Counted from the first letter of the stretch, positions 1 through 64,000 are shown. The stretch: DNA of 64,000 bases from an uncultured Kangiella sp. (GCA_964476655.1 CAYZBK010000001.1:34054-98053); one strand, 5' to 3'. The notes: a model not told the origin generated them from the sequence alone. Translations and numbers: made by a program.

Positions 1-171
1 TTGGAGCTGTAATTTGGGGATATCTGTACCACAAGATCTTAATACGCTAATACCCAAAGCATTATCAAGTAAAGCCAATAACAAGTGTTCTACCGTCATA
101 AATTCATGACGCCTTTCTCTTGCATCCGTAAATGCAAGATTTAAAGTCAATTCTAAGTCTCTACTAAGCAT
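1..171 (-). CDS. clpA: ATP-dependent Clp protease ATP-binding subunit ClpA, N-terminal 57 codons only (gene runs off the window start)
   Basis: Own translation of the minus strand from ATG at 171..169 gives MLSRDLELTLNLAFTDARERRHEFMTVEHLLLALLDNALGISVLRSCGTDIPKLQLQ. This matches the conserved ClpA N-domain (RHEFMTVEHLLLALL). It lies 50 nt downstream of clpS, as in the clpS-clpA operon. It is too short for the ORF track. Confidence 0.85.
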   Translation of the reverse strand, partial: MLSRDLELTLNLAFTDARERRHEFMTVEHLLLALLDNALGISVLRSCGTDIPKLQLQ

Positions 172-221
172 GTTCTATACCTTCTCCAAAAACGACTTAC
201 AACAAAAAACCTAAAGACACC

Positions 222-545
222 CTAATCATTCACTTCCATAATACACATTAAAGGATGCTCTGAAGCTCGTGAATACTCATTAACTAGTGAAACTTTTGTT
301 TCAGCAATCTCTGCAGTAAAGATCCCTGCAACTCCTGCGCCATCATAATGAACTTGTAACATGACTTTGGAGGCCTGTTCTGCAGTTTTGTGAAAAAACT
401 GTTTTAATACAGCAACAACAAAATCCATCGGAGTGTAATCATCATTCAGTAATAAAACCTTATACATAGAAGGCTGCCTAACTTCTGGTTGCCGTTCTGC
501 AACAGATACACCAATTTCGGAATCATGATTTTTTTCAGTACTCAT
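222..545 (-). CDS. clpS: ATP-dependent Clp protease adaptor ClpS
   Basis: 107-aa ORF with the ClpS core (PSMYKVLLLNDDYTPMDFVVAVLKQFF, VHYDG, FTAEIAETK, EHPL). ATG start. It sits immediately upstream of clpA. Confidence 0.92.
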   Translation of the reverse strand: MSTEKNHDSEIGVSVAERQPEVRQPSMYKVLLLNDDYTPMDFVVAVLKQFFHKTAEQASKVMLQVHYDGAGVAGIFTAEIAETKVSLVNEYSRASEHPLMCIMEVND

Positions 546-929
546 AGTTTATTTTAGTCAACCAATTGAATTGTTGTGTGTTTTTTTTATTAATTTGCAA
601 AATATTTAGACCAGATTCCTAATATTTTTTCACTATTATAAGCACCTTATCAACTAAATATTTCATCAATGTTTTTCGTCTTGCATAACCTTATATTTGG
701 TCATATCAATTGGATTTCAACCTGTAAAAATGGAATAAAAAGCACTATTGGTTAACACTTTAACTTTTAAAGGCTATTAACAGCATGTGATAACTTGACA
801 TTATTATTTAATTATGAGATTCATACATCCGCTTATAGGTTATGCGCAGTTATTATTAACTTATTTCTATAACTAAGCTATTAGTTTTTTAATAGATGTT
901 TCTAATAAAAGAAAATGCAGGAGCAGTAT

Positions 930-1154
930 ATGACAACGGGAACCGTAAAGTGGTTTAACAATGCTAAAGGGTATGGATTTATTCGACCCGACGATGGTGG
1001 TGATGATATTTTTGCACACTACTCCACGATAGAGATGGATGGATACAAAAGCCTAAAAGCTGGGCAAGAAGTTTCTTTTGGCACTTTTGAAGGGCCTAAG
1101 GGTTTACATGCTCAAGAAATTAGTGCCATTGATGTAAAAACTGAGAAAGAATAG
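930..1154 (+). CDS. cspD: Cold-shock domain protein, CspD-like
   Basis: Cold-shock domain motifs GTVKWFNNAKGYGFI and DIFAHYS. It is divergent from clpS, as E. coli cspD is. The ORF track starts at ATG 915. However, ATG 930 is preceded by AGGAG (919-923, 6-nt spacing) and gives the canonical MTTGTVKWFN N-terminus. Confidence 0.85.
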   Translation: MTTGTVKWFNNAKGYGFIRPDDGGDDIFAHYSTIEMDGYKSLKAGQEVSFGTFEGPKGLHAQEISAIDVKTEKE

Positions 1155-1442
1155 TACACCCTATTTTCAGCTTGTTACATTTTTCAACTAGCTATATTGA
1201 AGTGACTGTTTAAAAAATCGGACTATTTTCTAATCTGAGTCTAGTTAAGTGTTTTTTATTGTCTATGATTTTAACAACCAAAAGACAGTAATCACTTCAT
1301 CTCTTTAGTCAAAGCGTTCAGGTTTGGCTAAAAACTTTCTGCGTTAAAAGTCTAATAGCCACCCTTTTCAACAAACTCAAGCACTAAAAAGATTCATAGA
1401 TGACTCATAGTAGTTTTTAATCCGTTGGTTAAAATAAGTCAT

Positions 1443-3677
<2,235 letters not shown>

Positions 3678-3900
3678 CTAAATTAAAGCTTTATTGCTGA
3701 GCTGGGGTTAATTCCAATTGGACGAGATTATACTGCATTTATTTAAGCCAATATACTGATAAAAGTCATTAACTTATGACAAATTTACTGTAACTGCAAA
3801 ATAACTATATAACGGTGATTCTTTAGTTTAGTATTAAATTCATAGAATTATTTCTAATCTCGCGCAAAATATTTTTTTCAGTCAAATCAAGATAAAACTT

Positions 3901-4572
3901 ATGCCTATTAATAAAACATCTTATCCACCTCGCACACCTACACAAAGACATAAAAAAACATTCAAAAATAAAAAACGGGCACAACCATCAAATAACAAAA
4001 CGATTCTTTGTTTATTTAACAAACCATTTAACACGTTGTGTCAATTCACCGGTGAAGAGCAAGATTTAACACTGGCAAACTTTATCAAGATAAAAGACAT
4101 CTATCCGGCAGGTCGATTAGATAAAGATTCAGAAGGGTTACTCTTACTCACCAACAATGGAAAATTACAAAATAAAATAAGCCACCCTCAACACAAAATG
4201 GAAAAAACTTATTGGGTTCAAGTCGAGGGAGAAATATCAGATCAAGCGATAGAAGAGCTTCAAAAAGGTGTTAAATTAAAAGATGGCAGAACAAAACAGG
4301 CAAAAGCAAAAAAAATAGACATTGACAAACAGCATCCACAACTATGGAAAAGAGATCCGCCTGTACGTTTTCGAAAGAATATAGCAACCAGTTGGGTAGA
4401 GCTAAGCATTAAAGAAGGCAAAAATAGACAAGTAAGACGAATGACCGCCGCGACCGGTTACCCAACACTACGACTTATTAGAATGTCTATAGGTCCTTGG
4501 AGTGTTAGCGATTTAAAACCCGGTGAGTACAAAATAACAAAGTCGGATAAGCCTTCCTCAGAAGATCATTAA
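3901..4572 (+). CDS. rluE: 23S rRNA pseudouridine synthase, RluE-like
   Basis: RsuA/RluB/E/F family catalytic block GRLDKDSEGLLLLTNNG, with no S4 domain. It has a basic N-terminal tail, is about 220 aa, and is divergent from icd as in E. coli. Confidence 0.75.
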   Translation: MPINKTSYPPRTPTQRHKKTFKNKKRAQPSNNKTILCLFNKPFNTLCQFTGEEQDLTLANFIKIKDIYPAGRLDKDSEGLLLLTNNGKLQNKISHPQHKMEKTYWVQVEGEISDQAIEELQKGVKLKDGRTKQAKAKKIDIDKQHPQLWKRDPPVRFRKNIATSWVELSIKEGKNRQVRRMTAATGYPTLRLIRMSIGPWSVSDLKPGEYKITKSDKPSSEDH

Positions 4573-4622
4573 ACTTCTAAAAAAGGCTCGGCTTTGAAAT
4601 TTGTCAACGCTAATATTTTTAC

Positions 4623-5846
4623 CTACCATCGTTTAAAAATAAGTGACGTATTAATTCCACCAAACGCAAAATTATTACTCATGACATATTCATTTTTCAT
4701 GACGCGCCCTTTGTCTACAATGTAATCTAAATCACCACATTGTTCATCAACATTCGTCAAATTAATCGTAGGTGCGTACCAATCATTATTCATCATTTCA
4801 ATTGTCATCCAGCTCTCAATAGCTCCACAAGCCCCTAGAGTGTGCCCTATATAGCTTTTTAACGAGCTTATTGGCATATCAGAACCAAAAACACTTTCAG
4901 TTCCTTTAGTTTCCGCAATATCTCCACGTTCAGTAGCTGTACCATGTGCATTAACATAGCCGATGGCGTTTGAAGAAACATTCGCATCTTTTAAGGCCAA
5001 TTCCATAGCAACAGACATAGTTTCAGCATCAGGCTGAGTAATATGGTTACCGTCAGAATTACACCCAAATCCTACTATTTCAGCATGAATTTTTGCCCCT
5101 CGGGCAATAGCATGTTCTAGCTCCTCCAAAATAAGCGTGCCTGCACCTTCCCCAATAACTAACCCATCACGCTCTCTATCAAATGGTCGAGGCGTTAGAT
5201 TCGGCGTATCATTTTTTGTGCTAGTGGCAAATAAGGTATCAAATACAGCTGATTGAGTTGGGCACAACCCTTCTGCTCCGCCAGCTATCATCATAATTTG
5301 CTTTCCAAATTTAATTGATTCATAAGCGTAGCCTATTCCTTGGCTACCGGATGTACACGCACTACTAGTTGTAATAACCCTCCCCTTTATTCCAAAAAAA
5401 AGAGCTATATTAACAGGCGCTGTATGGGACATCATTTCAATATATGAAGTTGCCGTCATTCCTGACATCGAGCCAGTTTGAAGCATATTCCCAAAGACTT
5501 TAACTGGCTCAGAACTCCCTCCACAAGAACCATATGCAATTCCCATATTTCCATTTTTAATAATTGGATCATCAAGTAAACCAGCATTTTTTAATGCAAG
5601 TTCTGATGCGCGAGTTGCTAACAATGCAACTCTACCCATTCCTCTAATTTTCTTTCTAGTATAATGTTTTGGTTTTTCAAAATTTAATATAGGTCCTGCT
5701 AATCTCGTATTCAACGCCTCATAACGCTCCCAATCAGCCATTCTACAAATACCGCTACGTTTATCTTTGAGGCTAACTAATACAGATTTCCAGTCTTGTC
5801 CTATAGAGGTCAAGCCTGCCATGCCAGTCACTACTACACGCTTCAT
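4623..5846 (-). CDS. apeR: Beta-ketoacyl-ACP synthase (FabB/F-like) of the aryl-polyene cluster, ApeR position
   Basis: Full Cys-His-His triad (SSACTSGS, HGTATERGD, GHTLGACG). It overlaps the upstream reductase gene by 1 nt (TAATG). The symbol is assigned by order and domain correspondence to the Xenorhabdus ape nomenclature, recalled from memory. Confidence 0.8.
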   Translation of the reverse strand: MKRVVVTGMAGLTSIGQDWKSVLVSLKDKRSGICRMADWERYEALNTRLAGPILNFEKPKHYTRKKIRGMGRVALLATRASELALKNAGLLDDPIIKNGNMGIAYGSCGGSSEPVKVFGNMLQTGSMSGMTATSYIEMMSHTAPVNIALFFGIKGRVITTSSACTSGSQGIGYAYESIKFGKQIMMIAGGAEGLCPTQSAVFDTLFATSTKNDTPNLTPRPFDRERDGLVIGEGAGTLILEELEHAIARGAKIHAEIVGFGCNSDGNHITQPDAETMSVAMELALKDANVSSNAIGYVNAHGTATERGDIAETKGTESVFGSDMPISSLKSYIGHTLGACGAIESWMTIEMMNNDWYAPTINLTNVDEQCGDLDYIVDKGRVMKNEYVMSNNFAFGGINTSLIFKRW

Positions 5847-6574
5847 TAAACTAACCCACCATTTACAGAAATTACTTGTCTAGTGACATATGCGGCTAAA
5901 TCAGAAAATAAATAGCTAACACATCCAGCTATTTCTTCAGGTTTTCCTAATCGCCTTGCTGGGATCATCTTCTTTATCTCGGATAAAGGTAATTCATTAA
6001 TCATGTCCGTTTCAATTAAACCTGGAGCAACGCAATTCACAGTGATTTTACGCTTAGCTAATTCTAGAGCCAATGATTTTGTTGCTCCAATAATCCCAGC
6101 CTTAGCTGCGCTGTAATTTACTTGACCGCGATTGCCGACAAGGCCAGAAACAGAGGATAATGTGACTATACGGCCACCCTGTTTTTCTCGTACCATAGGC
6201 ATAATTACGGGATGTAATACGTTGTAAAAGCCATCCAAATTAGTGCGGATAACAGTATCCCAATCTTCACTTTCTATTGAAGGAAAAGCATTATCTTTAG
6301 TAATTCCTGCATTACAGACAACACCATAATAGACTCCATTGGTAGAGATATCGGACTCTAATACCTCTCGACATTCATCACGGTCACCAATGTCAAACTG
6401 TAAAACGTTAACCTTTGTCCCTCCTAATTTAACACACTCATCTTTAACAGCCTCTGCAGCTGTTAGGTTTTTGTGGCAATGAATAATCACGCTAAACCCG
6501 TCTTTGGCTAATTGCATTGCTATTGAACGACCAATACCGCGACTTGAACCGGTAATTAATACTCGTTTACTCAT
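5846..6574 (-). CDS. apeQ: 3-oxoacyl-ACP reductase (SDR, FabG-like), ApeQ position
   Basis: SDR motifs TGSSRGIGRSIA (TGxxxGxG), NAG and YSAAKAG (YxxxK). 242 aa. Confidence 0.85.
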   Translation of the reverse strand: MSKRVLITGSSRGIGRSIAMQLAKDGFSVIIHCHKNLTAAEAVKDECVKLGGTKVNVLQFDIGDRDECREVLESDISTNGVYYGVVCNAGITKDNAFPSIESEDWDTVIRTNLDGFYNVLHPVIMPMVREKQGGRIVTLSSVSGLVGNRGQVNYSAAKAGIIGATKSLALELAKRKITVNCVAPGLIETDMINELPLSEIKKMIPARRLGKPEEIAGCVSYLFSDLAAYVTRQVISVNGGLV

Positions 6575-6692
6575 AAAACTGCACCTTAAAAGATCTAGCG
6601 ACCATTAAATTTGTATTATTTTCTTAACATCAAAACACATTCTATCAAAAAATCATATCTGAGAGCTAACTTATAAACAGTTTAGGATTCTA

Positions 6693-7151
6693 CTAAGAAA
6701 AAAAATCTGTTTCAGATTGAGGTGAAAACACATTCAACTTAGCTGAGCAAAGAAGCTTGTTTTGACAATAAATATTACAATCGTACCCCGCCAAACCGCT
6801 TTCTTCAAGATACAATTTTTGAGCTCTTATTCTTAAAGACTGGCCTAAATTAAAATTAACTACCTCTGACTCAAAGCGACGACATCCGAGTAGCAGGCCA
6901 ATTTTTATCGGTTCACTTGCTAACATTGCTTGAACCCCAGCATGAACACCTATTGACTGAGCCATATATTCGATGCCCACCCATGCAGGTACTCCACATG
7001 CTTTATTATCATAAAACAAGGACTGCTCGTTGATCGTTACTTCACAATCAACATATTCATCCTGAGCTTCTATTAAATTCGTTATTAAAATCATAGGTGA
7101 TGCGTGTGGGAGAAGATCCGCTAATGCCACTTCATGTAGGTCGGGTTTCAT
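6693..7151 (-). CDS. apeP: Hotdog-fold 3-hydroxyacyl-ACP dehydratase, ApeP position
   Basis: 152-aa ORF with an ATGA overlap to the upstream KS gene. Its size and position match the second dehydratase partner of APE clusters. The catalytic motif is not clearly recognisable by eye. Confidence 0.6.
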   Translation of the reverse strand: MKPDLHEVALADLLPHASPMILITNLIEAQDEYVDCEVTINEQSLFYDNKACGVPAWVGIEYMAQSIGVHAGVQAMLASEPIKIGLLLGCRRFESEVVNFNLGQSLRIRAQKLYLEESGLAGYDCNIYCQNKLLCSAKLNVFSPQSETDFFS

Positions 7152-8350
7152 TTTAAAATATTTCCTATTATCACAGATGCATTACTACCACCAAAAGCAA
7201 AAGAGTTACTGAGAAAATAATGCTGTTGAACTTCTAAAACAGTGTCAGAAGTAACAAAATTGATCTTACTTAAAGATGGATCAACATTTCCATCCCACAA
7301 GTGCGGAGGTAATTTTTGTTTCGTATTATAACCAGACAATGTTAACCAACATAAAGCGATCTCATTTGCCCCTGCAGCTCCTAAAGTGTGTCCTATCTGC
7401 CCTTTCGTAGAACTACAAAAAACACCATCGCCGAAGACTCGGTTAATTGCCTTACTTTCCATTTCATCATTTTTACGAGTAGCTGTACCATGCAAATTAA
7501 TATAATCGATATCCGCGGGTTCCAGTCCTGCATCATTTAACGCTGCTAGAATAGCGGCTTCAGCTCCTAGACCTTCAGGTTCAGGCGAAGAAATATGATA
7601 TGCATCTGCAGAACAACCAACACCAAAAAGAGCTATTTCACTTGGAATACGGCTCATTAAAAACAGCGCAGCCCCCTCCCCAATAGTAATGCCGTTTCGA
7701 TTAATACTAAATGGGTTGCATACTTTTTCAGCAACAGATTCTAATGCACTAAATCCATTTAACGTGAGCTGACATAAGGTATCAACACCACCCACGATCA
7801 CCGCATCGCACAAATTTCGCTCCAACAATCGACGAGCCGAAGAAAAAGCTTTAGCACTAGATGAACACGCTGTAGTTATGCAGTAGGCTAGATTATCTAA
7901 CTCTAAATATTGCGAAAAAAACTCCGCACAAGTACCTATTTCTTGTTTTTGATAATGATAACCTAACGGTAATTCACCTTCTTCTAAAAGGTGTTTGACC
8001 GCTCGTTCGCCTTCGGCAATTCCCGAAGTACTGGAGCCTAAAACAACGGCTATACGGTCTTTGCCAAAGCGCTTAATAGCATTTTGTACAGGCTCTTTTA
8101 TTTGTTCATAGGCAGCTAACAACAGTTGATTATTGCGACAATCATAGTTAGATAAATAAGATGGTATTGGTGGTAATGATTGGTTCACTTGCCCCACATA
8201 TACACTCCTTCCTGCCACTAAATCTTCTCGCTTAACAATCCCAGACTGCGTTCCACTGAACAAATTATCTGCTACTTGTTGTTTACCACGACCTAATGCA
8301 TTAATAATTCCGAGCGCATTAAGATAGTGAATTGATTTTTGACTATTCAT
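7148..8350 (-). CDS. apeO: Beta-ketoacyl-ACP synthase, elongating KS, ApeO position
   Basis: Cys-His-His triad (TTACSSSAKA, HGTATRKND, GHTLGAAG). 400 aa. 4-nt overlaps on both sides. Confidence 0.82.
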   Translation of the reverse strand: MNSQKSIHYLNALGIINALGRGKQQVADNLFSGTQSGIVKREDLVAGRSVYVGQVNQSLPPIPSYLSNYDCRNNQLLLAAYEQIKEPVQNAIKRFGKDRIAVVLGSSTSGIAEGERAVKHLLEEGELPLGYHYQKQEIGTCAEFFSQYLELDNLAYCITTACSSSAKAFSSARRLLERNLCDAVIVGGVDTLCQLTLNGFSALESVAEKVCNPFSINRNGITIGEGAALFLMSRIPSEIALFGVGCSADAYHISSPEPEGLGAEAAILAALNDAGLEPADIDYINLHGTATRKNDEMESKAINRVFGDGVFCSSTKGQIGHTLGAAGANEIALCWLTLSGYNTKQKLPPHLWDGNVDPSLSKINFVTSDTVLEVQQHYFLSNSFAFGGSNASVIIGNILK

Positions 8351-8949
8351 AAGCTTCCAATTTCCAAAGTTTTAATGCTCAATTCATAATTATGCTGCTT
8401 TTGAATAAATAAAACATTACCCTGCCAAACGCTATCATGGCTATAACGAATTAAAATAGCTTCTTCATTACCAACAAACAATTGCCGAGAAAAAGCCCCT
8501 AAATTATTTTGTCGTAATTCTTCATGGCTTTTTAAAGCATTATTTATCGAAGTTTTAGGCCAATAAATCAACTGCAAATCTGACAACATAAAAGCGGGAT
8601 TGATCGATATTTTTAATAATGAGCTTGGCTGATAATTTATATTTTGGTTATCATAACGTAAGGTAAAAAGTTTCGCTCCAAAATTAGTTAACCCTACCAT
8701 AATCAGCTCTTTTTTAGTGATTTGTAATTGCGCTATAAATGTCTGTTTTTGTCCTTGATAGTTGGCACTGATCTGCTGTACTACTGAAACGTTTCTAGCA
8801 AGCTCTTCAGTCGACAATTGCAATAGAGGCTCTAAGCTAACCGTCGATGATTTTATAAAAGTTTGGCAGCTGGTCAGAGAAATAATTAGCATTAATATTG
8901 CAAGAAACTGAAAATAGCAAAATTCTATTTTATATTTTATTGTAACCAC
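8347..8949 (-). CDS. apeN: Lipoprotein of the aryl-polyene cluster (DUF3261-like), ApeN position
   Basis: Lipobox LTSC with Cys28 after a hydrophobic stretch. GTG start 3 nt after the stop of the exporter gene. The family assignment rests on context only. Confidence 0.55.
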   Translation of the reverse strand: MVTIKYKIEFCYFQFLAILMLIISLTSCQTFIKSSTVSLEPLLQLSTEELARNVSVVQQISANYQGQKQTFIAQLQITKKELIMVGLTNFGAKLFTLRYDNQNINYQPSSLLKISINPAFMLSDLQLIYWPKTSINNALKSHEELRQNNLGAFSRQLFVGNEEAILIRYSHDSVWQGNVLFIQKQHNYELSIKTLEIGSL

Positions 8950-8952
8950 AAT

Positions 8953-11316
8953 TTAAACCTTTTTAGTTCGGACTGATAAATTATTTTTAATAGAAAAGAC
9001 AAAAGGAGATAACAAAAATGCAACAATGATTCCCACCACCATAGTTTGACCAAAGGAACTAATTACAGGAGTCTCACTAAGAGCAAGTAAGCCAAATGAT
9101 AATAAGGTAGTTAGGGCTGACAATAGTATCGCTAACATAGTCGATTGTTGATGATTTTTTCCCTCTTCTAAAAATAATGTGTAATCAATACCAATTGCCA
9201 AAACAATAAGCAGTGCCAATACATTAAACAAATTAAAAAGTTGCCCACTCAAACCAAACCATGCTAAGCAAGTTAAGGCTGCTATAACAGGTGGAAAAAT
9301 AACCACCCAAGCTCTTTTGTAACCATATCGCCAGCATAATAGAAAGAAGATTAGCAAATAGGAAATAAAAACCATAATAGCTATAATCTTTCGATACCGT
9401 TTAAAAACATTTGAAACATCTCCAGCAACATCAATTAAAGTTATTTGTTCATTATTTATATATCTATTTTTCAATAAATTCGTATTCTTCACGCCCGACA
9501 ATAATACGATTGAAGCAACCCCTCTAGGCGTTTCTCCTAGCCATAAATGGGATAGCCCTTCTGCGATAGGAGTTTGTTGCCAATCTGCAAAGGTTAAATA
9601 TTGGTGATTACTAGTGTAAAACTCATCAACAACAGTACTAATAGCCAATTCTGAAAAACCTAGCTGCTCCATATATTGGTTAATTTTACGATTATCAAAA
9701 AGTTGTTTTTTTATCAATTGATAACTCTCAGCTTGAATACTGTCGGAAGGAAGTGTTGAAGAAATTGCCTGATAGCCTGTAATTGTATGGTTATTAACTA
9801 AAGCATCCAACTGTTGAATTAATTGCTCCTCGTTTTCAAGTAGCTGTTGAAGATTATGACCTTCAACCAAAAAAAACTGACTTGCTCTCCCTTGTTGAGT
9901 CAATTTTTGAATCGCTTGATCTTCCGCTATTATATTTGGATTAGATTGTTGCAATAGTCGAATGTCATCGTTTGGTTTTAAACTAAAGATTCCCCACCCA
10001 ATAGCTATAAAACAAAATACTAAAAAGATACGATTTTTATTAGTCCAATTAAAACCATTCCAGAAGTTGAGATAAGTTAAAATAGGTTTTACTAACCATG
10101 GACTAACTGTATTTGTTGGTTTTTCACTTAACCAAGGAAACCAACAAATAACTGTTAGAAAAGCTGCCACTAGACCGACACTAGAAAAAATAGCCATTTG
10201 TTGCAATCCTGGGAAAGGTGCAACCAACAAACCAAGATAGCCCAAAATACTGGTCGCAAGTCCAAGACTAATACCAGGCATAATTCTAGTAAGGCATTTA
10301 TTGGGTGTCCAAGTATGATCACTCATCAAACGATCTGAAAAATAATGGAAGGAATAGTCTATAGAAACACCTATTAAGCTAGCACCAAACACTAATGTCA
10401 GCACATGCAATTGTTTAAATACCAACAAACTAATTGCTACTGCACTTAAAATTCCACAACCAATTGCTACACAACTTAAGATCAGTGGTGTTACTGAGCG
10501 GAAAATCATTCCAACTAAAAAAATAATCCCCAGTATAGAGCCAAATCCAATTGTAGATATTTCTTTTTCCGCTTGACGCCTGCCTGCATACGCGTGTTTA
10601 ACAATGCCTGCAGAAAGAATTTTTATATTGGGATATTCCGTAATGCTCGCTTTGCTCGCCACATCAAAAGCCTCAAAATAAAGCTCTTGATCCTGCTTAA
10701 CAAATGCATTTAATGAAGAAAATCCAGCTAAAAATATATAATAGGTTCCATTATCCTTAACTGTTAACAATTGATCGACTAGTTTAAGATTTCCTGAAAT
10801 ACGAGGTATATCTGCCATAAACGAAGGAAATAACAATAATGGATCTTTTTTTAACAGTGCTGAATTACTTCCACCAAACGGACTATAAATTTTTTGTAAT
10901 GCTTGATTGATTATCTGCTCATTCTTTTTTAAACGAAGTGATTCTAATTGCTCCGTACTTAACAAATGATACCGAAAAGGAAAATAACGCGTAAACATTT
11001 TGTTCTGTTTCGATTCATCAACATGAAAAATTAACCGTTCAAATATTTTACTTTTGTTAAGAGACTCATAAAATATTCTTGCCGCTTTTTTTGCCTCGTC
11101 ATGAACTTTTGAACCAATAAGAAAACTGTATTTGTGCCCCACTTTGATACTAAAGACGTCAATAGCATCCTGAACAATCGGATCGTTTTCTGTATTGGGA
11201 AGCAAATCTAAAATGTTACTAGTGAAAAGTCGATCTCGTTGGAGCTGAACCGACAACAACATGGCTAAGCCGATGATAATCAAAAACCATGTAACTATAC
11301 GCATTTTTTTATTCAT
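8953..11316 (-). CDS. apeM: MMPL/RND-superfamily membrane exporter, ApeM position
   Basis: 787 aa with two clusters of about 5-6 hydrophobic helices, each preceded by a large soluble loop. This is the typical MMPL architecture. ATG start. Confidence 0.75.
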   Translation of the reverse strand: MNKKMRIVTWFLIIIGLAMLLSVQLQRDRLFTSNILDLLPNTENDPIVQDAIDVFSIKVGHKYSFLIGSKVHDEAKKAARIFYESLNKSKIFERLIFHVDESKQNKMFTRYFPFRYHLLSTEQLESLRLKKNEQIINQALQKIYSPFGGSNSALLKKDPLLLFPSFMADIPRISGNLKLVDQLLTVKDNGTYYIFLAGFSSLNAFVKQDQELYFEAFDVASKASITEYPNIKILSAGIVKHAYAGRRQAEKEISTIGFGSILGIIFLVGMIFRSVTPLILSCVAIGCGILSAVAISLLVFKQLHVLTLVFGASLIGVSIDYSFHYFSDRLMSDHTWTPNKCLTRIMPGISLGLATSILGYLGLLVAPFPGLQQMAIFSSVGLVAAFLTVICWFPWLSEKPTNTVSPWLVKPILTYLNFWNGFNWTNKNRIFLVFCFIAIGWGIFSLKPNDDIRLLQQSNPNIIAEDQAIQKLTQQGRASQFFLVEGHNLQQLLENEEQLIQQLDALVNNHTITGYQAISSTLPSDSIQAESYQLIKKQLFDNRKINQYMEQLGFSELAISTVVDEFYTSNHQYLTFADWQQTPIAEGLSHLWLGETPRGVASIVLLSGVKNTNLLKNRYINNEQITLIDVAGDVSNVFKRYRKIIAIMVFISYLLIFFLLCWRYGYKRAWVVIFPPVIAALTCLAWFGLSGQLFNLFNVLALLIVLAIGIDYTLFLEEGKNHQQSTMLAILLSALTTLLSFGLLALSETPVISSFGQTMVVGIIVAFLLSPFVFSIKNNLSVRTKKV

Positions 11317-12004
11317 CTATGAAATGCTTTTTCTCTGCAAGCGTTAATTTTGAAGAACGACCATTAGGATTTAAAAAACGAATAAAATTATAATCACCAT
11401 TACTTTCCCAATAAGTTATTTCTTGAACAAAATCATTACCTTTTAGTAACACTTTAGTCATCATCTTTTTTAATAATTCTGATTTAGGCTCTAAACCGAT
11501 TAGCCAAAAGTTCTTCTGTTTTTGAAAATAAATCACAAAATGATTAGATAACAAATTAATATCAGCCCTTAGTAGTGCCAAAAAAATACTCGTAACATTA
11601 CCTACCTCTGGAGCTCCCTCGGCAATTGCATGCCAATTTTCATTGTCTGACTTTTGTTCCATTTTATTTTTTGTTAACCTCAAATAAGATAAAAACGGGG
11701 ATTCGATTTTCCAAAAAAGACCAAAACCTTCCGCGTAAAACATATAACCTTTAGAGACTAAGGGTCTTGTTAATGCAGAAATTTTTTTCTTTTGCTCAAA
11801 GTGTGATTCTGTAATTCTATTGTTCTTTAAGTTTAAAGCAATTTTTGTTAATGCAGACTCAGAATTAAGTACGGGCTCTGATTTGAATATATCGTAAGAT
11901 AAGTATTCTTTGAAGCTTTTTAGAGGTGTTTTTTCTGCGGCGAAGAGAATGCCTGAATTTAACAACGATACTATTACAATAAATCGGATAACTAAAGCAA
12001 TCAT
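11309..12004 (-). CDS. apeL: LolA-like outer-membrane lipoprotein/lipid carrier, ApeL position
   Basis: 231 aa with an N-terminal signal-like segment (IVIVSLLNSGILFAAE). 8-nt overlap with the exporter gene and an ATGA overlap with the thioesterase gene. The call rests mainly on the conserved position in APE clusters. Confidence 0.55.
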   Translation of the reverse strand: MIALVIRFIVIVSLLNSGILFAAEKTPLKSFKEYLSYDIFKSEPVLNSESALTKIALNLKNNRITESHFEQKKKISALTRPLVSKGYMFYAEGFGLFWKIESPFLSYLRLTKNKMEQKSDNENWHAIAEGAPEVGNVTSIFLALLRADINLLSNHFVIYFQKQKNFWLIGLEPKSELLKKMMTKVLLKGNDFVQEITYWESNGDYNFIRFLNPNGRSSKLTLAEKKHFIDE

Positions 12005-12420
12005 GACTCTAACCCCAATTTTTGAAATAAAACTTTAGGTGATGCAAATAACATTTCTTCCGTTTTTTTATTTACAGCAACTTGAATGGTATAGCCTTTA
12101 CTCAGTTTAGTTTGATTATTAGAGTCTCTAATTAAGTAATCTATTTTAAGACGATTTTCGTACTCAACTAACGTAGCAGAAACAATAATTCGTTGTCCAA
12201 AACGAGCAGGTTTAACATAACGAATTCGAACGTCTATTACCGGCCACAAAAACCCTGAATCTCTCATTTGCGGATAGTTATAATTGATTTTATCGAGCAG
12301 TGCGCAGCGCGCGATTTCGAAATATTTAAGATAATGTCCGTGCCATGCTACAGCCATCATATCAATATCATGAAAAGGAATTTTAACTTCAACCTTAGCT
12401 GTAATTACAAAGGGTTCCAT
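12001..12420 (-). CDS. apeK: 4HBT/YbgC-type acyl thioesterase, ApeK position
   Basis: 139-aa hotdog protein with the YbgC-type N-terminal motif VKIPFHDIDMMAVAWHGHYLKYFE. Its start codon abuts the ammonia-lyase stop (TAAATG). Confidence 0.75.
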   Translation of the reverse strand: MEPFVITAKVEVKIPFHDIDMMAVAWHGHYLKYFEIARCALLDKINYNYPQMRDSGFLWPVIDVRIRYVKPARFGQRIIVSATLVEYENRLKIDYLIRDSNNQTKLSKGYTIQVAVNKKTEEMLFASPKVLFQKLGLES

Positions 12421-13959
12421 TTAATCGTACAATGCCCAGTGTTTAGTCTGTATTAAAGTAACTAAATTACGCAACTCATTTTCTAAAACACGGTCTTCCT
12501 GTAAAAAGTCAGATTGCTCGAATAACCGACTACAAGTATTACGTATGCTTTCCGCAAGCTCGTTATTCTGAATATCGCCTTGGCGACATCGAATCTCTAC
12601 ACCTTGGCAAGCAACCATTAAACTAGCCGCAGCCACTTGCTCTGTAAGGTCTAGAATACGCAAACAATCCCTAGCAGCAATAGTTCCCATACTCACCTTA
12701 TCTTGATTGTGGCACTCTGTGGAGCGAGAAAAAACACTGGCTGGCATTGTTTGCTTTAGAGCTTCGGCTGTCCATGCAGACACGCCAATTTGTACGGCTT
12801 TAAATCCATGATTGATCGTTCTACGACTTTCTTCACTACCTGATAAATTAGCGGGTAAACCATGATTAAATTTAGTATCCATTAATAATGCCATCTGACG
12901 ATCCATTAGATCTGCAAGGTTTGCAACACAATTTTTCATTGAATCCATAACAAAGGCAATGTGACCGCCATAAAAATGTCCTCCATGAAGTACATGTTCC
13001 CCTTCTCCATCGATGATTGGATTATCATTTGCGCTGTTTAATTCATTCTCTATGTCTCGTTTCATCCATGGTAATGCATCTCGTAACACCCCTATAATGT
13101 GTGGCGCACATCTAATTGAGTAACGGTCTTGCAAACGAGAAGAATTTCGAGGCTGCTCATGATGATTTAAGTCACTACGGATCCAGCGAGCCACATCTTG
13201 TTGACCTTGATGAGGTTTAACGCTAAATAGTTTTTCGTCAAAGTGTCCGCTGTTCCCCATTAACGCGATTGATGCCAAGGCTGTAATTCGAGTCGTAAGC
13301 TGCGATAAATATTCTGCACGCGACCATGCTAAAGCTGCTAACGCCGTCATGACGGCTGTCCCGTTCATAATAGCTAAGCCTTCTTTAGGTAGCAAACCAA
13401 CAGGTTCCATTCCTAGTTCATTTAATACATCTATTGCTGGTCTTTTTTCTCCCTTGTATCGTAAGTCTCGTTCGCCAACCATTGCAGCTGCAACATAAGA
13501 TAAAGGCGTTAGATCGCCGCTAGCACCAACAGAACCTTCTTCTGGAATTATGGGGGTAGCTCTGTGATTAATCATCAATTCGAGTTGCTGCAATAACCTA
13601 TATCTTACTCCCGAAAACCCTTGCCCTAAAGACGCTAACCGAGTTGCGAGTATTGCAACAGCGTGATGCTCATCAAAGTGTCGCCCAAGGCCACATCCAT
13701 GAAAACGGCTTAGATGAAGTGGTAATTCATGAACAAGGTGAGGAGGTACAAAAACGGTACAAGAATCACCATAACCAGTGGTAACACCATAAATAACACC
13801 ATCCTCTTTTAATAGTTTTTCCAGAAAGCTGGCTCCACGCCTAATCAGTGCAATATAATTATCACTTTGATTCAGCTGCACACCTTTCTTGCCAAAAGCA
13901 ATTGCCACAATATCTTCAATTGTTATATGACTATCACCAAATACCACTAATTGTTTCAT
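12421..13959 (-). CDS. MIO-dependent aromatic amino acid ammonia-lyase (HAL/PAL/TAL family)
   Basis: 512 aa. The MIO-forming triad Ala146-Ser147-Gly148 sits in GSVGASGDLTPLS (nt 13516-13524). The conserved Tyr loop is IYGVTTGYG, and the remaining family blocks are present. See the finding on the selectivity dyad. Confidence 0.88.
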   Translation of the reverse strand: MKQLVVFGDSHITIEDIVAIAFGKKGVQLNQSDNYIALIRRGASFLEKLLKEDGVIYGVTTGYGDSCTVFVPPHLVHELPLHLSRFHGCGLGRHFDEHHAVAILATRLASLGQGFSGVRYRLLQQLELMINHRATPIIPEEGSVGASGDLTPLSYVAAAMVGERDLRYKGEKRPAIDVLNELGMEPVGLLPKEGLAIMNGTAVMTALAALAWSRAEYLSQLTTRITALASIALMGNSGHFDEKLFSVKPHQGQQDVARWIRSDLNHHEQPRNSSRLQDRYSIRCAPHIIGVLRDALPWMKRDIENELNSANDNPIIDGEGEHVLHGGHFYGGHIAFVMDSMKNCVANLADLMDRQMALLMDTKFNHGLPANLSGSEESRRTINHGFKAVQIGVSAWTAEALKQTMPASVFSRSTECHNQDKVSMGTIAARDCLRILDLTEQVAAASLMVACQGVEIRCRQGDIQNNELAESIRNTCSRLFEQSDFLQEDRVLENELRNLVTLIQTKHWALYD

Positions 13960-13965
13960 TTAAAA

Positions 13966-15717
13966 TTACTCGTTAGAGGATAAAGAATGCTTTTGCTCTC
14001 TCTGCACTTTATCACTATTCCAAAAATCAAAAAAATTAAACCATTGAAAAGGAAATCTCAATGCATAATGTTCTAAACGTAATGCATAACGTTCAATAAT
14101 TTGTTGCAATATTTTTTGTCGCTGTTTTCGCGGTAAACTGATCCCTTTAGATGAAAACTTCTCAAAATAAATTTTGTGTTGATTTCCGTCCTGCAGGCAA
14201 AACATTAAATAAACAGGACAATCCATTAAGCTTGCTATTATAAATGGCCCTTGTGGAAAAGGTGCCAAATCACCTAAAAAAGGTACATAATTTACTCGAC
14301 CAGCAACACTAGTTGAAGTTCTATCCCCAACGATAACTAAAACCTCACCCTTATCCACCTTCTCTTTTAAACGCATGGCCATATCAGGCCCCAAGTTTGA
14401 AATTTGAATTAAATTCACATCATATTCTGGATTAGCTCGCTTTAATTGAGCGCTAAATTTTTGCGCATTGTTGCTAAAAACAATAGCATTAATTACTAAA
14501 TTAGATTCATATTTGGATAGGGCTCGTCCAAGCTCTAAATTTCCTAAATGTGATCCAATAAATACAGCCCCTTTCTTAGATTGCACAAGTTTATCAAATT
14601 CTTGACGATCAACAAACTTAATGCTCTCTGGCGCAATATCTCCCATCCAAGAAGAAAGCTTGTCAATACCAGCTCTGCCAAAGCTCATAAAATGTCTAAA
14701 ACTGTCTAACCAATTTGGGGCCTTTGCAAACGACTGTTTATCTCTTATATACACCCTACGTAAAAACTGTTGAGAATAACCTCTGGCGGTTTTCCCCGTC
14801 AAGAAAAAATACCCTATAATAGGATACAACATTATTATAAAAGAACGACGGCCAAATAAACGATAAGCAGCAAGGATCAAAGATAAGCCGAAATGATTTC
14901 CTCGCTCTTGCTGGCTAGACCAATGTGTATCTAATTTTTTTTCAGTGGTTAATTTATTTGTTATTTCCAATGAATGATTTGAAGAAAACTTACGACCTAA
15001 CAACCTAGGTAAACGCAATAACATTCCTAAGAATAAACGACTATGCATTTTAGTAATCGCTATATTATCTTTCAAAGCTCTAAAATTTGAAATTCCATCT
15101 TGCGGATAAATAACACGAGTTGGTATAAATTCTACAGATACTCCCTGCCAAAATAGTTTTACTATAATTTCTGTATCAAAATCCATATGGGAACCTATAT
15201 GAGTTTTTTTCATTAGATTACAACATGCCTCTAATGGATAAACTCTAAAGCCGCACATTGAATCTTTAATTTTAAAAGATAATGTTTCAATCCACACCCA
15301 AAAATGAGTTATATAGCGACCATACAAACGTGCTTTTGGAATAGAATCATCGTAAATAGGAGAGCCAGAAATCAACGACATTGGTTTCGATGTTGATAAA
15401 TTTAATAATTTATCAACATCGTCGCATGAATGTTGTCCATCCGCATCAATTTGTAATCCATGACTGTAACCAGCTTCAAATGCTTTTTCAAAAGCTAATG
15501 TTACGGCAACACCTTTACCACTATTTGTAGGTAACCTCAATAAAGTTACATCAGGGTATTTTTTTATCAGTTGCTGTAATGATTCTTGAGTAGAAGCATC
15601 ACTCCCATCGTCAATTATAAAGCATTTTAAATCCTGTAAATGCATAGCATCCACAACAGCTTCTATCGTCTTTCCATGATTATAGATTGGTATAATTGCA
15701 CAAGGTGAATAATTCAT
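13966..15717 (-). CDS. apeJ: Fusion protein: N-terminal family-2 glycosyltransferase, TM segments, C-terminal LpxL/HtrB-type lipid acyltransferase; ApeJ position
   Basis: The N-terminus (IIPIYNHGKTI, IIDDGSDAS, QIDADGQH) is GT2-like. Hydrophobic helices lie around aa 275-310. The C-terminal half has an HX4E block (GSHLGNLE) typical of lauroyl/myristoyl acyltransferases. Confidence 0.7.
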   Translation of the reverse strand: MNYSPCAIIPIYNHGKTIEAVVDAMHLQDLKCFIIDDGSDASTQESLQQLIKKYPDVTLLRLPTNSGKGVAVTLAFEKAFEAGYSHGLQIDADGQHSCDDVDKLLNLSTSKPMSLISGSPIYDDSIPKARLYGRYITHFWVWIETLSFKIKDSMCGFRVYPLEACCNLMKKTHIGSHMDFDTEIIVKLFWQGVSVEFIPTRVIYPQDGISNFRALKDNIAITKMHSRLFLGMLLRLPRLLGRKFSSNHSLEITNKLTTEKKLDTHWSSQQERGNHFGLSLILAAYRLFGRRSFIIMLYPIIGYFFLTGKTARGYSQQFLRRVYIRDKQSFAKAPNWLDSFRHFMSFGRAGIDKLSSWMGDIAPESIKFVDRQEFDKLVQSKKGAVFIGSHLGNLELGRALSKYESNLVINAIVFSNNAQKFSAQLKRANPEYDVNLIQISNLGPDMAMRLKEKVDKGEVLVIVGDRTSTSVAGRVNYVPFLGDLAPFPQGPFIIASLMDCPVYLMFCLQDGNQHKIYFEKFSSKGISLPRKQRQKILQQIIERYALRLEHYALRFPFQWFNFFDFWNSDKVQREQKHSLSSNE

Positions 15718-15718
15718 G

Positions 15719-16060
15719 TTAGCGATCCAACAACAACCGACCGGACGAATATTTTTTTTCGTTAGTGGAATAAGTAAACGTAATTTTTCTTTTTTCTGGC
15801 TGATAATTTAGTAGTAAAAATATTTGTGTATTTGGCACAATAATCGAGTGGAATTTTATATTTTCTAAACGAGTAAATTCACCAAGATCAGAAAAGTAAT
15901 GCCGAGCAAAAGATTCAGCCCAATAAATTTGAGCGACACCAGGTAACACTGGATGATCAGGAAAATGTCCTTCAAAAAACCTAATTGATGGTAGAATTCT
16001 GAGTTCCAAGGTTACTTGATTACCTTCTATGCTCTGGGACAAAACACAAGGTTTGTTCAT
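15719..16060 (-). CDS. apeI: FabZ/FabA-like 3-hydroxyacyl-ACP dehydratase, ApeI position
   Basis: 113 aa with the active-site motif HFPDHPVLPGV. 4-nt overlap with the ligase gene. Confidence 0.8.
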   Translation of the reverse strand: MNKPCVLSQSIEGNQVTLELRILPSIRFFEGHFPDHPVLPGVAQIYWAESFARHYFSDLGEFTRLENIKFHSIIVPNTQIFLLLNYQPEKRKITFTYSTNEKKYSSGRLLLDR

Positions 16061-17469
16061 GAAATTTCCTTCTTATTAAACAAGCATTTCAATTTTTCCT
16101 GTGTCACCTTCCCTAGTGAATCTCGAGGAAAATCAGAGACGTATCGCCATTTTCTAGGAAGAATGATTTTTTCATAATATGCAGACAATAGTTCTCTTAA
16201 TTTTAAGGCCATAATTCTTCGCCCACTTTTTTTGAATGCCAATTGACCTTCTTTCGAAAGAATTATAACACCAACAAGTTGATCTCTAGAGCCCGTTAAA
16301 ACTAATAATTTAACATCATCAATCCAAACATGCTTTTTCAATCGCAATTCCATTTCGGATAATGACAAACGTTTTTCTTCTATTTTAACAATCCTATCTA
16401 TACGTCCATTTAACAAAAAAGTCTTGTCGTCAAAAAGTTCGATCCGGTCTCCCATGACGAACCAATCGTCATCAAGTAAATAGGGAGATTTTACCAATAA
16501 AGCACTATCAATGTCTCGTAAGTGAATATTAACGTTATCAAATGTTACCCAGCGCTGAAGTTCTTTTATTTGTTGCCTATAAGCAACACCACCAGTTTCT
16601 GTACTACCAAAAACTTCAATTGGCGCCTGCTCAAATTCTTGTCTAAAATATAACGCTGTTTGCCAAGAAAGCGGCCCCCCAGAAGAAAATATTTTTTTCA
16701 CACCAGGTTTAAGTGTTGAAATATTAATAAGTTGAATCATTCTTTTTAAATGTGCTGGACTGGAAACTAATAATGATGACAGCCCTAGGTCATTTAATCG
16801 CTGTACGTATGCCAATAAGGTCTCAGGATACTCAAACTGTAGGTTAACAATTGCTCTACCAGAACACAGTGGCCATAATAATCGAAATAAAAGTCCGTAA
16901 ATATGTTGATGGGACACTGTTGCGAGAGTTATACACTTATCGACTATCTTTCCCCACAAAAATTCTAACCCTTCAATTTCAGAAGATAAATTATTAATAT
17001 TTTTAAGTATTTTTTTGGGGTCACCTGTTGTACCTGAGGTAAAAATCTCAATGCAAACTGTGTCTGGCTCTAGAGCTTCAAAAACAATTTGATTAGTTGC
17101 GTCACATAAAAGATTAGTTTTTTTATTAATAATTGATGGTATGTGGACTGTATAGAAAGACTCTAAATTTTGACAATCAGTTATCAAGCCAAAATCTTTT
17201 TCTGGTAACGCTGTTAACGTTTTTGGCAGACCGTTGGCAGGTAATATTATTTTTTTATTTGAATGTAATATTGCAAAAAAACCCACAGAAAACCAATAGC
17301 TATCATCACAAACTAAAACCCAACTTTCTTTCTTTCCCAAATACTTCATTACTAACGATATATGATAAGAAAACTCTTCCCAATAGATAATTTTTTCATC
17401 AAAATATGCAACAATTGTATTTGCTTCACGTTTTTTCGCTAATTCGTACAAAGGTATATATTGGCTCAT
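16057..17469 (-). CDS. apeH: AMP-dependent aryl/acyl-ACP (CoA) ligase, starter-unit adenylating enzyme, ApeH position
   Basis: AMP-binding signature FTSGTTGDPKK plus FGSTETGG. 470 aa. Confidence 0.82.
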   Translation of the reverse strand: MSQYIPLYELAKKREANTIVAYFDEKIIYWEEFSYHISLVMKYLGKKESWVLVCDDSYWFSVGFFAILHSNKKIILPANGLPKTLTALPEKDFGLITDCQNLESFYTVHIPSIINKKTNLLCDATNQIVFEALEPDTVCIEIFTSGTTGDPKKILKNINNLSSEIEGLEFLWGKIVDKCITLATVSHQHIYGLLFRLLWPLCSGRAIVNLQFEYPETLLAYVQRLNDLGLSSLLVSSPAHLKRMIQLINISTLKPGVKKIFSSGGPLSWQTALYFRQEFEQAPIEVFGSTETGGVAYRQQIKELQRWVTFDNVNIHLRDIDSALLVKSPYLLDDDWFVMGDRIELFDDKTFLLNGRIDRIVKIEEKRLSLSEMELRLKKHVWIDDVKLLVLTGSRDQLVGVIILSKEGQLAFKKSGRRIMALKLRELLSAYYEKIILPRKWRYVSDFPRDSLGKVTQEKLKCLFNKKEIS

Positions 17470-18032
17470 ATTTTTTCATTCCGTCGCAATACAATTCGTA
17501 CACAGTATTCAATAGAAAATAAGCAACCAATTAATAAATATGACAACAAACCATTGTAAAATGTCCAAACCTTCAAGCTTGAATAAAAACAAGTATAAAG
17601 GGATATGCTCATGTTAATTAAGAAAAATACACACCATACATAAGTTACTTTTCGTGTATATCTAACTCCAGCAACGGAAAGCTCGGGCTCGGTAATTCGA
17701 GCAATACGTTCTACAGCAGATTGCGACTGCCACAAGGAAGATACAAACACTAAAAGTAAGCTAAAACTAATCAAGCTTGGATATAATCTTAATAATAATT
17801 GCGAATTAGAAAAATAGACCGCTATACCAAGAGTACACCCCAATAAAATGATTGGTAGAAATTGCGACGAAAGTTGAAGAATATGTTTAGCCTGAACTAA
17901 AAAACGCAACATCATCAAACCAACCAAACCTAATCCCATCATCTTCGGTTGCATATAATTTAATCCAAAATACACCGATAGCGGGTATGCGATTACCAAT
18001 ATAGAAACCAAGATATTTAGCAGCCGTTTCAT
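17466..18032 (-). CDS. apeG: Integral membrane protein of unknown function, ApeG position
   Basis: 188 aa with about 5 hydrophobic helices and no catalytic motif recognised. 4-nt overlap with the ligase gene. Confidence 0.6.
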   Translation of the reverse strand: MKRLLNILVSILVIAYPLSVYFGLNYMQPKMMGLGLVGLMMLRFLVQAKHILQLSSQFLPIILLGCTLGIAVYFSNSQLLLRLYPSLISFSLLLVFVSSLWQSQSAVERIARITEPELSVAGVRYTRKVTYVWCVFFLINMSISLYTCFYSSLKVWTFYNGLLSYLLIGCLFSIEYCVRIVLRRNEKI

Positions 18033-18047
18033 TTTTAGGTAGTTAGT

Positions 18048-18296
18048 TTATGCCGCAGTTATTTCATACACATTATTAACAATATCTTCAACATTGCGCA
18101 CCAACTTAAATTCTTCGGGTTTGATTTTTGTTCCTGTTAATTCTTGTAACTTAACAACAAGATCAACAGCGTCGATACTGTCCAAATCTAAATCCTCATA
18201 CAACTTAGCTTGCATTGTAATATCCTCTGCATCAATTTCAAATAATTCAATCAATACTCGTTTTACTTCTTTAAAAACTTCTTCTTTACTTTGCAT
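18048..18296 (-). CDS. apeF: Acyl carrier protein (second of a tandem pair), ApeF position
   Basis: 82 aa, acidic, with the phosphopantetheine site DLDLDSIDAVDL. Confidence 0.85.
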   Translation of the reverse strand: MQSKEEVFKEVKRVLIELFEIDAEDITMQAKLYEDLDLDSIDAVDLVVKLQELTGTKIKPEEFKLVRNVEDIVNNVYEITAA

Positions 18297-18305
18297 TTTT
18301 CTTTC

Positions 18306-18566
18306 CTAATTAGAACGTTCTTTTTCAATAAATTTTGTTAGATTTGCGATAGAAGCAAAATGTTCTTTATTAGCTTCCGAGTTAGAATCCATCTTAACTT
18401 GATACTTTTTTTGCAATGCGACACCAAGTTCTAATGCGTCAATAGAATCTAAACCTAAACCTTCTACAAAAAGCGCTTCATGGCTATCAATATCTTTCAC
18501 TTCGACATCTTCTAAATCCAATACATCAATAATAATTTCTTTCAATTCAATCTCAAGACTGCTCAT
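18306..18566 (-). CDS. apeE: Acyl carrier protein (first of a tandem pair), ApeE position
   Basis: Phosphopantetheine site GLGLDSIDALEL. The ORF track begins at a TTG (18587). The ATG at 18566 (MSSLEIELK...) is the more likely start, and it still overlaps the upstream acyltransferase stop by 14 nt. Confidence 0.82.
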   Translation of the reverse strand: MSSLEIELKEIIIDVLDLEDVEVKDIDSHEALFVEGLGLDSIDALELGVALQKKYQVKMDSNSEANKEHFASIANLTKFIEKERSN

Positions 18567-19350
18567 AACGGAGTATTTCCTTTTCAAAATAATTCTCTAA
18601 ATACCGTGTTAATTTTCTAACCGATAAACTTGGAACATCTTCTGCACTAATAATTGTTTTAACTTTTATCAATTCTCCAACCTCTAACCGTAGATGAAAA
18701 CGTCTTTTTGGAATTTGATACCACTTTAGACCTTTAGTTAAAGCACTTGGAGTACATGTTATTACTATAGGTGTTATATCTATATCTTTTTCAATAGCTA
18801 TTCTCGCGGGAGCTCGTTGAAATTTCATTCTTTTTCCAGAAGGTGAACGGGTTCCTTCAGGAAAAATAATCAAACTATTTTCTCGTTCAAGAGACAACAC
18901 GCAATCATTTATTAATTGCTGAGGTGCTGAACCATTATTAACATAACCAGCGGCCAATACAACTCCTCGTAAAAAAGGATTGCGAAATAAAGCACCTTTA
19001 ACAATACAATTCGATCTCGGAACCAGTGACATAATAAGAACAACATCTAATAGCGTCGGATGATTTGCTAAGAAAAGTTGAACTTTGTTGCTTGTAAGTT
19101 TTTCTTTGCCTACAACCTCGGTCGACATTACTCCCAGCAATTTTGTAAATGCTATATGACATCTAAACGAGACATGTATTAATTTTTGCGCTCGTTGATG
19201 TCTTTTATTTTTATTTGTTGTTGTTAAGCAAATGATAGGGAAAACCATTTGACTAATTACTAACCCCCCAATTCCAAACGTAATAAAAGATATTCCTGTT
19301 GCAATTACTCGCCAAAAATAATTAATAGTGCTCACGGAGTTAATCAACAT
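18553..19350 (-). CDS. apeD: PlsC-family lysophospholipid/glycerolipid acyltransferase, ApeD position
   Basis: HX4D motif (ANHPTLLD) and FPEGTRS block. N-terminal TM helices. 265 aa. Confidence 0.8.
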   Translation of the reverse strand: MLINSVSTINYFWRVIATGISFITFGIGGLVISQMVFPIICLTTTNKNKRHQRAQKLIHVSFRCHIAFTKLLGVMSTEVVGKEKLTSNKVQLFLANHPTLLDVVLIMSLVPRSNCIVKGALFRNPFLRGVVLAAGYVNNGSAPQQLINDCVLSLERENSLIIFPEGTRSPSGKRMKFQRAPARIAIEKDIDITPIVITCTPSALTKGLKWYQIPKRRFHLRLEVGELIKVKTIISAEDVPSLSVRKLTRYLENYFEKEILRYEQS

Positions 19351-20077
19351 AACGTTTAAATTGCCAACTCAATCGATTAGAGTGCATTGCTAAATATTTA
19401 TTGCTACTCAGTAAGTACTTTAAAAAGAGCAATGGGCGCATACCTGAAGTAACTGCATTGCCATTATTCCCACTAAAACTCAAATTAAATTTATCTCCGC
19501 TACCAGTACCACTCAACAATATAGCTAATCCATACAGGCATTCTGTTTTATCTTTAAATCTCGAAAAAATACTTGGCAACGGCATATCACAGCAAACTAA
19601 TAAAACTTTTTTTTCTTCTTCATTTTTAATGACTGCTGCAGCCTCTAAAAATGATTGTTCAAAACTATCTATTCCGGCAGATAAAACCGTCGAAACTGAC
19701 GTATCTTTTCTTGAAATAGAGTAAAGCCCAGAACCTGTATTGGGAACTGAAAGACTAAATCCCATTGGTGAAAGAAGCTCTTGCTCAGCAATGGATTGCA
19801 ACAATTCAACTGTACGATGCAATTCCCCGTGTCGCGAGCAAAAGACTGTTGCTACAGACTGTTGCGGTTCCAAACATCCATTTGCTACATAAAGCGCCAT
19901 ACGACTTAATTGACTGAGTCTACGGCGCAACATTGGAGCAACAAATGTAACATCTGGAGTACCTTGCTCCATGATATTGCACTCTCCACGAGCCCAAGCT
20001 TCCCAGTCCTGCCTTTTTTCTACTCCAGGCGCCCAAGCGCACCATTTTTCAATCGACAAATCAATATTATTTGACAT
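19340..20077 (-). CDS. apeC: Half-size ketosynthase-like chain-length-factor, ApeC position
   Basis: 245 aa with similarity to a KS N-terminal half only. The nucleophile position reads SAGIDS (Gly instead of Cys), and the His-His C-terminal half is absent. It is the first gene of the operon. Confidence 0.7.
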   Translation of the reverse strand: MSNNIDLSIEKWCAWAPGVEKRQDWEAWARGECNIMEQGTPDVTFVAPMLRRRLSQLSRMALYVANGCLEPQQSVATVFCSRHGELHRTVELLQSIAEQELLSPMGFSLSVPNTGSGLYSISRKDTSVSTVLSAGIDSFEQSFLEAAAVIKNEEEKKVLLVCCDMPLPSIFSRFKDKTECLYGLAILLSGTGSGDKFNLSFSGNNGNAVTSGMRPLLFLKYLLSSNKYLAMHSNRLSWQFKRYVD

Positions 20078-20370
20078 GCAAAAATCCTAGTATATCAATA
20101 TGTTACAGCTAATTGCCAAAAAAGTGCATAAGAACCCAACAAATCTCGCCGCAACATCATTTTTCGATTTCTCTGGCGGCGCTATGTTACGTGACTTAAC
20201 GGTAAATTTCAACATTAGCAAGAGCTAGTCTTAGCTTCAATTTTTACAACACTAGAAAATATTCAATCAACGGTAGTAACAAAAGATTTCCACTGTTAAA
20301 ATCCATTGTAAGAGCTGTTTTTAATTTATTTACGGCAACCTCACATTAAATCACATAGATCTCTAAATCA

Positions 20371-21588
20371 ATGACTGTCAAACCAAATCAATTGTTAATA
20401 TTTAAACTCTATGCATTTAAGTTATATTTGCTCTTGATTGCTATATTTATCACAGGCTGCTCAAGTCGACAACTTCTAGATCCAACGGATAGTCTGTCTC
20501 GCCTTAAAAACGGCGGGAGTTTACAGCACGAAGTTAATTTGTTAGTAAAACCTCTTATTAAAAATAGAGATAATATTGGAGCCGTTGTCGCGGTATTAGA
20601 TTCTAAGAACACTGTTTCTATTTTTCCATTTGGCAATAAAAATGCTGGTGAAAATGTGCCAATGACAGTTAACACTCTATTTGGAATTGGTTCCACGACA
20701 AAGTCACTTGTGGTCTCCTTAATGTTAGCCTTAGATGCTGAAGGTATTATTTCTATCAATGATACCATTAGTGAGTTTTTACCGTCTCAGATGCTTCTAA
20801 AAGATCCTCATATTCGTGATATTACTTTTGCACAGCTTGCAAGCCACACTTCAGGTCTGCCAAGGGAGCCGCTTAGTCTTGATACTTTAGCCTCCTTGCT
20901 GGGTTATTTTTTTACTGGAAACAACTTATACAGCCACCTTACTAAGGAAACAGTGTACGACTTCCTTGCAAATTATGAACTTAAAAAGAAAAAAGAAGGC
21001 TCACCAAGTTATTCTAATATTGGTATTGGTCTTTTAGCTCACTTTTTGACTCTAAAAACAAACCGAGACCTTGAATCACTGCTATCCAAATACATTTTTT
21101 CACCATTACAGATGAAGCATACCGTTGTTCAGTTAAAAAACGATGATATAAAGAGGTTAGCAACCGGCTATGCAGGCGATCAACCCCTATTTATACCTTG
21201 GAACACACCATTAGACAATTGGAAATTCAGCTCTATTATGCTTGGTACTGGAGGTGTATATTCAACGGCTCCAGACCTTATAAATTATTTAAAAGCACAT
21301 ATGGGGAAATCGAATACCAAATTAGATATTATATTACAAAAATCACATATCATTGTGGGGAAAGATAGAGAACATTATTTAACTATGGGCTGGTATGTTG
21401 AGTATTTGCCAAAATATGGACTCAATTTCTACTTTTACCACGGCATGATTGCTGGTTTTAATTGTTACATTGGCTTCGAACCTACTACGAAAACTGCAGT
21501 AGTTGTTTTAAGAAATAACTTTAATTGGCACGACGTTGTTGGACATAATTTATTATTACGGCTTTCGCTATACAACCAGCAAAAGTGA
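20371..21588 (+). CDS. Serine hydrolase of the class C beta-lactamase / DD-peptidase fold, probable lipoprotein
   Basis: SxxK (FGIGSTTKS) and YSN (SYSNIG) motifs. Lipobox ITGCSS after a hydrophobic leader. 405 aa. Confidence 0.75.
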   Translation: MTVKPNQLLIFKLYAFKLYLLLIAIFITGCSSRQLLDPTDSLSRLKNGGSLQHEVNLLVKPLIKNRDNIGAVVAVLDSKNTVSIFPFGNKNAGENVPMTVNTLFGIGSTTKSLVVSLMLALDAEGIISINDTISEFLPSQMLLKDPHIRDITFAQLASHTSGLPREPLSLDTLASLLGYFFTGNNLYSHLTKETVYDFLANYELKKKKEGSPSYSNIGIGLLAHFLTLKTNRDLESLLSKYIFSPLQMKHTVVQLKNDDIKRLATGYAGDQPLFIPWNTPLDNWKFSSIMLGTGGVYSTAPDLINYLKAHMGKSNTKLDIILQKSHIIVGKDREHYLTMGWYVEYLPKYGLNFYFYHGMIAGFNCYIGFEPTTKTAVVVLRNNFNWHDVVGHNLLLRLSLYNQQK

Positions 21589-21785
21589 GGTAGAAAATAG
21601 TAAATATCTAACAGTAATCGCCGTAATGAGAGCGCCATTGACTATAATAACAAATGAATTTGAAAATCTTAGTTTTTTATATTCGTCTAATGCCTGCAAT
21701 ATTGTTGTTTATATTTACTAAAAGCTACAGAGTTCCGTCATCGTTACTCACACTCACACTCATTGTATTTTATGACATTCCTTTT

Positions 21786-22403
21786 TTAGAATTGGTAGTG
21801 TACTGATAATGTAATGGCGCTAAACGTTAAATCAATTTCTTCATCATATAGGTTAAAACCGTAGATAGAATTTTCACTTCTTTCAAGATTTAATTTTGCG
21901 TATTTGTAATCTATGCGAGCTTTTACTCCAGAATTAAAACTATACTGAACCCCTGTTCCTATAGTGGGTTCTATACTATTCCATGTGATTTCATAATCAT
22001 AAAAGGAGTTAACACTCTGTTTATACGCAATATATTGAAGACCCGCTTTAAAGTATACCGCTGTATTTTGATTAAAAATATACGTAAATTTAGGTGTGAA
22101 AGAAGAGCCAAAAATAGACGCATCAAGGTTTGTATTTATGTCCTTAAATTTTTCCGAATTTGAAATATCAAATTCAATGCTAAACCAATCTGTAAATTTA
22201 TACCCACTAAAAACAGTTAGTAATCGTACAGTTTCGGTATTTGATTGAAGATAAGGTTGATTTTTTGGGTTAATAGACAAATTTGTACTTCCTAATCCAG
22301 CGCCGACCATCCAGCCCCGCCGTTCCGCATCCAAATCACTAGCCGATAAATGACCTGAAATTACCGAGATCAACACTCCAAATATAAATAACTTCACAAA
22401 CAC
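21786..22403 (-). CDS. Small outer-membrane beta-barrel protein (OmpA-like / opacity-porin type barrel)
   Basis: Signal peptide FIFGVLISVISGHLSA, alternating aromatic/polar strand pattern, and C-terminal ...SVHYQF (terminal Phe). The tracked start is GTG. The GTG two codons downstream (22397) has better spacing to AGAGG. Confidence 0.65.
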   Translation of the reverse strand: MFVKLFIFGVLISVISGHLSASDLDAERRGWMVGAGLGSTNLSINPKNQPYLQSNTETVRLLTVFSGYKFTDWFSIEFDISNSEKFKDINTNLDASIFGSSFTPKFTYIFNQNTAVYFKAGLQYIAYKQSVNSFYDYEITWNSIEPTIGTGVQYSFNSGVKARIDYKYAKLNLERSENSIYGFNLYDEEIDLTFSAITLSVHYQF

Positions 22404-22655
22404 CTCTTTAATAATCTATTAATTAATTAATTTCATTTTCTTAATGTGACAAATTTAGCCCTTCAAATTGTATATTAAAATTTCAGAATTCGCAAAAGAA
22501 ATAATATTTTTCAATAAATTAACATCAGGTCAATATTCATTATATATTTTGTCTCTTTCTAACCATTGCAAGTTTGAAACATATACTCCTACCAAGTTAA
22601 ATATCTATTTTAAAGCAATAGTTTTGAGTCCAATAGAAGAAAGTTTACTGAAAAA

Positions 22656-22732
<77 letters not shown>

Positions 22733-22763
22733 ATAAATTGAGGTGACTGTTATTATCTAACGA

Positions 22764-23897
22764 TTAAAAGGCTGACCAGCGGATCCCAAGAGAGAGTTTG
22801 TTTCGATCATAAGTATAAATATCATTTGCATTGGTATAATTTGCGTGTTCAAGATCTAAATATAAGGCAAAGTTAGTTTCAAATAAGGTTGCAATGACCC
22901 ATTCATAACCGACTGATATGGAAATGCCTTGTTTTCCACTAGTTTCTTCATCACTGACTGTTAAACCTGGCTCTATTTGATTGACTAAGATAAAATTTGA
23001 ATACCTAATTCGAGTATTAAAATAATGATGTACACCAAATTGATGTTTTCCCGAAATAGCTAAATAGCCACTTAGTGCATTGTAATAACCTGAACCATTA
23101 TCTTCTCTATTTTCTAAATTAAAACTGTATTTCCAACGGACTCCGGATTCTGGATGGTAAATATATCCAATATTAAAGGCTTGATAAGTATAAGCCAAAT
23201 CGGTATTTAATAGATCAATGCCATCAAGATCTTTAATTCTTTTATCAACAAAACTACGCTCTGTATGTGTACCATTAACATAAAACCGCCCGACTTCTGA
23301 TGCCTTATACAACATTCCCAACTGAATTTTTTGCTGTTGGTAATCTAAATTACTTAAACCTGCAATATTATATTGCTGATAACTCTTGTCTCGTCCTCGA
23401 TAAATAAAGTCGAATGTTAGATTTTTATAAGGCAAATATGAAAGCTGCACTAAACTATTGGTTTGATTTGAATCATAACGATCAGCGATGGATTGTCCAC
23501 CAAATGTCGCCACTAAACCTGACGATTTACTGACATAAGTTTTATCTTTGTTACGAGCATTAACTGAAAATTTATATTTAAACTTTTCACCTTTAATTTT
23601 AAAAGATGATTTAAGTGAAATATTAGCTGATAAATTATATTGGTCTCCCCTACGATCATCAATGTACTGGGTTTTATTGGCTTTGGCGCTAAGGTAGACG
23701 GTCTTAAAAAAGCTTTTGCGTGCTTTGAATTCTACTTCGGCATAATTTTGTTCAGTGACCAATAAATTAGAAGACAATTGATGAGGGTTACTATCAACAC
23801 CATATAACACAGTCGCATTGATTGCTTCATTACTCGAAGCGATAGCCAATGACGGCGACAGCACCCCAACTACTAACCAAAAGCTATTTTTAAGCAT
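22764..23897 (-). CDS. Outer-membrane beta-barrel protein of unknown function
   Basis: Signal peptide MLKNSFWLVVGVLSPSLAIASS. The 377-aa sequence has Tyr/Gly/Asn-rich alternating strands throughout and ends ...LSLGIRWSAF (terminal Phe OMP signature). It is co-directional with the TPR and ATP-grasp genes. Confidence 0.7.
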   Translation of the reverse strand: MLKNSFWLVVGVLSPSLAIASSNEAINATVLYGVDSNPHQLSSNLLVTEQNYAEVEFKARKSFFKTVYLSAKANKTQYIDDRRGDQYNLSANISLKSSFKIKGEKFKYKFSVNARNKDKTYVSKSSGLVATFGGQSIADRYDSNQTNSLVQLSYLPYKNLTFDFIYRGRDKSYQQYNIAGLSNLDYQQQKIQLGMLYKASEVGRFYVNGTHTERSFVDKRIKDLDGIDLLNTDLAYTYQAFNIGYIYHPESGVRWKYSFNLENREDNGSGYYNALSGYLAISGKHQFGVHHYFNTRIRYSNFILVNQIEPGLTVSDEETSGKQGISISVGYEWVIATLFETNFALYLDLEHANYTNANDIYTYDRNKLSLGIRWSAF

Positions 23898-24031
23898 AAA
23901 ACATCTTAGCCTGTAAATTTTTAATCATTATAGAATTAACCTTGGATATTTCGACATTACTACTTTCATCTTTAATTGCATGGACAGAAAAATGCCTTAT
24001 TTAAGTAGCTTTCATACTTTTCTCAAGCAGT

Positions 24032-25963
24032 TTATTTTAATGTGTTATATATGTCCAGCGCCGCTTTATAGTTGGGATCTAATTTGAGCACCAATTCTAA
24101 CTCTTCTCGGCATTGTTGAAATTGATCCGCTTCACAAAACGTACGAGCATATAAAGTACGCCCTCTTTTAGAGTCTGCTTTGACATATAAGTAATCTTTT
24201 AATAATAACTGTGCTTGTTCAATCTCTTTGTTATTAAAATATAATAGAGCAAGTTGATATTGGGCATCACCATAGCTTGATGATATTGACAACAGTTCAG
24301 TATATTGAGATATAGATTGCTCCAGCTCACCCAATTTATTCAAGTAATTTGCCATGAAATAACGTGCTCGTGTATATCGAGGATATTTAGCTAACAAAGC
24401 TTTCAATTCTAAAATCGCCTTATCCTGCTCCTCTAACAACCAATAAAGTTTCACTTTTTGTAGAGTCCAACGCTTCTTTTGTTTGATTTTTAAAGCTAAG
24501 GAAATTAAACGCATAGACTCATTATAATGATTTGCTTTTTCTTCAGAAAGAGAGGCCTTATATAATAACTCAGGATTTTCTTTGATAAATGGAAACAATT
24601 TCTTGTAAATAGTTACAGCATCATTAAACCGTTTTAATTCAATATAAATATCCGCTATTTTTTGTTGGGACTGTAGGTAATATAAAAAATCAGGTTTAAC
24701 TTGTAGCAAGTATTTTAATGCTGTTTTAGGTCGTTTTAACTTGTCATAATTCAATGCTAGCATCAAAAAAGCTAAACCTTCTATTTTTTTTCTTTTTATA
24801 TTCTTTTTAAATAACTTGATGGACTCAGTATGATTATTTGATAACAGCTTTAAAACTGCATCACTTAATCGACGTTCTGACTTTTTTTGAATATTCTTTT
24901 TAGCAAAATCTAATTGTTTTTTTGCATTAATATATTTATTCAACATCATATATGAAAATGACAGTTTTAATCGCACATCAAAATTACTATTTTTTATGCT
25001 TTTGGCTGTATTTAGTTGCTGAATTGCTGGCAAATAATCCATTCGGCTAATTAAATAATTTGCATACTCAACTCTTGTCCGGAAATTGTTTTTTTCAAGA
25101 GATACAGCTTTAGTGAAAGCATCAATTGTTAAAAGATGCTCCCCTAACTTTTGTGATGTTTTAGCAATATTCCTCCAAGTTAAAACACTTTTAGGTCTAT
25201 ATTCAATCGACTTTTTAAAGTTTTTCAATGCTATATCGTATTTTTTTTGCTGATAGAGTGACTCACCTAACCCTGAGTAACTTTTAGCTTTTTTGTCCGA
25301 AGATGTAAGCTTGATAGCTTTTTTAAAAATCACCTCTGCTTTATTAAATTCTTTTTGTTCTAAGTAAAGCAGCCCTAAATTAATTAAGCCTGCTTGGCTT
25401 AATGGAGAAACACTAATAAATTTTTCATAATGCTCAACCGCCTCTTCTTTATCGCCTATTTTTGAAAGCAAACTCGCTTTATAAAATAATAGATCGTTTT
25501 TCATTAACTCTATCTTAGATAGACTATTAACAATATTTAATGCTTTACGATAATGCTTTTCATTTTTTAATTTTTTAATTGCAAACAACATGGACTTCAA
25601 TTGCTGATCAGAAGGTAAACGATTTAGTAGCGAAATCTTATTGCGATTAAATGCAGAAGCGGACATTACAGTTTGATAAATTACGCCCCCCACTTGACGA
25701 ATTATAGGCTCCTCAAATTTAGAGATTTCTGACATTTCAATTTCCTTACTTTCTTTATTATTAGAAAGTAATTGAACATCAACGCGATGATTAAATGACG
25801 ACTCTAAATAGGCTTCATAATAGACGGCTAGAATAATAAGTATAATAAAAACAAAACTGCTAGGGTACGCATTGCCCAATCTTATTTTATTTTGAGGTTG
25901 TTTATTTGTAAGATGCGCTTCGTATTCTTTGGACGCTGTTGCTTTATTCTTGGCTGAGTTCAT
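24032..25963 (-). CDS. Inner-membrane-anchored periplasmic TPR-repeat protein
   Basis: A single TM helix (SSFVFIILIILAVYYEAYL) follows a short basic N-terminus. About 580 aa of repeated A/Y/L-patterned 34-residue TPR-like units come after it. The likely start is ATG 25963 (MNSAKNK..., GAGGG upstream). The tracked start at 26014 would overlap the upstream gene by 71 nt. Confidence 0.75.
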   Translation of the reverse strand: MNSAKNKATASKEYEAHLTNKQPQNKIRLGNAYPSSFVFIILIILAVYYEAYLESSFNHRVDVQLLSNNKESKEIEMSEISKFEEPIIRQVGGVIYQTVMSASAFNRNKISLLNRLPSDQQLKSMLFAIKKLKNEKHYRKALNIVNSLSKIELMKNDLLFYKASLLSKIGDKEEAVEHYEKFISVSPLSQAGLINLGLLYLEQKEFNKAEVIFKKAIKLTSSDKKAKSYSGLGESLYQQKKYDIALKNFKKSIEYRPKSVLTWRNIAKTSQKLGEHLLTIDAFTKAVSLEKNNFRTRVEYANYLISRMDYLPAIQQLNTAKSIKNSNFDVRLKLSFSYMMLNKYINAKKQLDFAKKNIQKKSERRLSDAVLKLLSNNHTESIKLFKKNIKRKKIEGLAFLMLALNYDKLKRPKTALKYLLQVKPDFLYYLQSQQKIADIYIELKRFNDAVTIYKKLFPFIKENPELLYKASLSEEKANHYNESMRLISLALKIKQKKRWTLQKVKLYWLLEEQDKAILELKALLAKYPRYTRARYFMANYLNKLGELEQSISQYTELLSISSSYGDAQYQLALLYFNNKEIEQAQLLLKDYLYVKADSKRGRTLYARTFCEADQFQQCREELELVLKLDPNYKAALDIYNTLK

Positions 25964-28355
25964 TATAAAACCCTCGCTCTTGGATATTTTGTATTTCAAT
26001 GCCCGGTCGACCATTCACCTCTAAGACTAGCGGCCCTTGATCTTTGGTTAAGCAAATATCAATGCCTATATATCCTAACGGGATAGCTTTTTGACACTGT
26101 TTTGAGATGCTCAGTATTTTTTCCCAGCCAGGCACCTCAAAATTTATTAATTCTTTTTTGCTGTCAGGATGAATCGTTATGTCTTTTTTGTTTAGCTTTG
26201 CTGTTATTGTCATGCCTGTTTCAATATCAATACCTACGCCGACAGCACCTTGATGCAAATTTGCCTTACCGGAAGATTTTGATGTTGGGATCCTTAACAT
26301 CGCACTAATAACTTTATTTTTACATAATATCACTCGCACATCACAAAGCCCAAAAGGTGAAATTTGTTGTAACAATTCATGCTGTATAATTAAAGGCTCA
26401 AAATAAGCAACATCACTCTCACCATTTTGCGAATAACTACCCGAAAGAATTTCTACACAGTGTTTTTGCAGATCTAAAATATCCATTTTTTCGTCATTAC
26501 CTCTATAAAAGAATCCATTTTCATAACATGTAATTATTTTAATCCCATTGCCTTGCGAACCATTATTGGGTTTTAAAGCAAAGCCTTCTTGTTGTAATAC
26601 AGCGAAGGGGATCTGCTCTAAGTCTGAGAGTTCTTTAACCACAAAAACCGTTTCAGGAATGGGAATATCATAAGTTAATAATATACTTTTAGTTTCAAGC
26701 TTATCTGCAGCTAAATCCAGAAGCGCCTTGCTATTCAATTGATAAATAAATTCTTGATTACGGCTATTAATGCCCAGCACTGGTTTAGCTCTATCGCCTA
26801 AAATTTTTTTAAAACGAAAGCTTTCACTTAAACGAATACCTGTCCATTGACCAATATATATTTGTCCAGCAAGGATCAATAAAAAGAATTCGGGATGATG
26901 AGAAAACATCCCTTGCAACATGAATGACATCAATAAAAAATAGCATCCAGTAATTGCAGCCAAGGTACCTACAACTCTAAAAAATAGTTCCTTCCAATCA
27001 TTTTCCTCAGTTAATCGATGAATTTTTTCTGCGATAAAACTAATAATTATCACTGGAAATAATGATAACATTCCAAATTCGAGTCGTTCATTCGGATCAA
27101 TAAGCAATAAAGCTAAGACAAACACCATGGTATTAATTGTAATGATAGCGGCCAAACGAGGGATTTTTAATAATTTCAATTTTTCTAGATAATGATAAGC
27201 AATAAAACTAGTTAAAAGAATAAACGAAAAACCTGCAATTCCTTTTGTATATCCTATAAAAACACACGCTGCAGCAATTAACATCGGCAAAAAGATACCA
27301 AAGGTTTTAATACCTACAATATTCCGCAAAAAAGTTATTAATAATGTGCAAATAGGAAACAATAAAAACAAACTAATTGTTTCTGGTGCTAACCCCATTG
27401 ATAATAACAACCCTGTAATATCAATATTATCTATGTTGTTTTTACTTATATGATTATAGATTGCGGGTGCAACCAAACTATGACTTGAGGAAAACTGATA
27501 ATCAAAATTAATATCAACAGAATGTTTAAACAGGTTTTTATCTCCTCGATATAATTCTAAATAATTCTCTGGCAATTGTGCGAAGTTTCCATTAGTTGGT
27601 CCAAAAGGTATCCATTGATTTTCTATATACACCTCTAACCATTGATGTGATGTTTTTTTTGATATGCCATTTAAAATTACTCCACCAACCAAACGTGCTG
27701 GAATGTTACTAAGACGTGCCAACGCAATAAACAATCGACTCTTACCATTGCAACTTGCCGTTTTTAAACGTAATGCTGTAACAGCGTCAGTCACACCTTT
27801 GAAGGGCGCTGACTCTATTTTGTTATAGGTATAATTATATATTCTGTTTAATGTGTTAAGCATATTGTGTTGATTATTTATTCCAAGTTCTTTCCATAAA
27901 GATATTATTTCTGGATGTCTAAACTGTATATTGTTCGTAGGTTGCAAGTAAGGCAATAACGCTTCAGAATATATTTTAGGTATTAATAGCTCTGAACTAA
28001 TAACATATTTAATTGTTTGTAAAGAAAGAACATAACGATATGCTACTTGCTGCGCAGAACTAACCCCCGACCAATGCACAATTTTTCCACTAGGATCATT
28101 ACTTACTATCAGTTCTAAACCATTATTTATTATTTGTTCGCTAAGTATTTTTTGCCTTTCATTTTCTTCAGGTAGGTAAGTATGAATGACAATATCTCGG
28201 TCGTCAGATTGATAAGAAACGTTTAATTTAAAAGAATATATTTTGGTGGGAACAAGATTATAGGTAAACTCTTCAAAGCTTTTAAAATTAAAAGAAAATA
28301 ATATAAAAAAACTGATTACCAATAATAAATCGATATTTTTTGTTATTAATTTCAA
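25944..28355 (-). CDS. Fusion protein: signal-anchor + transglutaminase-like domain + 7TM domain + RimK-type (alpha-L-glutamate ligase-like) ATP-grasp domain
   Basis: The transglutaminase core is TASCNGKSRLF...IPARLVGG...SHQWLEVYIENQWIPFGPT (aa 200-255). Seven hydrophobic helices span aa 327-504. The C-terminal ATP-grasp has LGINSRNQEFIY, DKLETK, FALKPNNGSQGNGI and IGIDICLT..GPLVLEVNGRPG. The only available start is TTG at 28355. Confidence 0.8.
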   Translation of the reverse strand: MKLITKNIDLLLVISFFILFSFNFKSFEEFTYNLVPTKIYSFKLNVSYQSDDRDIVIHTYLPEENERQKILSEQIINNGLELIVSNDPSGKIVHWSGVSSAQQVAYRYVLSLQTIKYVISSELLIPKIYSEALLPYLQPTNNIQFRHPEIISLWKELGINNQHNMLNTLNRIYNYTYNKIESAPFKGVTDAVTALRLKTASCNGKSRLFIALARLSNIPARLVGGVILNGISKKTSHQWLEVYIENQWIPFGPTNGNFAQLPENYLELYRGDKNLFKHSVDINFDYQFSSSHSLVAPAIYNHISKNNIDNIDITGLLLSMGLAPETISLFLLFPICTLLITFLRNIVGIKTFGIFLPMLIAAACVFIGYTKGIAGFSFILLTSFIAYHYLEKLKLLKIPRLAAIITINTMVFVLALLLIDPNERLEFGMLSLFPVIIISFIAEKIHRLTEENDWKELFFRVVGTLAAITGCYFLLMSFMLQGMFSHHPEFFLLILAGQIYIGQWTGIRLSESFRFKKILGDRAKPVLGINSRNQEFIYQLNSKALLDLAADKLETKSILLTYDIPIPETVFVVKELSDLEQIPFAVLQQEGFALKPNNGSQGNGIKIITCYENGFFYRGNDEKMDILDLQKHCVEILSGSYSQNGESDVAYFEPLIIQHELLQQISPFGLCDVRVILCKNKVISAMLRIPTSKSSGKANLHQGAVGVGIDIETGMTITAKLNKKDITIHPDSKKELINFEVPGWEKILSISKQCQKAIPLGYIGIDICLTKDQGPLVLEVNGRPGIEIQNIQERGFYNELSQE

Positions 28356-28359
28356 ATAA

Positions 28360-28392
28360 TTATATTTCCTATATATTTCCTATATATTTCCT
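28360..28392 (-). repeat. Tandem 11-bp repeat x3 (coding-strand unit AGGAAATATAT) in the 41-nt spacer upstream of the fusion gene
   Basis: Plus-strand copies are ttatatttcct (28360-28370, 1 mismatch), atatatttcct (28371-28381) and atatatttcct (28382-28392). Confidence 0.9.
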
Positions 28393-28396
28393 GCTA

Positions 28397-29257
28397 TTAG
28401 TCGCCAAGAAGAAGTTGCGGATCGAGCCGAGTCGAAAACCAATTTAATCGCCAGTCCAAATGAGGCCCTGTTGCTCTTCCTGTTGAACCCATAGTCGCTA
28501 TTTTTTCGCCTTGAATAATCTTTTGTCCTACTTTCACCTTAAGCTTTTCTAAATGAATGTAGGTGGTATTAATTCCAAAACCGTGATCAATAATGATTGT
28601 TCCACCGGAATAAAATAAATCTTTTTCTGCAAAAGTAACAATACCATCTGCGGGAGAAATAACTGTTGTACCGACTTTATTAGCAATATCTAGACCGTAA
28701 TGTGGTCGTTTCTTCTCACCATTTAAAATCCTTTGACTACCATAAACGCCTGAAATTCGACCTTTAGCGGGTGAAACAAACGGCATTAAAAACGCCATTT
28801 GTTCAGAAAAAATGTTTCTAGCTTGTTTAACTTTAATTGTCTCACTTTTAATTCTTTTTAATGTTTGTTTAGATTTTGGATTAACTTTGTTTTTATCTAA
28901 ACCATTAATCTTTTCAATTTTCCACTCACGTTTTTTAATCGCTATTGGAAAATCTATAACCTCATTATTTGAATGGACTTTTAAAACCACTGAAGAGTTT
29001 TCCTCACGGCCAACTCCAAAAACAAATTCACCCGTTTCAGATAACGACAAGGGTTTTTCAGCTAAAAATATATCACCATCAACCAAAATTCGTCCAACAA
29101 CCATGCTACCTTGTTGAGGTTGTTTGGTAAAAATCTGAACAACGGGTGGTTTAGCATCAATTAAACCGCCATAAAGAAATAAAACGATAATCACAATTTG
29201 AAAAAATATTTTATTAAACGCTTTGTTGCCACCATTTTTTATATTATTGCAATTCAT
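28397..29257 (-). CDS. M23 (LytM-type) family peptidase, secreted or membrane-anchored
   Basis: Hydrophobic leader FFQIVIIVLFLYGGLIDA. M23 blocks are HYGLD (HxxxD), IIIDHGFG, TYIHL and GSTGRATGPHLDW. AAGGA Shine-Dalgarno sequence 7 nt before ATG 29257. Confidence 0.8.
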   Translation of the reverse strand: MNCNNIKNGGNKAFNKIFFQIVIIVLFLYGGLIDAKPPVVQIFTKQPQQGSMVVGRILVDGDIFLAEKPLSLSETGEFVFGVGREENSSVVLKVHSNNEVIDFPIAIKKREWKIEKINGLDKNKVNPKSKQTLKRIKSETIKVKQARNIFSEQMAFLMPFVSPAKGRISGVYGSQRILNGEKKRPHYGLDIANKVGTTVISPADGIVTFAEKDLFYSGGTIIIDHGFGINTTYIHLEKLKVKVGQKIIQGEKIATMGSTGRATGPHLDWRLNWFSTRLDPQLLLGD

Positions 29258-29307
29258 AACCAGTCCTTGAGAATAGAAAATATTTTATCATACGTTTTTT
29301 CAAGCTG

Positions 29308-30726
29308 TTAAGCTTGAGACTCTCTTTTTTCAATAAAACTCAACGCCATATCAATTCGAGAAATTGTTCGTTGCTGCCCTACCCACTCAAGGGTTAAGTC
29401 AATTGCCGGTGACATACCTCCACCGGTAACCGCTACACGTAATGGCATTCCCACTTTCCCCATTCCAATATCTAGCTCACTGGCTGTTTCATCAACACAT
29501 GATTGAATCACAGACGCACTCCAATCATTGATTGCTAATAATTTTGATTTAATCGTTTCTAACGCCACTTTAGCAACCGGTCTTAAATGTTTTTTTGCGG
29601 CCTTTGGCTCAAATTCATCAAAGTCCTTATAATATGTTGATATCATTTGAGTTAATTCCTTAAGCGTTTGAGCGCGTTCTGCAAACTCAGGAATTAACGT
29701 TTTAAGGTTAGGACCATTAGATAAATCAATGCTTTGGTGATCTAAGTGCCACTGAAGATGAGGCAGTAATTGGTCAAAAGGTGTCGATTTAATGTATTGC
29801 TGATTAAGCCATTTTAATTTATCGGTATTAAATGCCGATGGCGCTTTATTAATATCATTAATATTAAATAATGATTTCATTTCATCCACAGAAAAAATCT
29901 CTTGATCGCCATGTGACCAGCCTAAACGCACTAAATAATTCAGTAAAGCTTCTGGTAAATAACCATCATCCCTATATTGCATAACGCTAACTGCACCATG
30001 ACGCTTCGATAATTTTTTACCATCATCGCCTAATATCATTGGCACATGACCGTATTCGGGTGCTGTTGCGCCAAGCGCGCTAAAAATATTTATTTGTCGT
30101 GGTGTATTGTTTAAATGATCATCGCCTCTAATCACCTGTGAAATTCCCATATCCATATCATCGACAACAACGGTAAAATTATAAGTCGGTGAGCCATCTG
30201 TTCGAGCAATGATTAAATCATCTAGCTCTTTGTTTTCGAAGGTTATTTCACCTTTAACCACATCAGTAAATGTTACCGCGCCCTCTTTTGGATTTTTAAA
30301 GCGAATAACATGCGGTAAAGAGTGATCTTGCTTTGATACCAACAAATCACGACATTTTCCATCATAACGTGGTTTTTGTTTGTTACTCATTTGTGTTTCT
30401 CTGAGCGCATCAATACGCTCTTTAGAACAAAAACAAGGGTAAGCCTTACCTTCAGCCAATAATTGGTTAATAACTTTTTTATAACGATCAAATCGTTTAG
30501 TTTGAAATATTGGACCTTCATCCCAGGCTAAATTTAACCATTTCATGCCGTCCATTATAGCTTCTACTGCTTCAGGCGTAGAGCGTTCAAGATCGGTATC
30601 TTCTATACGAAGGACAAATTGCCCATTGTTTGCTTGAGCATGCAGCCATGAATAAAGCGCTGTTCGGGCGCCTCCAACATGCAGATAGCCGGTTGGAGAT
30701 GGTGCAAATCTTGTTTTAACTGACAT
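29308..30726 (-). CDS. gltX: Glutamyl-tRNA synthetase
   Basis: [20 protein letters not shown] (HIGH region) and KLSKRHG (KMSKS region). 472 aa. ATG start. Confidence 0.93.
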
Positions 30727-30829
30727 TAATATTTCACTTGTTATAGGTTAAATCTAGATTTAACTAGATATTGATTCAATGTAAGTTATTCTAACAAAAC
30801 ATTCGAAGAAAAAATATTTAAATTAAGGG

Positions 30830-30858
30830 TTGACCCTATCAAAAATTAACTCTAGAAT
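30830..30858 (+). promoter_or_regulatory. Sigma-70 promoter candidate for tRNA-Val with A/T-rich UP-like region and GC-rich discriminator
   Basis: TTGACC (30830-30835), a 17-nt spacer, then TAGAAT (30853-30858), followed directly by GCGCCCC. An A/T-rich tract (30806-30826) lies upstream. The tRNA starts at 30911. Confidence 0.55.
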
Positions 30859-30910
30859 GCGCCCCTCTTGAGAGACAATAGAAAGACAAAATTGATACTC
30901 AGGAAAACAT

Positions 30911-30986
30911 GGGCGCTTAGCTCAGCTGGGAGAGCATCGCCCTTACAAGGCGAGGGTCAGTGGTTCGAGCCCACTAGCGCCCACCA
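30911..30986 (+). tRNA. tRNA-Val (anticodon TAC)
   Basis: GGGCGCTTAGCTCAGCTGGGAGAGCATCGCCCTTACAAGGCGAGGGTCAGTGGTTCGAGCCCACTAGCGCCCACCA. Anticodon stem TCGCC/GGCGA with loop CTTACAA, T-loop GGTTCGAGCC, and an encoded CCA. Confidence 0.92.
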
Positions 30987-30993
30987 TGTTTAG

Positions 30994-31034
30994 AAAGCCC
31001 GTATTCCAATGGTTTACGGGCTTTTTTCGTTTTT
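30994..31034 (+). terminator. Rho-independent terminator after tRNA-Val
   Basis: 10-bp stem aaagcccgta (30994-31003) / tacgggcttt (31015-31024) with an 11-nt loop, followed by tttcgttttt. Confidence 0.75.
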
Positions 31035-31062
31035 AAACTATAAAAAATAAGCCTTAGTTTGT

Positions 31063-31092
31063 TTGACCCAAGTTTAACAATTCGAGTAAAAT
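31063..31092 (+). promoter_or_regulatory. Weak sigma-70 promoter candidate for the edd operon
   Basis: TTGACC (31063-31068), an 18-nt spacer, then TAAAAT (31087-31092), about 100 nt upstream of the edd ATG. The spacer is one nt longer than optimal. Confidence 0.3.
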
Positions 31093-31189
31093 AGAGCCCG
31101 CAAACAATCATTAAATAGACTATATTTACTATTATCCGAAAATTGCAATAATTCACCAATTAATTGAACATCAATACATAGGCATTTAG

Positions 31190-33052
31190 ATGAAATTATC
31201 CATAGACATCGACAAAATTACCCAACGAATTATTGAAAAAAGCAAACCAACTCGTAGCCAGTATCTAGCAAAAATAGCCGCGGCTCAAAAAAACACCCGA
31301 ACCAGAGCGAGTCTAAGCTGTGGTAATTTAGCACACGGCATGGCAACTTGTAGCCCTGCTGACAAAACAATTATTGCCGAAGAGCAAGCCGCAAATATCG
31401 GCATTGTAACCGCTTATAATGACATGTTATCAGCTCACCAACCTTATCAAGAATATCCTGATTTAATTAAAAAAACCGCTGCACGTTCAGGCGTTACAGC
31501 TCAGGTGGCTGGAGCAGTACCAGCAATGTGTGATGGCGTAACACAAGGGCAACCTGGAATGGAATTGTCTTTGTTTAGTCGAGATTTAATTGCTATGGCA
31601 ACTGCCGTATCTCTTTCACATGACATGTTTGATGGCGTTCTTTGTTTAGGAGTTTGTGACAAAATAGTTCCTGGACTGCTAATTGGTGCGTTAAGTTTTG
31701 GCCACTTACCAACCATTTTTCTGCCTGCTGGCCCCATGAGTACTGGGCAAAGTAATGATGCTAAAGCAAAAATAAGACAAGCTTATGCAGAAGGCAAAGT
31801 GGGACGTAAAGAATTACTTAAATCAGAAAGTGCCTCCTATCACGGTGCTGGCACTTGTACCTTTTATGGAACCGCCAATAGTAACCAAATGTTGATGGAA
31901 ATTATGGGGCTTCATTTACCCGGCAGTTCTTTTGTACCTCCATACACCGATTTAAGAAATGCGCTAACAAGCAATGCGGTTGAACAGTTAATAGAAAACA
32001 TGAACCAAAAAGACATTACCCCATTAGCCGAAATCATTACTGAAAAAACTATTGTTAACGGCATGGTTGGTTTACTGGCTACTGGTGGTTCTACTAACCA
32101 TGCAATTCACATCATTGCAATTGCTAGAGCGGCTGGAATTATTGTCGATTGGCAAGATATGTCAGATATTTCAAGTGCCATTCCATTATTATGTCGTATT
32201 TATCCTAATGGAAGTGCAGACATTAACCATTTTCAGGCAGCCGGTGGAATGTCCTTTTTAATGAGAGAACTTAGCCAAGCGGGATATTTGCATCAAGATG
32301 TCACCACTATATTAGGTAAAGGTTTAGAACCTTACTTTAATGAACCGCATTTGGTAGAAAACTCGCAAGCGGACATTTATCGCCAAGAAAGTGATATTGA
32401 GCAATCGAAAAAAGTCATTGAATGGAAAAAAGGCCCTCAAGATAGCCTTGATACTAGTGTATTAAGTACTGCTGACAAAGCATTTAATTCTCATGGCGGT
32501 TTAGAATTATTAAAAGGCAACTTAGGACGCTGTGTCATTAAAACCTCAGCAGTTTCTGATGAGCGTTTAATTATTGAAGCTCCAGCAATTGTCATTGAAG
32601 ATCAAAATGACTTAGCGCCAATGTTTGAAAAAGGTGAACTCAATAAGGATTTCATTGCAGTTATTCGCTTCCAAGGCCCTCAATCGAATGGTATGCCTGA
32701 ACTGCATAAATTAACCCCTATTCTTGCTTCATTGCAAGATGCCGGTCATAAAGTTGCTCTTGTTACAGATGGCCGTATGTCAGGCGCATCGGGTAAAGTG
32801 CCTGCAGCGATTCATTTAGTTCCTGAAGCTTTAGCCGGTGGAAATATTGCTCGAGTTGAAAATGGTGATATGATTCGTTTAGATGCAACAACAGGACAAC
32901 TAGAATTGTTAGTTTCTGATGAAGTATTATCTAAACGAACGCCTTCAATTAAAACATCAATAGAAGATCAATCAGGCTTAGGTAGAGAATTATTTAACAA
33001 TTTTAGAAAAAATGCGATAGACGCAGAAAGAGGCGCTTCAAGCATCAGTTAA
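31190..33052 (+). CDS. edd: Phosphogluconate dehydratase (Entner-Doudoroff)
   Basis: 620 aa, colinear by eye with E. coli Edd (ITQRIIEKS..., SCGNLAHG, YNDMLSAHQPY, PAMCDGVTQGQPGMELSLFSR, GVCDKIVPGLL). Confidence 0.93.
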   Translation: MKLSIDIDKITQRIIEKSKPTRSQYLAKIAAAQKNTRTRASLSCGNLAHGMATCSPADKTIIAEEQAANIGIVTAYNDMLSAHQPYQEYPDLIKKTAARSGVTAQVAGAVPAMCDGVTQGQPGMELSLFSRDLIAMATAVSLSHDMFDGVLCLGVCDKIVPGLLIGALSFGHLPTIFLPAGPMSTGQSNDAKAKIRQAYAEGKVGRKELLKSESASYHGAGTCTFYGTANSNQMLMEIMGLHLPGSSFVPPYTDLRNALTSNAVEQLIENMNQKDITPLAEIITEKTIVNGMVGLLATGGSTNHAIHIIAIARAAGIIVDWQDMSDISSAIPLLCRIYPNGSADINHFQAAGGMSFLMRELSQAGYLHQDVTTILGKGLEPYFNEPHLVENSQADIYRQESDIEQSKKVIEWKKGPQDSLDTSVLSTADKAFNSHGGLELLKGNLGRCVIKTSAVSDERLIIEAPAIVIEDQNDLAPMFEKGELNKDFIAVIRFQGPQSNGMPELHKLTPILASLQDAGHKVALVTDGRMSGASGKVPAAIHLVPEALAGGNIARVENGDMIRLDATTGQLELLVSDEVLSKRTPSIKTSIEDQSGLGRELFNNFRKNAIDAERGASSIS

Positions 33053-33122
33053 TTGACTAATTGATACACAAGGCGATAAATAAAATTTAATTTTAAAAAC
33101 TTATTAAAGAGAGTTATTTATT

Positions 33123-34598
33123 TTGGATAAGATATTAAAAAAACCATTTGATTTAGTATTATTTGGCGGTACTGGCGATTTATCTTTACGCAAGTTACTT
33201 CCATCGATGTATCGTACATTTATTGAAGGTGAAATACCTGAAGGCTCTCGTATTTTAGTTTGCTCAAGGAAGCAAGAATACTTTGACGATAATGATAATA
33301 TTATTGAAAACGCATTCAAAAAATTCATGCCTGAAGATGAATATAACGAAGACTCGTTTAAACAATTTTTAAAATTTGTACAACCCGCCTTGGTTGATGT
33401 TGCAAATTATGATAATGGTTGGGAAAAATTTAAAACTATTTTTGAAGGCCGTGAGGATGTTTCAAGAATCTTTTATCTTGCCATCATTCCTAGTATTTAT
33501 GGTGTATGTTGTCAAAATTTAGGCCGTTCAAACTTAGTCACTGAAGATTCAAGAATTGTTGTTGAAAAACCAATTGGGTACGATCAAGATTCAGCGGAAG
33601 AAATCAATGAACAAATTGCAAAATACTTTGCCGAAGATCAAATTTATCGAATTGATCACTATCTTGGAAAAGAAACCGTACAAAACTTGATTGCTTTAAG
33701 ATTTAGTAATTCATTATTTGAACAGTTCTGGGATGCGAAATCGATTGACCATATTCAAATCAGTATTAACGAACAAGTTGGCCTTGAAGGTCGAGCTGGT
33801 TTTTATGATGGAGCCGGAGCGGTACGTGATATGGTACAAAACCATTTATTACAACTTCTTGGATTAATTGCAATGGAATCACCTAATAAAATGGGTGCCA
33901 ATAATATCCGAAATGAAAAAATAAAAGTTCTGCAAGCCTTAAGACCAATCACTGAAGACAACGTTCAAAAGTACGCCATACGCGGTCAGTACACCACAGG
34001 AACAATTGACGAAAAAGAACAAGCAAGTTATCTCGAAGAGCTAGGTTCAAATGAAAGTCAAACAGAAACTTATGTTGCAATAAAAGCAAATATTGATAAT
34101 TGGCGATGGGCAAATGTTCCTTTTTATATTCGAACTGGTAAATGTTTAAAACGACGTAGCGCTGAAATAGTTATTCAATTTAAAGATGTATCGCACAATG
34201 CATTTGATAGCGATGCAGGAAGTTTAATACCTAACCGTTTAATCATTCAATTACAACCACAAGAGCGAATGCAATTATTATTAATGGCAAAAGACATGAC
34301 CCAATTAAAAACCGTTCTAAAACCGGTTAAATTGGATCTTAACTTCACAGAGTCTTCAAAAGGATTCAAAAGTTTTGGTTACAAACGATTATTGCTTGAT
34401 GCAATTTCTGGAAATGCATCACTATTTATTCATCGTGATGAAGGTAGTGCGGCTTGGGCGTGGGTTGATCCTATTTTAAATTATTGGAAAGATAATAAAG
34501 TTGCTCCGTTCTTGTACCCTGCTGGAACTTGGGGGCCTGAGCAAGCAGATCAATTGCTACGCAATGATGGCCGTGAATGGTTTGATATAGAAAAATAA
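33123..34598 (+). CDS. zwf: Glucose-6-phosphate 1-dehydrogenase
   Basis: FDLVLFGGTGDLSLRKLLPS dinucleotide motif, RIDHYLGKE active-site block and DMVQNHLLQ. 491 aa. The only in-frame start is TTG 33123. Confidence 0.92.
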   Translation: MDKILKKPFDLVLFGGTGDLSLRKLLPSMYRTFIEGEIPEGSRILVCSRKQEYFDDNDNIIENAFKKFMPEDEYNEDSFKQFLKFVQPALVDVANYDNGWEKFKTIFEGREDVSRIFYLAIIPSIYGVCCQNLGRSNLVTEDSRIVVEKPIGYDQDSAEEINEQIAKYFAEDQIYRIDHYLGKETVQNLIALRFSNSLFEQFWDAKSIDHIQISINEQVGLEGRAGFYDGAGAVRDMVQNHLLQLLGLIAMESPNKMGANNIRNEKIKVLQALRPITEDNVQKYAIRGQYTTGTIDEKEQASYLEELGSNESQTETYVAIKANIDNWRWANVPFYIRTGKCLKRRSAEIVIQFKDVSHNAFDSDAGSLIPNRLIIQLQPQERMQLLLMAKDMTQLKTVLKPVKLDLNFTESSKGFKSFGYKRLLLDAISGNASLFIHRDEGSAAWAWVDPILNYWKDNKVAPFLYPAGTWGPEQADQLLRNDGREWFDIEK

Positions 34599-34630
34599 AA
34601 TTTCACAAAAAAAATAAATGGTAATTAATA

Positions 34631-35344
34631 ATGAGTAATATTCAAATTAATAAATTTGATAGTCGAGAGGAATTATTTTCTGCGGTCGCAAACGCATGCC
34701 GCTCTCAACTAGAAAAAGTGCTTAAAGAAAAAAATAAAGCCAGTTTTATTATTCCTGGTGGTACGACTCCTGCTCCGAGTTTTGCTCAGCTAGCCATCGC
34801 AGATATTGATTGGAAAAATATTACTATTGGCCAATCTGACGAACGATGGGTAGATGCCGATCATGAACAAAGCAATCAAGGCTTAACACAAAAAACATTA
34901 CTTATTGACAATGCAAAATCTGCAAAGTATGTTGCTATGAAAAATTCAGCACCTGATCCTTTTGCCGGCGAATCACAGTGTAATAGTGATTACGCCGCAA
35001 TTGCTCCATTTAGTGTCACCATGTTAGGCATGGGATTAGACGGGCATATTGCCTCTTTGTTTCCTAATTCAAAAACAATTGATCAAGCACTTTCACTCAA
35101 TAATGAAAATACTTGCATTGCCATTGATGCTGAAGGATGTAAAGTTGCTGGTGATTTCCCGCATCGAATGAGTTTAACTTTATCCGCTATTGTAAAAAGT
35201 GAATTAATTATATTATTGGTCACTGGCTCTGAAAAATTATCGGTTATTGAAAAAGCCATGATCACTAACGACCCTAAAGTTTTGCCTGTTAGTGGAATAT
35301 TAAACCAACAAAAAACAGCCGTTAAGATTTTTTGGGCTGAATAA
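34631..35344 (+). CDS. pgl: 6-phosphogluconolactonase
   Basis: IPGGTTP, SDERWV and GMGLDGHIASLFP motifs. 237 aa. It lies between zwf and eda. Confidence 0.88.
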   Translation: MSNIQINKFDSREELFSAVANACRSQLEKVLKEKNKASFIIPGGTTPAPSFAQLAIADIDWKNITIGQSDERWVDADHEQSNQGLTQKTLLIDNAKSAKYVAMKNSAPDPFAGESQCNSDYAAIAPFSVTMLGMGLDGHIASLFPNSKTIDQALSLNNENTCIAIDAEGCKVAGDFPHRMSLTLSAIVKSELIILLVTGSEKLSVIEKAMITNDPKVLPVSGILNQQKTAVKIFWAE

Positions 35345-35439
35345 ATAATCATTAGCAGTGTCTCATTAAAGACAAACCAATAGTGACCAACTTTTATAAA
35401 TAGTCACTCAATATTAAAATACAAAAGAGGAATAATATT

Positions 35440-36063
35440 TTGTCATCCGCTATCAAAAATATTTTACAACAATCACGAGTTATTCCAGTTGTGGTCATTG
35501 ATCGTATCGAAGATGCAGTACCTTTAGCAACAGCTTTAGTAAATGGTGGTCTTAATGTCTTAGAGATCACATTGCGTACACCGGTAGCAATAGATGCAAT
35601 TAAAGCAATGAAACAGGCTCTACCAAATAGTATTGTTGGAAGTGGCACAGTGATTGATGCCGCAACGCTACAAGCTTCACTTGATGCTGGTGTTGACTTC
35701 ATTGTAAGCCCCGGCACAAATTCCGAACTCCTTGAAGCGGCAAAACAAAACTCAGCACCACTATTACCTGGCGCAGCGACCCCTTCAGAGGTTATGAACT
35801 TATTACACCATGGTTTTGATACGATGAAATTTTTTCCTGCAGCCGCTGCCGGTGGAGTCAACATGTTGAAATCGATCGGTGGTCCTCTTCCACAAGTAAC
35901 CTTTTGCCCAACGGGTGGAATTTCTTTAGCGAATGCCAATGAATATTTAGCTCTACCTAACGTAGCATGTGTTGGTGGAACATGGATGTTAGATAAAGAA
36001 TTAATTAAGGCACAAGATTGGGATGGCATTACTCAGCTAGCAAAACAAGCCAGCCAATTATAA
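35440..36063 (+). CDS. eda: KDPG / KHG aldolase
   Basis: Colinear with E. coli Eda (VLEITLRT, GSGTV, Schiff-base Lys in MKFFPA, FCPTGGI). TTG start, with AAGAGG 9 nt upstream. Confidence 0.92.
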   Translation: MSSAIKNILQQSRVIPVVVIDRIEDAVPLATALVNGGLNVLEITLRTPVAIDAIKAMKQALPNSIVGSGTVIDAATLQASLDAGVDFIVSPGTNSELLEAAKQNSAPLLPGAATPSEVMNLLHHGFDTMKFFPAAAAGGVNMLKSIGGPLPQVTFCPTGGISLANANEYLALPNVACVGGTWMLDKELIKAQDWDGITQLAKQASQL

Positions 36064-36124
36064 TTGTACGCTTGTTTAATTAACATAAAATAATATATAA
36101 CAGTAATCGTAAGGCAGTTTTATA

Positions 36125-37783
36125 GTGAATAACGAAACAAGAAATCTTGAATCCATGCCTGAATGGCAAGCATTGCAAGAGCATTATCAACAAACAAATA
36201 CTCGACATATGCGCGATCAATTTGCTGATGATGAAAATCGCTTTAATACCTTTTCACTGTCATTAAATGAAATTCTATTTGATTATTCAAAAAATAGAAT
36301 TGATGAAAAAACAATAGAACTGCTTATCAATTTAGCCAAGGCTTGTGATTTACCTAATAAAATTCAATCCATGTTCTCCGGTGAAAAAATAAATGGCACC
36401 GAACATCGTGCTGTATTACACACAGCATTAAGATATCAAGGTACTCAAGCTTTAGAAATAGACGGCAGCAATATCCGCGAAGAAGTTTCTAATGAGCTGG
36501 AAAAAATAAAATCTTTCAGTAACAAACTTAGAAATAAGCAATGGCTGGGTACAACCGGTAAAATTATAACTGATGTTGTTAACATTGGTATCGGTGGCTC
36601 ACATTTAGGTCCACAAATGGTTACTGAAGCACTAAAACCGTTTATTACAGCTAATCTCAAGATGCATTTTGTTGGCAATATTGATGAAAATCAAATCGAT
36701 GATATTCTAAAAAATCTAAGCCCTGAAACAACATTATTTATTGTTTGCTCCAAAACATTTACAACACAAGAAACAATGTTAAATGCGGCAACGGCGCGCT
36801 CTTGGTTTTTAAGTAAATTTAATGATCAATCTCAACTATGCAAACATTTTGTTGCCGTTTCTACCAATAAAGAAATGGTCCTCAACTTTGGTATTGAAGA
36901 AGAAAACATCTTTACCATGTGGGATTGGGTCGGCGGGCGTTACTCATTATGGTCAGCTATTGGTGTTTCAATTATGGTTGCTATTGGCGCTGAAAATTTC
37001 GAACAATTATTAGAAGGCGCTTATGAAACTGACGAACATTTTCAAAATGCCTCTTTTGAAAAAAATATCCCCGTATTAATGGGGTTATTAGGTATTTGGT
37101 ATAACAATTTTTATTCAGCTCAGTCGATTGGTATTTTACCTTATGCGCAACATTTACATCGCTTCCCTGCCTATTTGCAACAAGCCGATATGGAAAGTAA
37201 TGGGAAGTCAGTATCGATAGATGGGCAATCTATACATTATTCCACCGGTCCTGTTTTATTTGGTGAACTAGGCAATCCAGGGCAACATGCTTTTTATCAA
37301 TTACTTCATCAAGGTACTAAATTTGTTCCGATTGATGTATTGGCTGCAATCACAAATATTAGTGAAGAAAATAAACACCAAGATGCACTTATGTCAAATG
37401 TTTTTGCTCAAACCGAAGCGTTAATGCGCGGCAAAAACAAACAAGAAGTCATTGAAGAATTGCGAAACTCAAAATTTACTGATGCTCAAATTGAATCATT
37501 AACGCCTCATAAAGTATTTCCTGGAAACAGACCAAGCAATACTATTTTGTTTAACAAACTTGATCCAAAAACATTGGGTTCTTTAATTGCTCTTTACGAA
37601 CATAAAATATTTGTTCAAGGAATTATTTGGAATATTAATTCTTTTGATCAATGGGGCGTTGAATTAGGTAAACAATTAGCAACAACTATTTTATCTGAGC
37701 TTGATGGCACATCTAAAAATCATTCAGCGCACGATAACTCTACCAGTAGCTTAATTGCCTATTACCAACAAAACAAAGGCTAA
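36125..37783 (+). CDS. pgi: Glucose-6-phosphate isomerase
   Basis: Colinear with E. coli Pgi (DYSKNRI, MFSGEKIN.TE.RAVLH, DVVNIGIGGS, WDWVGGRYSLWSAIG, QQ.DMESNGK, NGQHAFYQL.HQG, FDQWGVELGK). The start is GTG 36125 or ATG 36155. Confidence 0.93.
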   Translation: MNNETRNLESMPEWQALQEHYQQTNTRHMRDQFADDENRFNTFSLSLNEILFDYSKNRIDEKTIELLINLAKACDLPNKIQSMFSGEKINGTEHRAVLHTALRYQGTQALEIDGSNIREEVSNELEKIKSFSNKLRNKQWLGTTGKIITDVVNIGIGGSHLGPQMVTEALKPFITANLKMHFVGNIDENQIDDILKNLSPETTLFIVCSKTFTTQETMLNAATARSWFLSKFNDQSQLCKHFVAVSTNKEMVLNFGIEEENIFTMWDWVGGRYSLWSAIGVSIMVAIGAENFEQLLEGAYETDEHFQNASFEKNIPVLMGLLGIWYNNFYSAQSIGILPYAQHLHRFPAYLQQADMESNGKSVSIDGQSIHYSTGPVLFGELGNPGQHAFYQLLHQGTKFVPIDVLAAITNISEENKHQDALMSNVFAQTEALMRGKNKQEVIEELRNSKFTDAQIESLTPHKVFPGNRPSNTILFNKLDPKTLGSLIALYEHKIFVQGIIWNINSFDQWGVELGKQLATTILSELDGTSKNHSAHDNSTSSLIAYYQQNKG

Positions 37784-37795
37784 TCTAGGAAATAC

Positions 37796-39211
37796 ATGTC
37801 AACTTTTGATTCAGACATTACAGCGATTGTCGGTCAAAACTATGTATTAACAGAACCTGATGACCTAAGTTATTATGGTAACGACAGTAGTAACTTATTT
37901 ACTCCTTATCCAAGACTAATCGTTAAACCTGCCAATACAGACCAAATCGCTCAAATTGTTTCTCTAGCGAATAAACACCAGATCGCAGTTATTCCTTCTG
38001 GTGGACGAACAGGGCTCAGCGGCGGAGCTGTCGCCATAAATAATGAAATAGTCATCTCATTAGAACGTTTAAACAAGATAACAAATTATAACGCCATAGA
38101 TAAAACGGTAGATTGTGATGCTGGTGTTATCACCCAACAATTACAAAAATTTGCTGAACAACAGAGCTTGTTTTACCCTATTGATTTTGCATCTTCTGGT
38201 TCTAGCCAAATTGGAGGTAATATAGCCACAAATGCAGGTGGCATCAAAGTCATAAAATATGGTTTGACGCGTAATTGGGTTGCAGGTTTAACTGTGGTAA
38301 CACCTTTAGGTGAAGTATTAGAACTTAATCAGGGTTTAGTTAAAAATGCGACAGGTTTCGATTTAAGGCATTTGATGATAGGAAGTGAAGGCACTTTAGG
38401 AATAATCACCAAAGCAACAATGAAATTGACCAGCGCGCCAATCAACCCCACAGTCATGTTATTGGCAATAAAAGAACTTGCAGACATTTCACACCTTTTA
38501 AAACATTTTCAATCTCACTTCGAATTGCTAGCTTTTGAGTTCTTTTCACATAAGGCGTTAGAAAAAGTTGTAGAATATTATTCATTAAAAAAACCTTTAG
38601 AAAAAAAAGGCCTCTTTTATCTCCTTATAGAATTTGAAGTAATTAATCATTCTACTCTTGAAAAAATATTATCACTTTTTCAAGCGGCACTTGATGAACA
38701 TTGGTTAATTGATGGTGTTATTAGTCAAAGTCAACAACAAGTAAAAGACATTTGGCAGTACCGTGAAGGAATTTCTGAAGCAATTAATCATTTTACACCT
38801 TACAAATATGATATTGCCGTAGTGCCATCCAAAATAGAAGTGTTTTTAATAAAGGTTGACCAATTTATTAAAAATAATTATCCTAACTTTGAAATTATTT
38901 GGTTTGGTCACATAGGTGATGGAAATTTACATCTAAATATCCTCAAACCATCAAAGCTATCTATAGAGAAATTTAAACAACAGTGTGAAATAGCCAATCA
39001 ATCTATTTATTCAATACTCAAATCCCTCAAAGGCAGCATATCAGCAGAACATGGGATCGGCTTAGTGAAAAAAGATTACCTTATGTTTAGCCGTAGCGTA
39101 CTTGAAATTGAATTAATGAAAGCCATAAAACACGGTTTCGATCCAAATAATATTATGAACCCTGGTAAACTAATAGCAAATACCAGCTCAATAATTACAA
39201 CAAATTTATAG
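37796..39211 (+). CDS. FAD-linked oxidase/dehydrogenase of the GlcD / D-2-hydroxyacid dehydrogenase family
   Basis: FAD-binding PCMH-type N-terminal half (VIPSGGRTGLSGGAV, GGNIATNAGG) and a C-terminal block SISAEHGIG..K. 471 aa. AGGAAA Shine-Dalgarno sequence. 12 nt after pgi. Confidence 0.7.
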   Translation: MSTFDSDITAIVGQNYVLTEPDDLSYYGNDSSNLFTPYPRLIVKPANTDQIAQIVSLANKHQIAVIPSGGRTGLSGGAVAINNEIVISLERLNKITNYNAIDKTVDCDAGVITQQLQKFAEQQSLFYPIDFASSGSSQIGGNIATNAGGIKVIKYGLTRNWVAGLTVVTPLGEVLELNQGLVKNATGFDLRHLMIGSEGTLGIITKATMKLTSAPINPTVMLLAIKELADISHLLKHFQSHFELLAFEFFSHKALEKVVEYYSLKKPLEKKGLFYLLIEFEVINHSTLEKILSLFQAALDEHWLIDGVISQSQQQVKDIWQYREGISEAINHFTPYKYDIAVVPSKIEVFLIKVDQFIKNNYPNFEIIWFGHIGDGNLHLNILKPSKLSIEKFKQQCEIANQSIYSILKSLKGSISAEHGIGLVKKDYLMFSRSVLEIELMKAIKHGFDPNNIMNPGKLIANTSSIITTNL

Positions 39212-39218
39212 GTTTTTT

Positions 39219-39959
39219 ATGATTGCATTATTCGCTAGTATTTTCGCCTTAGGTATAGGACCTTTAATCTATCAAACTTTTGGCCCACTACGACGAACGG
39301 ATAAAATTGTTAGCGGATTTATTTTAGCCTTTATATTAATCACACTATTTTTAGAAGTATTACCCGAAACATTTAGCTTAATTGGCTACCTTGCATTCAT
39401 CTTGGTTTTTATTGGTTTTTATGGACCAACGTTAATAGAAAAACAATTTAAAAAGTTGGCAACTAAAACACATTTATTAACGATTGTATTGGGGCTTTTA
39501 GGGCTTGTTTTACATGCAACTATTGACGGTGCGGCTTTGTATCCAAGTGATTCTGCAATTCAATACGAAAACTTATCTGTAGCAATTATTCTTCATCGTT
39601 TACCCGTAGGTTTAACTATTTGGTGGTTACTCAAACCGCTTTTAGGCGAACGTTACGCCTTATCTACATTGCTTGCTATGGCGTTGGCGACTACGGGAGG
39701 TTATTTTCTTAGCATGGAATTAAAGGATTATTTCTCTAATGATTTTTTTGTTGCATTGCAAGCGCTTATAAGTGGCTCATTATTGCATGTCATCCTACAT
39801 AAGCCCTATGCTGATGGTTGTATGCATACAAGCTTAGATCATTCTCATCAACATCCGGTTAAAAACAAAATAAAATCATTCTTACCAGAACGATGGGAGC
39901 TATTGGGAATTTTTTTCGCTTTATTGGTCACTTCTATTTTACACCTGTTTTTTGAGTGA
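39219..39959 (+). CDS. Polytopic membrane protein, distantly ZIP-like (possible divalent-metal transporter)
   Basis: 246 aa with about 7-8 hydrophobic helices. Blocks LHATIDGAAL and ILHRLPVGL resemble the ZIP H..DG and H..PEG motifs. There is also a His-rich loop, HTSLDHSHQH. The assignment is tentative. Confidence 0.4.
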   Translation: MIALFASIFALGIGPLIYQTFGPLRRTDKIVSGFILAFILITLFLEVLPETFSLIGYLAFILVFIGFYGPTLIEKQFKKLATKTHLLTIVLGLLGLVLHATIDGAALYPSDSAIQYENLSVAIILHRLPVGLTIWWLLKPLLGERYALSTLLAMALATTGGYFLSMELKDYFSNDFFVALQALISGSLLHVILHKPYADGCMHTSLDHSHQHPVKNKIKSFLPERWELLGIFFALLVTSILHLFFE

Positions 39960-40062
39960 TTTATAATAGTTGATTTAGTTTTAACTAAATCATTCTAATT
40001 TCATATTGGTTTTGCTGTCCGCAATAAATTTAAACTGAATACAAATATAGGAAATTAATTTT

Positions 40063-40701
40063 ATGAAAAATCAACTTTTTAAATATTTTTTTTCACTCGT
40101 TAGTTTACTATTTTTAATTAATTTAGCTGCTTGCGCATCAATGGATAAGTCTGAATGTACTGCGGCCAATTGGGAAATTATTGGTCTAGAGGACGGCAGC
40201 AAAGGTAGAAAATCGAATTATATAGGCCATCATCGTAAGGCATGTGTAAAGCATCATATTGCTCCAAATTTAACTCAGTATTTAAAAGGGCATAAAGTAG
40301 GCGTGCAACAATTTTGTACTGCAGAAAATGGCTATCAGCAAGGTAAACAAGGGAGCAAGAACAATGGTGTTTGTCCACCAAACATATTTAAAGAATTCAA
40401 TAGAGGCTTTAATCAAGGAAGTCATATTTATGCTATACAAACTAATATAAACCAAGTTGAAAATAATCTTAACCAGCTTAATCAACAATTACAACAAATT
40501 GAAAATGATATTCATTTAAAAGAAGAAGAAATTATCAATACAAATGGACAATATCAACGACGTGAAATACTCGCTCAAATAAAAGATTTACAAAGAAACT
40601 CAAAGTCTATTCAATTCAAAATAAATAATTTAGAGATAGAATTATATCGACAAGAAGAAACATACCAAGGTTTAATTAATACACCTTATCAAAAATACTG
40701 A
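40063..40701 (+). CDS. Lipoprotein with a DUF2799-like N-domain and a Q/N-rich coiled-coil tail
   Basis: Lipobox LAACAS. A Cys-containing repeat pattern (C..ANWEIIGLEDGSKGR, FCTAENGYQQGKQG) is followed by a heptad-like, Q/N/E-rich C-terminus. Confidence 0.6.
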   Translation: MKNQLFKYFFSLVSLLFLINLAACASMDKSECTAANWEIIGLEDGSKGRKSNYIGHHRKACVKHHIAPNLTQYLKGHKVGVQQFCTAENGYQQGKQGSKNNGVCPPNIFKEFNRGFNQGSHIYAIQTNINQVENNLNQLNQQLQQIENDIHLKEEEIINTNGQYQRREILAQIKDLQRNSKSIQFKINNLEIELYRQEETYQGLINTPYQKY

Positions 40702-40727
40702 ATAAGGAAATTAAACTCAAAATAAAT

Positions 40728-42476
40728 TTAGTTATTTCCTTTAGCCAAAGCGCCAGGACGTCGACTGTCTGAAAAGCCATAAAAAAGTCCATTATGATAT
40801 TCAACAGTTTGTAAACTACCCCAAGGGTTATAAAATTTAATATTATGCCCTTTCGCTTTCAAAATGTTAGCACTATCAATAGGAAAACCTTTTTCTAACA
40901 TTAAGGTTTCGGGATACCATTGGTGATGAAATCTCGGGGTTAATGTTGCACTCGCAATGTTCATTCCGTGAACCATTTTATTCAATAAAAAATTAAGTAC
41001 TATGGTAATAATACGGCTTCCTCCAGGACTACCTGTCGCTAACCAAGGCATTGATTTGTTAAGAACGATAACAGGAGTCATAGAGCTAAGCGGACGTTTT
41101 TCTGATTCAATTGAGTTAGCCTCCCCTCCCAACAAACCATAACCATTTGGTACACCCGGTTTAGAAGAAAAATCATCCATTTCATTATTAAGTAATATGC
41201 CTGTACCTGGCACAGTAATACCAGAGCCAAAACTAAAGTTAAGAGTATAAGTATTTGAAACCATATTACCGTCTTTATCAATTACTGAAAAATGTGTCGT
41301 TTGTGGACTTTCTTGCGATAGGTACCTTCCTGGAGAAATTTCTTTTGAATTGAGAACACGTTTTTTAGAAATCTTTGTCGCAATGATTTTTGCATAAGCG
41401 GGAGAAAGTAATTTTTTAACTGGTATATTAACAAAATCAGGATCACCTAAATAACGACTGCGATCAGCGTAAGCAAACTTCATTGCTTCAGTAATAATAT
41501 GAGTGGAGTCTGCAGTATTAACGCCACTCGTCTTTATATCAAAATGTTTAAGTATATTTAAAAGTTGTATCAAATGTATGCCTCCAGAACTAGGAGGAGG
41601 CATAGAATAAATAGATGAACCGGCAAAATTAGTTTCTACGGGTTTTCTCCAAACCGTCTTATAACTCTTTAAATCAGCTAGCGTCATAATACCTTGTTGT
41701 GATTGAATGAAATCAATAATTTTTTTTGCTATTTTTCCCTGATAAAAAGATTTCCCTTTTGAAAGTGAAATAGATTTTAATACTTCTGCTAACTCCAACT
41801 GTTTAATTGAATCATTGATTGTCCAATCACTGCCATCAGATTTAAAGTAGGTTGCTATTGACGCTTCAGATTTTGATAAGTAATCACGTTTTCTATTAAG
41901 CGATTCTGCCATAGAAAATGTCATAGATAAATTTTTGGCTAAATTAATTGCAGGTTGCATAACTTGTGAAAGCGGCAATTTGCCATATTTTTCATGCGCT
42001 TCTAACAAACCAGCAACAGTACCAGGAACACCTGCCGATAAAACAGAATATCTTGATTTATTATTATCAACATCTGATCGCCAGTTTAAATACATGTCCC
42101 TCGTCGATTTTTTAGGTGCTTTTTCTCTATAATCTAAAGCTTTTATTTGATGATTTTTTTGATCATAAATCATCATAAAACCTCCTCCTCCTAAGTTACC
42201 GGCTCTTGGCAGTGTGACGGCAAGAGCAAAACCAATAGCAACAGCCGCATCAACAGCATTTCCGCCAAGATTAAGCGCTTCGAGTCCGACCTCAGTAGCG
42301 CGTGATTCTTGGGTCGCAACCATGCCCTTAGTGGCCACCATTGGTTGTACTGTGGATGGAAAGCTTAATATTGCTTTATTTTCAATTGGCAATGCATAAG
42401 GACAGAGAAAAAAAGGTAATAAAATTAACAATTTGACAAAGTTAATTTTATTAATAAATAGCTTATCTTTTTTCAT
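40728..42476 (-). CDS. ggt: Gamma-glutamyltransferase
   Basis: 582 aa with a signal sequence. The autoprocessing nucleophile block is PQTTHFSVIDKDGNMVS. Other family blocks are PPSSGG, GSPGGSRI and MDDFS. Confidence 0.9.
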   Translation of the reverse strand: MKKDKLFINKINFVKLLILLPFFLCPYALPIENKAILSFPSTVQPMVATKGMVATQESRATEVGLEALNLGGNAVDAAVAIGFALAVTLPRAGNLGGGGFMMIYDQKNHQIKALDYREKAPKKSTRDMYLNWRSDVDNNKSRYSVLSAGVPGTVAGLLEAHEKYGKLPLSQVMQPAINLAKNLSMTFSMAESLNRKRDYLSKSEASIATYFKSDGSDWTINDSIKQLELAEVLKSISLSKGKSFYQGKIAKKIIDFIQSQQGIMTLADLKSYKTVWRKPVETNFAGSSIYSMPPPSSGGIHLIQLLNILKHFDIKTSGVNTADSTHIITEAMKFAYADRSRYLGDPDFVNIPVKKLLSPAYAKIIATKISKKRVLNSKEISPGRYLSQESPQTTHFSVIDKDGNMVSNTYTLNFSFGSGITVPGTGILLNNEMDDFSSKPGVPNGYGLLGGEANSIESEKRPLSSMTPVIVLNKSMPWLATGSPGGSRIITIVLNFLLNKMVHGMNIASATLTPRFHHQWYPETLMLEKGFPIDSANILKAKGHNIKFYNPWGSLQTVEYHNGLFYGFSDSRRPGALAKGNN

Positions 42477-42498
42477 AACAGCTCCACTAATAAGGTGA

Positions 42499-45400
42499 CT
42501 AAGTTATCATCTCAACTATATGTAATTGACCGTTTTTTTGCATTTCAAAAAAATCATATTCTATATTACTAATTGTCGAAATAGGTACATTCAAAGAAAT
42601 TTCTATGCTTGATTGTTTTTTATCTTTTGTATTTTGATGATGAAGCTGAGTAATTAAATCTGTTATTTTAAGTAACTCATCTTTTTTAGTAATATCCGAT
42701 TTAGTAATATCTATCATTGTCAAAGAGACCTTCGTTTTAGTAAACAAACCGTTAGACACTTCAAATTGACTTCTAATAATTTTATGCCTTAAATTAATAA
42801 TGCTATCTCGAAATAAATTTTCATTTTCTTCATTACTTAAAATCAAAAACATGCCATTTTGCACGCAAAATATTTGATTGTCGGAACTCACTTTTTGCCT
42901 GATGTAAATAGAGACTTTTGCTGACAACTCTGCGGCTGCTAGCGGGCCAAAATTTGTATAATTGTTGATATAATCATTTAGTTCAATAACCGCTACCATT
43001 TTATAATAAGAGTAATTAGTTAAACCAGCTATTCCGTTAAAACTTGTTATAGACTCATCTTCAATGTTACTTAAATAATTTAATCGATAGAAGCCAGTAA
43101 CAGGATCACGATATTTTTCTACATCTAATAATTGTTCATTTAACTTTATTTTTTCACTTAAGTCTGACATTTCATTTTCATGAAGCGTTAATTCGACTTT
43201 TAATGCATCGTTATCAAACCTTAACTTTTTCAACCTTAAACGTTCAATATTCATTTTTTTATCTACTTTATTAATCTTCCGTTTATAATGAAATGCTGAG
43301 TAAAATAAAATAAAAATAAAAAACATTACCATAATAATACTTAATAAATAATAAGCATTAGAACTATTCCAAAAATTAGTTTTAACAATAATATTAAGAT
43401 TTTTTGCAACACCTAGCCAGTTACCACCAGAGCGCTTAGATTCTATTTCTAGAACATAACTCCCTTCGGAAAGCCCTGCAACAATCAAGTTATTCCTAGT
43501 ACCTAAATAATTCCAATCTTGATTAATCTCAACAATTCTTGAACGATACAATTGAGTCCCTAGTTTTTCATAATTAATGTAGATAAAAGTGATATCTATT
43601 GATGGCTCATCATCTTCTTGAATAATTGTAGGACTGTCAGAATGATTAAGCTGGTAGACACTAATTTCTCTAGAGCCTGATCTTACATTTGTAAAAAGAA
43701 TTGATCTATCTTGATTAGCGGGAAGGTCTTTTACATCATTAACAATTGTTATGCCGTTAATACTTCCAAAATATAATCTTCCCGTACTATCAGAGAAATA
43801 GGCTCCAGTATTAAATTCATCACTTGACAACCCATCAACTCTTCTAAACAACTCCATTGCTTCTTTATTTTTAGAAAACTTCACTAAACCAAGTGTTGTA
43901 CTAAACCACAAGTCATTATTCTTATCTTCCAAAATTCCGTAAATAGAATTATTTGGCAAGCCTTCATAAGTTGTTATACGTTTAAAATGAAAATTATTAT
44001 TGTTAATTGATGCACGGTTTAATCGATTTAGACCATCAGCAGTCCCAATCCATAAAAAACCTAAACTATCTTCATAAATAACTTGTACAATATTATTGGA
44101 AATACTTTGTGAGTTATTTTGATCATATTGAAAATGATGCCACTCATCTAGTTTAACTTTATATAAAAGTAATCCCGCATAACCACCAATCCAAAAATCT
44201 CCGTTTTGATCATCTATAATTGTAGAAACATTAGTACTAATCGCTTTAAAACCGTGGGGGAATTTATGTGTGAAATCAGTGAGTTTAACAGTCAACTCTT
44301 CATTGTTCTTGTTGATACTGATTACTTTCAGTAGCCCTTTATCTGTACATAACCAAATAGTGCCATTATGATCTTCATGAATTTTATTAACATCCTCTAT
44401 TTTATCAACCTTTTGATTGTCAATATAAAATACTGTATTGATTATTTTTTTATCTATTGTATTAACAAGGTTCAATTCAGATAAACTGGCAATCCAAAGT
44501 CGTTCATCAAGATCAATTAATAAGCTGTATACTGTTTCACCATAAGTAATATTATGTTCATTAAGTGGTCTAGAAATCTTTCCTGTTAACAAATTATAAT
44601 TAATTAAACCTCCACCATAACTTGCTAACCACAAATTTTGAAACCTATCTTTTTCTATACCATGAATTGTATTGTTACTGCCAATAGAAATTGTATCGGT
44701 TCTTGAAAGTAGATGTTCAAATTGATGTTGATTAGGATCTAAAAGGTTAACGCCTGCACCATAAGTCCCTAACCAAATAAGATTTTGATCATCAACAAAA
44801 AGTGAATAAATATCATTGCCGGACAATCCTTCTTTTGAAAAACTTTTTTCTATATAACGTTCAAACTTGTTCTTGTTTTTATTGAACTTATTGAGTCCAT
44901 TCGCTGTAGCCACCCATAAGAAACCATTTTTATCAACCACTAAATCTTGAATGGAATTATTACTAAGTGATTGTTGATCGTTCTTTTGATGAGAAAAATA
45001 ACTCACTTCATTAGAAGTTATATTATATTTAATTAAGCCTTTTTTACTACCTATCCAAAGAATATTTTTGTCGATTTTAATGTTAGATATCGGTATATTT
45101 TTTATTTTTTCAAAAGCGTTTTTTTCACATAAGTTTGAGAGTTCCCAATTAGACTTTTTTATTTTATAGATACAGTTTTTCCCTGCTGCATAAATATAAT
45201 TATTTGATTCAGCAATAGATTTTATTGTTGAATCAATAATTTCACCGGTCGGAGATCTATAAGGTAATATTTTCTTATCATCATTTCTATTAAAATAGAA
45301 CAAGCCATCATTAGAAGCAATCCAAACGATTGAGTTTTTTGAATAAACCAAATCATGAATAATATTTTTTAATTCTGGATTTATTAATGCATAATTAGTG

Positions 45401-45777
45401 AACTTTTCATTTTTTGGATTGTAAAAACTTAAACCAGAAACCGTACCAATCCATATGCCATAATCGGTCTCTTCAACTAAACTTATAACCCAGTTTTCAT
45501 GGAGGGAACTATTGATTTTATGATCGTGTCTAAATATTTTAAATTCATAACTATCAAAGCGATTTAGCCCATCTTCGGTTGCTAACCAGATATAACCATT
45601 ACTGTCTTGAATAATTTCACTTACAACACTTTGAGACAAACCTTCTTCAATAGACAAACGTTGTACTTTAAATTCTTTTTGATATCGATAATCTTGTTGA
45701 TTGGAGTAAACATTCATGCACGCCAAAAAATTTAATGCTAGAAGGATTGGAAAATATTTGGCTAGCGGCTTTCTCAA
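42499..45777 (-). CDS. Periplasmic beta-propeller (two-component regulator propeller + Y_Y_Y type) sensor with one TM helix, a coiled coil and a degenerate GGDEF-like C-terminal domain
   Basis: 1092 aa with a signal peptide. Many repeats of the pattern D..G.IW.GT..GL..F/Y run over about 650 aa. The TM helix is YYLLSIIMVMFFIFILFY. The C-terminus begins RDPVTGFYRLNYL, but the GGDEF site reads QNGMF. TTG start in the track. Confidence 0.75.
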   Translation of the reverse strand: MRKPLAKYFPILLALNFLACMNVYSNQQDYRYQKEFKVQRLSIEEGLSQSVVSEIIQDSNGYIWLATEDGLNRFDSYEFKIFRHDHKINSSLHENWVISLVEETDYGIWIGTVSGLSFYNPKNEKFTNYALINPELKNIIHDLVYSKNSIVWIASNDGLFYFNRNDDKKILPYRSPTGEIIDSTIKSIAESNNYIYAAGKNCIYKIKKSNWELSNLCEKNAFEKIKNIPISNIKIDKNILWIGSKKGLIKYNITSNEVSYFSHQKNDQQSLSNNSIQDLVVDKNGFLWVATANGLNKFNKNKNKFERYIEKSFSKEGLSGNDIYSLFVDDQNLIWLGTYGAGVNLLDPNQHQFEHLLSRTDTISIGSNNTIHGIEKDRFQNLWLASYGGGLINYNLLTGKISRPLNEHNITYGETVYSLLIDLDERLWIASLSELNLVNTIDKKIINTVFYIDNQKVDKIEDVNKIHEDHNGTIWLCTDKGLLKVISINKNNEELTVKLTDFTHKFPHGFKAISTNVSTIIDDQNGDFWIGGYAGLLLYKVKLDEWHHFQYDQNNSQSISNNIVQVIYEDSLGFLWIGTADGLNRLNRASINNNNFHFKRITTYEGLPNNSIYGILEDKNNDLWFSTTLGLVKFSKNKEAMELFRRVDGLSSDEFNTGAYFSDSTGRLYFGSINGITIVNDVKDLPANQDRSILFTNVRSGSREISVYQLNHSDSPTIIQEDDEPSIDITFIYINYEKLGTQLYRSRIVEINQDWNYLGTRNNLIVAGLSEGSYVLEIESKRSGGNWLGVAKNLNIIVKTNFWNSSNAYYLLSIIMVMFFIFILFYSAFHYKRKINKVDKKMNIERLRLKKLRFDNDALKVELTLHENEMSDLSEKIKLNEQLLDVEKYRDPVTGFYRLNYLSNIEDESITSFNGIAGLTNYSYYKMVAVIELNDYINNYTNFGPLAAAELSAKVSIYIRQKVSSDNQIFCVQNGMFLILSNEENENLFRDSIINLRHKIIRSQFEVSNGLFTKTKVSLTMIDITKSDITKKDELLKITDLITQLHHQNTKDKKQSSIEISLNVPISTISNIEYDFFEMQKNGQLHIVEMIT

Positions 45778-45817
45778 AGTTAAAATCTCTAGTGAATAAC
45801 AACGTGAGTTAATTTTA

Positions 45818-46369
45818 TTATTTAAAAACGCTCTTGCTAAAGTTTTCTGGTTTCATTCCTATTTTGTCTGAATAAAACTTTGATATTTTTTCTAAGTCGA
45901 AATATTTATCCTTAGATAAATAAAATAATGGACCAAATCCTGATTGTTTTTTGCTGTGATCTAAGAATGCACATAAAACAGGAATGTTGGCTTTATAAGC
46001 AATATGATAAAATCCGCTTTTCCAATGATCTAAATATTTTCTAGTTCCTTCCGGTGATAAACCAAAAATCATTTCATCGCTTTGTTTAAATTCGCTAACA
46101 ATAAAATCGACCATATCATGTCGGCTTGACCTCTCTATAGGTAAACCACCCAGCTTACGTAATAACCAACCAAGTGGGCCAATAAATAGAGTGTGTTTAC
46201 CAATAAAGACTAACTTTAATTTAAACACTATTTTTACAAGTAAAAATATTACAAAATCCCAGTTAGACGTATGAGGAGCAAATATAACAACGTATTTTTT
46301 TTCTTTTGGCAACTCACCGACTATTTGCCAACCAAATAGCTTAAGTAACAAGAGAGCTATTTTAGCCAA
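45818..46369 (-). CDS. PlsC-family acyltransferase (small, 183 aa)
   Basis: HX4D motif (APHTSNWDF) and SPEGTRK block. TTG start 2 nt after the purF stop. Confidence 0.7.
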   Translation of the reverse strand: MAKIALLLLKLFGWQIVGELPKEKKYVVIFAPHTSNWDFVIFLLVKIVFKLKLVFIGKHTLFIGPLGWLLRKLGGLPIERSSRHDMVDFIVSEFKQSDEMIFGLSPEGTRKYLDHWKSGFYHIAYKANIPVLCAFLDHSKKQSGFGPLFYLSKDKYFDLEKISKFYSDKIGMKPENFSKSVFK

Positions 46370-46371
46370 TA

Positions 46372-47922
46372 TTACGAACCACCAACATTATGCAATTCAA
46401 TACTACTTTCAAAATCTTTACCGTCATCAAGATCATCTTTTATATTTTCAAGATTTTTTGGTGTTTTAGCTAAATCATTTCGTTCATCATCTAAGCGCTG
46501 TAAATAAGCCTGATCAATATCACCGGTCACATATTCACCATTAAATACAGATGTATCATAACGAGTAATATTAGGGTTACCTTCACGGCAGGTATCAATC
46601 AAGTCTTGTAAGTCTTGGTAAATCAATCGATCAGCACCAATCAATTCTGCTACTTGATCATTCGTTCGATTATGTGCAATTAATTCTTTCGCTGATGCCA
46701 TATCAATACCATACACATTAGGATAACGTACTGGAGGAGCTGCTGATGCAAAATAAACTTTATTGGCACCAGCATCTCTCGCCATTTCTACAATTTGTTG
46801 ACTAGTCGTTCCTCGAACAATTGAATCATCAACTAACAAAACGTTTTTTCCTTTAAACTCTAAACCAATCGCATTTAATTTTTGTCGTACAGATTTTTTT
46901 CGAATTTCCTGCCCTGGCATAATAAATGTTCTACCAATATATCTGTTTTTGACAAAACCATGTCGTAATTTAATATTTAATTTATGCGCTAACTGCATTG
47001 CACTAGTCGTTGATGTATCAGGAATTGGAATGACAACATCAATATCATGATCTGACCATTCGTTATTTATTTTATCGGCTAATTTTTCACCCATTCTTAA
47101 ACGTGATCGATAAACAGAAATGTCATCCATAAAAGAATCTGGTCGGGCTAAATACACATGCTCAAATATACAAGGAGCTTGCTCGACAACTTCTGAACAT
47201 TGCTGGCTATGTAGCTGACCTTTTGAGTCAATAAAAATGGCTTCGCCTGGTTTTACATCTCTTACAAGAGTAAATCCTAAAGCATCAAGCGCAACACTTT
47301 CTGAAGCGACCATATATTCATTGACACCATTGACCATTTTTTTACCAAAGACTGCCGGTCTAATTCCATAGGCATCACGAAAACAAACCATGCCGTAGCC
47401 AGCTATTAATGCGACGGCTGCATAAGCGCCTTTGCATCGTTTATAAACTTTTTCAATGGCTTTAAAAAGTACATCAGGAGAAAGATTGTCAGATTGATTT
47501 TGCTGTAACTCGTGTGCAAAAATATTAAGTAAAACTTCGGAATCAGAACTGGTATTAATATGTCGTCTATCAGTTTCCCATAATTCTTTTTTTAATTCAT
47601 TTTTGTTGGTTAAATTACCATTATGTGCGAGAACAATACCATAAGGAGAGTTTACGTACAGAGGCTGTGCTTCTGCAGAGCTTGAACATCCGGCGGTAGG
47701 ATAACGTACATGTCCAACACCAATATTTCCTTGTAAACGACGCATATCACGAGTATGAAATACATCTTTAACTAAGCCATTGGCCTTACGTAAAAACATT
47801 TTCCCATCTTTTAGGGTAACGATGCCTGCAGCATCTTGTCCTCTATGTTGCAAAACAGTCAATGCATCATATAAACTTTGATTAACTGGAGAAGAACTAT
47901 AAATACCGACAATGCCACACAT
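46372..47922 (-). CDS. purF: Amidophosphoribosyltransferase
   Basis: N-terminal nucleophile [18 protein letters not shown], and PRTase motif [13 protein letters not shown]. 516 aa. Confidence 0.94.
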
Positions 47923-48100
47923 GATATGAAAACCTTATTTAAAAATAAATCATATAAATAATTGCAAAACTACAATTAAATTATCTTTGTAAAACTCAAT
48001 TTTTCTTTCTAAATAACAATATTATTTCTATAACAATACTGTCTTTATAATAATCCTTGTTGAAACCATTGTTTGCTCCAATTGCTAAACCAAATGCCAA

Positions 48101-48607
48101 TCATTTAATCAACGGCAAATGGGATGTAACGTTAGGTAAAACTTCATCCACCTGATCATAAAACCAATTTCCTAATATTTCGACATGGGGGATTAATTGA
48201 GATGTACTCCACCATTTATCTTGTTCAACGTGGGTAAATTGACGTAACAATAAGACCACAACAGAAATGATTAAAACACCTCTTAGAGCCCCAAATGCCA
48301 TCCCCATAATTCGATCCATTCCACTTAGCCCGGCTCTTTCGATTAACTGACTAAGAATGTAGTTAATTAAGCCGCTGATAGTTAGCGTAATAACAAAAAG
48401 TAATGCCCAGGATACCGCGTACCTTAAACTTGGCGTATCGATATATGAATTAAGTAAGGAAGAAAATTCTAGATAAAAGCTTTTTGCCACAAAAAAGGCA
48501 AGTATCCAGCCTGCTAAAGACAAGGCTTCACGAACAAAACCTCGCAGCAAGCTAATGCCTGCAGATATTGCAATAATTATTAATATAGCCCAATCTATCC
48601 ACTGCAT
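48101..48607 (-). CDS. cvpA: Colicin V production membrane protein CvpA
   Basis: 168 aa with 4 TM helices and N-terminus MQWIDWAILIII..SLLRGFVREA. It lies between dedD and purF as in E. coli. Confidence 0.85.
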   Translation of the reverse strand: MQWIDWAILIIIAISAGISLLRGFVREALSLAGWILAFFVAKSFYLEFSSLLNSYIDTPSLRYAVSWALLFVITLTISGLINYILSQLIERAGLSGMDRIMGMAFGALRGVLIISVVVLLLRQFTHVEQDKWWSTSQLIPHVEILGNWFYDQVDEVLPNVTSHLPLIK

Positions 48608-48739
48608 AAGAATAATGTTCTATCATTTAGGTTTGTGATGCGAATTTTAACAAATAAGCCCAGTGTTGGTAACCTATTTATGCCTTAAGCTTGCAATCAT
48701 TTCTTAAGAGTTTATTTTGATGGCTAAAGAAGATCATAT

Positions 48740-49384
48740 TTAATGCTCAATAGGGTCAAAGACTTTGAGCATCGACTGAGTTTTACTCACATGATTGATT
48801 TTTGGAAGTGCCTTTGATGCAGTCATTTTTTCAATATAAGGGCCAACATAAACTCGATAAAGCTGATTATTGCTTGAAATAATTTTTCTGCGGTAGGCTT
48901 TAAAGTTTTTCGCTTTTAGTTTATCGATCATTTTTTGAGCATTACTTTTTTTCGAAAAACTTGCGACTTGAATAACCCAAGCAGCTCCTCGATAACTTTT
49001 ATCGATTGTCTTTTTTTCCGGTTTTTCAAGTTTTTTTGCTTTTTTTATTTTATCTTTTTCTACTGATAGCTTTATTGATTTATGTTTTTTTGAATCAACC
49101 GTAGGCATTTTTTTTGAACTTGATTTGCTATTAACCTGAGTTGTTATTTCGTTAGATTGTTGTGCCAGTGCAGACGATACGGATTCAAAATTGGTTTCAT
49201 CGATAACCTTATCAATTTTTGCTGTATCAATTTTGTATTCACTTAACGCAATTGGCTTAGCAGGTATTTTGCTAATAAAAGGACCATTATCAACCTTTTC
49301 TTTTAATATTGCCGGTAAAAAAATAATCGCCAATGCAATTAATACAATAGCGCCAATAATACGCTGCTTTAAACGGTTATCCAC
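48740..49384 (-). CDS. dedD: SPOR-domain cell-division protein DedD-like
   Basis: N-terminal TM helix (IIGAIVLIALAIIFLPAIL), a Lys/Ser-rich linker, and a C-terminal SPOR-like block (AWVIQVASFSKKSNAQKMIDKLKAKNFKAY...YRVYVGPY). GTG start. It occupies the folC-dedD-cvpA position. Confidence 0.75.
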   Translation of the reverse strand: MDNRLKQRIIGAIVLIALAIIFLPAILKEKVDNGPFISKIPAKPIALSEYKIDTAKIDKVIDETNFESVSSALAQQSNEITTQVNSKSSSKKMPTVDSKKHKSIKLSVEKDKIKKAKKLEKPEKKTIDKSYRGAAWVIQVASFSKKSNAQKMIDKLKAKNFKAYRRKIISSNNQLYRVYVGPYIEKMTASKALPKINHVSKTQSMLKVFDPIEH

Positions 49385-49651
49385 AAGAAGATCTCTGTCG
49401 TAAAATAATGTAAGAAGCTAGATTAACAATTTTGGCGCTAATAATGAAGTCGATAAGCTTTAATTTACAATTTATTGCCATTTATGACTCAGCGCAGCAA
49501 AAATAGAGCCAAATCTTGCTTAATATACTTAAAGCAATTTCTAAGAAAATGTTTTGTATAGTCACCACCTCTACTATCGATTTATGCTAGTGATATTTTA
49601 TAGCTAAAGCACGCAAAATGAGAATCGACTAGTTCAAAAAACGTTCAATAT

Positions 49652-50917
49652 TTATTCTGCGGCTAAACGTTGGTATATCATCATTTCTGCAACGGTATAA
49701 AAAGATCCAATGACAAATATTTGCGGTTCATCAATCTTCCTATATTTTTCTAAAATTAATTGATAAGCTAATTTCACACTACTAGCAGTCTCGCATTGTT
49801 TATGAGGAAAGAGTTTTTGATGCTGATGTTGTAGATCTTTTGATTTTGCTGCACGTGCTACTGGTAAATCAACAAAAATCCAAAGATCAATAACCTCTTC
49901 TAAGTTAGAAATAAATTCATCAATCGCTTTATCTGCCAATAAACCACAAATAGCGATATTTTTATTACTTTGTTGTAATGAGCTAATTTGAATCTTTAAA
50001 TTCACAGCCGCTTGCGCATTGTGAGCAACATCAACAATAATATTTGGCTGTTGAGAAATTTGTTGAAATCGAGCATTGATTTTTATAGCTTTTATGACTT
50101 TTTTTGGATTAATGACATTTAAATACTGAGGATATAATTGTTCAAAAAGCGCAAATGCAAGTTGAATATTTTGAAATAATAACCGTTGAGGATTGATTTG
50201 CGTATCAGACATTAGTGTTTCAAGTTGAGTAAATAATGGTTCTTTCACTTTGCTCTTTATTTGAGATAAATGCTTTTTCAATTCAGGGCGAACTGATTTG
50301 ATTAATTGGTAACTGCTTTCATCTCCAATTAAATTAATACTTTGAACACGATATATCCCTGATTTTTCATAAGCTATTTGTTTTAAATCATCACCTAACC
50401 AAGACTGGTGATCATAATCAATCGTCGTAATAATAGCCGCATCGGGTTCAACAATATTCACTGCATCTAATCGACCACCCAAACCAACTTCTAAAACAAT
50501 CAAATCTAATGATTGCTGTTTAAAAAACCATAAAGCCGATAATGTGGTAAATTCAAAAAAGGTTAATGGTATGGCTTGTTTTGCAACGTTAACCATTTCA
50601 AATGCTTTAACAAGTGCTTGATCTGAAATGTTTCGACCATTAATTCTTATTCTTTCGTTAAACTCTAATAAGTGCGGCGATGTGTAGCAACCAATGTTTA
50701 ATTCAGAATTCAATGCTAATGATTCAAGAGTCGCCACACAACTACCCTTACCATTAGTTCCACCAACAAGAATGACTTTTGCCGATGTTTCTAGCAACTG
50801 CAACGCTATGGCAACTTTGGTAATTCGTTCTAAACCTAACTCAATGTCGTTAGGATGAAATGATTCGATATAAGTTAGCCAATCCTGCAGTGACCTGTCA
50901 TTACATTTAATCGCCAT
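49652..50917 (-). CDS. folC: Bifunctional folylpolyglutamate synthase / dihydrofolate synthase
   Basis: Mur-ligase P-loop VGGTNGKGS. 421 aa. Synteny with dedD-cvpA-purF. Confidence 0.9.
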   Translation of the reverse strand: MAIKCNDRSLQDWLTYIESFHPNDIELGLERITKVAIALQLLETSAKVILVGGTNGKGSCVATLESLALNSELNIGCYTSPHLLEFNERIRINGRNISDQALVKAFEMVNVAKQAIPLTFFEFTTLSALWFFKQQSLDLIVLEVGLGGRLDAVNIVEPDAAIITTIDYDHQSWLGDDLKQIAYEKSGIYRVQSINLIGDESSYQLIKSVRPELKKHLSQIKSKVKEPLFTQLETLMSDTQINPQRLLFQNIQLAFALFEQLYPQYLNVINPKKVIKAIKINARFQQISQQPNIIVDVAHNAQAAVNLKIQISSLQQSNKNIAICGLLADKAIDEFISNLEEVIDLWIFVDLPVARAAKSKDLQHQHQKLFPHKQCETASSVKLAYQLILEKYRKIDEPQIFVIGSFYTVAEMMIYQRLAAE

Positions 50918-50984
50918 GTTTTTGTATTTCGTTATTTACAAACAGTTTTTTCATCAATTCTTCCAAAGATCGACTCGCGTTAAA

Positions 50985-51014
50985 TAAAAAAAGCGCCAAT
51001 TGGCGCTTTTTTTT
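50985..51014. terminator. Bidirectional rho-independent terminator (ends acnB transcription)
   Basis: Perfect palindrome GCGCCAATTGGCGC (50993-51006) flanked by an A-run (50985-50992) and a T-run (51007-51014). It lies 26 nt past the acnB stop. Confidence 0.85.
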
Positions 51015-51039
51015 GTTCAGATCGAGATAGGTTTTCTAA

Positions 51040-53625
51040 TTAACCAACATAAACTTTGTTTTGTACTGGAATAGTCACTAATGAAGCTGATTTCTTAAAA
51101 TCTTCAATTTCATGGAAGTTAAGGTATCGGTAAATTTCTTCACTCATAGTGTCTAAATCAGCGGCATAACTCATATATTGCTCTACAGTCGGTAACTGTC
51201 CAACAATTGCAGCAACAGCGGCTAATTCTGCAGAAGACAAGTAAACATTCGCGCCATCACCTAAGCGATTAGGAAAGTTACGGGTTGAAGTAGAAACCAC
51301 CGTCGAATTGGCAGCAACTCTTGCTTGATTACCCATACATAATGAACAACCAGGCATTTCTGTTCGCGCACCTGCTGAAGCAAAAATATTATAATAACCT
51401 TCTTGCATTAATTGATGTTCATCCATTTTTGTTGGTGGAGCAATCCACAAACGAGTTGGTATAGAACTAGTTTTTTCTAATAATTTTCCAGCCGCTCTGT
51501 AATGCCCAATATTAGTCATACAGCTACCAATAAAGACTTCATCAATTTTAGTTCCTTGTACATCTGACAACAATTTAACGTCATCAGGATCGTTAGGACA
51601 AGCTAAAATAGGTTCTTTAATTTCATTCAAATCGATTTCGATAATAGCGGCATATTCGGCATCTGGATCGGCTGATAATAATTCAGGGTTAGCTAACCAT
51701 TCCTGCATATTTTCTATGCGGCGACTAATTGTTCGAGCATCACCATAACCTTCTTTGATCATCCATTTCAACATAACAATATTAGAGTTTAAATATTCAA
51801 TAATCGGCGCTTTATCTAATTTAATTGAACAACCTGCGGCACTTCTTTCTGCAGCAGAATCAGATAATTCGAATGCCTGCTCCACTTTTAGTTCAGGTAA
51901 ACCTTCAATTTCAAGAATTCGTCCAGAGAAGATATTCTTTTTGCCTTCTTTCTCAACCGTTAATAAACCATCTTGAATTGCCGCATAAGGGATTGCATTA
52001 ACCAAATCACGCAAAGTAATGCCCTTTTGCATATCACCTTTAAATCTCACCAAAACAGATTCAGGCATGTCCAAAGGCATAACCCCTGTGGCTGCGGCAA
52101 AAGCAACTAAACCAGAGCCAGCAGGAAAAGAGATCCCAATAGGAAAACGTGTATGAGAATCACCTCCTGTACCAACAGTATCAGGCAATAACATACGATT
52201 TAACCAACTATGAATGATTCCGTCGCCAGGTCGTAAAGAAACTCCTCCACGAGTCATTATAAAATCAGGCAATGTGTGTTGAGTATCAATATCAATGGGT
52301 TTTGGATAAGCCGCTGTATGACAAAATGATTGCATTGTTAAATCTGCAGAAAAACCTAAACAAGCTAAATCTTTTAATTCATCACGAGTCATTGGCCCCG
52401 TTGTGTCTTGTGAGCCTACTGTAGTCATTTTAGGTTCACAGTACTGCCCCGCTCTAACACCTTCAATACCGCAAGCTTTTCCGACCATTTTTTGTGCAAG
52501 AGTAAAACCTTTGTCCGACGGTTTGACGGGATCTGGTTGGCGGAATAAATCACTTGCATCAAGAGATAAATGTTCTCTAGCTCGTGCAGTTAAACCACGA
52601 CCAATGATTAAAGGGATACGTCCACCGGCTTGAACTTCATCTAAAATCACATCCGTTTTTAATTCAAATTCAGAAATCAATTCGCCTGCTTTTTCAATTT
52701 TTCCAGCATATGGGTAAAGATCAATTACATCACCCATTTCTAGTTTTGAAACATCTACTTCAACCGGTAACGCGCCGGCATCTTCCATGGTATTAAAAAA
52801 TATAGGTGCTATTTTACTGCCTAAGCAAAAACCACCAGCACGTTTATTTGGAATATGAGGAATATCATCACCCATTAACCACAATACGGAATTCGTTGCA
52901 GATTTACGTGAAGAACCCGTTCCAACAACATCACCAACATAAACAACTGGATGGCCTTTTTCTTTTAATTGCTCTATAACTTCTAAAGCATTGCCTTCTA
53001 AGCCTTCTCTTTCATTTTTAAGCATGGCTAAAGCATGTAAAGGAATATCAGGTCTTGACCAAGCATCTTGCGCAGGAGATAGATCATCAGTATTTGTTTC
53101 ACCAGGGACCATAAACACAGTTAAAGTAATCTTTTCAGCCAGCGCATCTCGCTTGGTAAACCATTCAGCATCAGCCCAACTTTTTATAACTGAAGCGGCA
53201 ACCTTGTTGCCCGCTTTTTCTTTTTCAACCACATCGTGAAAAGCATCAAACATTAATAAGGTATGCTTCAATTGTTCGCCAGCTAACTCGGCCAAGTCAG
53301 AATCATCAAGTAATGAAACTAAAGTTTCAATATTGTAACCACCTAGCATTGTACCTAATAGTTCTACAGCGCGAAATTTATCAATAATTGGTGAATTCGC
53401 TTCACCCTTTACCAAAGCAGATAAGAAACCCGCTTTTACATATGCCGCTTGATCTACGCCTGCAGGAACTCTGTTAGTAATTAAATCGAGAATAAAATCC
53501 TCTTCACCTGCTGGTGGGTTCTTAAGTAACTCAACCAGCTCTGTCATTTGTTCTGGAGAAATTGGTTGAGGGACAATGCCTTGTTTGGCTCTTTCTTCAA
53601 CATGAATTCGGTAATCTTGTAACAC
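51040..53625 (-). CDS. acnB: Aconitate hydratase 2 / 2-methylisocitrate dehydratase
   Basis: Colinear with E. coli AcnB from the first residues (LQDYRIHVEERAKQGIVPQP vs LEEYRKHVAERAAEGIAPKP; LLKNPPAGEE identical). The preferred start is GTG 53625, with GAGGA 8 nt upstream. The track start (GTG 53640) adds 5 unaligned residues. Confidence 0.93.
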   Translation of the reverse strand: MLQDYRIHVEERAKQGIVPQPISPEQMTELVELLKNPPAGEEDFILDLITNRVPAGVDQAAYVKAGFLSALVKGEANSPIIDKFRAVELLGTMLGGYNIETLVSLLDDSDLAELAGEQLKHTLLMFDAFHDVVEKEKAGNKVAASVIKSWADAEWFTKRDALAEKITLTVFMVPGETNTDDLSPAQDAWSRPDIPLHALAMLKNEREGLEGNALEVIEQLKEKGHPVVYVGDVVGTGSSRKSATNSVLWLMGDDIPHIPNKRAGGFCLGSKIAPIFFNTMEDAGALPVEVDVSKLEMGDVIDLYPYAGKIEKAGELISEFELKTDVILDEVQAGGRIPLIIGRGLTARAREHLSLDASDLFRQPDPVKPSDKGFTLAQKMVGKACGIEGVRAGQYCEPKMTTVGSQDTTGPMTRDELKDLACLGFSADLTMQSFCHTAAYPKPIDIDTQHTLPDFIMTRGGVSLRPGDGIIHSWLNRMLLPDTVGTGGDSHTRFPIGISFPAGSGLVAFAAATGVMPLDMPESVLVRFKGDMQKGITLRDLVNAIPYAAIQDGLLTVEKEGKKNIFSGRILEIEGLPELKVEQAFELSDSAAERSAAGCSIKLDKAPIIEYLNSNIVMLKWMIKEGYGDARTISRRIENMQEWLANPELLSADPDAEYAAIIEIDLNEIKEPILACPNDPDDVKLLSDVQGTKIDEVFIGSCMTNIGHYRAAGKLLEKTSSIPTRLWIAPPTKMDEHQLMQEGYYNIFASAGARTEMPGCSLCMGNQARVAANSTVVSTSTRNFPNRLGDGANVYLSSAELAAVAAIVGQLPTVEQYMSYAADLDTMSEEIYRYLNFHEIEDFKKSASLVTIPVQNKVYVG

Positions 53626-53952
53626 GATAGAGATCCTCACTGTGATTAGTTCTTTGCAAATTGTTTACTTTATGTTCTAAGAGAACAGCCTCTAAACTTT
53701 GCTATTGAGACTTTTAAATAGAATAGTTGAGATGGGACGAATTATACAGTTAATTAGGCTATTAATAAAAGATACTTAGCTTAAAATATCTAAAATGTGA
53801 ACAACTTATATCTATTAATAGTCAATGTATCATTTAGCACTTTTAGCTAAAAAGCTTGTTCAATACTTAGTATTTAGGACAAGGCAATAAGCCTTGCTAC
53901 TTATCAACTATTTAATATTATTTACTCCAAAAAAAGCAAAACAACTGTCTCT

Positions 53953-54525
53953 TTAGTTTAATTCTGAATCCTTCCAATACTTTGTCCCTTTTAAGGTCGC
54001 TTGTAAAGATAACCCACTTTGAGTAAGTTGATAAACCGTTGCATCATTTATAATTGCCTCTGCACCTAATGCTCCACCTTTATCACTAGCTTTTGCAGCC
54101 GCATCGGCTTGTCCACCAAAAGACCACCCTTTATCTATAAAATTATTAAGTGCCGATGCAGTGTGAAAGATCATGACAATTCTAAAATCTTTTACTCCTG
54201 CTCCAAGACCAATGCCAACTTCACCCATTTTCATATAAGTATACTTGCCTGTTGATTTTTTTTTGGTTAGCCCATAACCACCACCAAAACTGGCAAAAAT
54301 AATATTCACATTAACGTTACTAAAGACAGCATATCCTGGCGCTTTATTAATTTGAGAGCGAACATCCGGTTTTAATTTAAATAATTCAGTGAGTACCTCA
54401 TCTTTCATTGTTAAGATCGATTGCTTTTTTTGTGCCGGTGTATCACCTGACATTGTTGCGCAACCAGAGGTTAAAAGTGTGGCGATAATTGCCACTAATA
54501 ACAATATCGAATTTATATTTTTCAT
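53953..54525 (-). CDS. Lipoprotein with SYLF (Ysc84-like, DUF500) domain
   Basis: Lipobox LTSGCAT. Gly-rich blocks (FGGGYGLTKK, GIGLGAGVKDF, FGGQADAAA) are typical of SYLF-domain proteins. 190 aa. Confidence 0.6.
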   Translation of the reverse strand: MKNINSILLLVAIIATLLTSGCATMSGDTPAQKKQSILTMKDEVLTELFKLKPDVRSQINKAPGYAVFSNVNVNIIFASFGGGYGLTKKKSTGKYTYMKMGEVGIGLGAGVKDFRIVMIFHTASALNNFIDKGWSFGGQADAAAKASDKGGALGAEAIINDATVYQLTQSGLSLQATLKGTKYWKDSELN

Positions 54526-54662
54526 GATATTTTCTCTTATGAATAACTAATAAAGGTAAAACATTATTTAATACTAACATGTTTGTTTTTAGTAAAAGTG
54601 ACCCGTTTATACTTTTCAACTAAAACTATTGCAAATCTTACTGAGGCATTATATGTAGTGTT

Positions 54663-55217
54663 TTATTTTTTTAATAAAAGTAAATCTTCATCATCCAACA
54701 ATCTGTTAACACAGTTTTTTAGAGGCTCATTTTTGGAATTAAAAAAGAAATTATAAATGTCTGTATCGTACTGATGCCCAACTTCTATTCGGCCAACAAT
54801 ATTAATATTATAACCTTCAGAAATAAGCTGATACATCTCATTTGATTGCTCAGCATCAAAAATAAACGCCGTACCTAATAATTGAAATTCAGCTTCAAGA
54901 TGCGATGCCGCGAATTTAGGAATAAATATTTTATCGGCAATTATAACTTTTTGAACACTGCCAACTTCAAGAATAATATGTGAAGGTCCAGTGATTATTA
55001 TTTTATAACTTGGGTCATCATCAAGATATTGTAAGCTAGAAATCATCCTAAAATAACCAATATACTGCCTACCAATAATACCACCAGCAAATGGAAAACT
55101 CATCGAACAGTGTTCATCTGATTGGTCAAAATAATAATCAGGAAAATCACCACAACTTGAAATAATTAAACTTAATATAATAATATTAAGTTTTTTTATG
55201 GTTTCAATCATCTTCAT
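54663..55217 (-). CDS. Hypothetical lipoprotein-like protein
   Basis: 184 aa with hydrophobic leader NIIILSLIISSCGD (possible lipobox). Its ATG overlaps the rluB stop (ATGA). No recognisable motif. Confidence 0.5.
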   Translation of the reverse strand: MKMIETIKKLNIIILSLIISSCGDFPDYYFDQSDEHCSMSFPFAGGIIGRQYIGYFRMISSLQYLDDDPSYKIIITGPSHIILEVGSVQKVIIADKIFIPKFAASHLEAEFQLLGTAFIFDAEQSNEMYQLISEGYNINIVGRIEVGHQYDTDIYNFFFNSKNEPLKNCVNRLLDDEDLLLLKK

Positions 55218-56056
55218 TTTTTAAAAACTTTTCTAGCTTTAAGTCGTTTGTTTTGGCGTTGTTTTCTTTGATCTTGCCTGATGATTTTATTACCTCTAGC
55301 ACTTTTTAGTCCTGCTATTTTTTCAAATTCAGCAAGTTCACTAGGTGTTAATTCTCTCCATCGACCTCGTTTTAACGCTCTTGGCAATTCAAACGGACCA
55401 TACTGAATACGGTGTAAGCGAGATACTTGAATGTCAAAGGCTTCCCACAAACGTCTTACTTCACGATTTCTGCCTTCTTTTAAAGTGACATGATACCAAT
55501 GATTACTGCGATCTCCTCCAGCTTCTTCAATGCTTTCAAAATGAGCCTCACCATCGTCAAGTTCAACGCCTTGTTGTAATTGTTTGAGCATATCGTCGGT
55601 CACTTGACCTCTTACTCTAACAGCATATTTACGAATGACTTCGAGTGAGGGATGCATTAATTGATTTGCAAGGTGGCCATCATTAGTAAAAAAGATTAAA
55701 CCGCTGGTATTAAAATCTAAACGGCCAACACTTAACCATCTTGAGTTTCGTATTTTAGGTAAGGTATCAAAAATAGTCGGACGACCTTCAGGATCTTTTT
55801 TAGTTGAAATTTCACCTTCAGGTTTATGATAGACAATCATTTTTCTTTGAAAGTCTTCTGGTTTAGTCAACTTTAAGGCTTTTCCATCAACGCGAATGGT
55901 ATCGTTGAGTGTTGCACGGTCGCCCAAAACGGCAATTTTCCCGTTAACGCTCACCCTATCTGCTTCAATCCATTTTTCAGACTCACGACGCGAGGCAACA
56001 CCCGCATTCGCCATGATTTTTTGTATTTTTTCACTAAGTAATTTTTCGTTTGACAT
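55214..56056 (-). CDS. rluB: 23S rRNA pseudouridine synthase RluB
   Basis: S4 domain (GVASRRESEKWIEADRVSVNGK), catalytic block GRLDFNTSGLIFFTNDG and a basic C-terminal tail. It lies downstream of scpA-scpB. Confidence 0.88.
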   Translation of the reverse strand: MSNEKLLSEKIQKIMANAGVASRRESEKWIEADRVSVNGKIAVLGDRATLNDTIRVDGKALKLTKPEDFQRKMIVYHKPEGEISTKKDPEGRPTIFDTLPKIRNSRWLSVGRLDFNTSGLIFFTNDGHLANQLMHPSLEVIRKYAVRVRGQVTDDMLKQLQQGVELDDGEAHFESIEEAGGDRSNHWYHVTLKEGRNREVRRLWEAFDIQVSRLHRIQYGPFELPRALKRGRWRELTPSELAEFEKIAGLKSARGNKIIRQDQRKQRQNKRLKARKVFKK

Positions 56057-56152
56057 GTAATAGCTCTTTGCTTTGTTTATTTAACTCAATATGGTTTCGA
56101 TATTTCAGTTCTTTAAACTGTTGATACTAGTTCAGGTGCGCCTGATCTACTG

Positions 56153-56947
56153 TCATTTGTTTGTTGTTAATTGCTCTTCGGTTAAAGTCTCGTGCGTTAC
56201 ATCGACTTGTTCAGCATTATCTGTTTCCAACTCTGGGTCGGAATAAAACCCCTCATCATTTTTATCGTCTATTGATTCTTCTTCTGTCGCTTGCTCTAAG
56301 CTATCCTCTACAATATCTTCTGAAGCATCTTGCTCAACAATCTTACTGTTTACCCTGCTAACTTCATCATCAGGATTAGGTAAATCGAGTTCAGGATTTA
56401 AATCATCTAAATCTTTTATTTCTGCAAGTGTTGGTAGTTCTTGTAAGCTAGTCATATCAAAATAATCTAAAAATTGTTTTGTTGTTGCATACAAAGCCGG
56501 ACGACCCGGAACATCTCGATGACCCACGACTCTAATCCATTCTCTTTCAATTAACGTTTTAATAATACTACTACTAACACCAACCCCTCTAACGTCTTCA
56601 ATTTCTGAACGAGTCGTTGGTTGACGATAGGCGATCAAAGCTAATGTTTCTAGTGCGGCTCTTGAATATTTGGCAGGTTTTTCTTCCCACAGACGGCTTA
56701 ACCACTCTGAATAATCTTGCCTTGCTTGATAACGAAAACCACTAGCCACTTTTTTTAATTCAACACCTCGACCTTGTGAATCCTGTTGAAGTTGTTGAAT
56801 AACTTCTTTAATATCACTTGAAGATGGTCTTTCATCATCAGTAAATAATTTTAATAATTGATCAACCGACATTGGTTTTGCTACCGCAAGAATAGCTGCT
56901 TCAACAATGTTTTTTAATTTATCTTTTGAGATACTCATTTCATTCAA
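56153..56947 (-). CDS. scpB: Segregation and condensation protein B
   Basis: ScpB winged-helix blocks (AALETLALIAYRQPTTRSEIEDVRGV, GRPALYATTKQFLDYF) and an acidic C-terminal tail. The tracked start is TTG 56947. An alternative ATG lies at 56938. Confidence 0.88.
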   Translation of the reverse strand: MNEMSISKDKLKNIVEAAILAVAKPMSVDQLLKLFTDDERPSSSDIKEVIQQLQQDSQGRGVELKKVASGFRYQARQDYSEWLSRLWEEKPAKYSRAALETLALIAYRQPTTRSEIEDVRGVGVSSSIIKTLIEREWIRVVGHRDVPGRPALYATTKQFLDYFDMTSLQELPTLAEIKDLDDLNPELDLPNPDDEVSRVNSKIVEQDASEDIVEDSLEQATEEESIDDKNDEGFYSDPELETDNAEQVDVTHETLTEEQLTTNK

Positions 56948-57010
56948 TTCCTAACTTTTTTCTTTTCATATGCGAGACCAACATATTAAGATGCTTACGC
57001 AATACTCAAA

Positions 57011-57895
57011 TCAATTAATTCTGGTTCTAAGGTGAATAGGAGAAAAAGGTTTAGCTTGCACTAGCTCGACTAATGATTCTTTTGTCAGTTCCATAATCGC
57101 TAAAAACGTAACCACAATGCCTGCTTTACCTTCTTCAACATTAAATAAGGAGACAAAATCAGTAAAGTTTTCTGCCGATAATATCGCTAAAATCGACGAC
57201 ATTTTTTCTCTTGTGGATAATGTTTCACGCTGAATTTGATGAGAGGTAAACATTTCCGCACGAGTTAATACATCTTTTAATGCAAGTAATATTTCACGCA
57301 TATCCACCGTTGGCAAAGGTTTGTTAATGTGTAACTCAGGTGTTTCAGCTTCTGCCTGAAATATATCGCGACCCATTCGAGGTAATTCATCAACATCCAT
57401 TGCCGCCTTTTTAAAGCGCTCATATTCCTGCAATCTTCGAATAAGATCCGCTCTAGGATCCGCATCTTCATCAACTGATTTAGGACGAGGTAACAGTACT
57501 CGACTTTTAATTTCAGCTAACATCGCCGCCATAACTAAATATTCTGCCGCAAGCTCAAGGTTTATCGATTTCATTAAATCGACATATTCCATATATTGTT
57601 CAGTAATATGCGCAATTGGAATATTTAAAATGTCCAAATTTTGCCGTTTAATTAAATACAATAATAAATCAAGAGGTCCTTCAAAAGCTTCCAAAAAAAC
57701 TTCTAATGCATCAGGCGGTATGTACAAATCTTTTGGTACTTCATTGACCATTTCGCCATCAACCATTGCAAAAGTCATTTCTTCTTGAGATTGAGATGGC
57801 ACGGATGAACCTATAACAGAATCAGCGGTCTGTTTTACTTCATCTAAATCTTCTGATTGATTACCTTCTGATAATTCTTGATGGTTTGATTTCAT
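57011..57895 (-). CDS. scpA: Segregation and condensation protein A (kleisin)
   Basis: FEGPLDLLLYLIKRQNLDI and EYLVMAA.L.EIKSR blocks. 294 aa. It lies upstream of scpB. Confidence 0.9.
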   Translation of the reverse strand: MKSNHQELSEGNQSEDLDEVKQTADSVIGSSVPSQSQEEMTFAMVDGEMVNEVPKDLYIPPDALEVFLEAFEGPLDLLLYLIKRQNLDILNIPIAHITEQYMEYVDLMKSINLELAAEYLVMAAMLAEIKSRVLLPRPKSVDEDADPRADLIRRLQEYERFKKAAMDVDELPRMGRDIFQAEAETPELHINKPLPTVDMREILLALKDVLTRAEMFTSHQIQRETLSTREKMSSILAILSAENFTDFVSLFNVEEGKAGIVVTFLAIMELTKESLVELVQAKPFSPIHLRTRIN

Positions 57896-57913
57896 AGTTT
57901 TTAATGCCTTAGC

Positions 57914-59131
57914 TTAACGGTAAGACAACCCCATAACATCGCGAACAGTTTGCATTGTTTCTTGCGCAATATCGCGAGCTTTCTCTGAACCTTCTGCAAT
58001 AATATTTCTCACAAGCTCAGGGTTTTCTTCAAACTCTTTTGCTCGCTCTCTAAACTCTGTTGTTTCTTGTTTAACACAGTCAATTAACGGTTGTTTACAT
58101 TCTAAACAACCAATTCCCGCCGTTGTACAACCTTGTTTAACCCAAGATTTAACATCATCAGTCGAGTAAACTTCATGTAATTGCCAAACAGGGCAGTTAT
58201 CAGGATTACCAACATCCGTTAAACGGACTCTTGCAGGATCTGTTTGCATACGTTTTATTTTTGTTTCAACGTTTTCTTCTGTTTCACGCATTTCAATAAT
58301 ATTATTATATGACTTAGACATTTTTTGTCCGTCAAGACCGGGCATTTTTGACACCGGCGTTAACAATGCTTGTGGCTCAGGTAAAATTATTTTTCCACCT
58401 CCATCTAAATAACCGACCAACCTTTCTTTATCTCCTAGAGAAATACTTGCGTGTCCTTCTACCATCGCTCTTGCTTTATCAAGTGATTCTTCATTGCCTT
58501 CTTGCACAAAATCTCTACGTAATAATTCATAAAGTTTTGCGTTCTTTTTGCCTAATTTTTTTACTGCAATTTTTGCTTTTTCTTCAAAACCTGGCTCTCT
58601 GCCATAATAGTGATTAAATCGACGAGCGATCTCTCGTGACATTTCCACGTGGGGAACTTGATCAAGACCAACAGGAACAGCCCCTGCCTTATAAACTAAA
58701 ATGTCTGCCGTTTGTAATAAGGGATAACCTAAAAATCCATAAGTACTCAAATCTTTATCATTTAGTTTTTCTTGTTGTTCTTTGTAAGTTGGTGTTCGTT
58801 CTAACCAACTTAAAGGTGTCAGCATTGATAATAATAGGTGCAATTCTGCATGCTCAGGCACTTTGGATTGAATAAACATTGTCGCCGATCCCGGATTGAT
58901 ACCGGCAGCTAACCAATCTATCACCATATCCCAAACAGAACGTTCAATAATACTAGGATCATCATAATGAGTCGTTAGTACATGCCAATCTGCAACAAAA
59001 AAGAAACATTCGTGTTCATGTTGCAGTTTTGCCCAATTTTTTAGAACACCATGGTAATGTCCCAAATGTAAACGACCCGATGGTCGCATTCCTGACAAAA
59101 CTCTTTGATTTTGTAGGCCTAAATTACTCAA
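57914..59131 (-). CDS. trpS: Tryptophanyl-tRNA synthetase, long form with Cys4 motif
   Basis: PSGRLHLGHYHG (HIGH region) and KMSKS at aa 270-274. TTG start, with AAGGA 7 nt upstream. 405 aa versus about 334 in E. coli. See finding. Confidence 0.9.
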   Translation of the reverse strand: MSNLGLQNQRVLSGMRPSGRLHLGHYHGVLKNWAKLQHEHECFFFVADWHVLTTHYDDPSIIERSVWDMVIDWLAAGINPGSATMFIQSKVPEHAELHLLLSMLTPLSWLERTPTYKEQQEKLNDKDLSTYGFLGYPLLQTADILVYKAGAVPVGLDQVPHVEMSREIARRFNHYYGREPGFEEKAKIAVKKLGKKNAKLYELLRRDFVQEGNEESLDKARAMVEGHASISLGDKERLVGYLDGGGKIILPEPQALLTPVSKMPGLDGQKMSKSYNNIIEMRETEENVETKIKRMQTDPARVRLTDVGNPDNCPVWQLHEVYSTDDVKSWVKQGCTTAGIGCLECKQPLIDCVKQETTEFRERAKEFEENPELVRNIIAEGSEKARDIAQETMQTVRDVMGLSYR

Positions 59132-59264
59132 ATTATATTCCTTAGCACTTTCTTTATTTTAGAACCATGCATTATAAAGCTTGATTAGAATAGATAATAC
59201 TAATTATCGAGTTTATTTGATAGACTGCCGTTCTTTCTTAATATGGTTTTAAAGTGAGCAACCT

Positions 59265-59783
59265 GTGACTACGCTAAATTCACACTCTAACAAAACTAAT
59301 AGCTCTCCTATTCAAGTTATTCCTGCCTCATTTGGCAAACGATTATTTGCTTGGACTTATGATCTGTTAGGGGCTCTAGCAATCTTTATTTTGGCTCTTT
59401 TAATTGGCGTATTGATACTCTATTTAGCTACTTTTTTATGGATTAACGATTTTAATCAAGTTGTTAATCAAGCCAGTAATAGTATTTTTTGGGGACTTTA
59501 TTTATTTTTGGCCGTGCAATATTATTATGTGTGGTGTTGGGTGAAAGGTGGACAAACTGTAGGAATGAAGACTTGGAAACTTCAACTTTACAAAAGCGAT
59601 GGTTCATTACTCAACTGGAAGGAAGCTTATATTCGTTCTTTTTTATCCGCTGGTGGTCTGGCCAATTTATGGAGTTTAATAGACAAGCAAAATAGAGGAT
59701 GGCATGACTTACCATTTAACTCGATTGTCGTGAGCTTACCAAAAGATTATTATAAAAATAAACATCAAAAGCCTCTAATTTAA
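59265..59783 (+). CDS. RDD-family membrane protein
   Basis: 172 aa with 3 hydrophobic helices. The conserved pattern FGKRLFAWTYD...GQTVGMK...D fits the RDD domain. GTG start. Confidence 0.6.
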   Translation: MTTLNSHSNKTNSSPIQVIPASFGKRLFAWTYDLLGALAIFILALLIGVLILYLATFLWINDFNQVVNQASNSIFWGLYLFLAVQYYYVWCWVKGGQTVGMKTWKLQLYKSDGSLLNWKEAYIRSFLSAGGLANLWSLIDKQNRGWHDLPFNSIVVSLPKDYYKNKHQKPLI

Positions 59784-59814
59784 TTGCGACCCTATCTTAA
59801 GGCAATACAAATAA

Positions 59815-61020
59815 CTATATTTTAAACTGCGTAACGAGTTTAGATATTTTCTCTGATAACTGTTTAGCTTGCTCTGCGGCATTTGAAGTTTCATCAACTT
59901 GGCCAACAGATAAAGTACACAATTCATTCATTCTGACTACATTTCGATTAATGTCCTCAGCAACAGCCACTTGTTCTTCAGCGGCTGTGGCTATTTGAAT
60001 GGTCATATCGAGAGTATTAGAGATAGAGCTATCCATGACATTGAGGGCATCAAAAGTGTGGTTGCTATATTCTTCACTTTGGATGGCTTGTTTAGAACTG
60101 TTACTCATTGAGTTAACCGATTGCTTAGACGCCGATTGCAGTTTCTCAATCATAGTCTGTATTTCCTCAGTTGACGCTTGAGTTCGAGAAGCAAGCGTTC
60201 TAACTTCATCAGCTACTACCGCAAAACCGCGACCTTGTTCGCCAGCACGAGCCGCTTCAATAGCCGCGTTTAATGCCAATAAATTAGTTTGATCGGCAAT
60301 CTGCTTAATAACATCTAATACGCTTCCAATCGCATCACTGTCTTTTTCTAAGTTTGAAATACTAATTGAAGTTTCACTCACCAAACCAGCCAGCTCTTGA
60401 CTCGCTTGTTTGTTCTTTTCTGTTGCTGATTTTGCCGATTGAGAATTTTCACTAATTTGTTTTGTTGCCGAAGAGGTTAACTCAACGTTAGTTGCCACTT
60501 CATGAAGCGTCGCCTGCATTTCAGTCATCGCTGTCGCTAGTTGTTGAGTCTCGCTTTGTTGTGAAGATATAGCGCTTAATGTTTCTTTAGCAATGTCTCC
60601 AAGATGACAAGACACTCCAGTTAAATCTGAAGAAACACTGGTTAAACTAGTCACCATTTTTTCAACTTTAATGATGAATAAGTTAAATGACGCAGCCATA
60701 CGACTGATATCGTCTTCGCCATCAGCTTCTAGTCTTGTGGTTAAGTCTCCATCACCTTGGGAAAAATTATCCAGAGCAAAATTAATAGCATCAAAACGTT
60801 TTTGTATTGTTGCTTTGTAGGTAAGGAAAATAGCGATAAGTAGAACAATGCTTGTCACCAGAATGGTAGTAATAATAATGCCCGTTAGAGGTTTACCTGC
60901 AGCTATTTTTCCAAAGGGTTCAATCATAGCACTCAGTATTACTACGACTCCCGTAAGTGCTACAACCGGTAAAAGTAATTTCCAAAGAAGCTTTGAATTA
61001 TTCAAAACAGTGTCCCTCAT
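59815..61020 (-). CDS. Methyl-accepting chemotaxis protein without a periplasmic ligand-binding domain
   Basis: Highly conserved signalling hairpin [41 protein letters not shown]. Two TM helices are separated by only about 14 aa, followed by a HAMP-like segment. 401 aa. Confidence 0.9.
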
Positions 61021-61073
61021 AATTAATTAAAAAGTGCTTAATATGAAGTGTAGTCTAGGAACTGGATTTTTAC

Positions 61074-62384
61074 CTAATAGCCATCTGAAAATAATACTAA
61101 TTGCACTCCTTGCATTGACCAAGGTGCTCTACCACCAGTAGGGATAGGCATTTGAGCATATTTTAATTGACCGTTTTCATTTTTTTCATTGTTCAAACAA
61201 TGAACCATATGGTTTATAAATTCGCTGGCAGCAATCTCAGTTTTCCAACTTCTATAACCATCCGGCCAAGTTAATGTCATTTCTCTTGGCCGAGTCCCCC
61301 CCCATCCTGGAATTGTTCCAAGGTCTGAAAAACGATCTTCTAAAGAATCATAACCAGCTTCAACTAATAAAAAATCTAAGCGAGAAATGATTGAAGTAGA
61401 AACTCGGCTGTTCCAACAAATCATTGGAGTTCTACCTTTTTCATTATTCAGCCAATGAGTCGCAAAGGAAGCAATTAGTGACCAACCACTATTCATTTTT
61501 GCTTTAGAATTACAATCTTTTGTTAATGCTGTTTTCATCACCGCATAAATATTTTGCCAAGTGACTTCCTTTTGAGGCGTTCCTGCTTGTAAAAAAATCT
61601 CTTCAGTTGTTTTTACTGCAAGTTCTTTATCTTCTTCACTCCACTCAATGCCATTTTCAATGCCTTTGGCTAAAATCGCAGCTCGATACATTAAAGCATC
61701 AGAACCATGTGCAACCTGCATTAAACCATTTCGAGGTTTAGGCCAAAAAAATGACTCTAATCTGTCATGCCAACTGCTGACGGAATCAGCCACAGCCACC
61801 CGCTGGTACATTGGAGTAAAGGGGTCTTCATCAATCCAAGCAACTAACGCTTTGGCAAAGTCTTCATCGGGTGCAGTTTTATCAGGAACTAGCGGAGGAT
61901 AAATATCTTCACCAATAACTTCTAAACCTGCATCATCAATAATAACAGGCTCACTACTTGGTGTTTCAATATCGGCTTGAATTCTTGCCTCAGCATTAGC
62001 GGTAAACATGTCTTGTTCTAAAAAGGTTAACGAGTCCCAATAATCAAGTGCTTGATCCGTTAATCTCACACCTTCAGCATGTTCTTCATCTGCCAGCTTA
62101 GTCTGACGAATCACATCAGGATTCATAAGAAAGAATGCTTTATCAACTTGAGAGTTATCTCTAAAGGACCATGGCACCATTAATCTTGCCGCAACTTCAA
62201 CACAAAACCTTTCACCACCATTAATGATTTCAAAAAGTTTTGCATCACTTTGGCCAATTGGCATTTTACCTTTGCGCCATGCTTCATGATCACCAAAGCG
62301 TTTAAACCAAACTTTCCATGCTCCTATAAAAAGGGCTTTAGGGACTTGAAAGTGATCGGCTTGTGGAAAAATCATCTTTTTCAT
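61074..62384 (-). CDS. Hypothetical cytoplasmic protein, no recognisable family
   Basis: 436-aa uninterrupted ORF with an ATG start and no signal or TM segment. It is Trp-rich and acidic. I recognise no motif. Confidence 0.55.
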   Translation of the reverse strand: MKKMIFPQADHFQVPKALFIGAWKVWFKRFGDHEAWRKGKMPIGQSDAKLFEIINGGERFCVEVAARLMVPWSFRDNSQVDKAFFLMNPDVIRQTKLADEEHAEGVRLTDQALDYWDSLTFLEQDMFTANAEARIQADIETPSSEPVIIDDAGLEVIGEDIYPPLVPDKTAPDEDFAKALVAWIDEDPFTPMYQRVAVADSVSSWHDRLESFFWPKPRNGLMQVAHGSDALMYRAAILAKGIENGIEWSEEDKELAVKTTEEIFLQAGTPQKEVTWQNIYAVMKTALTKDCNSKAKMNSGWSLIASFATHWLNNEKGRTPMICWNSRVSTSIISRLDFLLVEAGYDSLEDRFSDLGTIPGWGGTRPREMTLTWPDGYRSWKTEIAASEFINHMVHCLNNEKNENGQLKYAQMPIPTGGRAPWSMQGVQLVLFSDGY

Positions 62385-62628
62385 CGAATGTTCCTGAAGG
62401 TTAATTGCTGATGTATCTATCTAATATTAAAGGTTTATTACTAAATTTCAACGCTTTTCACGTTTTGTTATGATCTCAGTTAAATATAGCCTATAGAAAA
62501 AATATTAATACCTTTTTATAGTCTTTATCAATTCAGCATTATCCTTGTATGCCATTTATTAATAAATTAGGGTAAAATGCGGCACTTAACTTAAAGTGAC
62601 AATTTAAACACCGCACTTGATTGACTAA

Positions 62629-64000
<1,372 letters not shown>

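Follow-up and report, generated by a model that had tools for sequence, protein, structure and literature searches.

The genes and features of this region, which lies within a 64-kb stretch of DNA (the window), are listed in Table 1. Checks of the open reading frames and profile searches against Pfam and NCBIfam bore out the four minus-strand genes, their three junctions, and their domains as the first-pass annotation had described them: a 41-nt spacer separates the M23 and fusion genes, the fusion gene overlaps the TPR gene by 20 nt, and a 134-nt spacer precedes the barrel gene. The longest open reading frame for the TPR gene is 24032-26014 (660 aa); the start at 25963, which yields the 643-aa protein, agrees with that chosen when genes were called independently on the source contig. 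Hydropathy analysis found signal-like N termini in the M23 and 377-aa proteins, a single helix at about residues 44 to 62 of the TPR protein, and an N-terminal helix together with a hydrophobic block at about residues 315 to 475 of the fusion protein. Downstream, the module ends at the tRNA-Arg(CCT) gene, and a separate 205-aa OMP_b-brl/OmpA-like gene is found on the far side of this tRNA gene.

Table 1. Features of the locus, with positions counted from the first letter of the window
Feature	Position	Strand	Details
M23 peptidase gene	28397-29257	minus	286 aa; PF01551 Peptidase_M23, E 2e-29; adjacent and co-directional, not a conserved part of the module
RloB-RloC-type fusion gene	25944-28355	minus	803 aa; TTG start
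Periplasmic transglutaminase-like (papain-fold) domain, predicted	27426-28283	minus	~aa 25-310; Cys202, His237
7TM_transglut membrane domain	26796-27425	minus	~aa 311-520; PF14402, E 2e-36
Cytoplasmic ATP-grasp ligase domain (RloC-like), predicted	25944-26795	minus	~aa 521-803; PF14397, E 6e-64
TPR gene	24032-25963	minus	643 aa; one N-terminal helix; multiple TPR Pfam matches
Outer membrane β-barrel gene, predicted	22764-23897	minus	377 aa; signal-like N terminus; ends ...RWSAF, C-terminal Phe
tRNA-Arg(CCT)	22656-22732	minus	ARAGORN and Rfam; 31 nt past the barrel stop codon

Domain architecture of the fusion protein

Judged by its profile matches, the 803-aa protein is a fused relative of the 7TM transglutaminase-like protein RloB and the ATP-grasp protein RloC, which are encoded in the RloABC operon of Pseudomonas aeruginosa, the subject of a genetic study by Lormand et al. 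(mBio 2025; PMC12239564). Pfam places Transglut_core (PF01841) at residues 160-253, 7TM_transglut at 325-518, and ATPgrasp_ST at 532-800, and the predicted topology runs from an N-terminal anchor helix through the periplasmic transglutaminase-like domain and the 7TM domain to the cytoplasmic ATP-grasp domain. The homologous 7TM_transglut (PF14402) and ATPgrasp_ST/TIGR02291 ligase domains are shared with Rlo, as is the predicted placement of the transglutaminase fold in the periplasm and the ligase in the cytoplasm. The match to NCBIfam TIGR02291 (E 8e-74) scored 248 bits, short of the cutoff of 314, which is not surprising for a fused and divergent member; the NCBIfam RloB model NF052267 gave an E value of 1e-31, though its score of 110 bits compares with a cutoff of 900. 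Homologues of the fusion protein fell into 417 clusters, and the best 120 of these 417 were all fused.

The first-pass annotation stated that no experimental function is known for the transglutaminase-7TM/ATP-grasp pair; this no longer applies, since the split rloB and rloC genes of P. aeruginosa have genetic phenotypes. The absence of the RloA proteases, which cleave poly-Glu in the periplasm and are specific for poly-glutamate, is lethal, but cells survive it when rloB or rloC is also lost; such genetics is consistent with RloBC producing something that arrives in the periplasm. Rlo mutants of P. aeruginosa display cell-shape, β-lactam, and hypo-osmotic phenotypes, which the authors tentatively tied to peptidoglycan homeostasis, and the Pseudomonas system is required for tolerance of osmotic stress; neither a TPR nor a barrel gene is mentioned in that study (PMC12239564).

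The fused branch departs from this system in several respects. RloB and RloC are separate proteins in Rlo, whereas a single fused protein is found here, with an insertion of ~25 residues in its periplasmic domain relative to Rlo. This domain matches Transglut_core and has an invariant Cys and His, whereas split RloB has the inactive-type PF14400: the proteins from Aeromonas and Legionella give matches to PF14400, and neither the catalytic Cys nor the catalytic His is present in them. Among 80 fusion sequences, C202 and H237 are each present in 80, while the third triad position, 252, is occupied by Asp (62 sequences), Gly (17), or Cys (1); the window protein itself has Gly252 in place of the triad Asp common in its relatives. 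All three positions align onto the Cys, His, and Asp of PDB 3isr. We read the transglutaminase core of the fused branch as catalytically intact, a feature missed in the first pass. The ATP-grasp residues are similarly conserved (K595 in 80/80, E779 in 79/80, and N781 in 79/80). An AlphaFold2 model of the 7TM domain was all-helical (pLDDT 74), and a comparison with PDB structures gave no significant fold match; because there is no structural relative in the PDB, a channel role for this domain is unsupported.

The fused branch also has no rloA nearby; downstream, it has instead a TPR gene and, in many loci, a barrel gene. Two RloA queries, sensitive enough to find RloA across genera at ~1e-11, detected no RloA retropepsin (PF05618) at E ≤ 1 in the 64-kb window or in 80 fused loci, and the D[TS]G[AS] motif is absent from every open reading frame in the window. 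Loci of the split type in Legionella and Aeromonas have rloA immediately upstream and contain neither a TPR nor a barrel gene. The absence of a nearby RloA protease gene had also gone unremarked in the first pass.

A second point of reference is RimK, the poly-α-glutamate ligase of ribosomal protein S6, which has a retropepsin partner, RimB. The fusion protein shares the ATP-grasp fold with RimK, and the region of its C-terminal Mg/ATP motif matches the RimK model PF08443 (E 1e-9); PDB 5zct, 4iwx, and 7qys are weak matches. However, it falls far short of the cutoffs of TIGR00768 (55.6 versus 143.4 bits) and PRK10446 (21.9 versus 331), is membrane fused, and has no cytoplasmic RimB partner. Unlike that of RimK, its target is presumably extracytoplasmic.

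Gene neighborhood and the predicted outer membrane barrel

We surveyed the gene neighborhood at 80 species loci from Gamma- and Alphaproteobacteria, counting the TPR gene over the 71 loci with enough sequence and the barrel gene over 66. The TPR gene is directly downstream of the fusion gene on the same strand in 71/71 loci, the two genes usually overlap (median gap, -14 nt), and an N-terminal hydrophobic helix was found in all 76 of 76 TPR proteins. The order fusion-TPR-barrel, with a homologue of the 377-aa protein as the third gene, was observed at 41 of the 66 loci; at the other 25, which belong to the Henriciella/Hyphomonas clade, Kangiella sensu stricto, and Hydrogenovibrio, the barrel gene is absent from the locus. 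Flanking genes are unrelated and change from locus to locus, the recurring gene order is more than a chance arrangement, and the triad recurs with a barrel just 23% identical to that of the window. The initial proposal that the fusion, TPR, and barrel proteins belong together is thus upheld: their genes form a conserved co-directional module across the inner membrane, periplasm, and outer membrane, a module of three genes with a two-gene core.

The AlphaFold2 model of the 377-aa protein is a 16-strand β-barrel with a mean pLDDT of 87.7. The window protein has no match in Pfam or NCBIfam at E ≤ 0.01 and none in the PDB at the sequence level, and a Pfam search with 26 homologues at E ≤ 5 returned weak, isolated matches in single members only. 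By sequence, this barrel is outside the porin, OmpA, and OMP_b-brl families; the first-pass annotation had named membership in a nutrient porin or OmpA-type family as a finding that would count against its hypothesis. We rejected a DUF3570 identity: the name is carried in UniRef by the Aliikangiella coralliicola homologue only, and 0/26 homologues match Pfam DUF3570 at E ≤ 5. In Foldseek searches, the best match was the barrel of PelB, 9h80_M (TM-score 0.48, E 8e-8); AlgE scored 0.47 to 0.49 and BcsC 0.45; OmpG, FadL, and porins score similarly, and the matches, all with TM-scores of ≤0.5, include the uptake channels FadL, OccAB, chitoporin, and CymA. The exopolysaccharide barrels of PelB, AlgE, and BcsC, with which the first-pass annotation had drawn its comparison, rank near the top of the fold matches, but porins match about equally well at these low TM-scores. 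The predicted lumen-facing residues are net positive (27 K+R versus 10 D+E) in the window barrel and also in its close relatives; this charge is not conserved in distant homologues. Distant relatives of the barrel are found in other gene contexts, and there is no TPR-barrel fusion among 150 barrel relatives.

Possible roles of the module

The constant TPR neighbor and the frequent outer membrane barrel neighbor suggest that the product of the membrane enzyme leaves the cell. The explanation that we favor, to which we give about an even chance, is that the Rlo system has here taken a trans-envelope form, in which the ATP-grasp product is handed to the periplasm and outward. With gene linkage, domain identities, conserved catalytic residues, and a predicted barrel fold established, we infer the nature of the product, its translocation by the 7TM domain, and its passage through the barrel as follows. 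At the expense of ATP, the cytoplasmic ligase would make an amide-linked product or lengthen one; by analogy with the poly-glutamate specificity of RloA, this product is probably a peptide or tail rich in Glu. The 7TM domain would present or pass this product to the periplasmic face, where the Cys-His domain could cleave or transfer it, taking over the role that the secreted RloA retropepsin has in the split system. The TPR protein, translationally coupled and anchored in the inner membrane, would then act with the barrel either to take the product through the periplasm and outer membrane or to retain it at the surface.

Several known systems resemble parts of this arrangement. The synthase-dependent exopolysaccharide export systems built on AlgK/AlgE, PelB/PelC, BcsC, and PgaA combine an inner membrane synthase, a periplasmic TPR scaffold, and an outer membrane barrel of 16 to 18 strands, a logic that the module would share. 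However, exopolysaccharide systems use a glycosyltransferase synthase, whereas an amide ligase is found here; by Pfam, the only enzyme domains of the module are the transglutaminase core and the ATP-grasp domain, with no glycosyltransferase synthase among them. In addition, the TPR protein is helix-tethered to the inner membrane, and is neither an outer membrane lipoprotein nor fused to a barrel as in those systems, with which the module has no sequence homology and TM-scores of ≤0.5. Slam, the surface lipoprotein translocators, also pair TPR repeats with an outer membrane barrel, and our TPR protein has a weak TPR_Slam match (33 bits, below the Pfam cutoff of 35.2), further matches being faint; unlike Slam, the barrel here has 16 strands, matches no DUF560 model, and is a protein separate from the TPR protein. 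In the Bacillus PgsBCA/CapBCA and CapD systems, an amide ligase that is associated with the membrane and depends on ATP produces a poly-amino-acid, poly-γ-glutamate, which is moved outward and then anchored or released by an extracytoplasmic transpeptidase/hydrolase (CapD). That likeness is conceptual, no homology was detected, and the enzyme families are unrelated: PgsB is Mur-ligase-like and not ATP-grasp, the Bacillus envelope is Gram positive, and PgsBCA/CapBCA include no TPR protein or barrel.

It is conceivable, though rather unlikely, that the ligase and the Cys-His domain instead attach or trim amino acid tails on a molecule resident in the envelope, such as peptidoglycan, a lipoprotein, or an outer membrane protein, with the TPR protein and barrel being a scaffold or target and not a conduit. 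The P. aeruginosa Rlo phenotypes and their tentative link to peptidoglycan (PMC12239564) would be consistent with such envelope modification, transamidation is within the reach of transglutaminase-fold enzymes, and the barrel gene is dispensable at 25/66 loci. Yet this would leave unexplained why a dedicated, otherwise unannotated barrel family accompanies the pair at 41 loci in two proteobacterial classes, and the sole nearby peptidoglycan enzyme, the M23 peptidase, is not conserved.

Export of a modified glycan strikes us as improbable. In this reading, a surface polysaccharide or lipid-linked glycan would have one of its sugar acids amidated with an amino acid by the ATP-grasp domain, and export of that glycan would fall to the TPR protein and barrel. 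The name of the best Pfam match, ATPgrasp_ST, stands for "sugar-transfer associated ATP-grasp," and therefore the acceptor is not necessarily a peptide; TPR-plus-barrel pairs are, moreover, known to form the outer portion of synthase-dependent polysaccharide exporters, and the PelB, AlgE, and BcsC fold matches point the same way. Against this, polysaccharide genes, glycosyltransferase genes included, are not conserved in the 80 neighborhoods; the GT2 and epimerase genes at one locus (L030) are lineage specific. In addition, RloA, the partner protease in the split system, is poly-glutamate specific (PMC12239564).

Uptake or recycling, in which the barrel would admit an external peptide or polymer, the Cys-His domain would cleave it, and the ligase would be regulatory or re-use the pieces, is very doubtful: uptake channels are among the fold matches of the barrel, but ATP-grasp ligases are enzymes of biosynthesis, no conserved transporter or binding-protein genes are nearby across the 80 neighborhoods, and Rlo genetics indicate a product made by RloBC (PMC12239564).

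We consider it equally far-fetched that the M23 peptidase is an integral fourth component, with the task of opening or linking peptidoglycan for the other three, as the first-pass annotation had proposed. The gene is co-directional with the fusion gene and close to it, both in the window (41 nt) and in its closest long relative, L003 (22 nt), and no terminator is predicted between the two genes. However, an M23 gene is upstream at that one locus only (1/80), and in both cases it lies between gltX and the fusion gene. By comparison across loci, the four-component reading is already largely refuted: at L002, whose fusion protein is 70% identical, the upstream gene encodes an M14 carboxypeptidase and no M23 gene lies upstream, and elsewhere the upstream genes encode TrkH, HDOD, cytochrome c, and other proteins.

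A fused relative of RloB and RloC

The 803-aa protein of the window matches the NCBIfam models TIGR02291 ("alpha-L-glutamate ligase-like"; E 8e-74) and NF052267 ("osmotic stress tolerance membrane protein RloB"; E 1e-31). Taken with the rloABC operon of P. aeruginosa described by Lormand et al. (mBio 2025; PMC12239564), these names identify it, at the level of sequence, as a relative of RloB and RloC joined in a single chain. In that operon, RloA is a secreted retropepsin that cuts polyglutamate in vitro, RloB is an "inactive transglutaminase" joined to 7 TM helices, and RloC is a cytoplasmic ATP-grasp protein; deletion of rloB or rloC suppresses the hypo-osmotic lethality of a triple rloA mutant, and the rlo genes also affect tolerance of osmotic stress, susceptibility to beta-lactams, biofilm formation, and cell shape (PMC12239564). 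The first-pass annotation held that the transglutaminase-7TM/ATP-grasp pair lacked any experimental function; the RloB and RloC genetics reported in the same study supersede that view (PMC12239564). The hydropathy of the fusion agrees with its proposed topology: an N-terminal anchor helix is followed by a domain outside the cytoplasm, a polytopic stretch, and a ligase on the cytoplasmic side. These domains were reportedly first described computationally by Iyer et al. in 2009. In the literature searched, which lay outside that original 2009 survey, we found no account of a fused, catalytically intact branch or of TPR or barrel partners; when the Pfam names, the TPR link, and rlo follow-up work were searched for, Lormand et al. 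and a screen for vesiculation in Shewanella were the only finds.

The fused family comprises 417 clusters at E ≤ 1e-10, the best 120 of which are all full length with the same domains and come from Kangiellaceae, Aliikangiella, Cycloclasticus, Cellvibrionaceae, Henriciella, and others. At least 580 stretches in a species-level genome collection match the fusion. The split family, in which RloB and RloC are separate proteins, is far bigger, with at least 6305 clusters at E ≤ 1e-5. Among 80 fused-family sequences, the ATP-grasp residue K595 is present in 80, and E779 and N781 are each present in 79. In the periplasmic domain, C202 and H237 are invariant, while position 252 is Asp in 62 sequences, Gly in 17 (the window protein and 16 of the 79 aligned locus sequences), and Cys in 1; the three positions align with the Cys, His, and Asp of the putative cysteine protease 3isr. 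Split RloB, aligned to the fused proteins, is without the Cys and His of the transglutaminase core and is also missing a segment of ~25 residues. One reading is that the fused branch retains a working periplasmic cysteine peptidase or transamidase and can, for that reason, dispense with a separate RloA. The Gly252 loci (L001-L011, L025, L029, L031, L038, and L060 among the homologous loci from other genomes) have a barrel gene wherever the contig is long enough, and Asp252-type fusions occur both with and without one.

Linkage to TPR and barrel genes

The arrangement of the genes is given in the table. The three junctions reported earlier, a 41-nt gap, a 20-nt overlap, and a 134-nt gap, were all found again, and an independent gene call on a near-identical source contig chose the same start codons. 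Scans for promoters and terminators gave counts not above those of shuffled sequence and carry no information on transcription units.

Features of the window and domains of the fusion protein
Feature	Position	Strand	Remarks
gltX	29308-30726	minus	first in the minus-strand order
M23 peptidase gene	28397-29257	minus	286 aa
Fusion ORF	25944-28355	minus	803 aa; TTG start
Transglut_core domain	fusion residues 160-253		Pfam
7TM_transglut domain	fusion residues 325-518		Pfam
ATPgrasp_ST domain	fusion residues 532-800		Pfam
Codon of fusion residue 252	27600-27602		Gly
TPR ORF	24032-25963	minus	643 aa; longest reading, to 26014, 660 aa
Barrel ORF	22764-23897	minus	377 aa
tRNA-Arg(CCT)	22656-22732	minus	31 nt past the barrel stop codon, same strand as the barrel
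205-aa OmpA-like gene	21786-22403	minus	set off from the module by tRNA-Arg(CCT)
Aryl-polyene-like cluster	~4623-20077	minus	long, co-directional
Aromatic amino-acid ammonia-lyase	12421-13959		within the aryl-polyene-like cluster
Two small acyl carrier proteins	18048-18587		within the aryl-polyene-like cluster

To assess conservation of the neighborhood, we drew on the 80 top-ranking species loci, included as much as 10 kb of flank for each, and compared their ORFs by window-protein queries, a barrel HMM, and all-against-all clustering. A TPR gene lies directly downstream of the fusion on the same strand in all 71 loci whose downstream sequence extends for at least 1.9 kb, and the median gap of -14 nt suggests that the two genes are translationally coupled. 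An N-terminal hydrophobic helix is found in 76/76 TPR proteins; hydropathy indicates a single helix in the TPR protein of the window. A barrel homologue follows the TPR gene in 41 of the 66 loci with enough room, at a median gap of 23 nt, and the fusion-TPR-barrel order recurs with a barrel just 23% identical to that of the window. Barrel-positive loci come from Gammaproteobacteria (Kangiellaceae, Cycloclasticus, Cellvibrionaceae, Bermanella, Oleispira, Alteromonadaceae, Steroidobacteraceae, Arenicella, and Thiodiazotropha) and from some Alphaproteobacteria (Kordiimonadaceae and Oceanicaulis). Cultured strains that carry the triad include Aliikangiella marina GYP-15, A. coralliicola M105, Pseudomaricurvus alkylphenolicus KCTC 32386, and Marinifaba aquimaris SM1970. 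No barrel gene is present at the locus in the Henriciella/Hyphomonas clade, in Kangiella sensu stricto, or in one Hydrogenovibrio metagenome-assembled genome (MAG), where unrelated genes are found instead. Upstream of the fusion, the genes are not conserved across loci and encode TrkH, an HDOD protein, or cytochrome c, or lie on the opposite strand. Given the constant TPR gene, the frequent barrel, and the variable upstream genes, the module consists of the fusion and the TPR gene, usually with the barrel gene.

Two Henriciella-type loci without a barrel have a BlaI-like repressor gene and a gene for a BlaR1 (M56)-M23 fusion protein after the TPR gene (L017, 14334-16041; L027, 14339-16141). 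In three Kangiella sensu stricto loci (L043, L050, and L051), likewise with no barrel following, the TPR partner is ~80 to 100 residues longer (714 to 739 aa as longest ORFs).

As a split-system control, we used Legionella, Aeromonas, and the published Pseudomonas operon; a metagenome scan for split rloB loci yielded four Aeromonas-like loci only, and a protein search yielded Legionella only. The split loci of Legionella adelaidensis and Aeromonas encode RloA (PF05618), RloB (PF14400 and PF14402), and RloC (PF14397), and neither a TPR nor a barrel gene lies within 7 kb of them, whereas the fused branch has a TPR gene and often a barrel gene. Conversely, two RloA queries, which find RloA across genera at ~1e-11, detected no RloA-like ORF in the 80 fused loci or in the 64-kb window. 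Of the defining features of the Rlo system, the module thus has the 7TM_transglut domain and the RloC-type ligase but lacks the inactive transglutaminase domain and the neighboring RloA partner.

The barrel fold and a possible export route

The 377-aa protein was modeled as a 16-strand barrel with a mean pLDDT of 87.7, a signal-like N terminus, and a C-terminal Phe. No Pfam or NCBIfam model matched it, those of porins and OmpA included, so that membership of a porin or OmpA-type family, which the first-pass annotation named as evidence against its hypothesis, is not supported; no sequence-level link to solved structures or Pfam families was found. A Foldseek search of the PDB with the model returned the PelB barrel first (9h80_M; E 8e-8; TM-score, 0.48), along with AlgE (TM-score, 0.47 to 0.49) and BcsC (0.45); OmpG, FadL, and classical porins appeared at like E-values, and all TM-scores were at most 0.5. 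The modeled fold thus identifies a 16-strand outer-membrane barrel and little beyond the generic. A profile search of 1.84 billion representatives gave 464 relatives, of which most of the best 150 are stand-alone proteins of 360 to 400 aa; TPR-barrel fusions, sought among these 150 as Rosetta-stone evidence, were not found. In the reverse direction, most contigs carrying distant barrel relatives are too short to be informative, but two adjoin FecR genes and one is solitary, which shows that the family is not confined to the module and reaches at least one other context. In L084 and L089, which hold the most distant relatives (profile E ~1e-22), the barrel-family gene is followed by FecR-domain genes and a gene for a large protein. 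With lumen-facing residues assigned by strand parity, a crude method, the window barrel has 27 K+R versus 10 D+E, as is similar in close relatives and not in distant ones; a positive lumen of this kind would be weakly compatible with anionic cargo. The 7TM domain modeled alone (pLDDT, 74) gave no significant match in the PDB to a transporter-like fold (best E 1.8; TM-score, <0.35).

The union of membrane part and ligase in one unit, a periplasmic domain that can be catalytic, and the wiring to TPR and barrel genes point to an extracytoplasmic, possibly exported, product of the fused branch, and offer clues to the RloBC product. We regard the chances as about even that the fusion-TPR-barrel module is an export system. 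In this model, the best supported of the accounts considered, the ATP-grasp ligase would act in the cytoplasm; its product would emerge on the periplasmic side, passing either through the 7TM domain or next to it, be processed by the Cys-His domain, and then be passed to the inner-membrane-anchored TPR protein and the outer-membrane barrel. The working logic would be similar to that of synthase-dependent exopolymer systems, but their defining glycosyltransferase synthase is absent from the module. Alternatively, a resident envelope molecule could be modified instead of a product being exported. It is also conceivable that the ligase decorates an exported glycan with an amino acid, a reading favored by the Pfam family name, "sugar-transfer associated." Much less probably, the same components would serve uptake rather than export.

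A Glu-rich product would be our guess, drawn solely from what RloA of the split system cleaves (PMC12239564) and from the TIGRFAM/RimK relationship. A more specific proposal, which we think improbable as it stands, is that this is the first synthase-dependent secretion pathway for a nonribosomal poly-amino-acid in diderms: a fused ATP-grasp polymerase/translocase would synthesize a chain resembling poly-alpha-glutamate, which a periplasmic Cys-His transamidase would free or tether, and a dedicated conduit of TPR protein and barrel would carry the chain through the outer membrane. Were this so, split RloABC, as found in Pseudomonas and Vibrio, would represent a nonexporting version, in which RloA has to degrade the same periplasmic product. 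A pathway whose product is a secreted poly-amino-acid would be of a class new to Gram-negative bacteria, serving to make an envelope or matrix polymer. The fused branch gives the Rlo system a directional, testable hypothesis and provides simpler, one-protein systems in cultured marine bacteria for tracing the Rlo product.

The M23 gene and other neighbors

The first-pass annotation counted the M23 peptidase as a fourth component of the system, a version rejected by the neighborhood comparison: among the 80 loci, L003 alone has M23 upstream of the fusion; this locus is the closest long relative and has also retained gltX. Since other genes occupy this position elsewhere, M23 is a lineage-specific neighbor of the module. 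At residue 268 the M23 protein reads GPHLDW versus GPHMHW in its closest solved relative, PDB 2hsi, so that the second His of the HxH motif is replaced by Asp. In L002, a Kangiellaceae MAG whose fusion is 70% identical, the upstream gene encodes not M23 but an M14 carboxypeptidase of the cytosolic-carboxypeptidase type (PF18027 and PF00246; 3425-4558, plus strand; 31 nt before the fusion). Eukaryotic relatives of this enzyme remove polyglutamate tails; with one such neighbor in 80 loci, the observation is an anecdote.

Two substitutions and one indel distinguish the source contig (ENA ERZ27262693 k141_408535; 170 kb) from the window. At the indel (L083 position 10786; ~25570 in the window), which reflects either misassembly or true variation, the TPR gene of the contig is broken into calls of 131 and 514 aa; the window copy is whole. 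Farther along the minus strand, the long cluster listed in the table resembles an aryl-polyene-type lipid or pigment pathway, with ketosynthases, a ketoreductase, an AMP-dependent ligase, a GT2 glycosyltransferase, and an acyltransferase.
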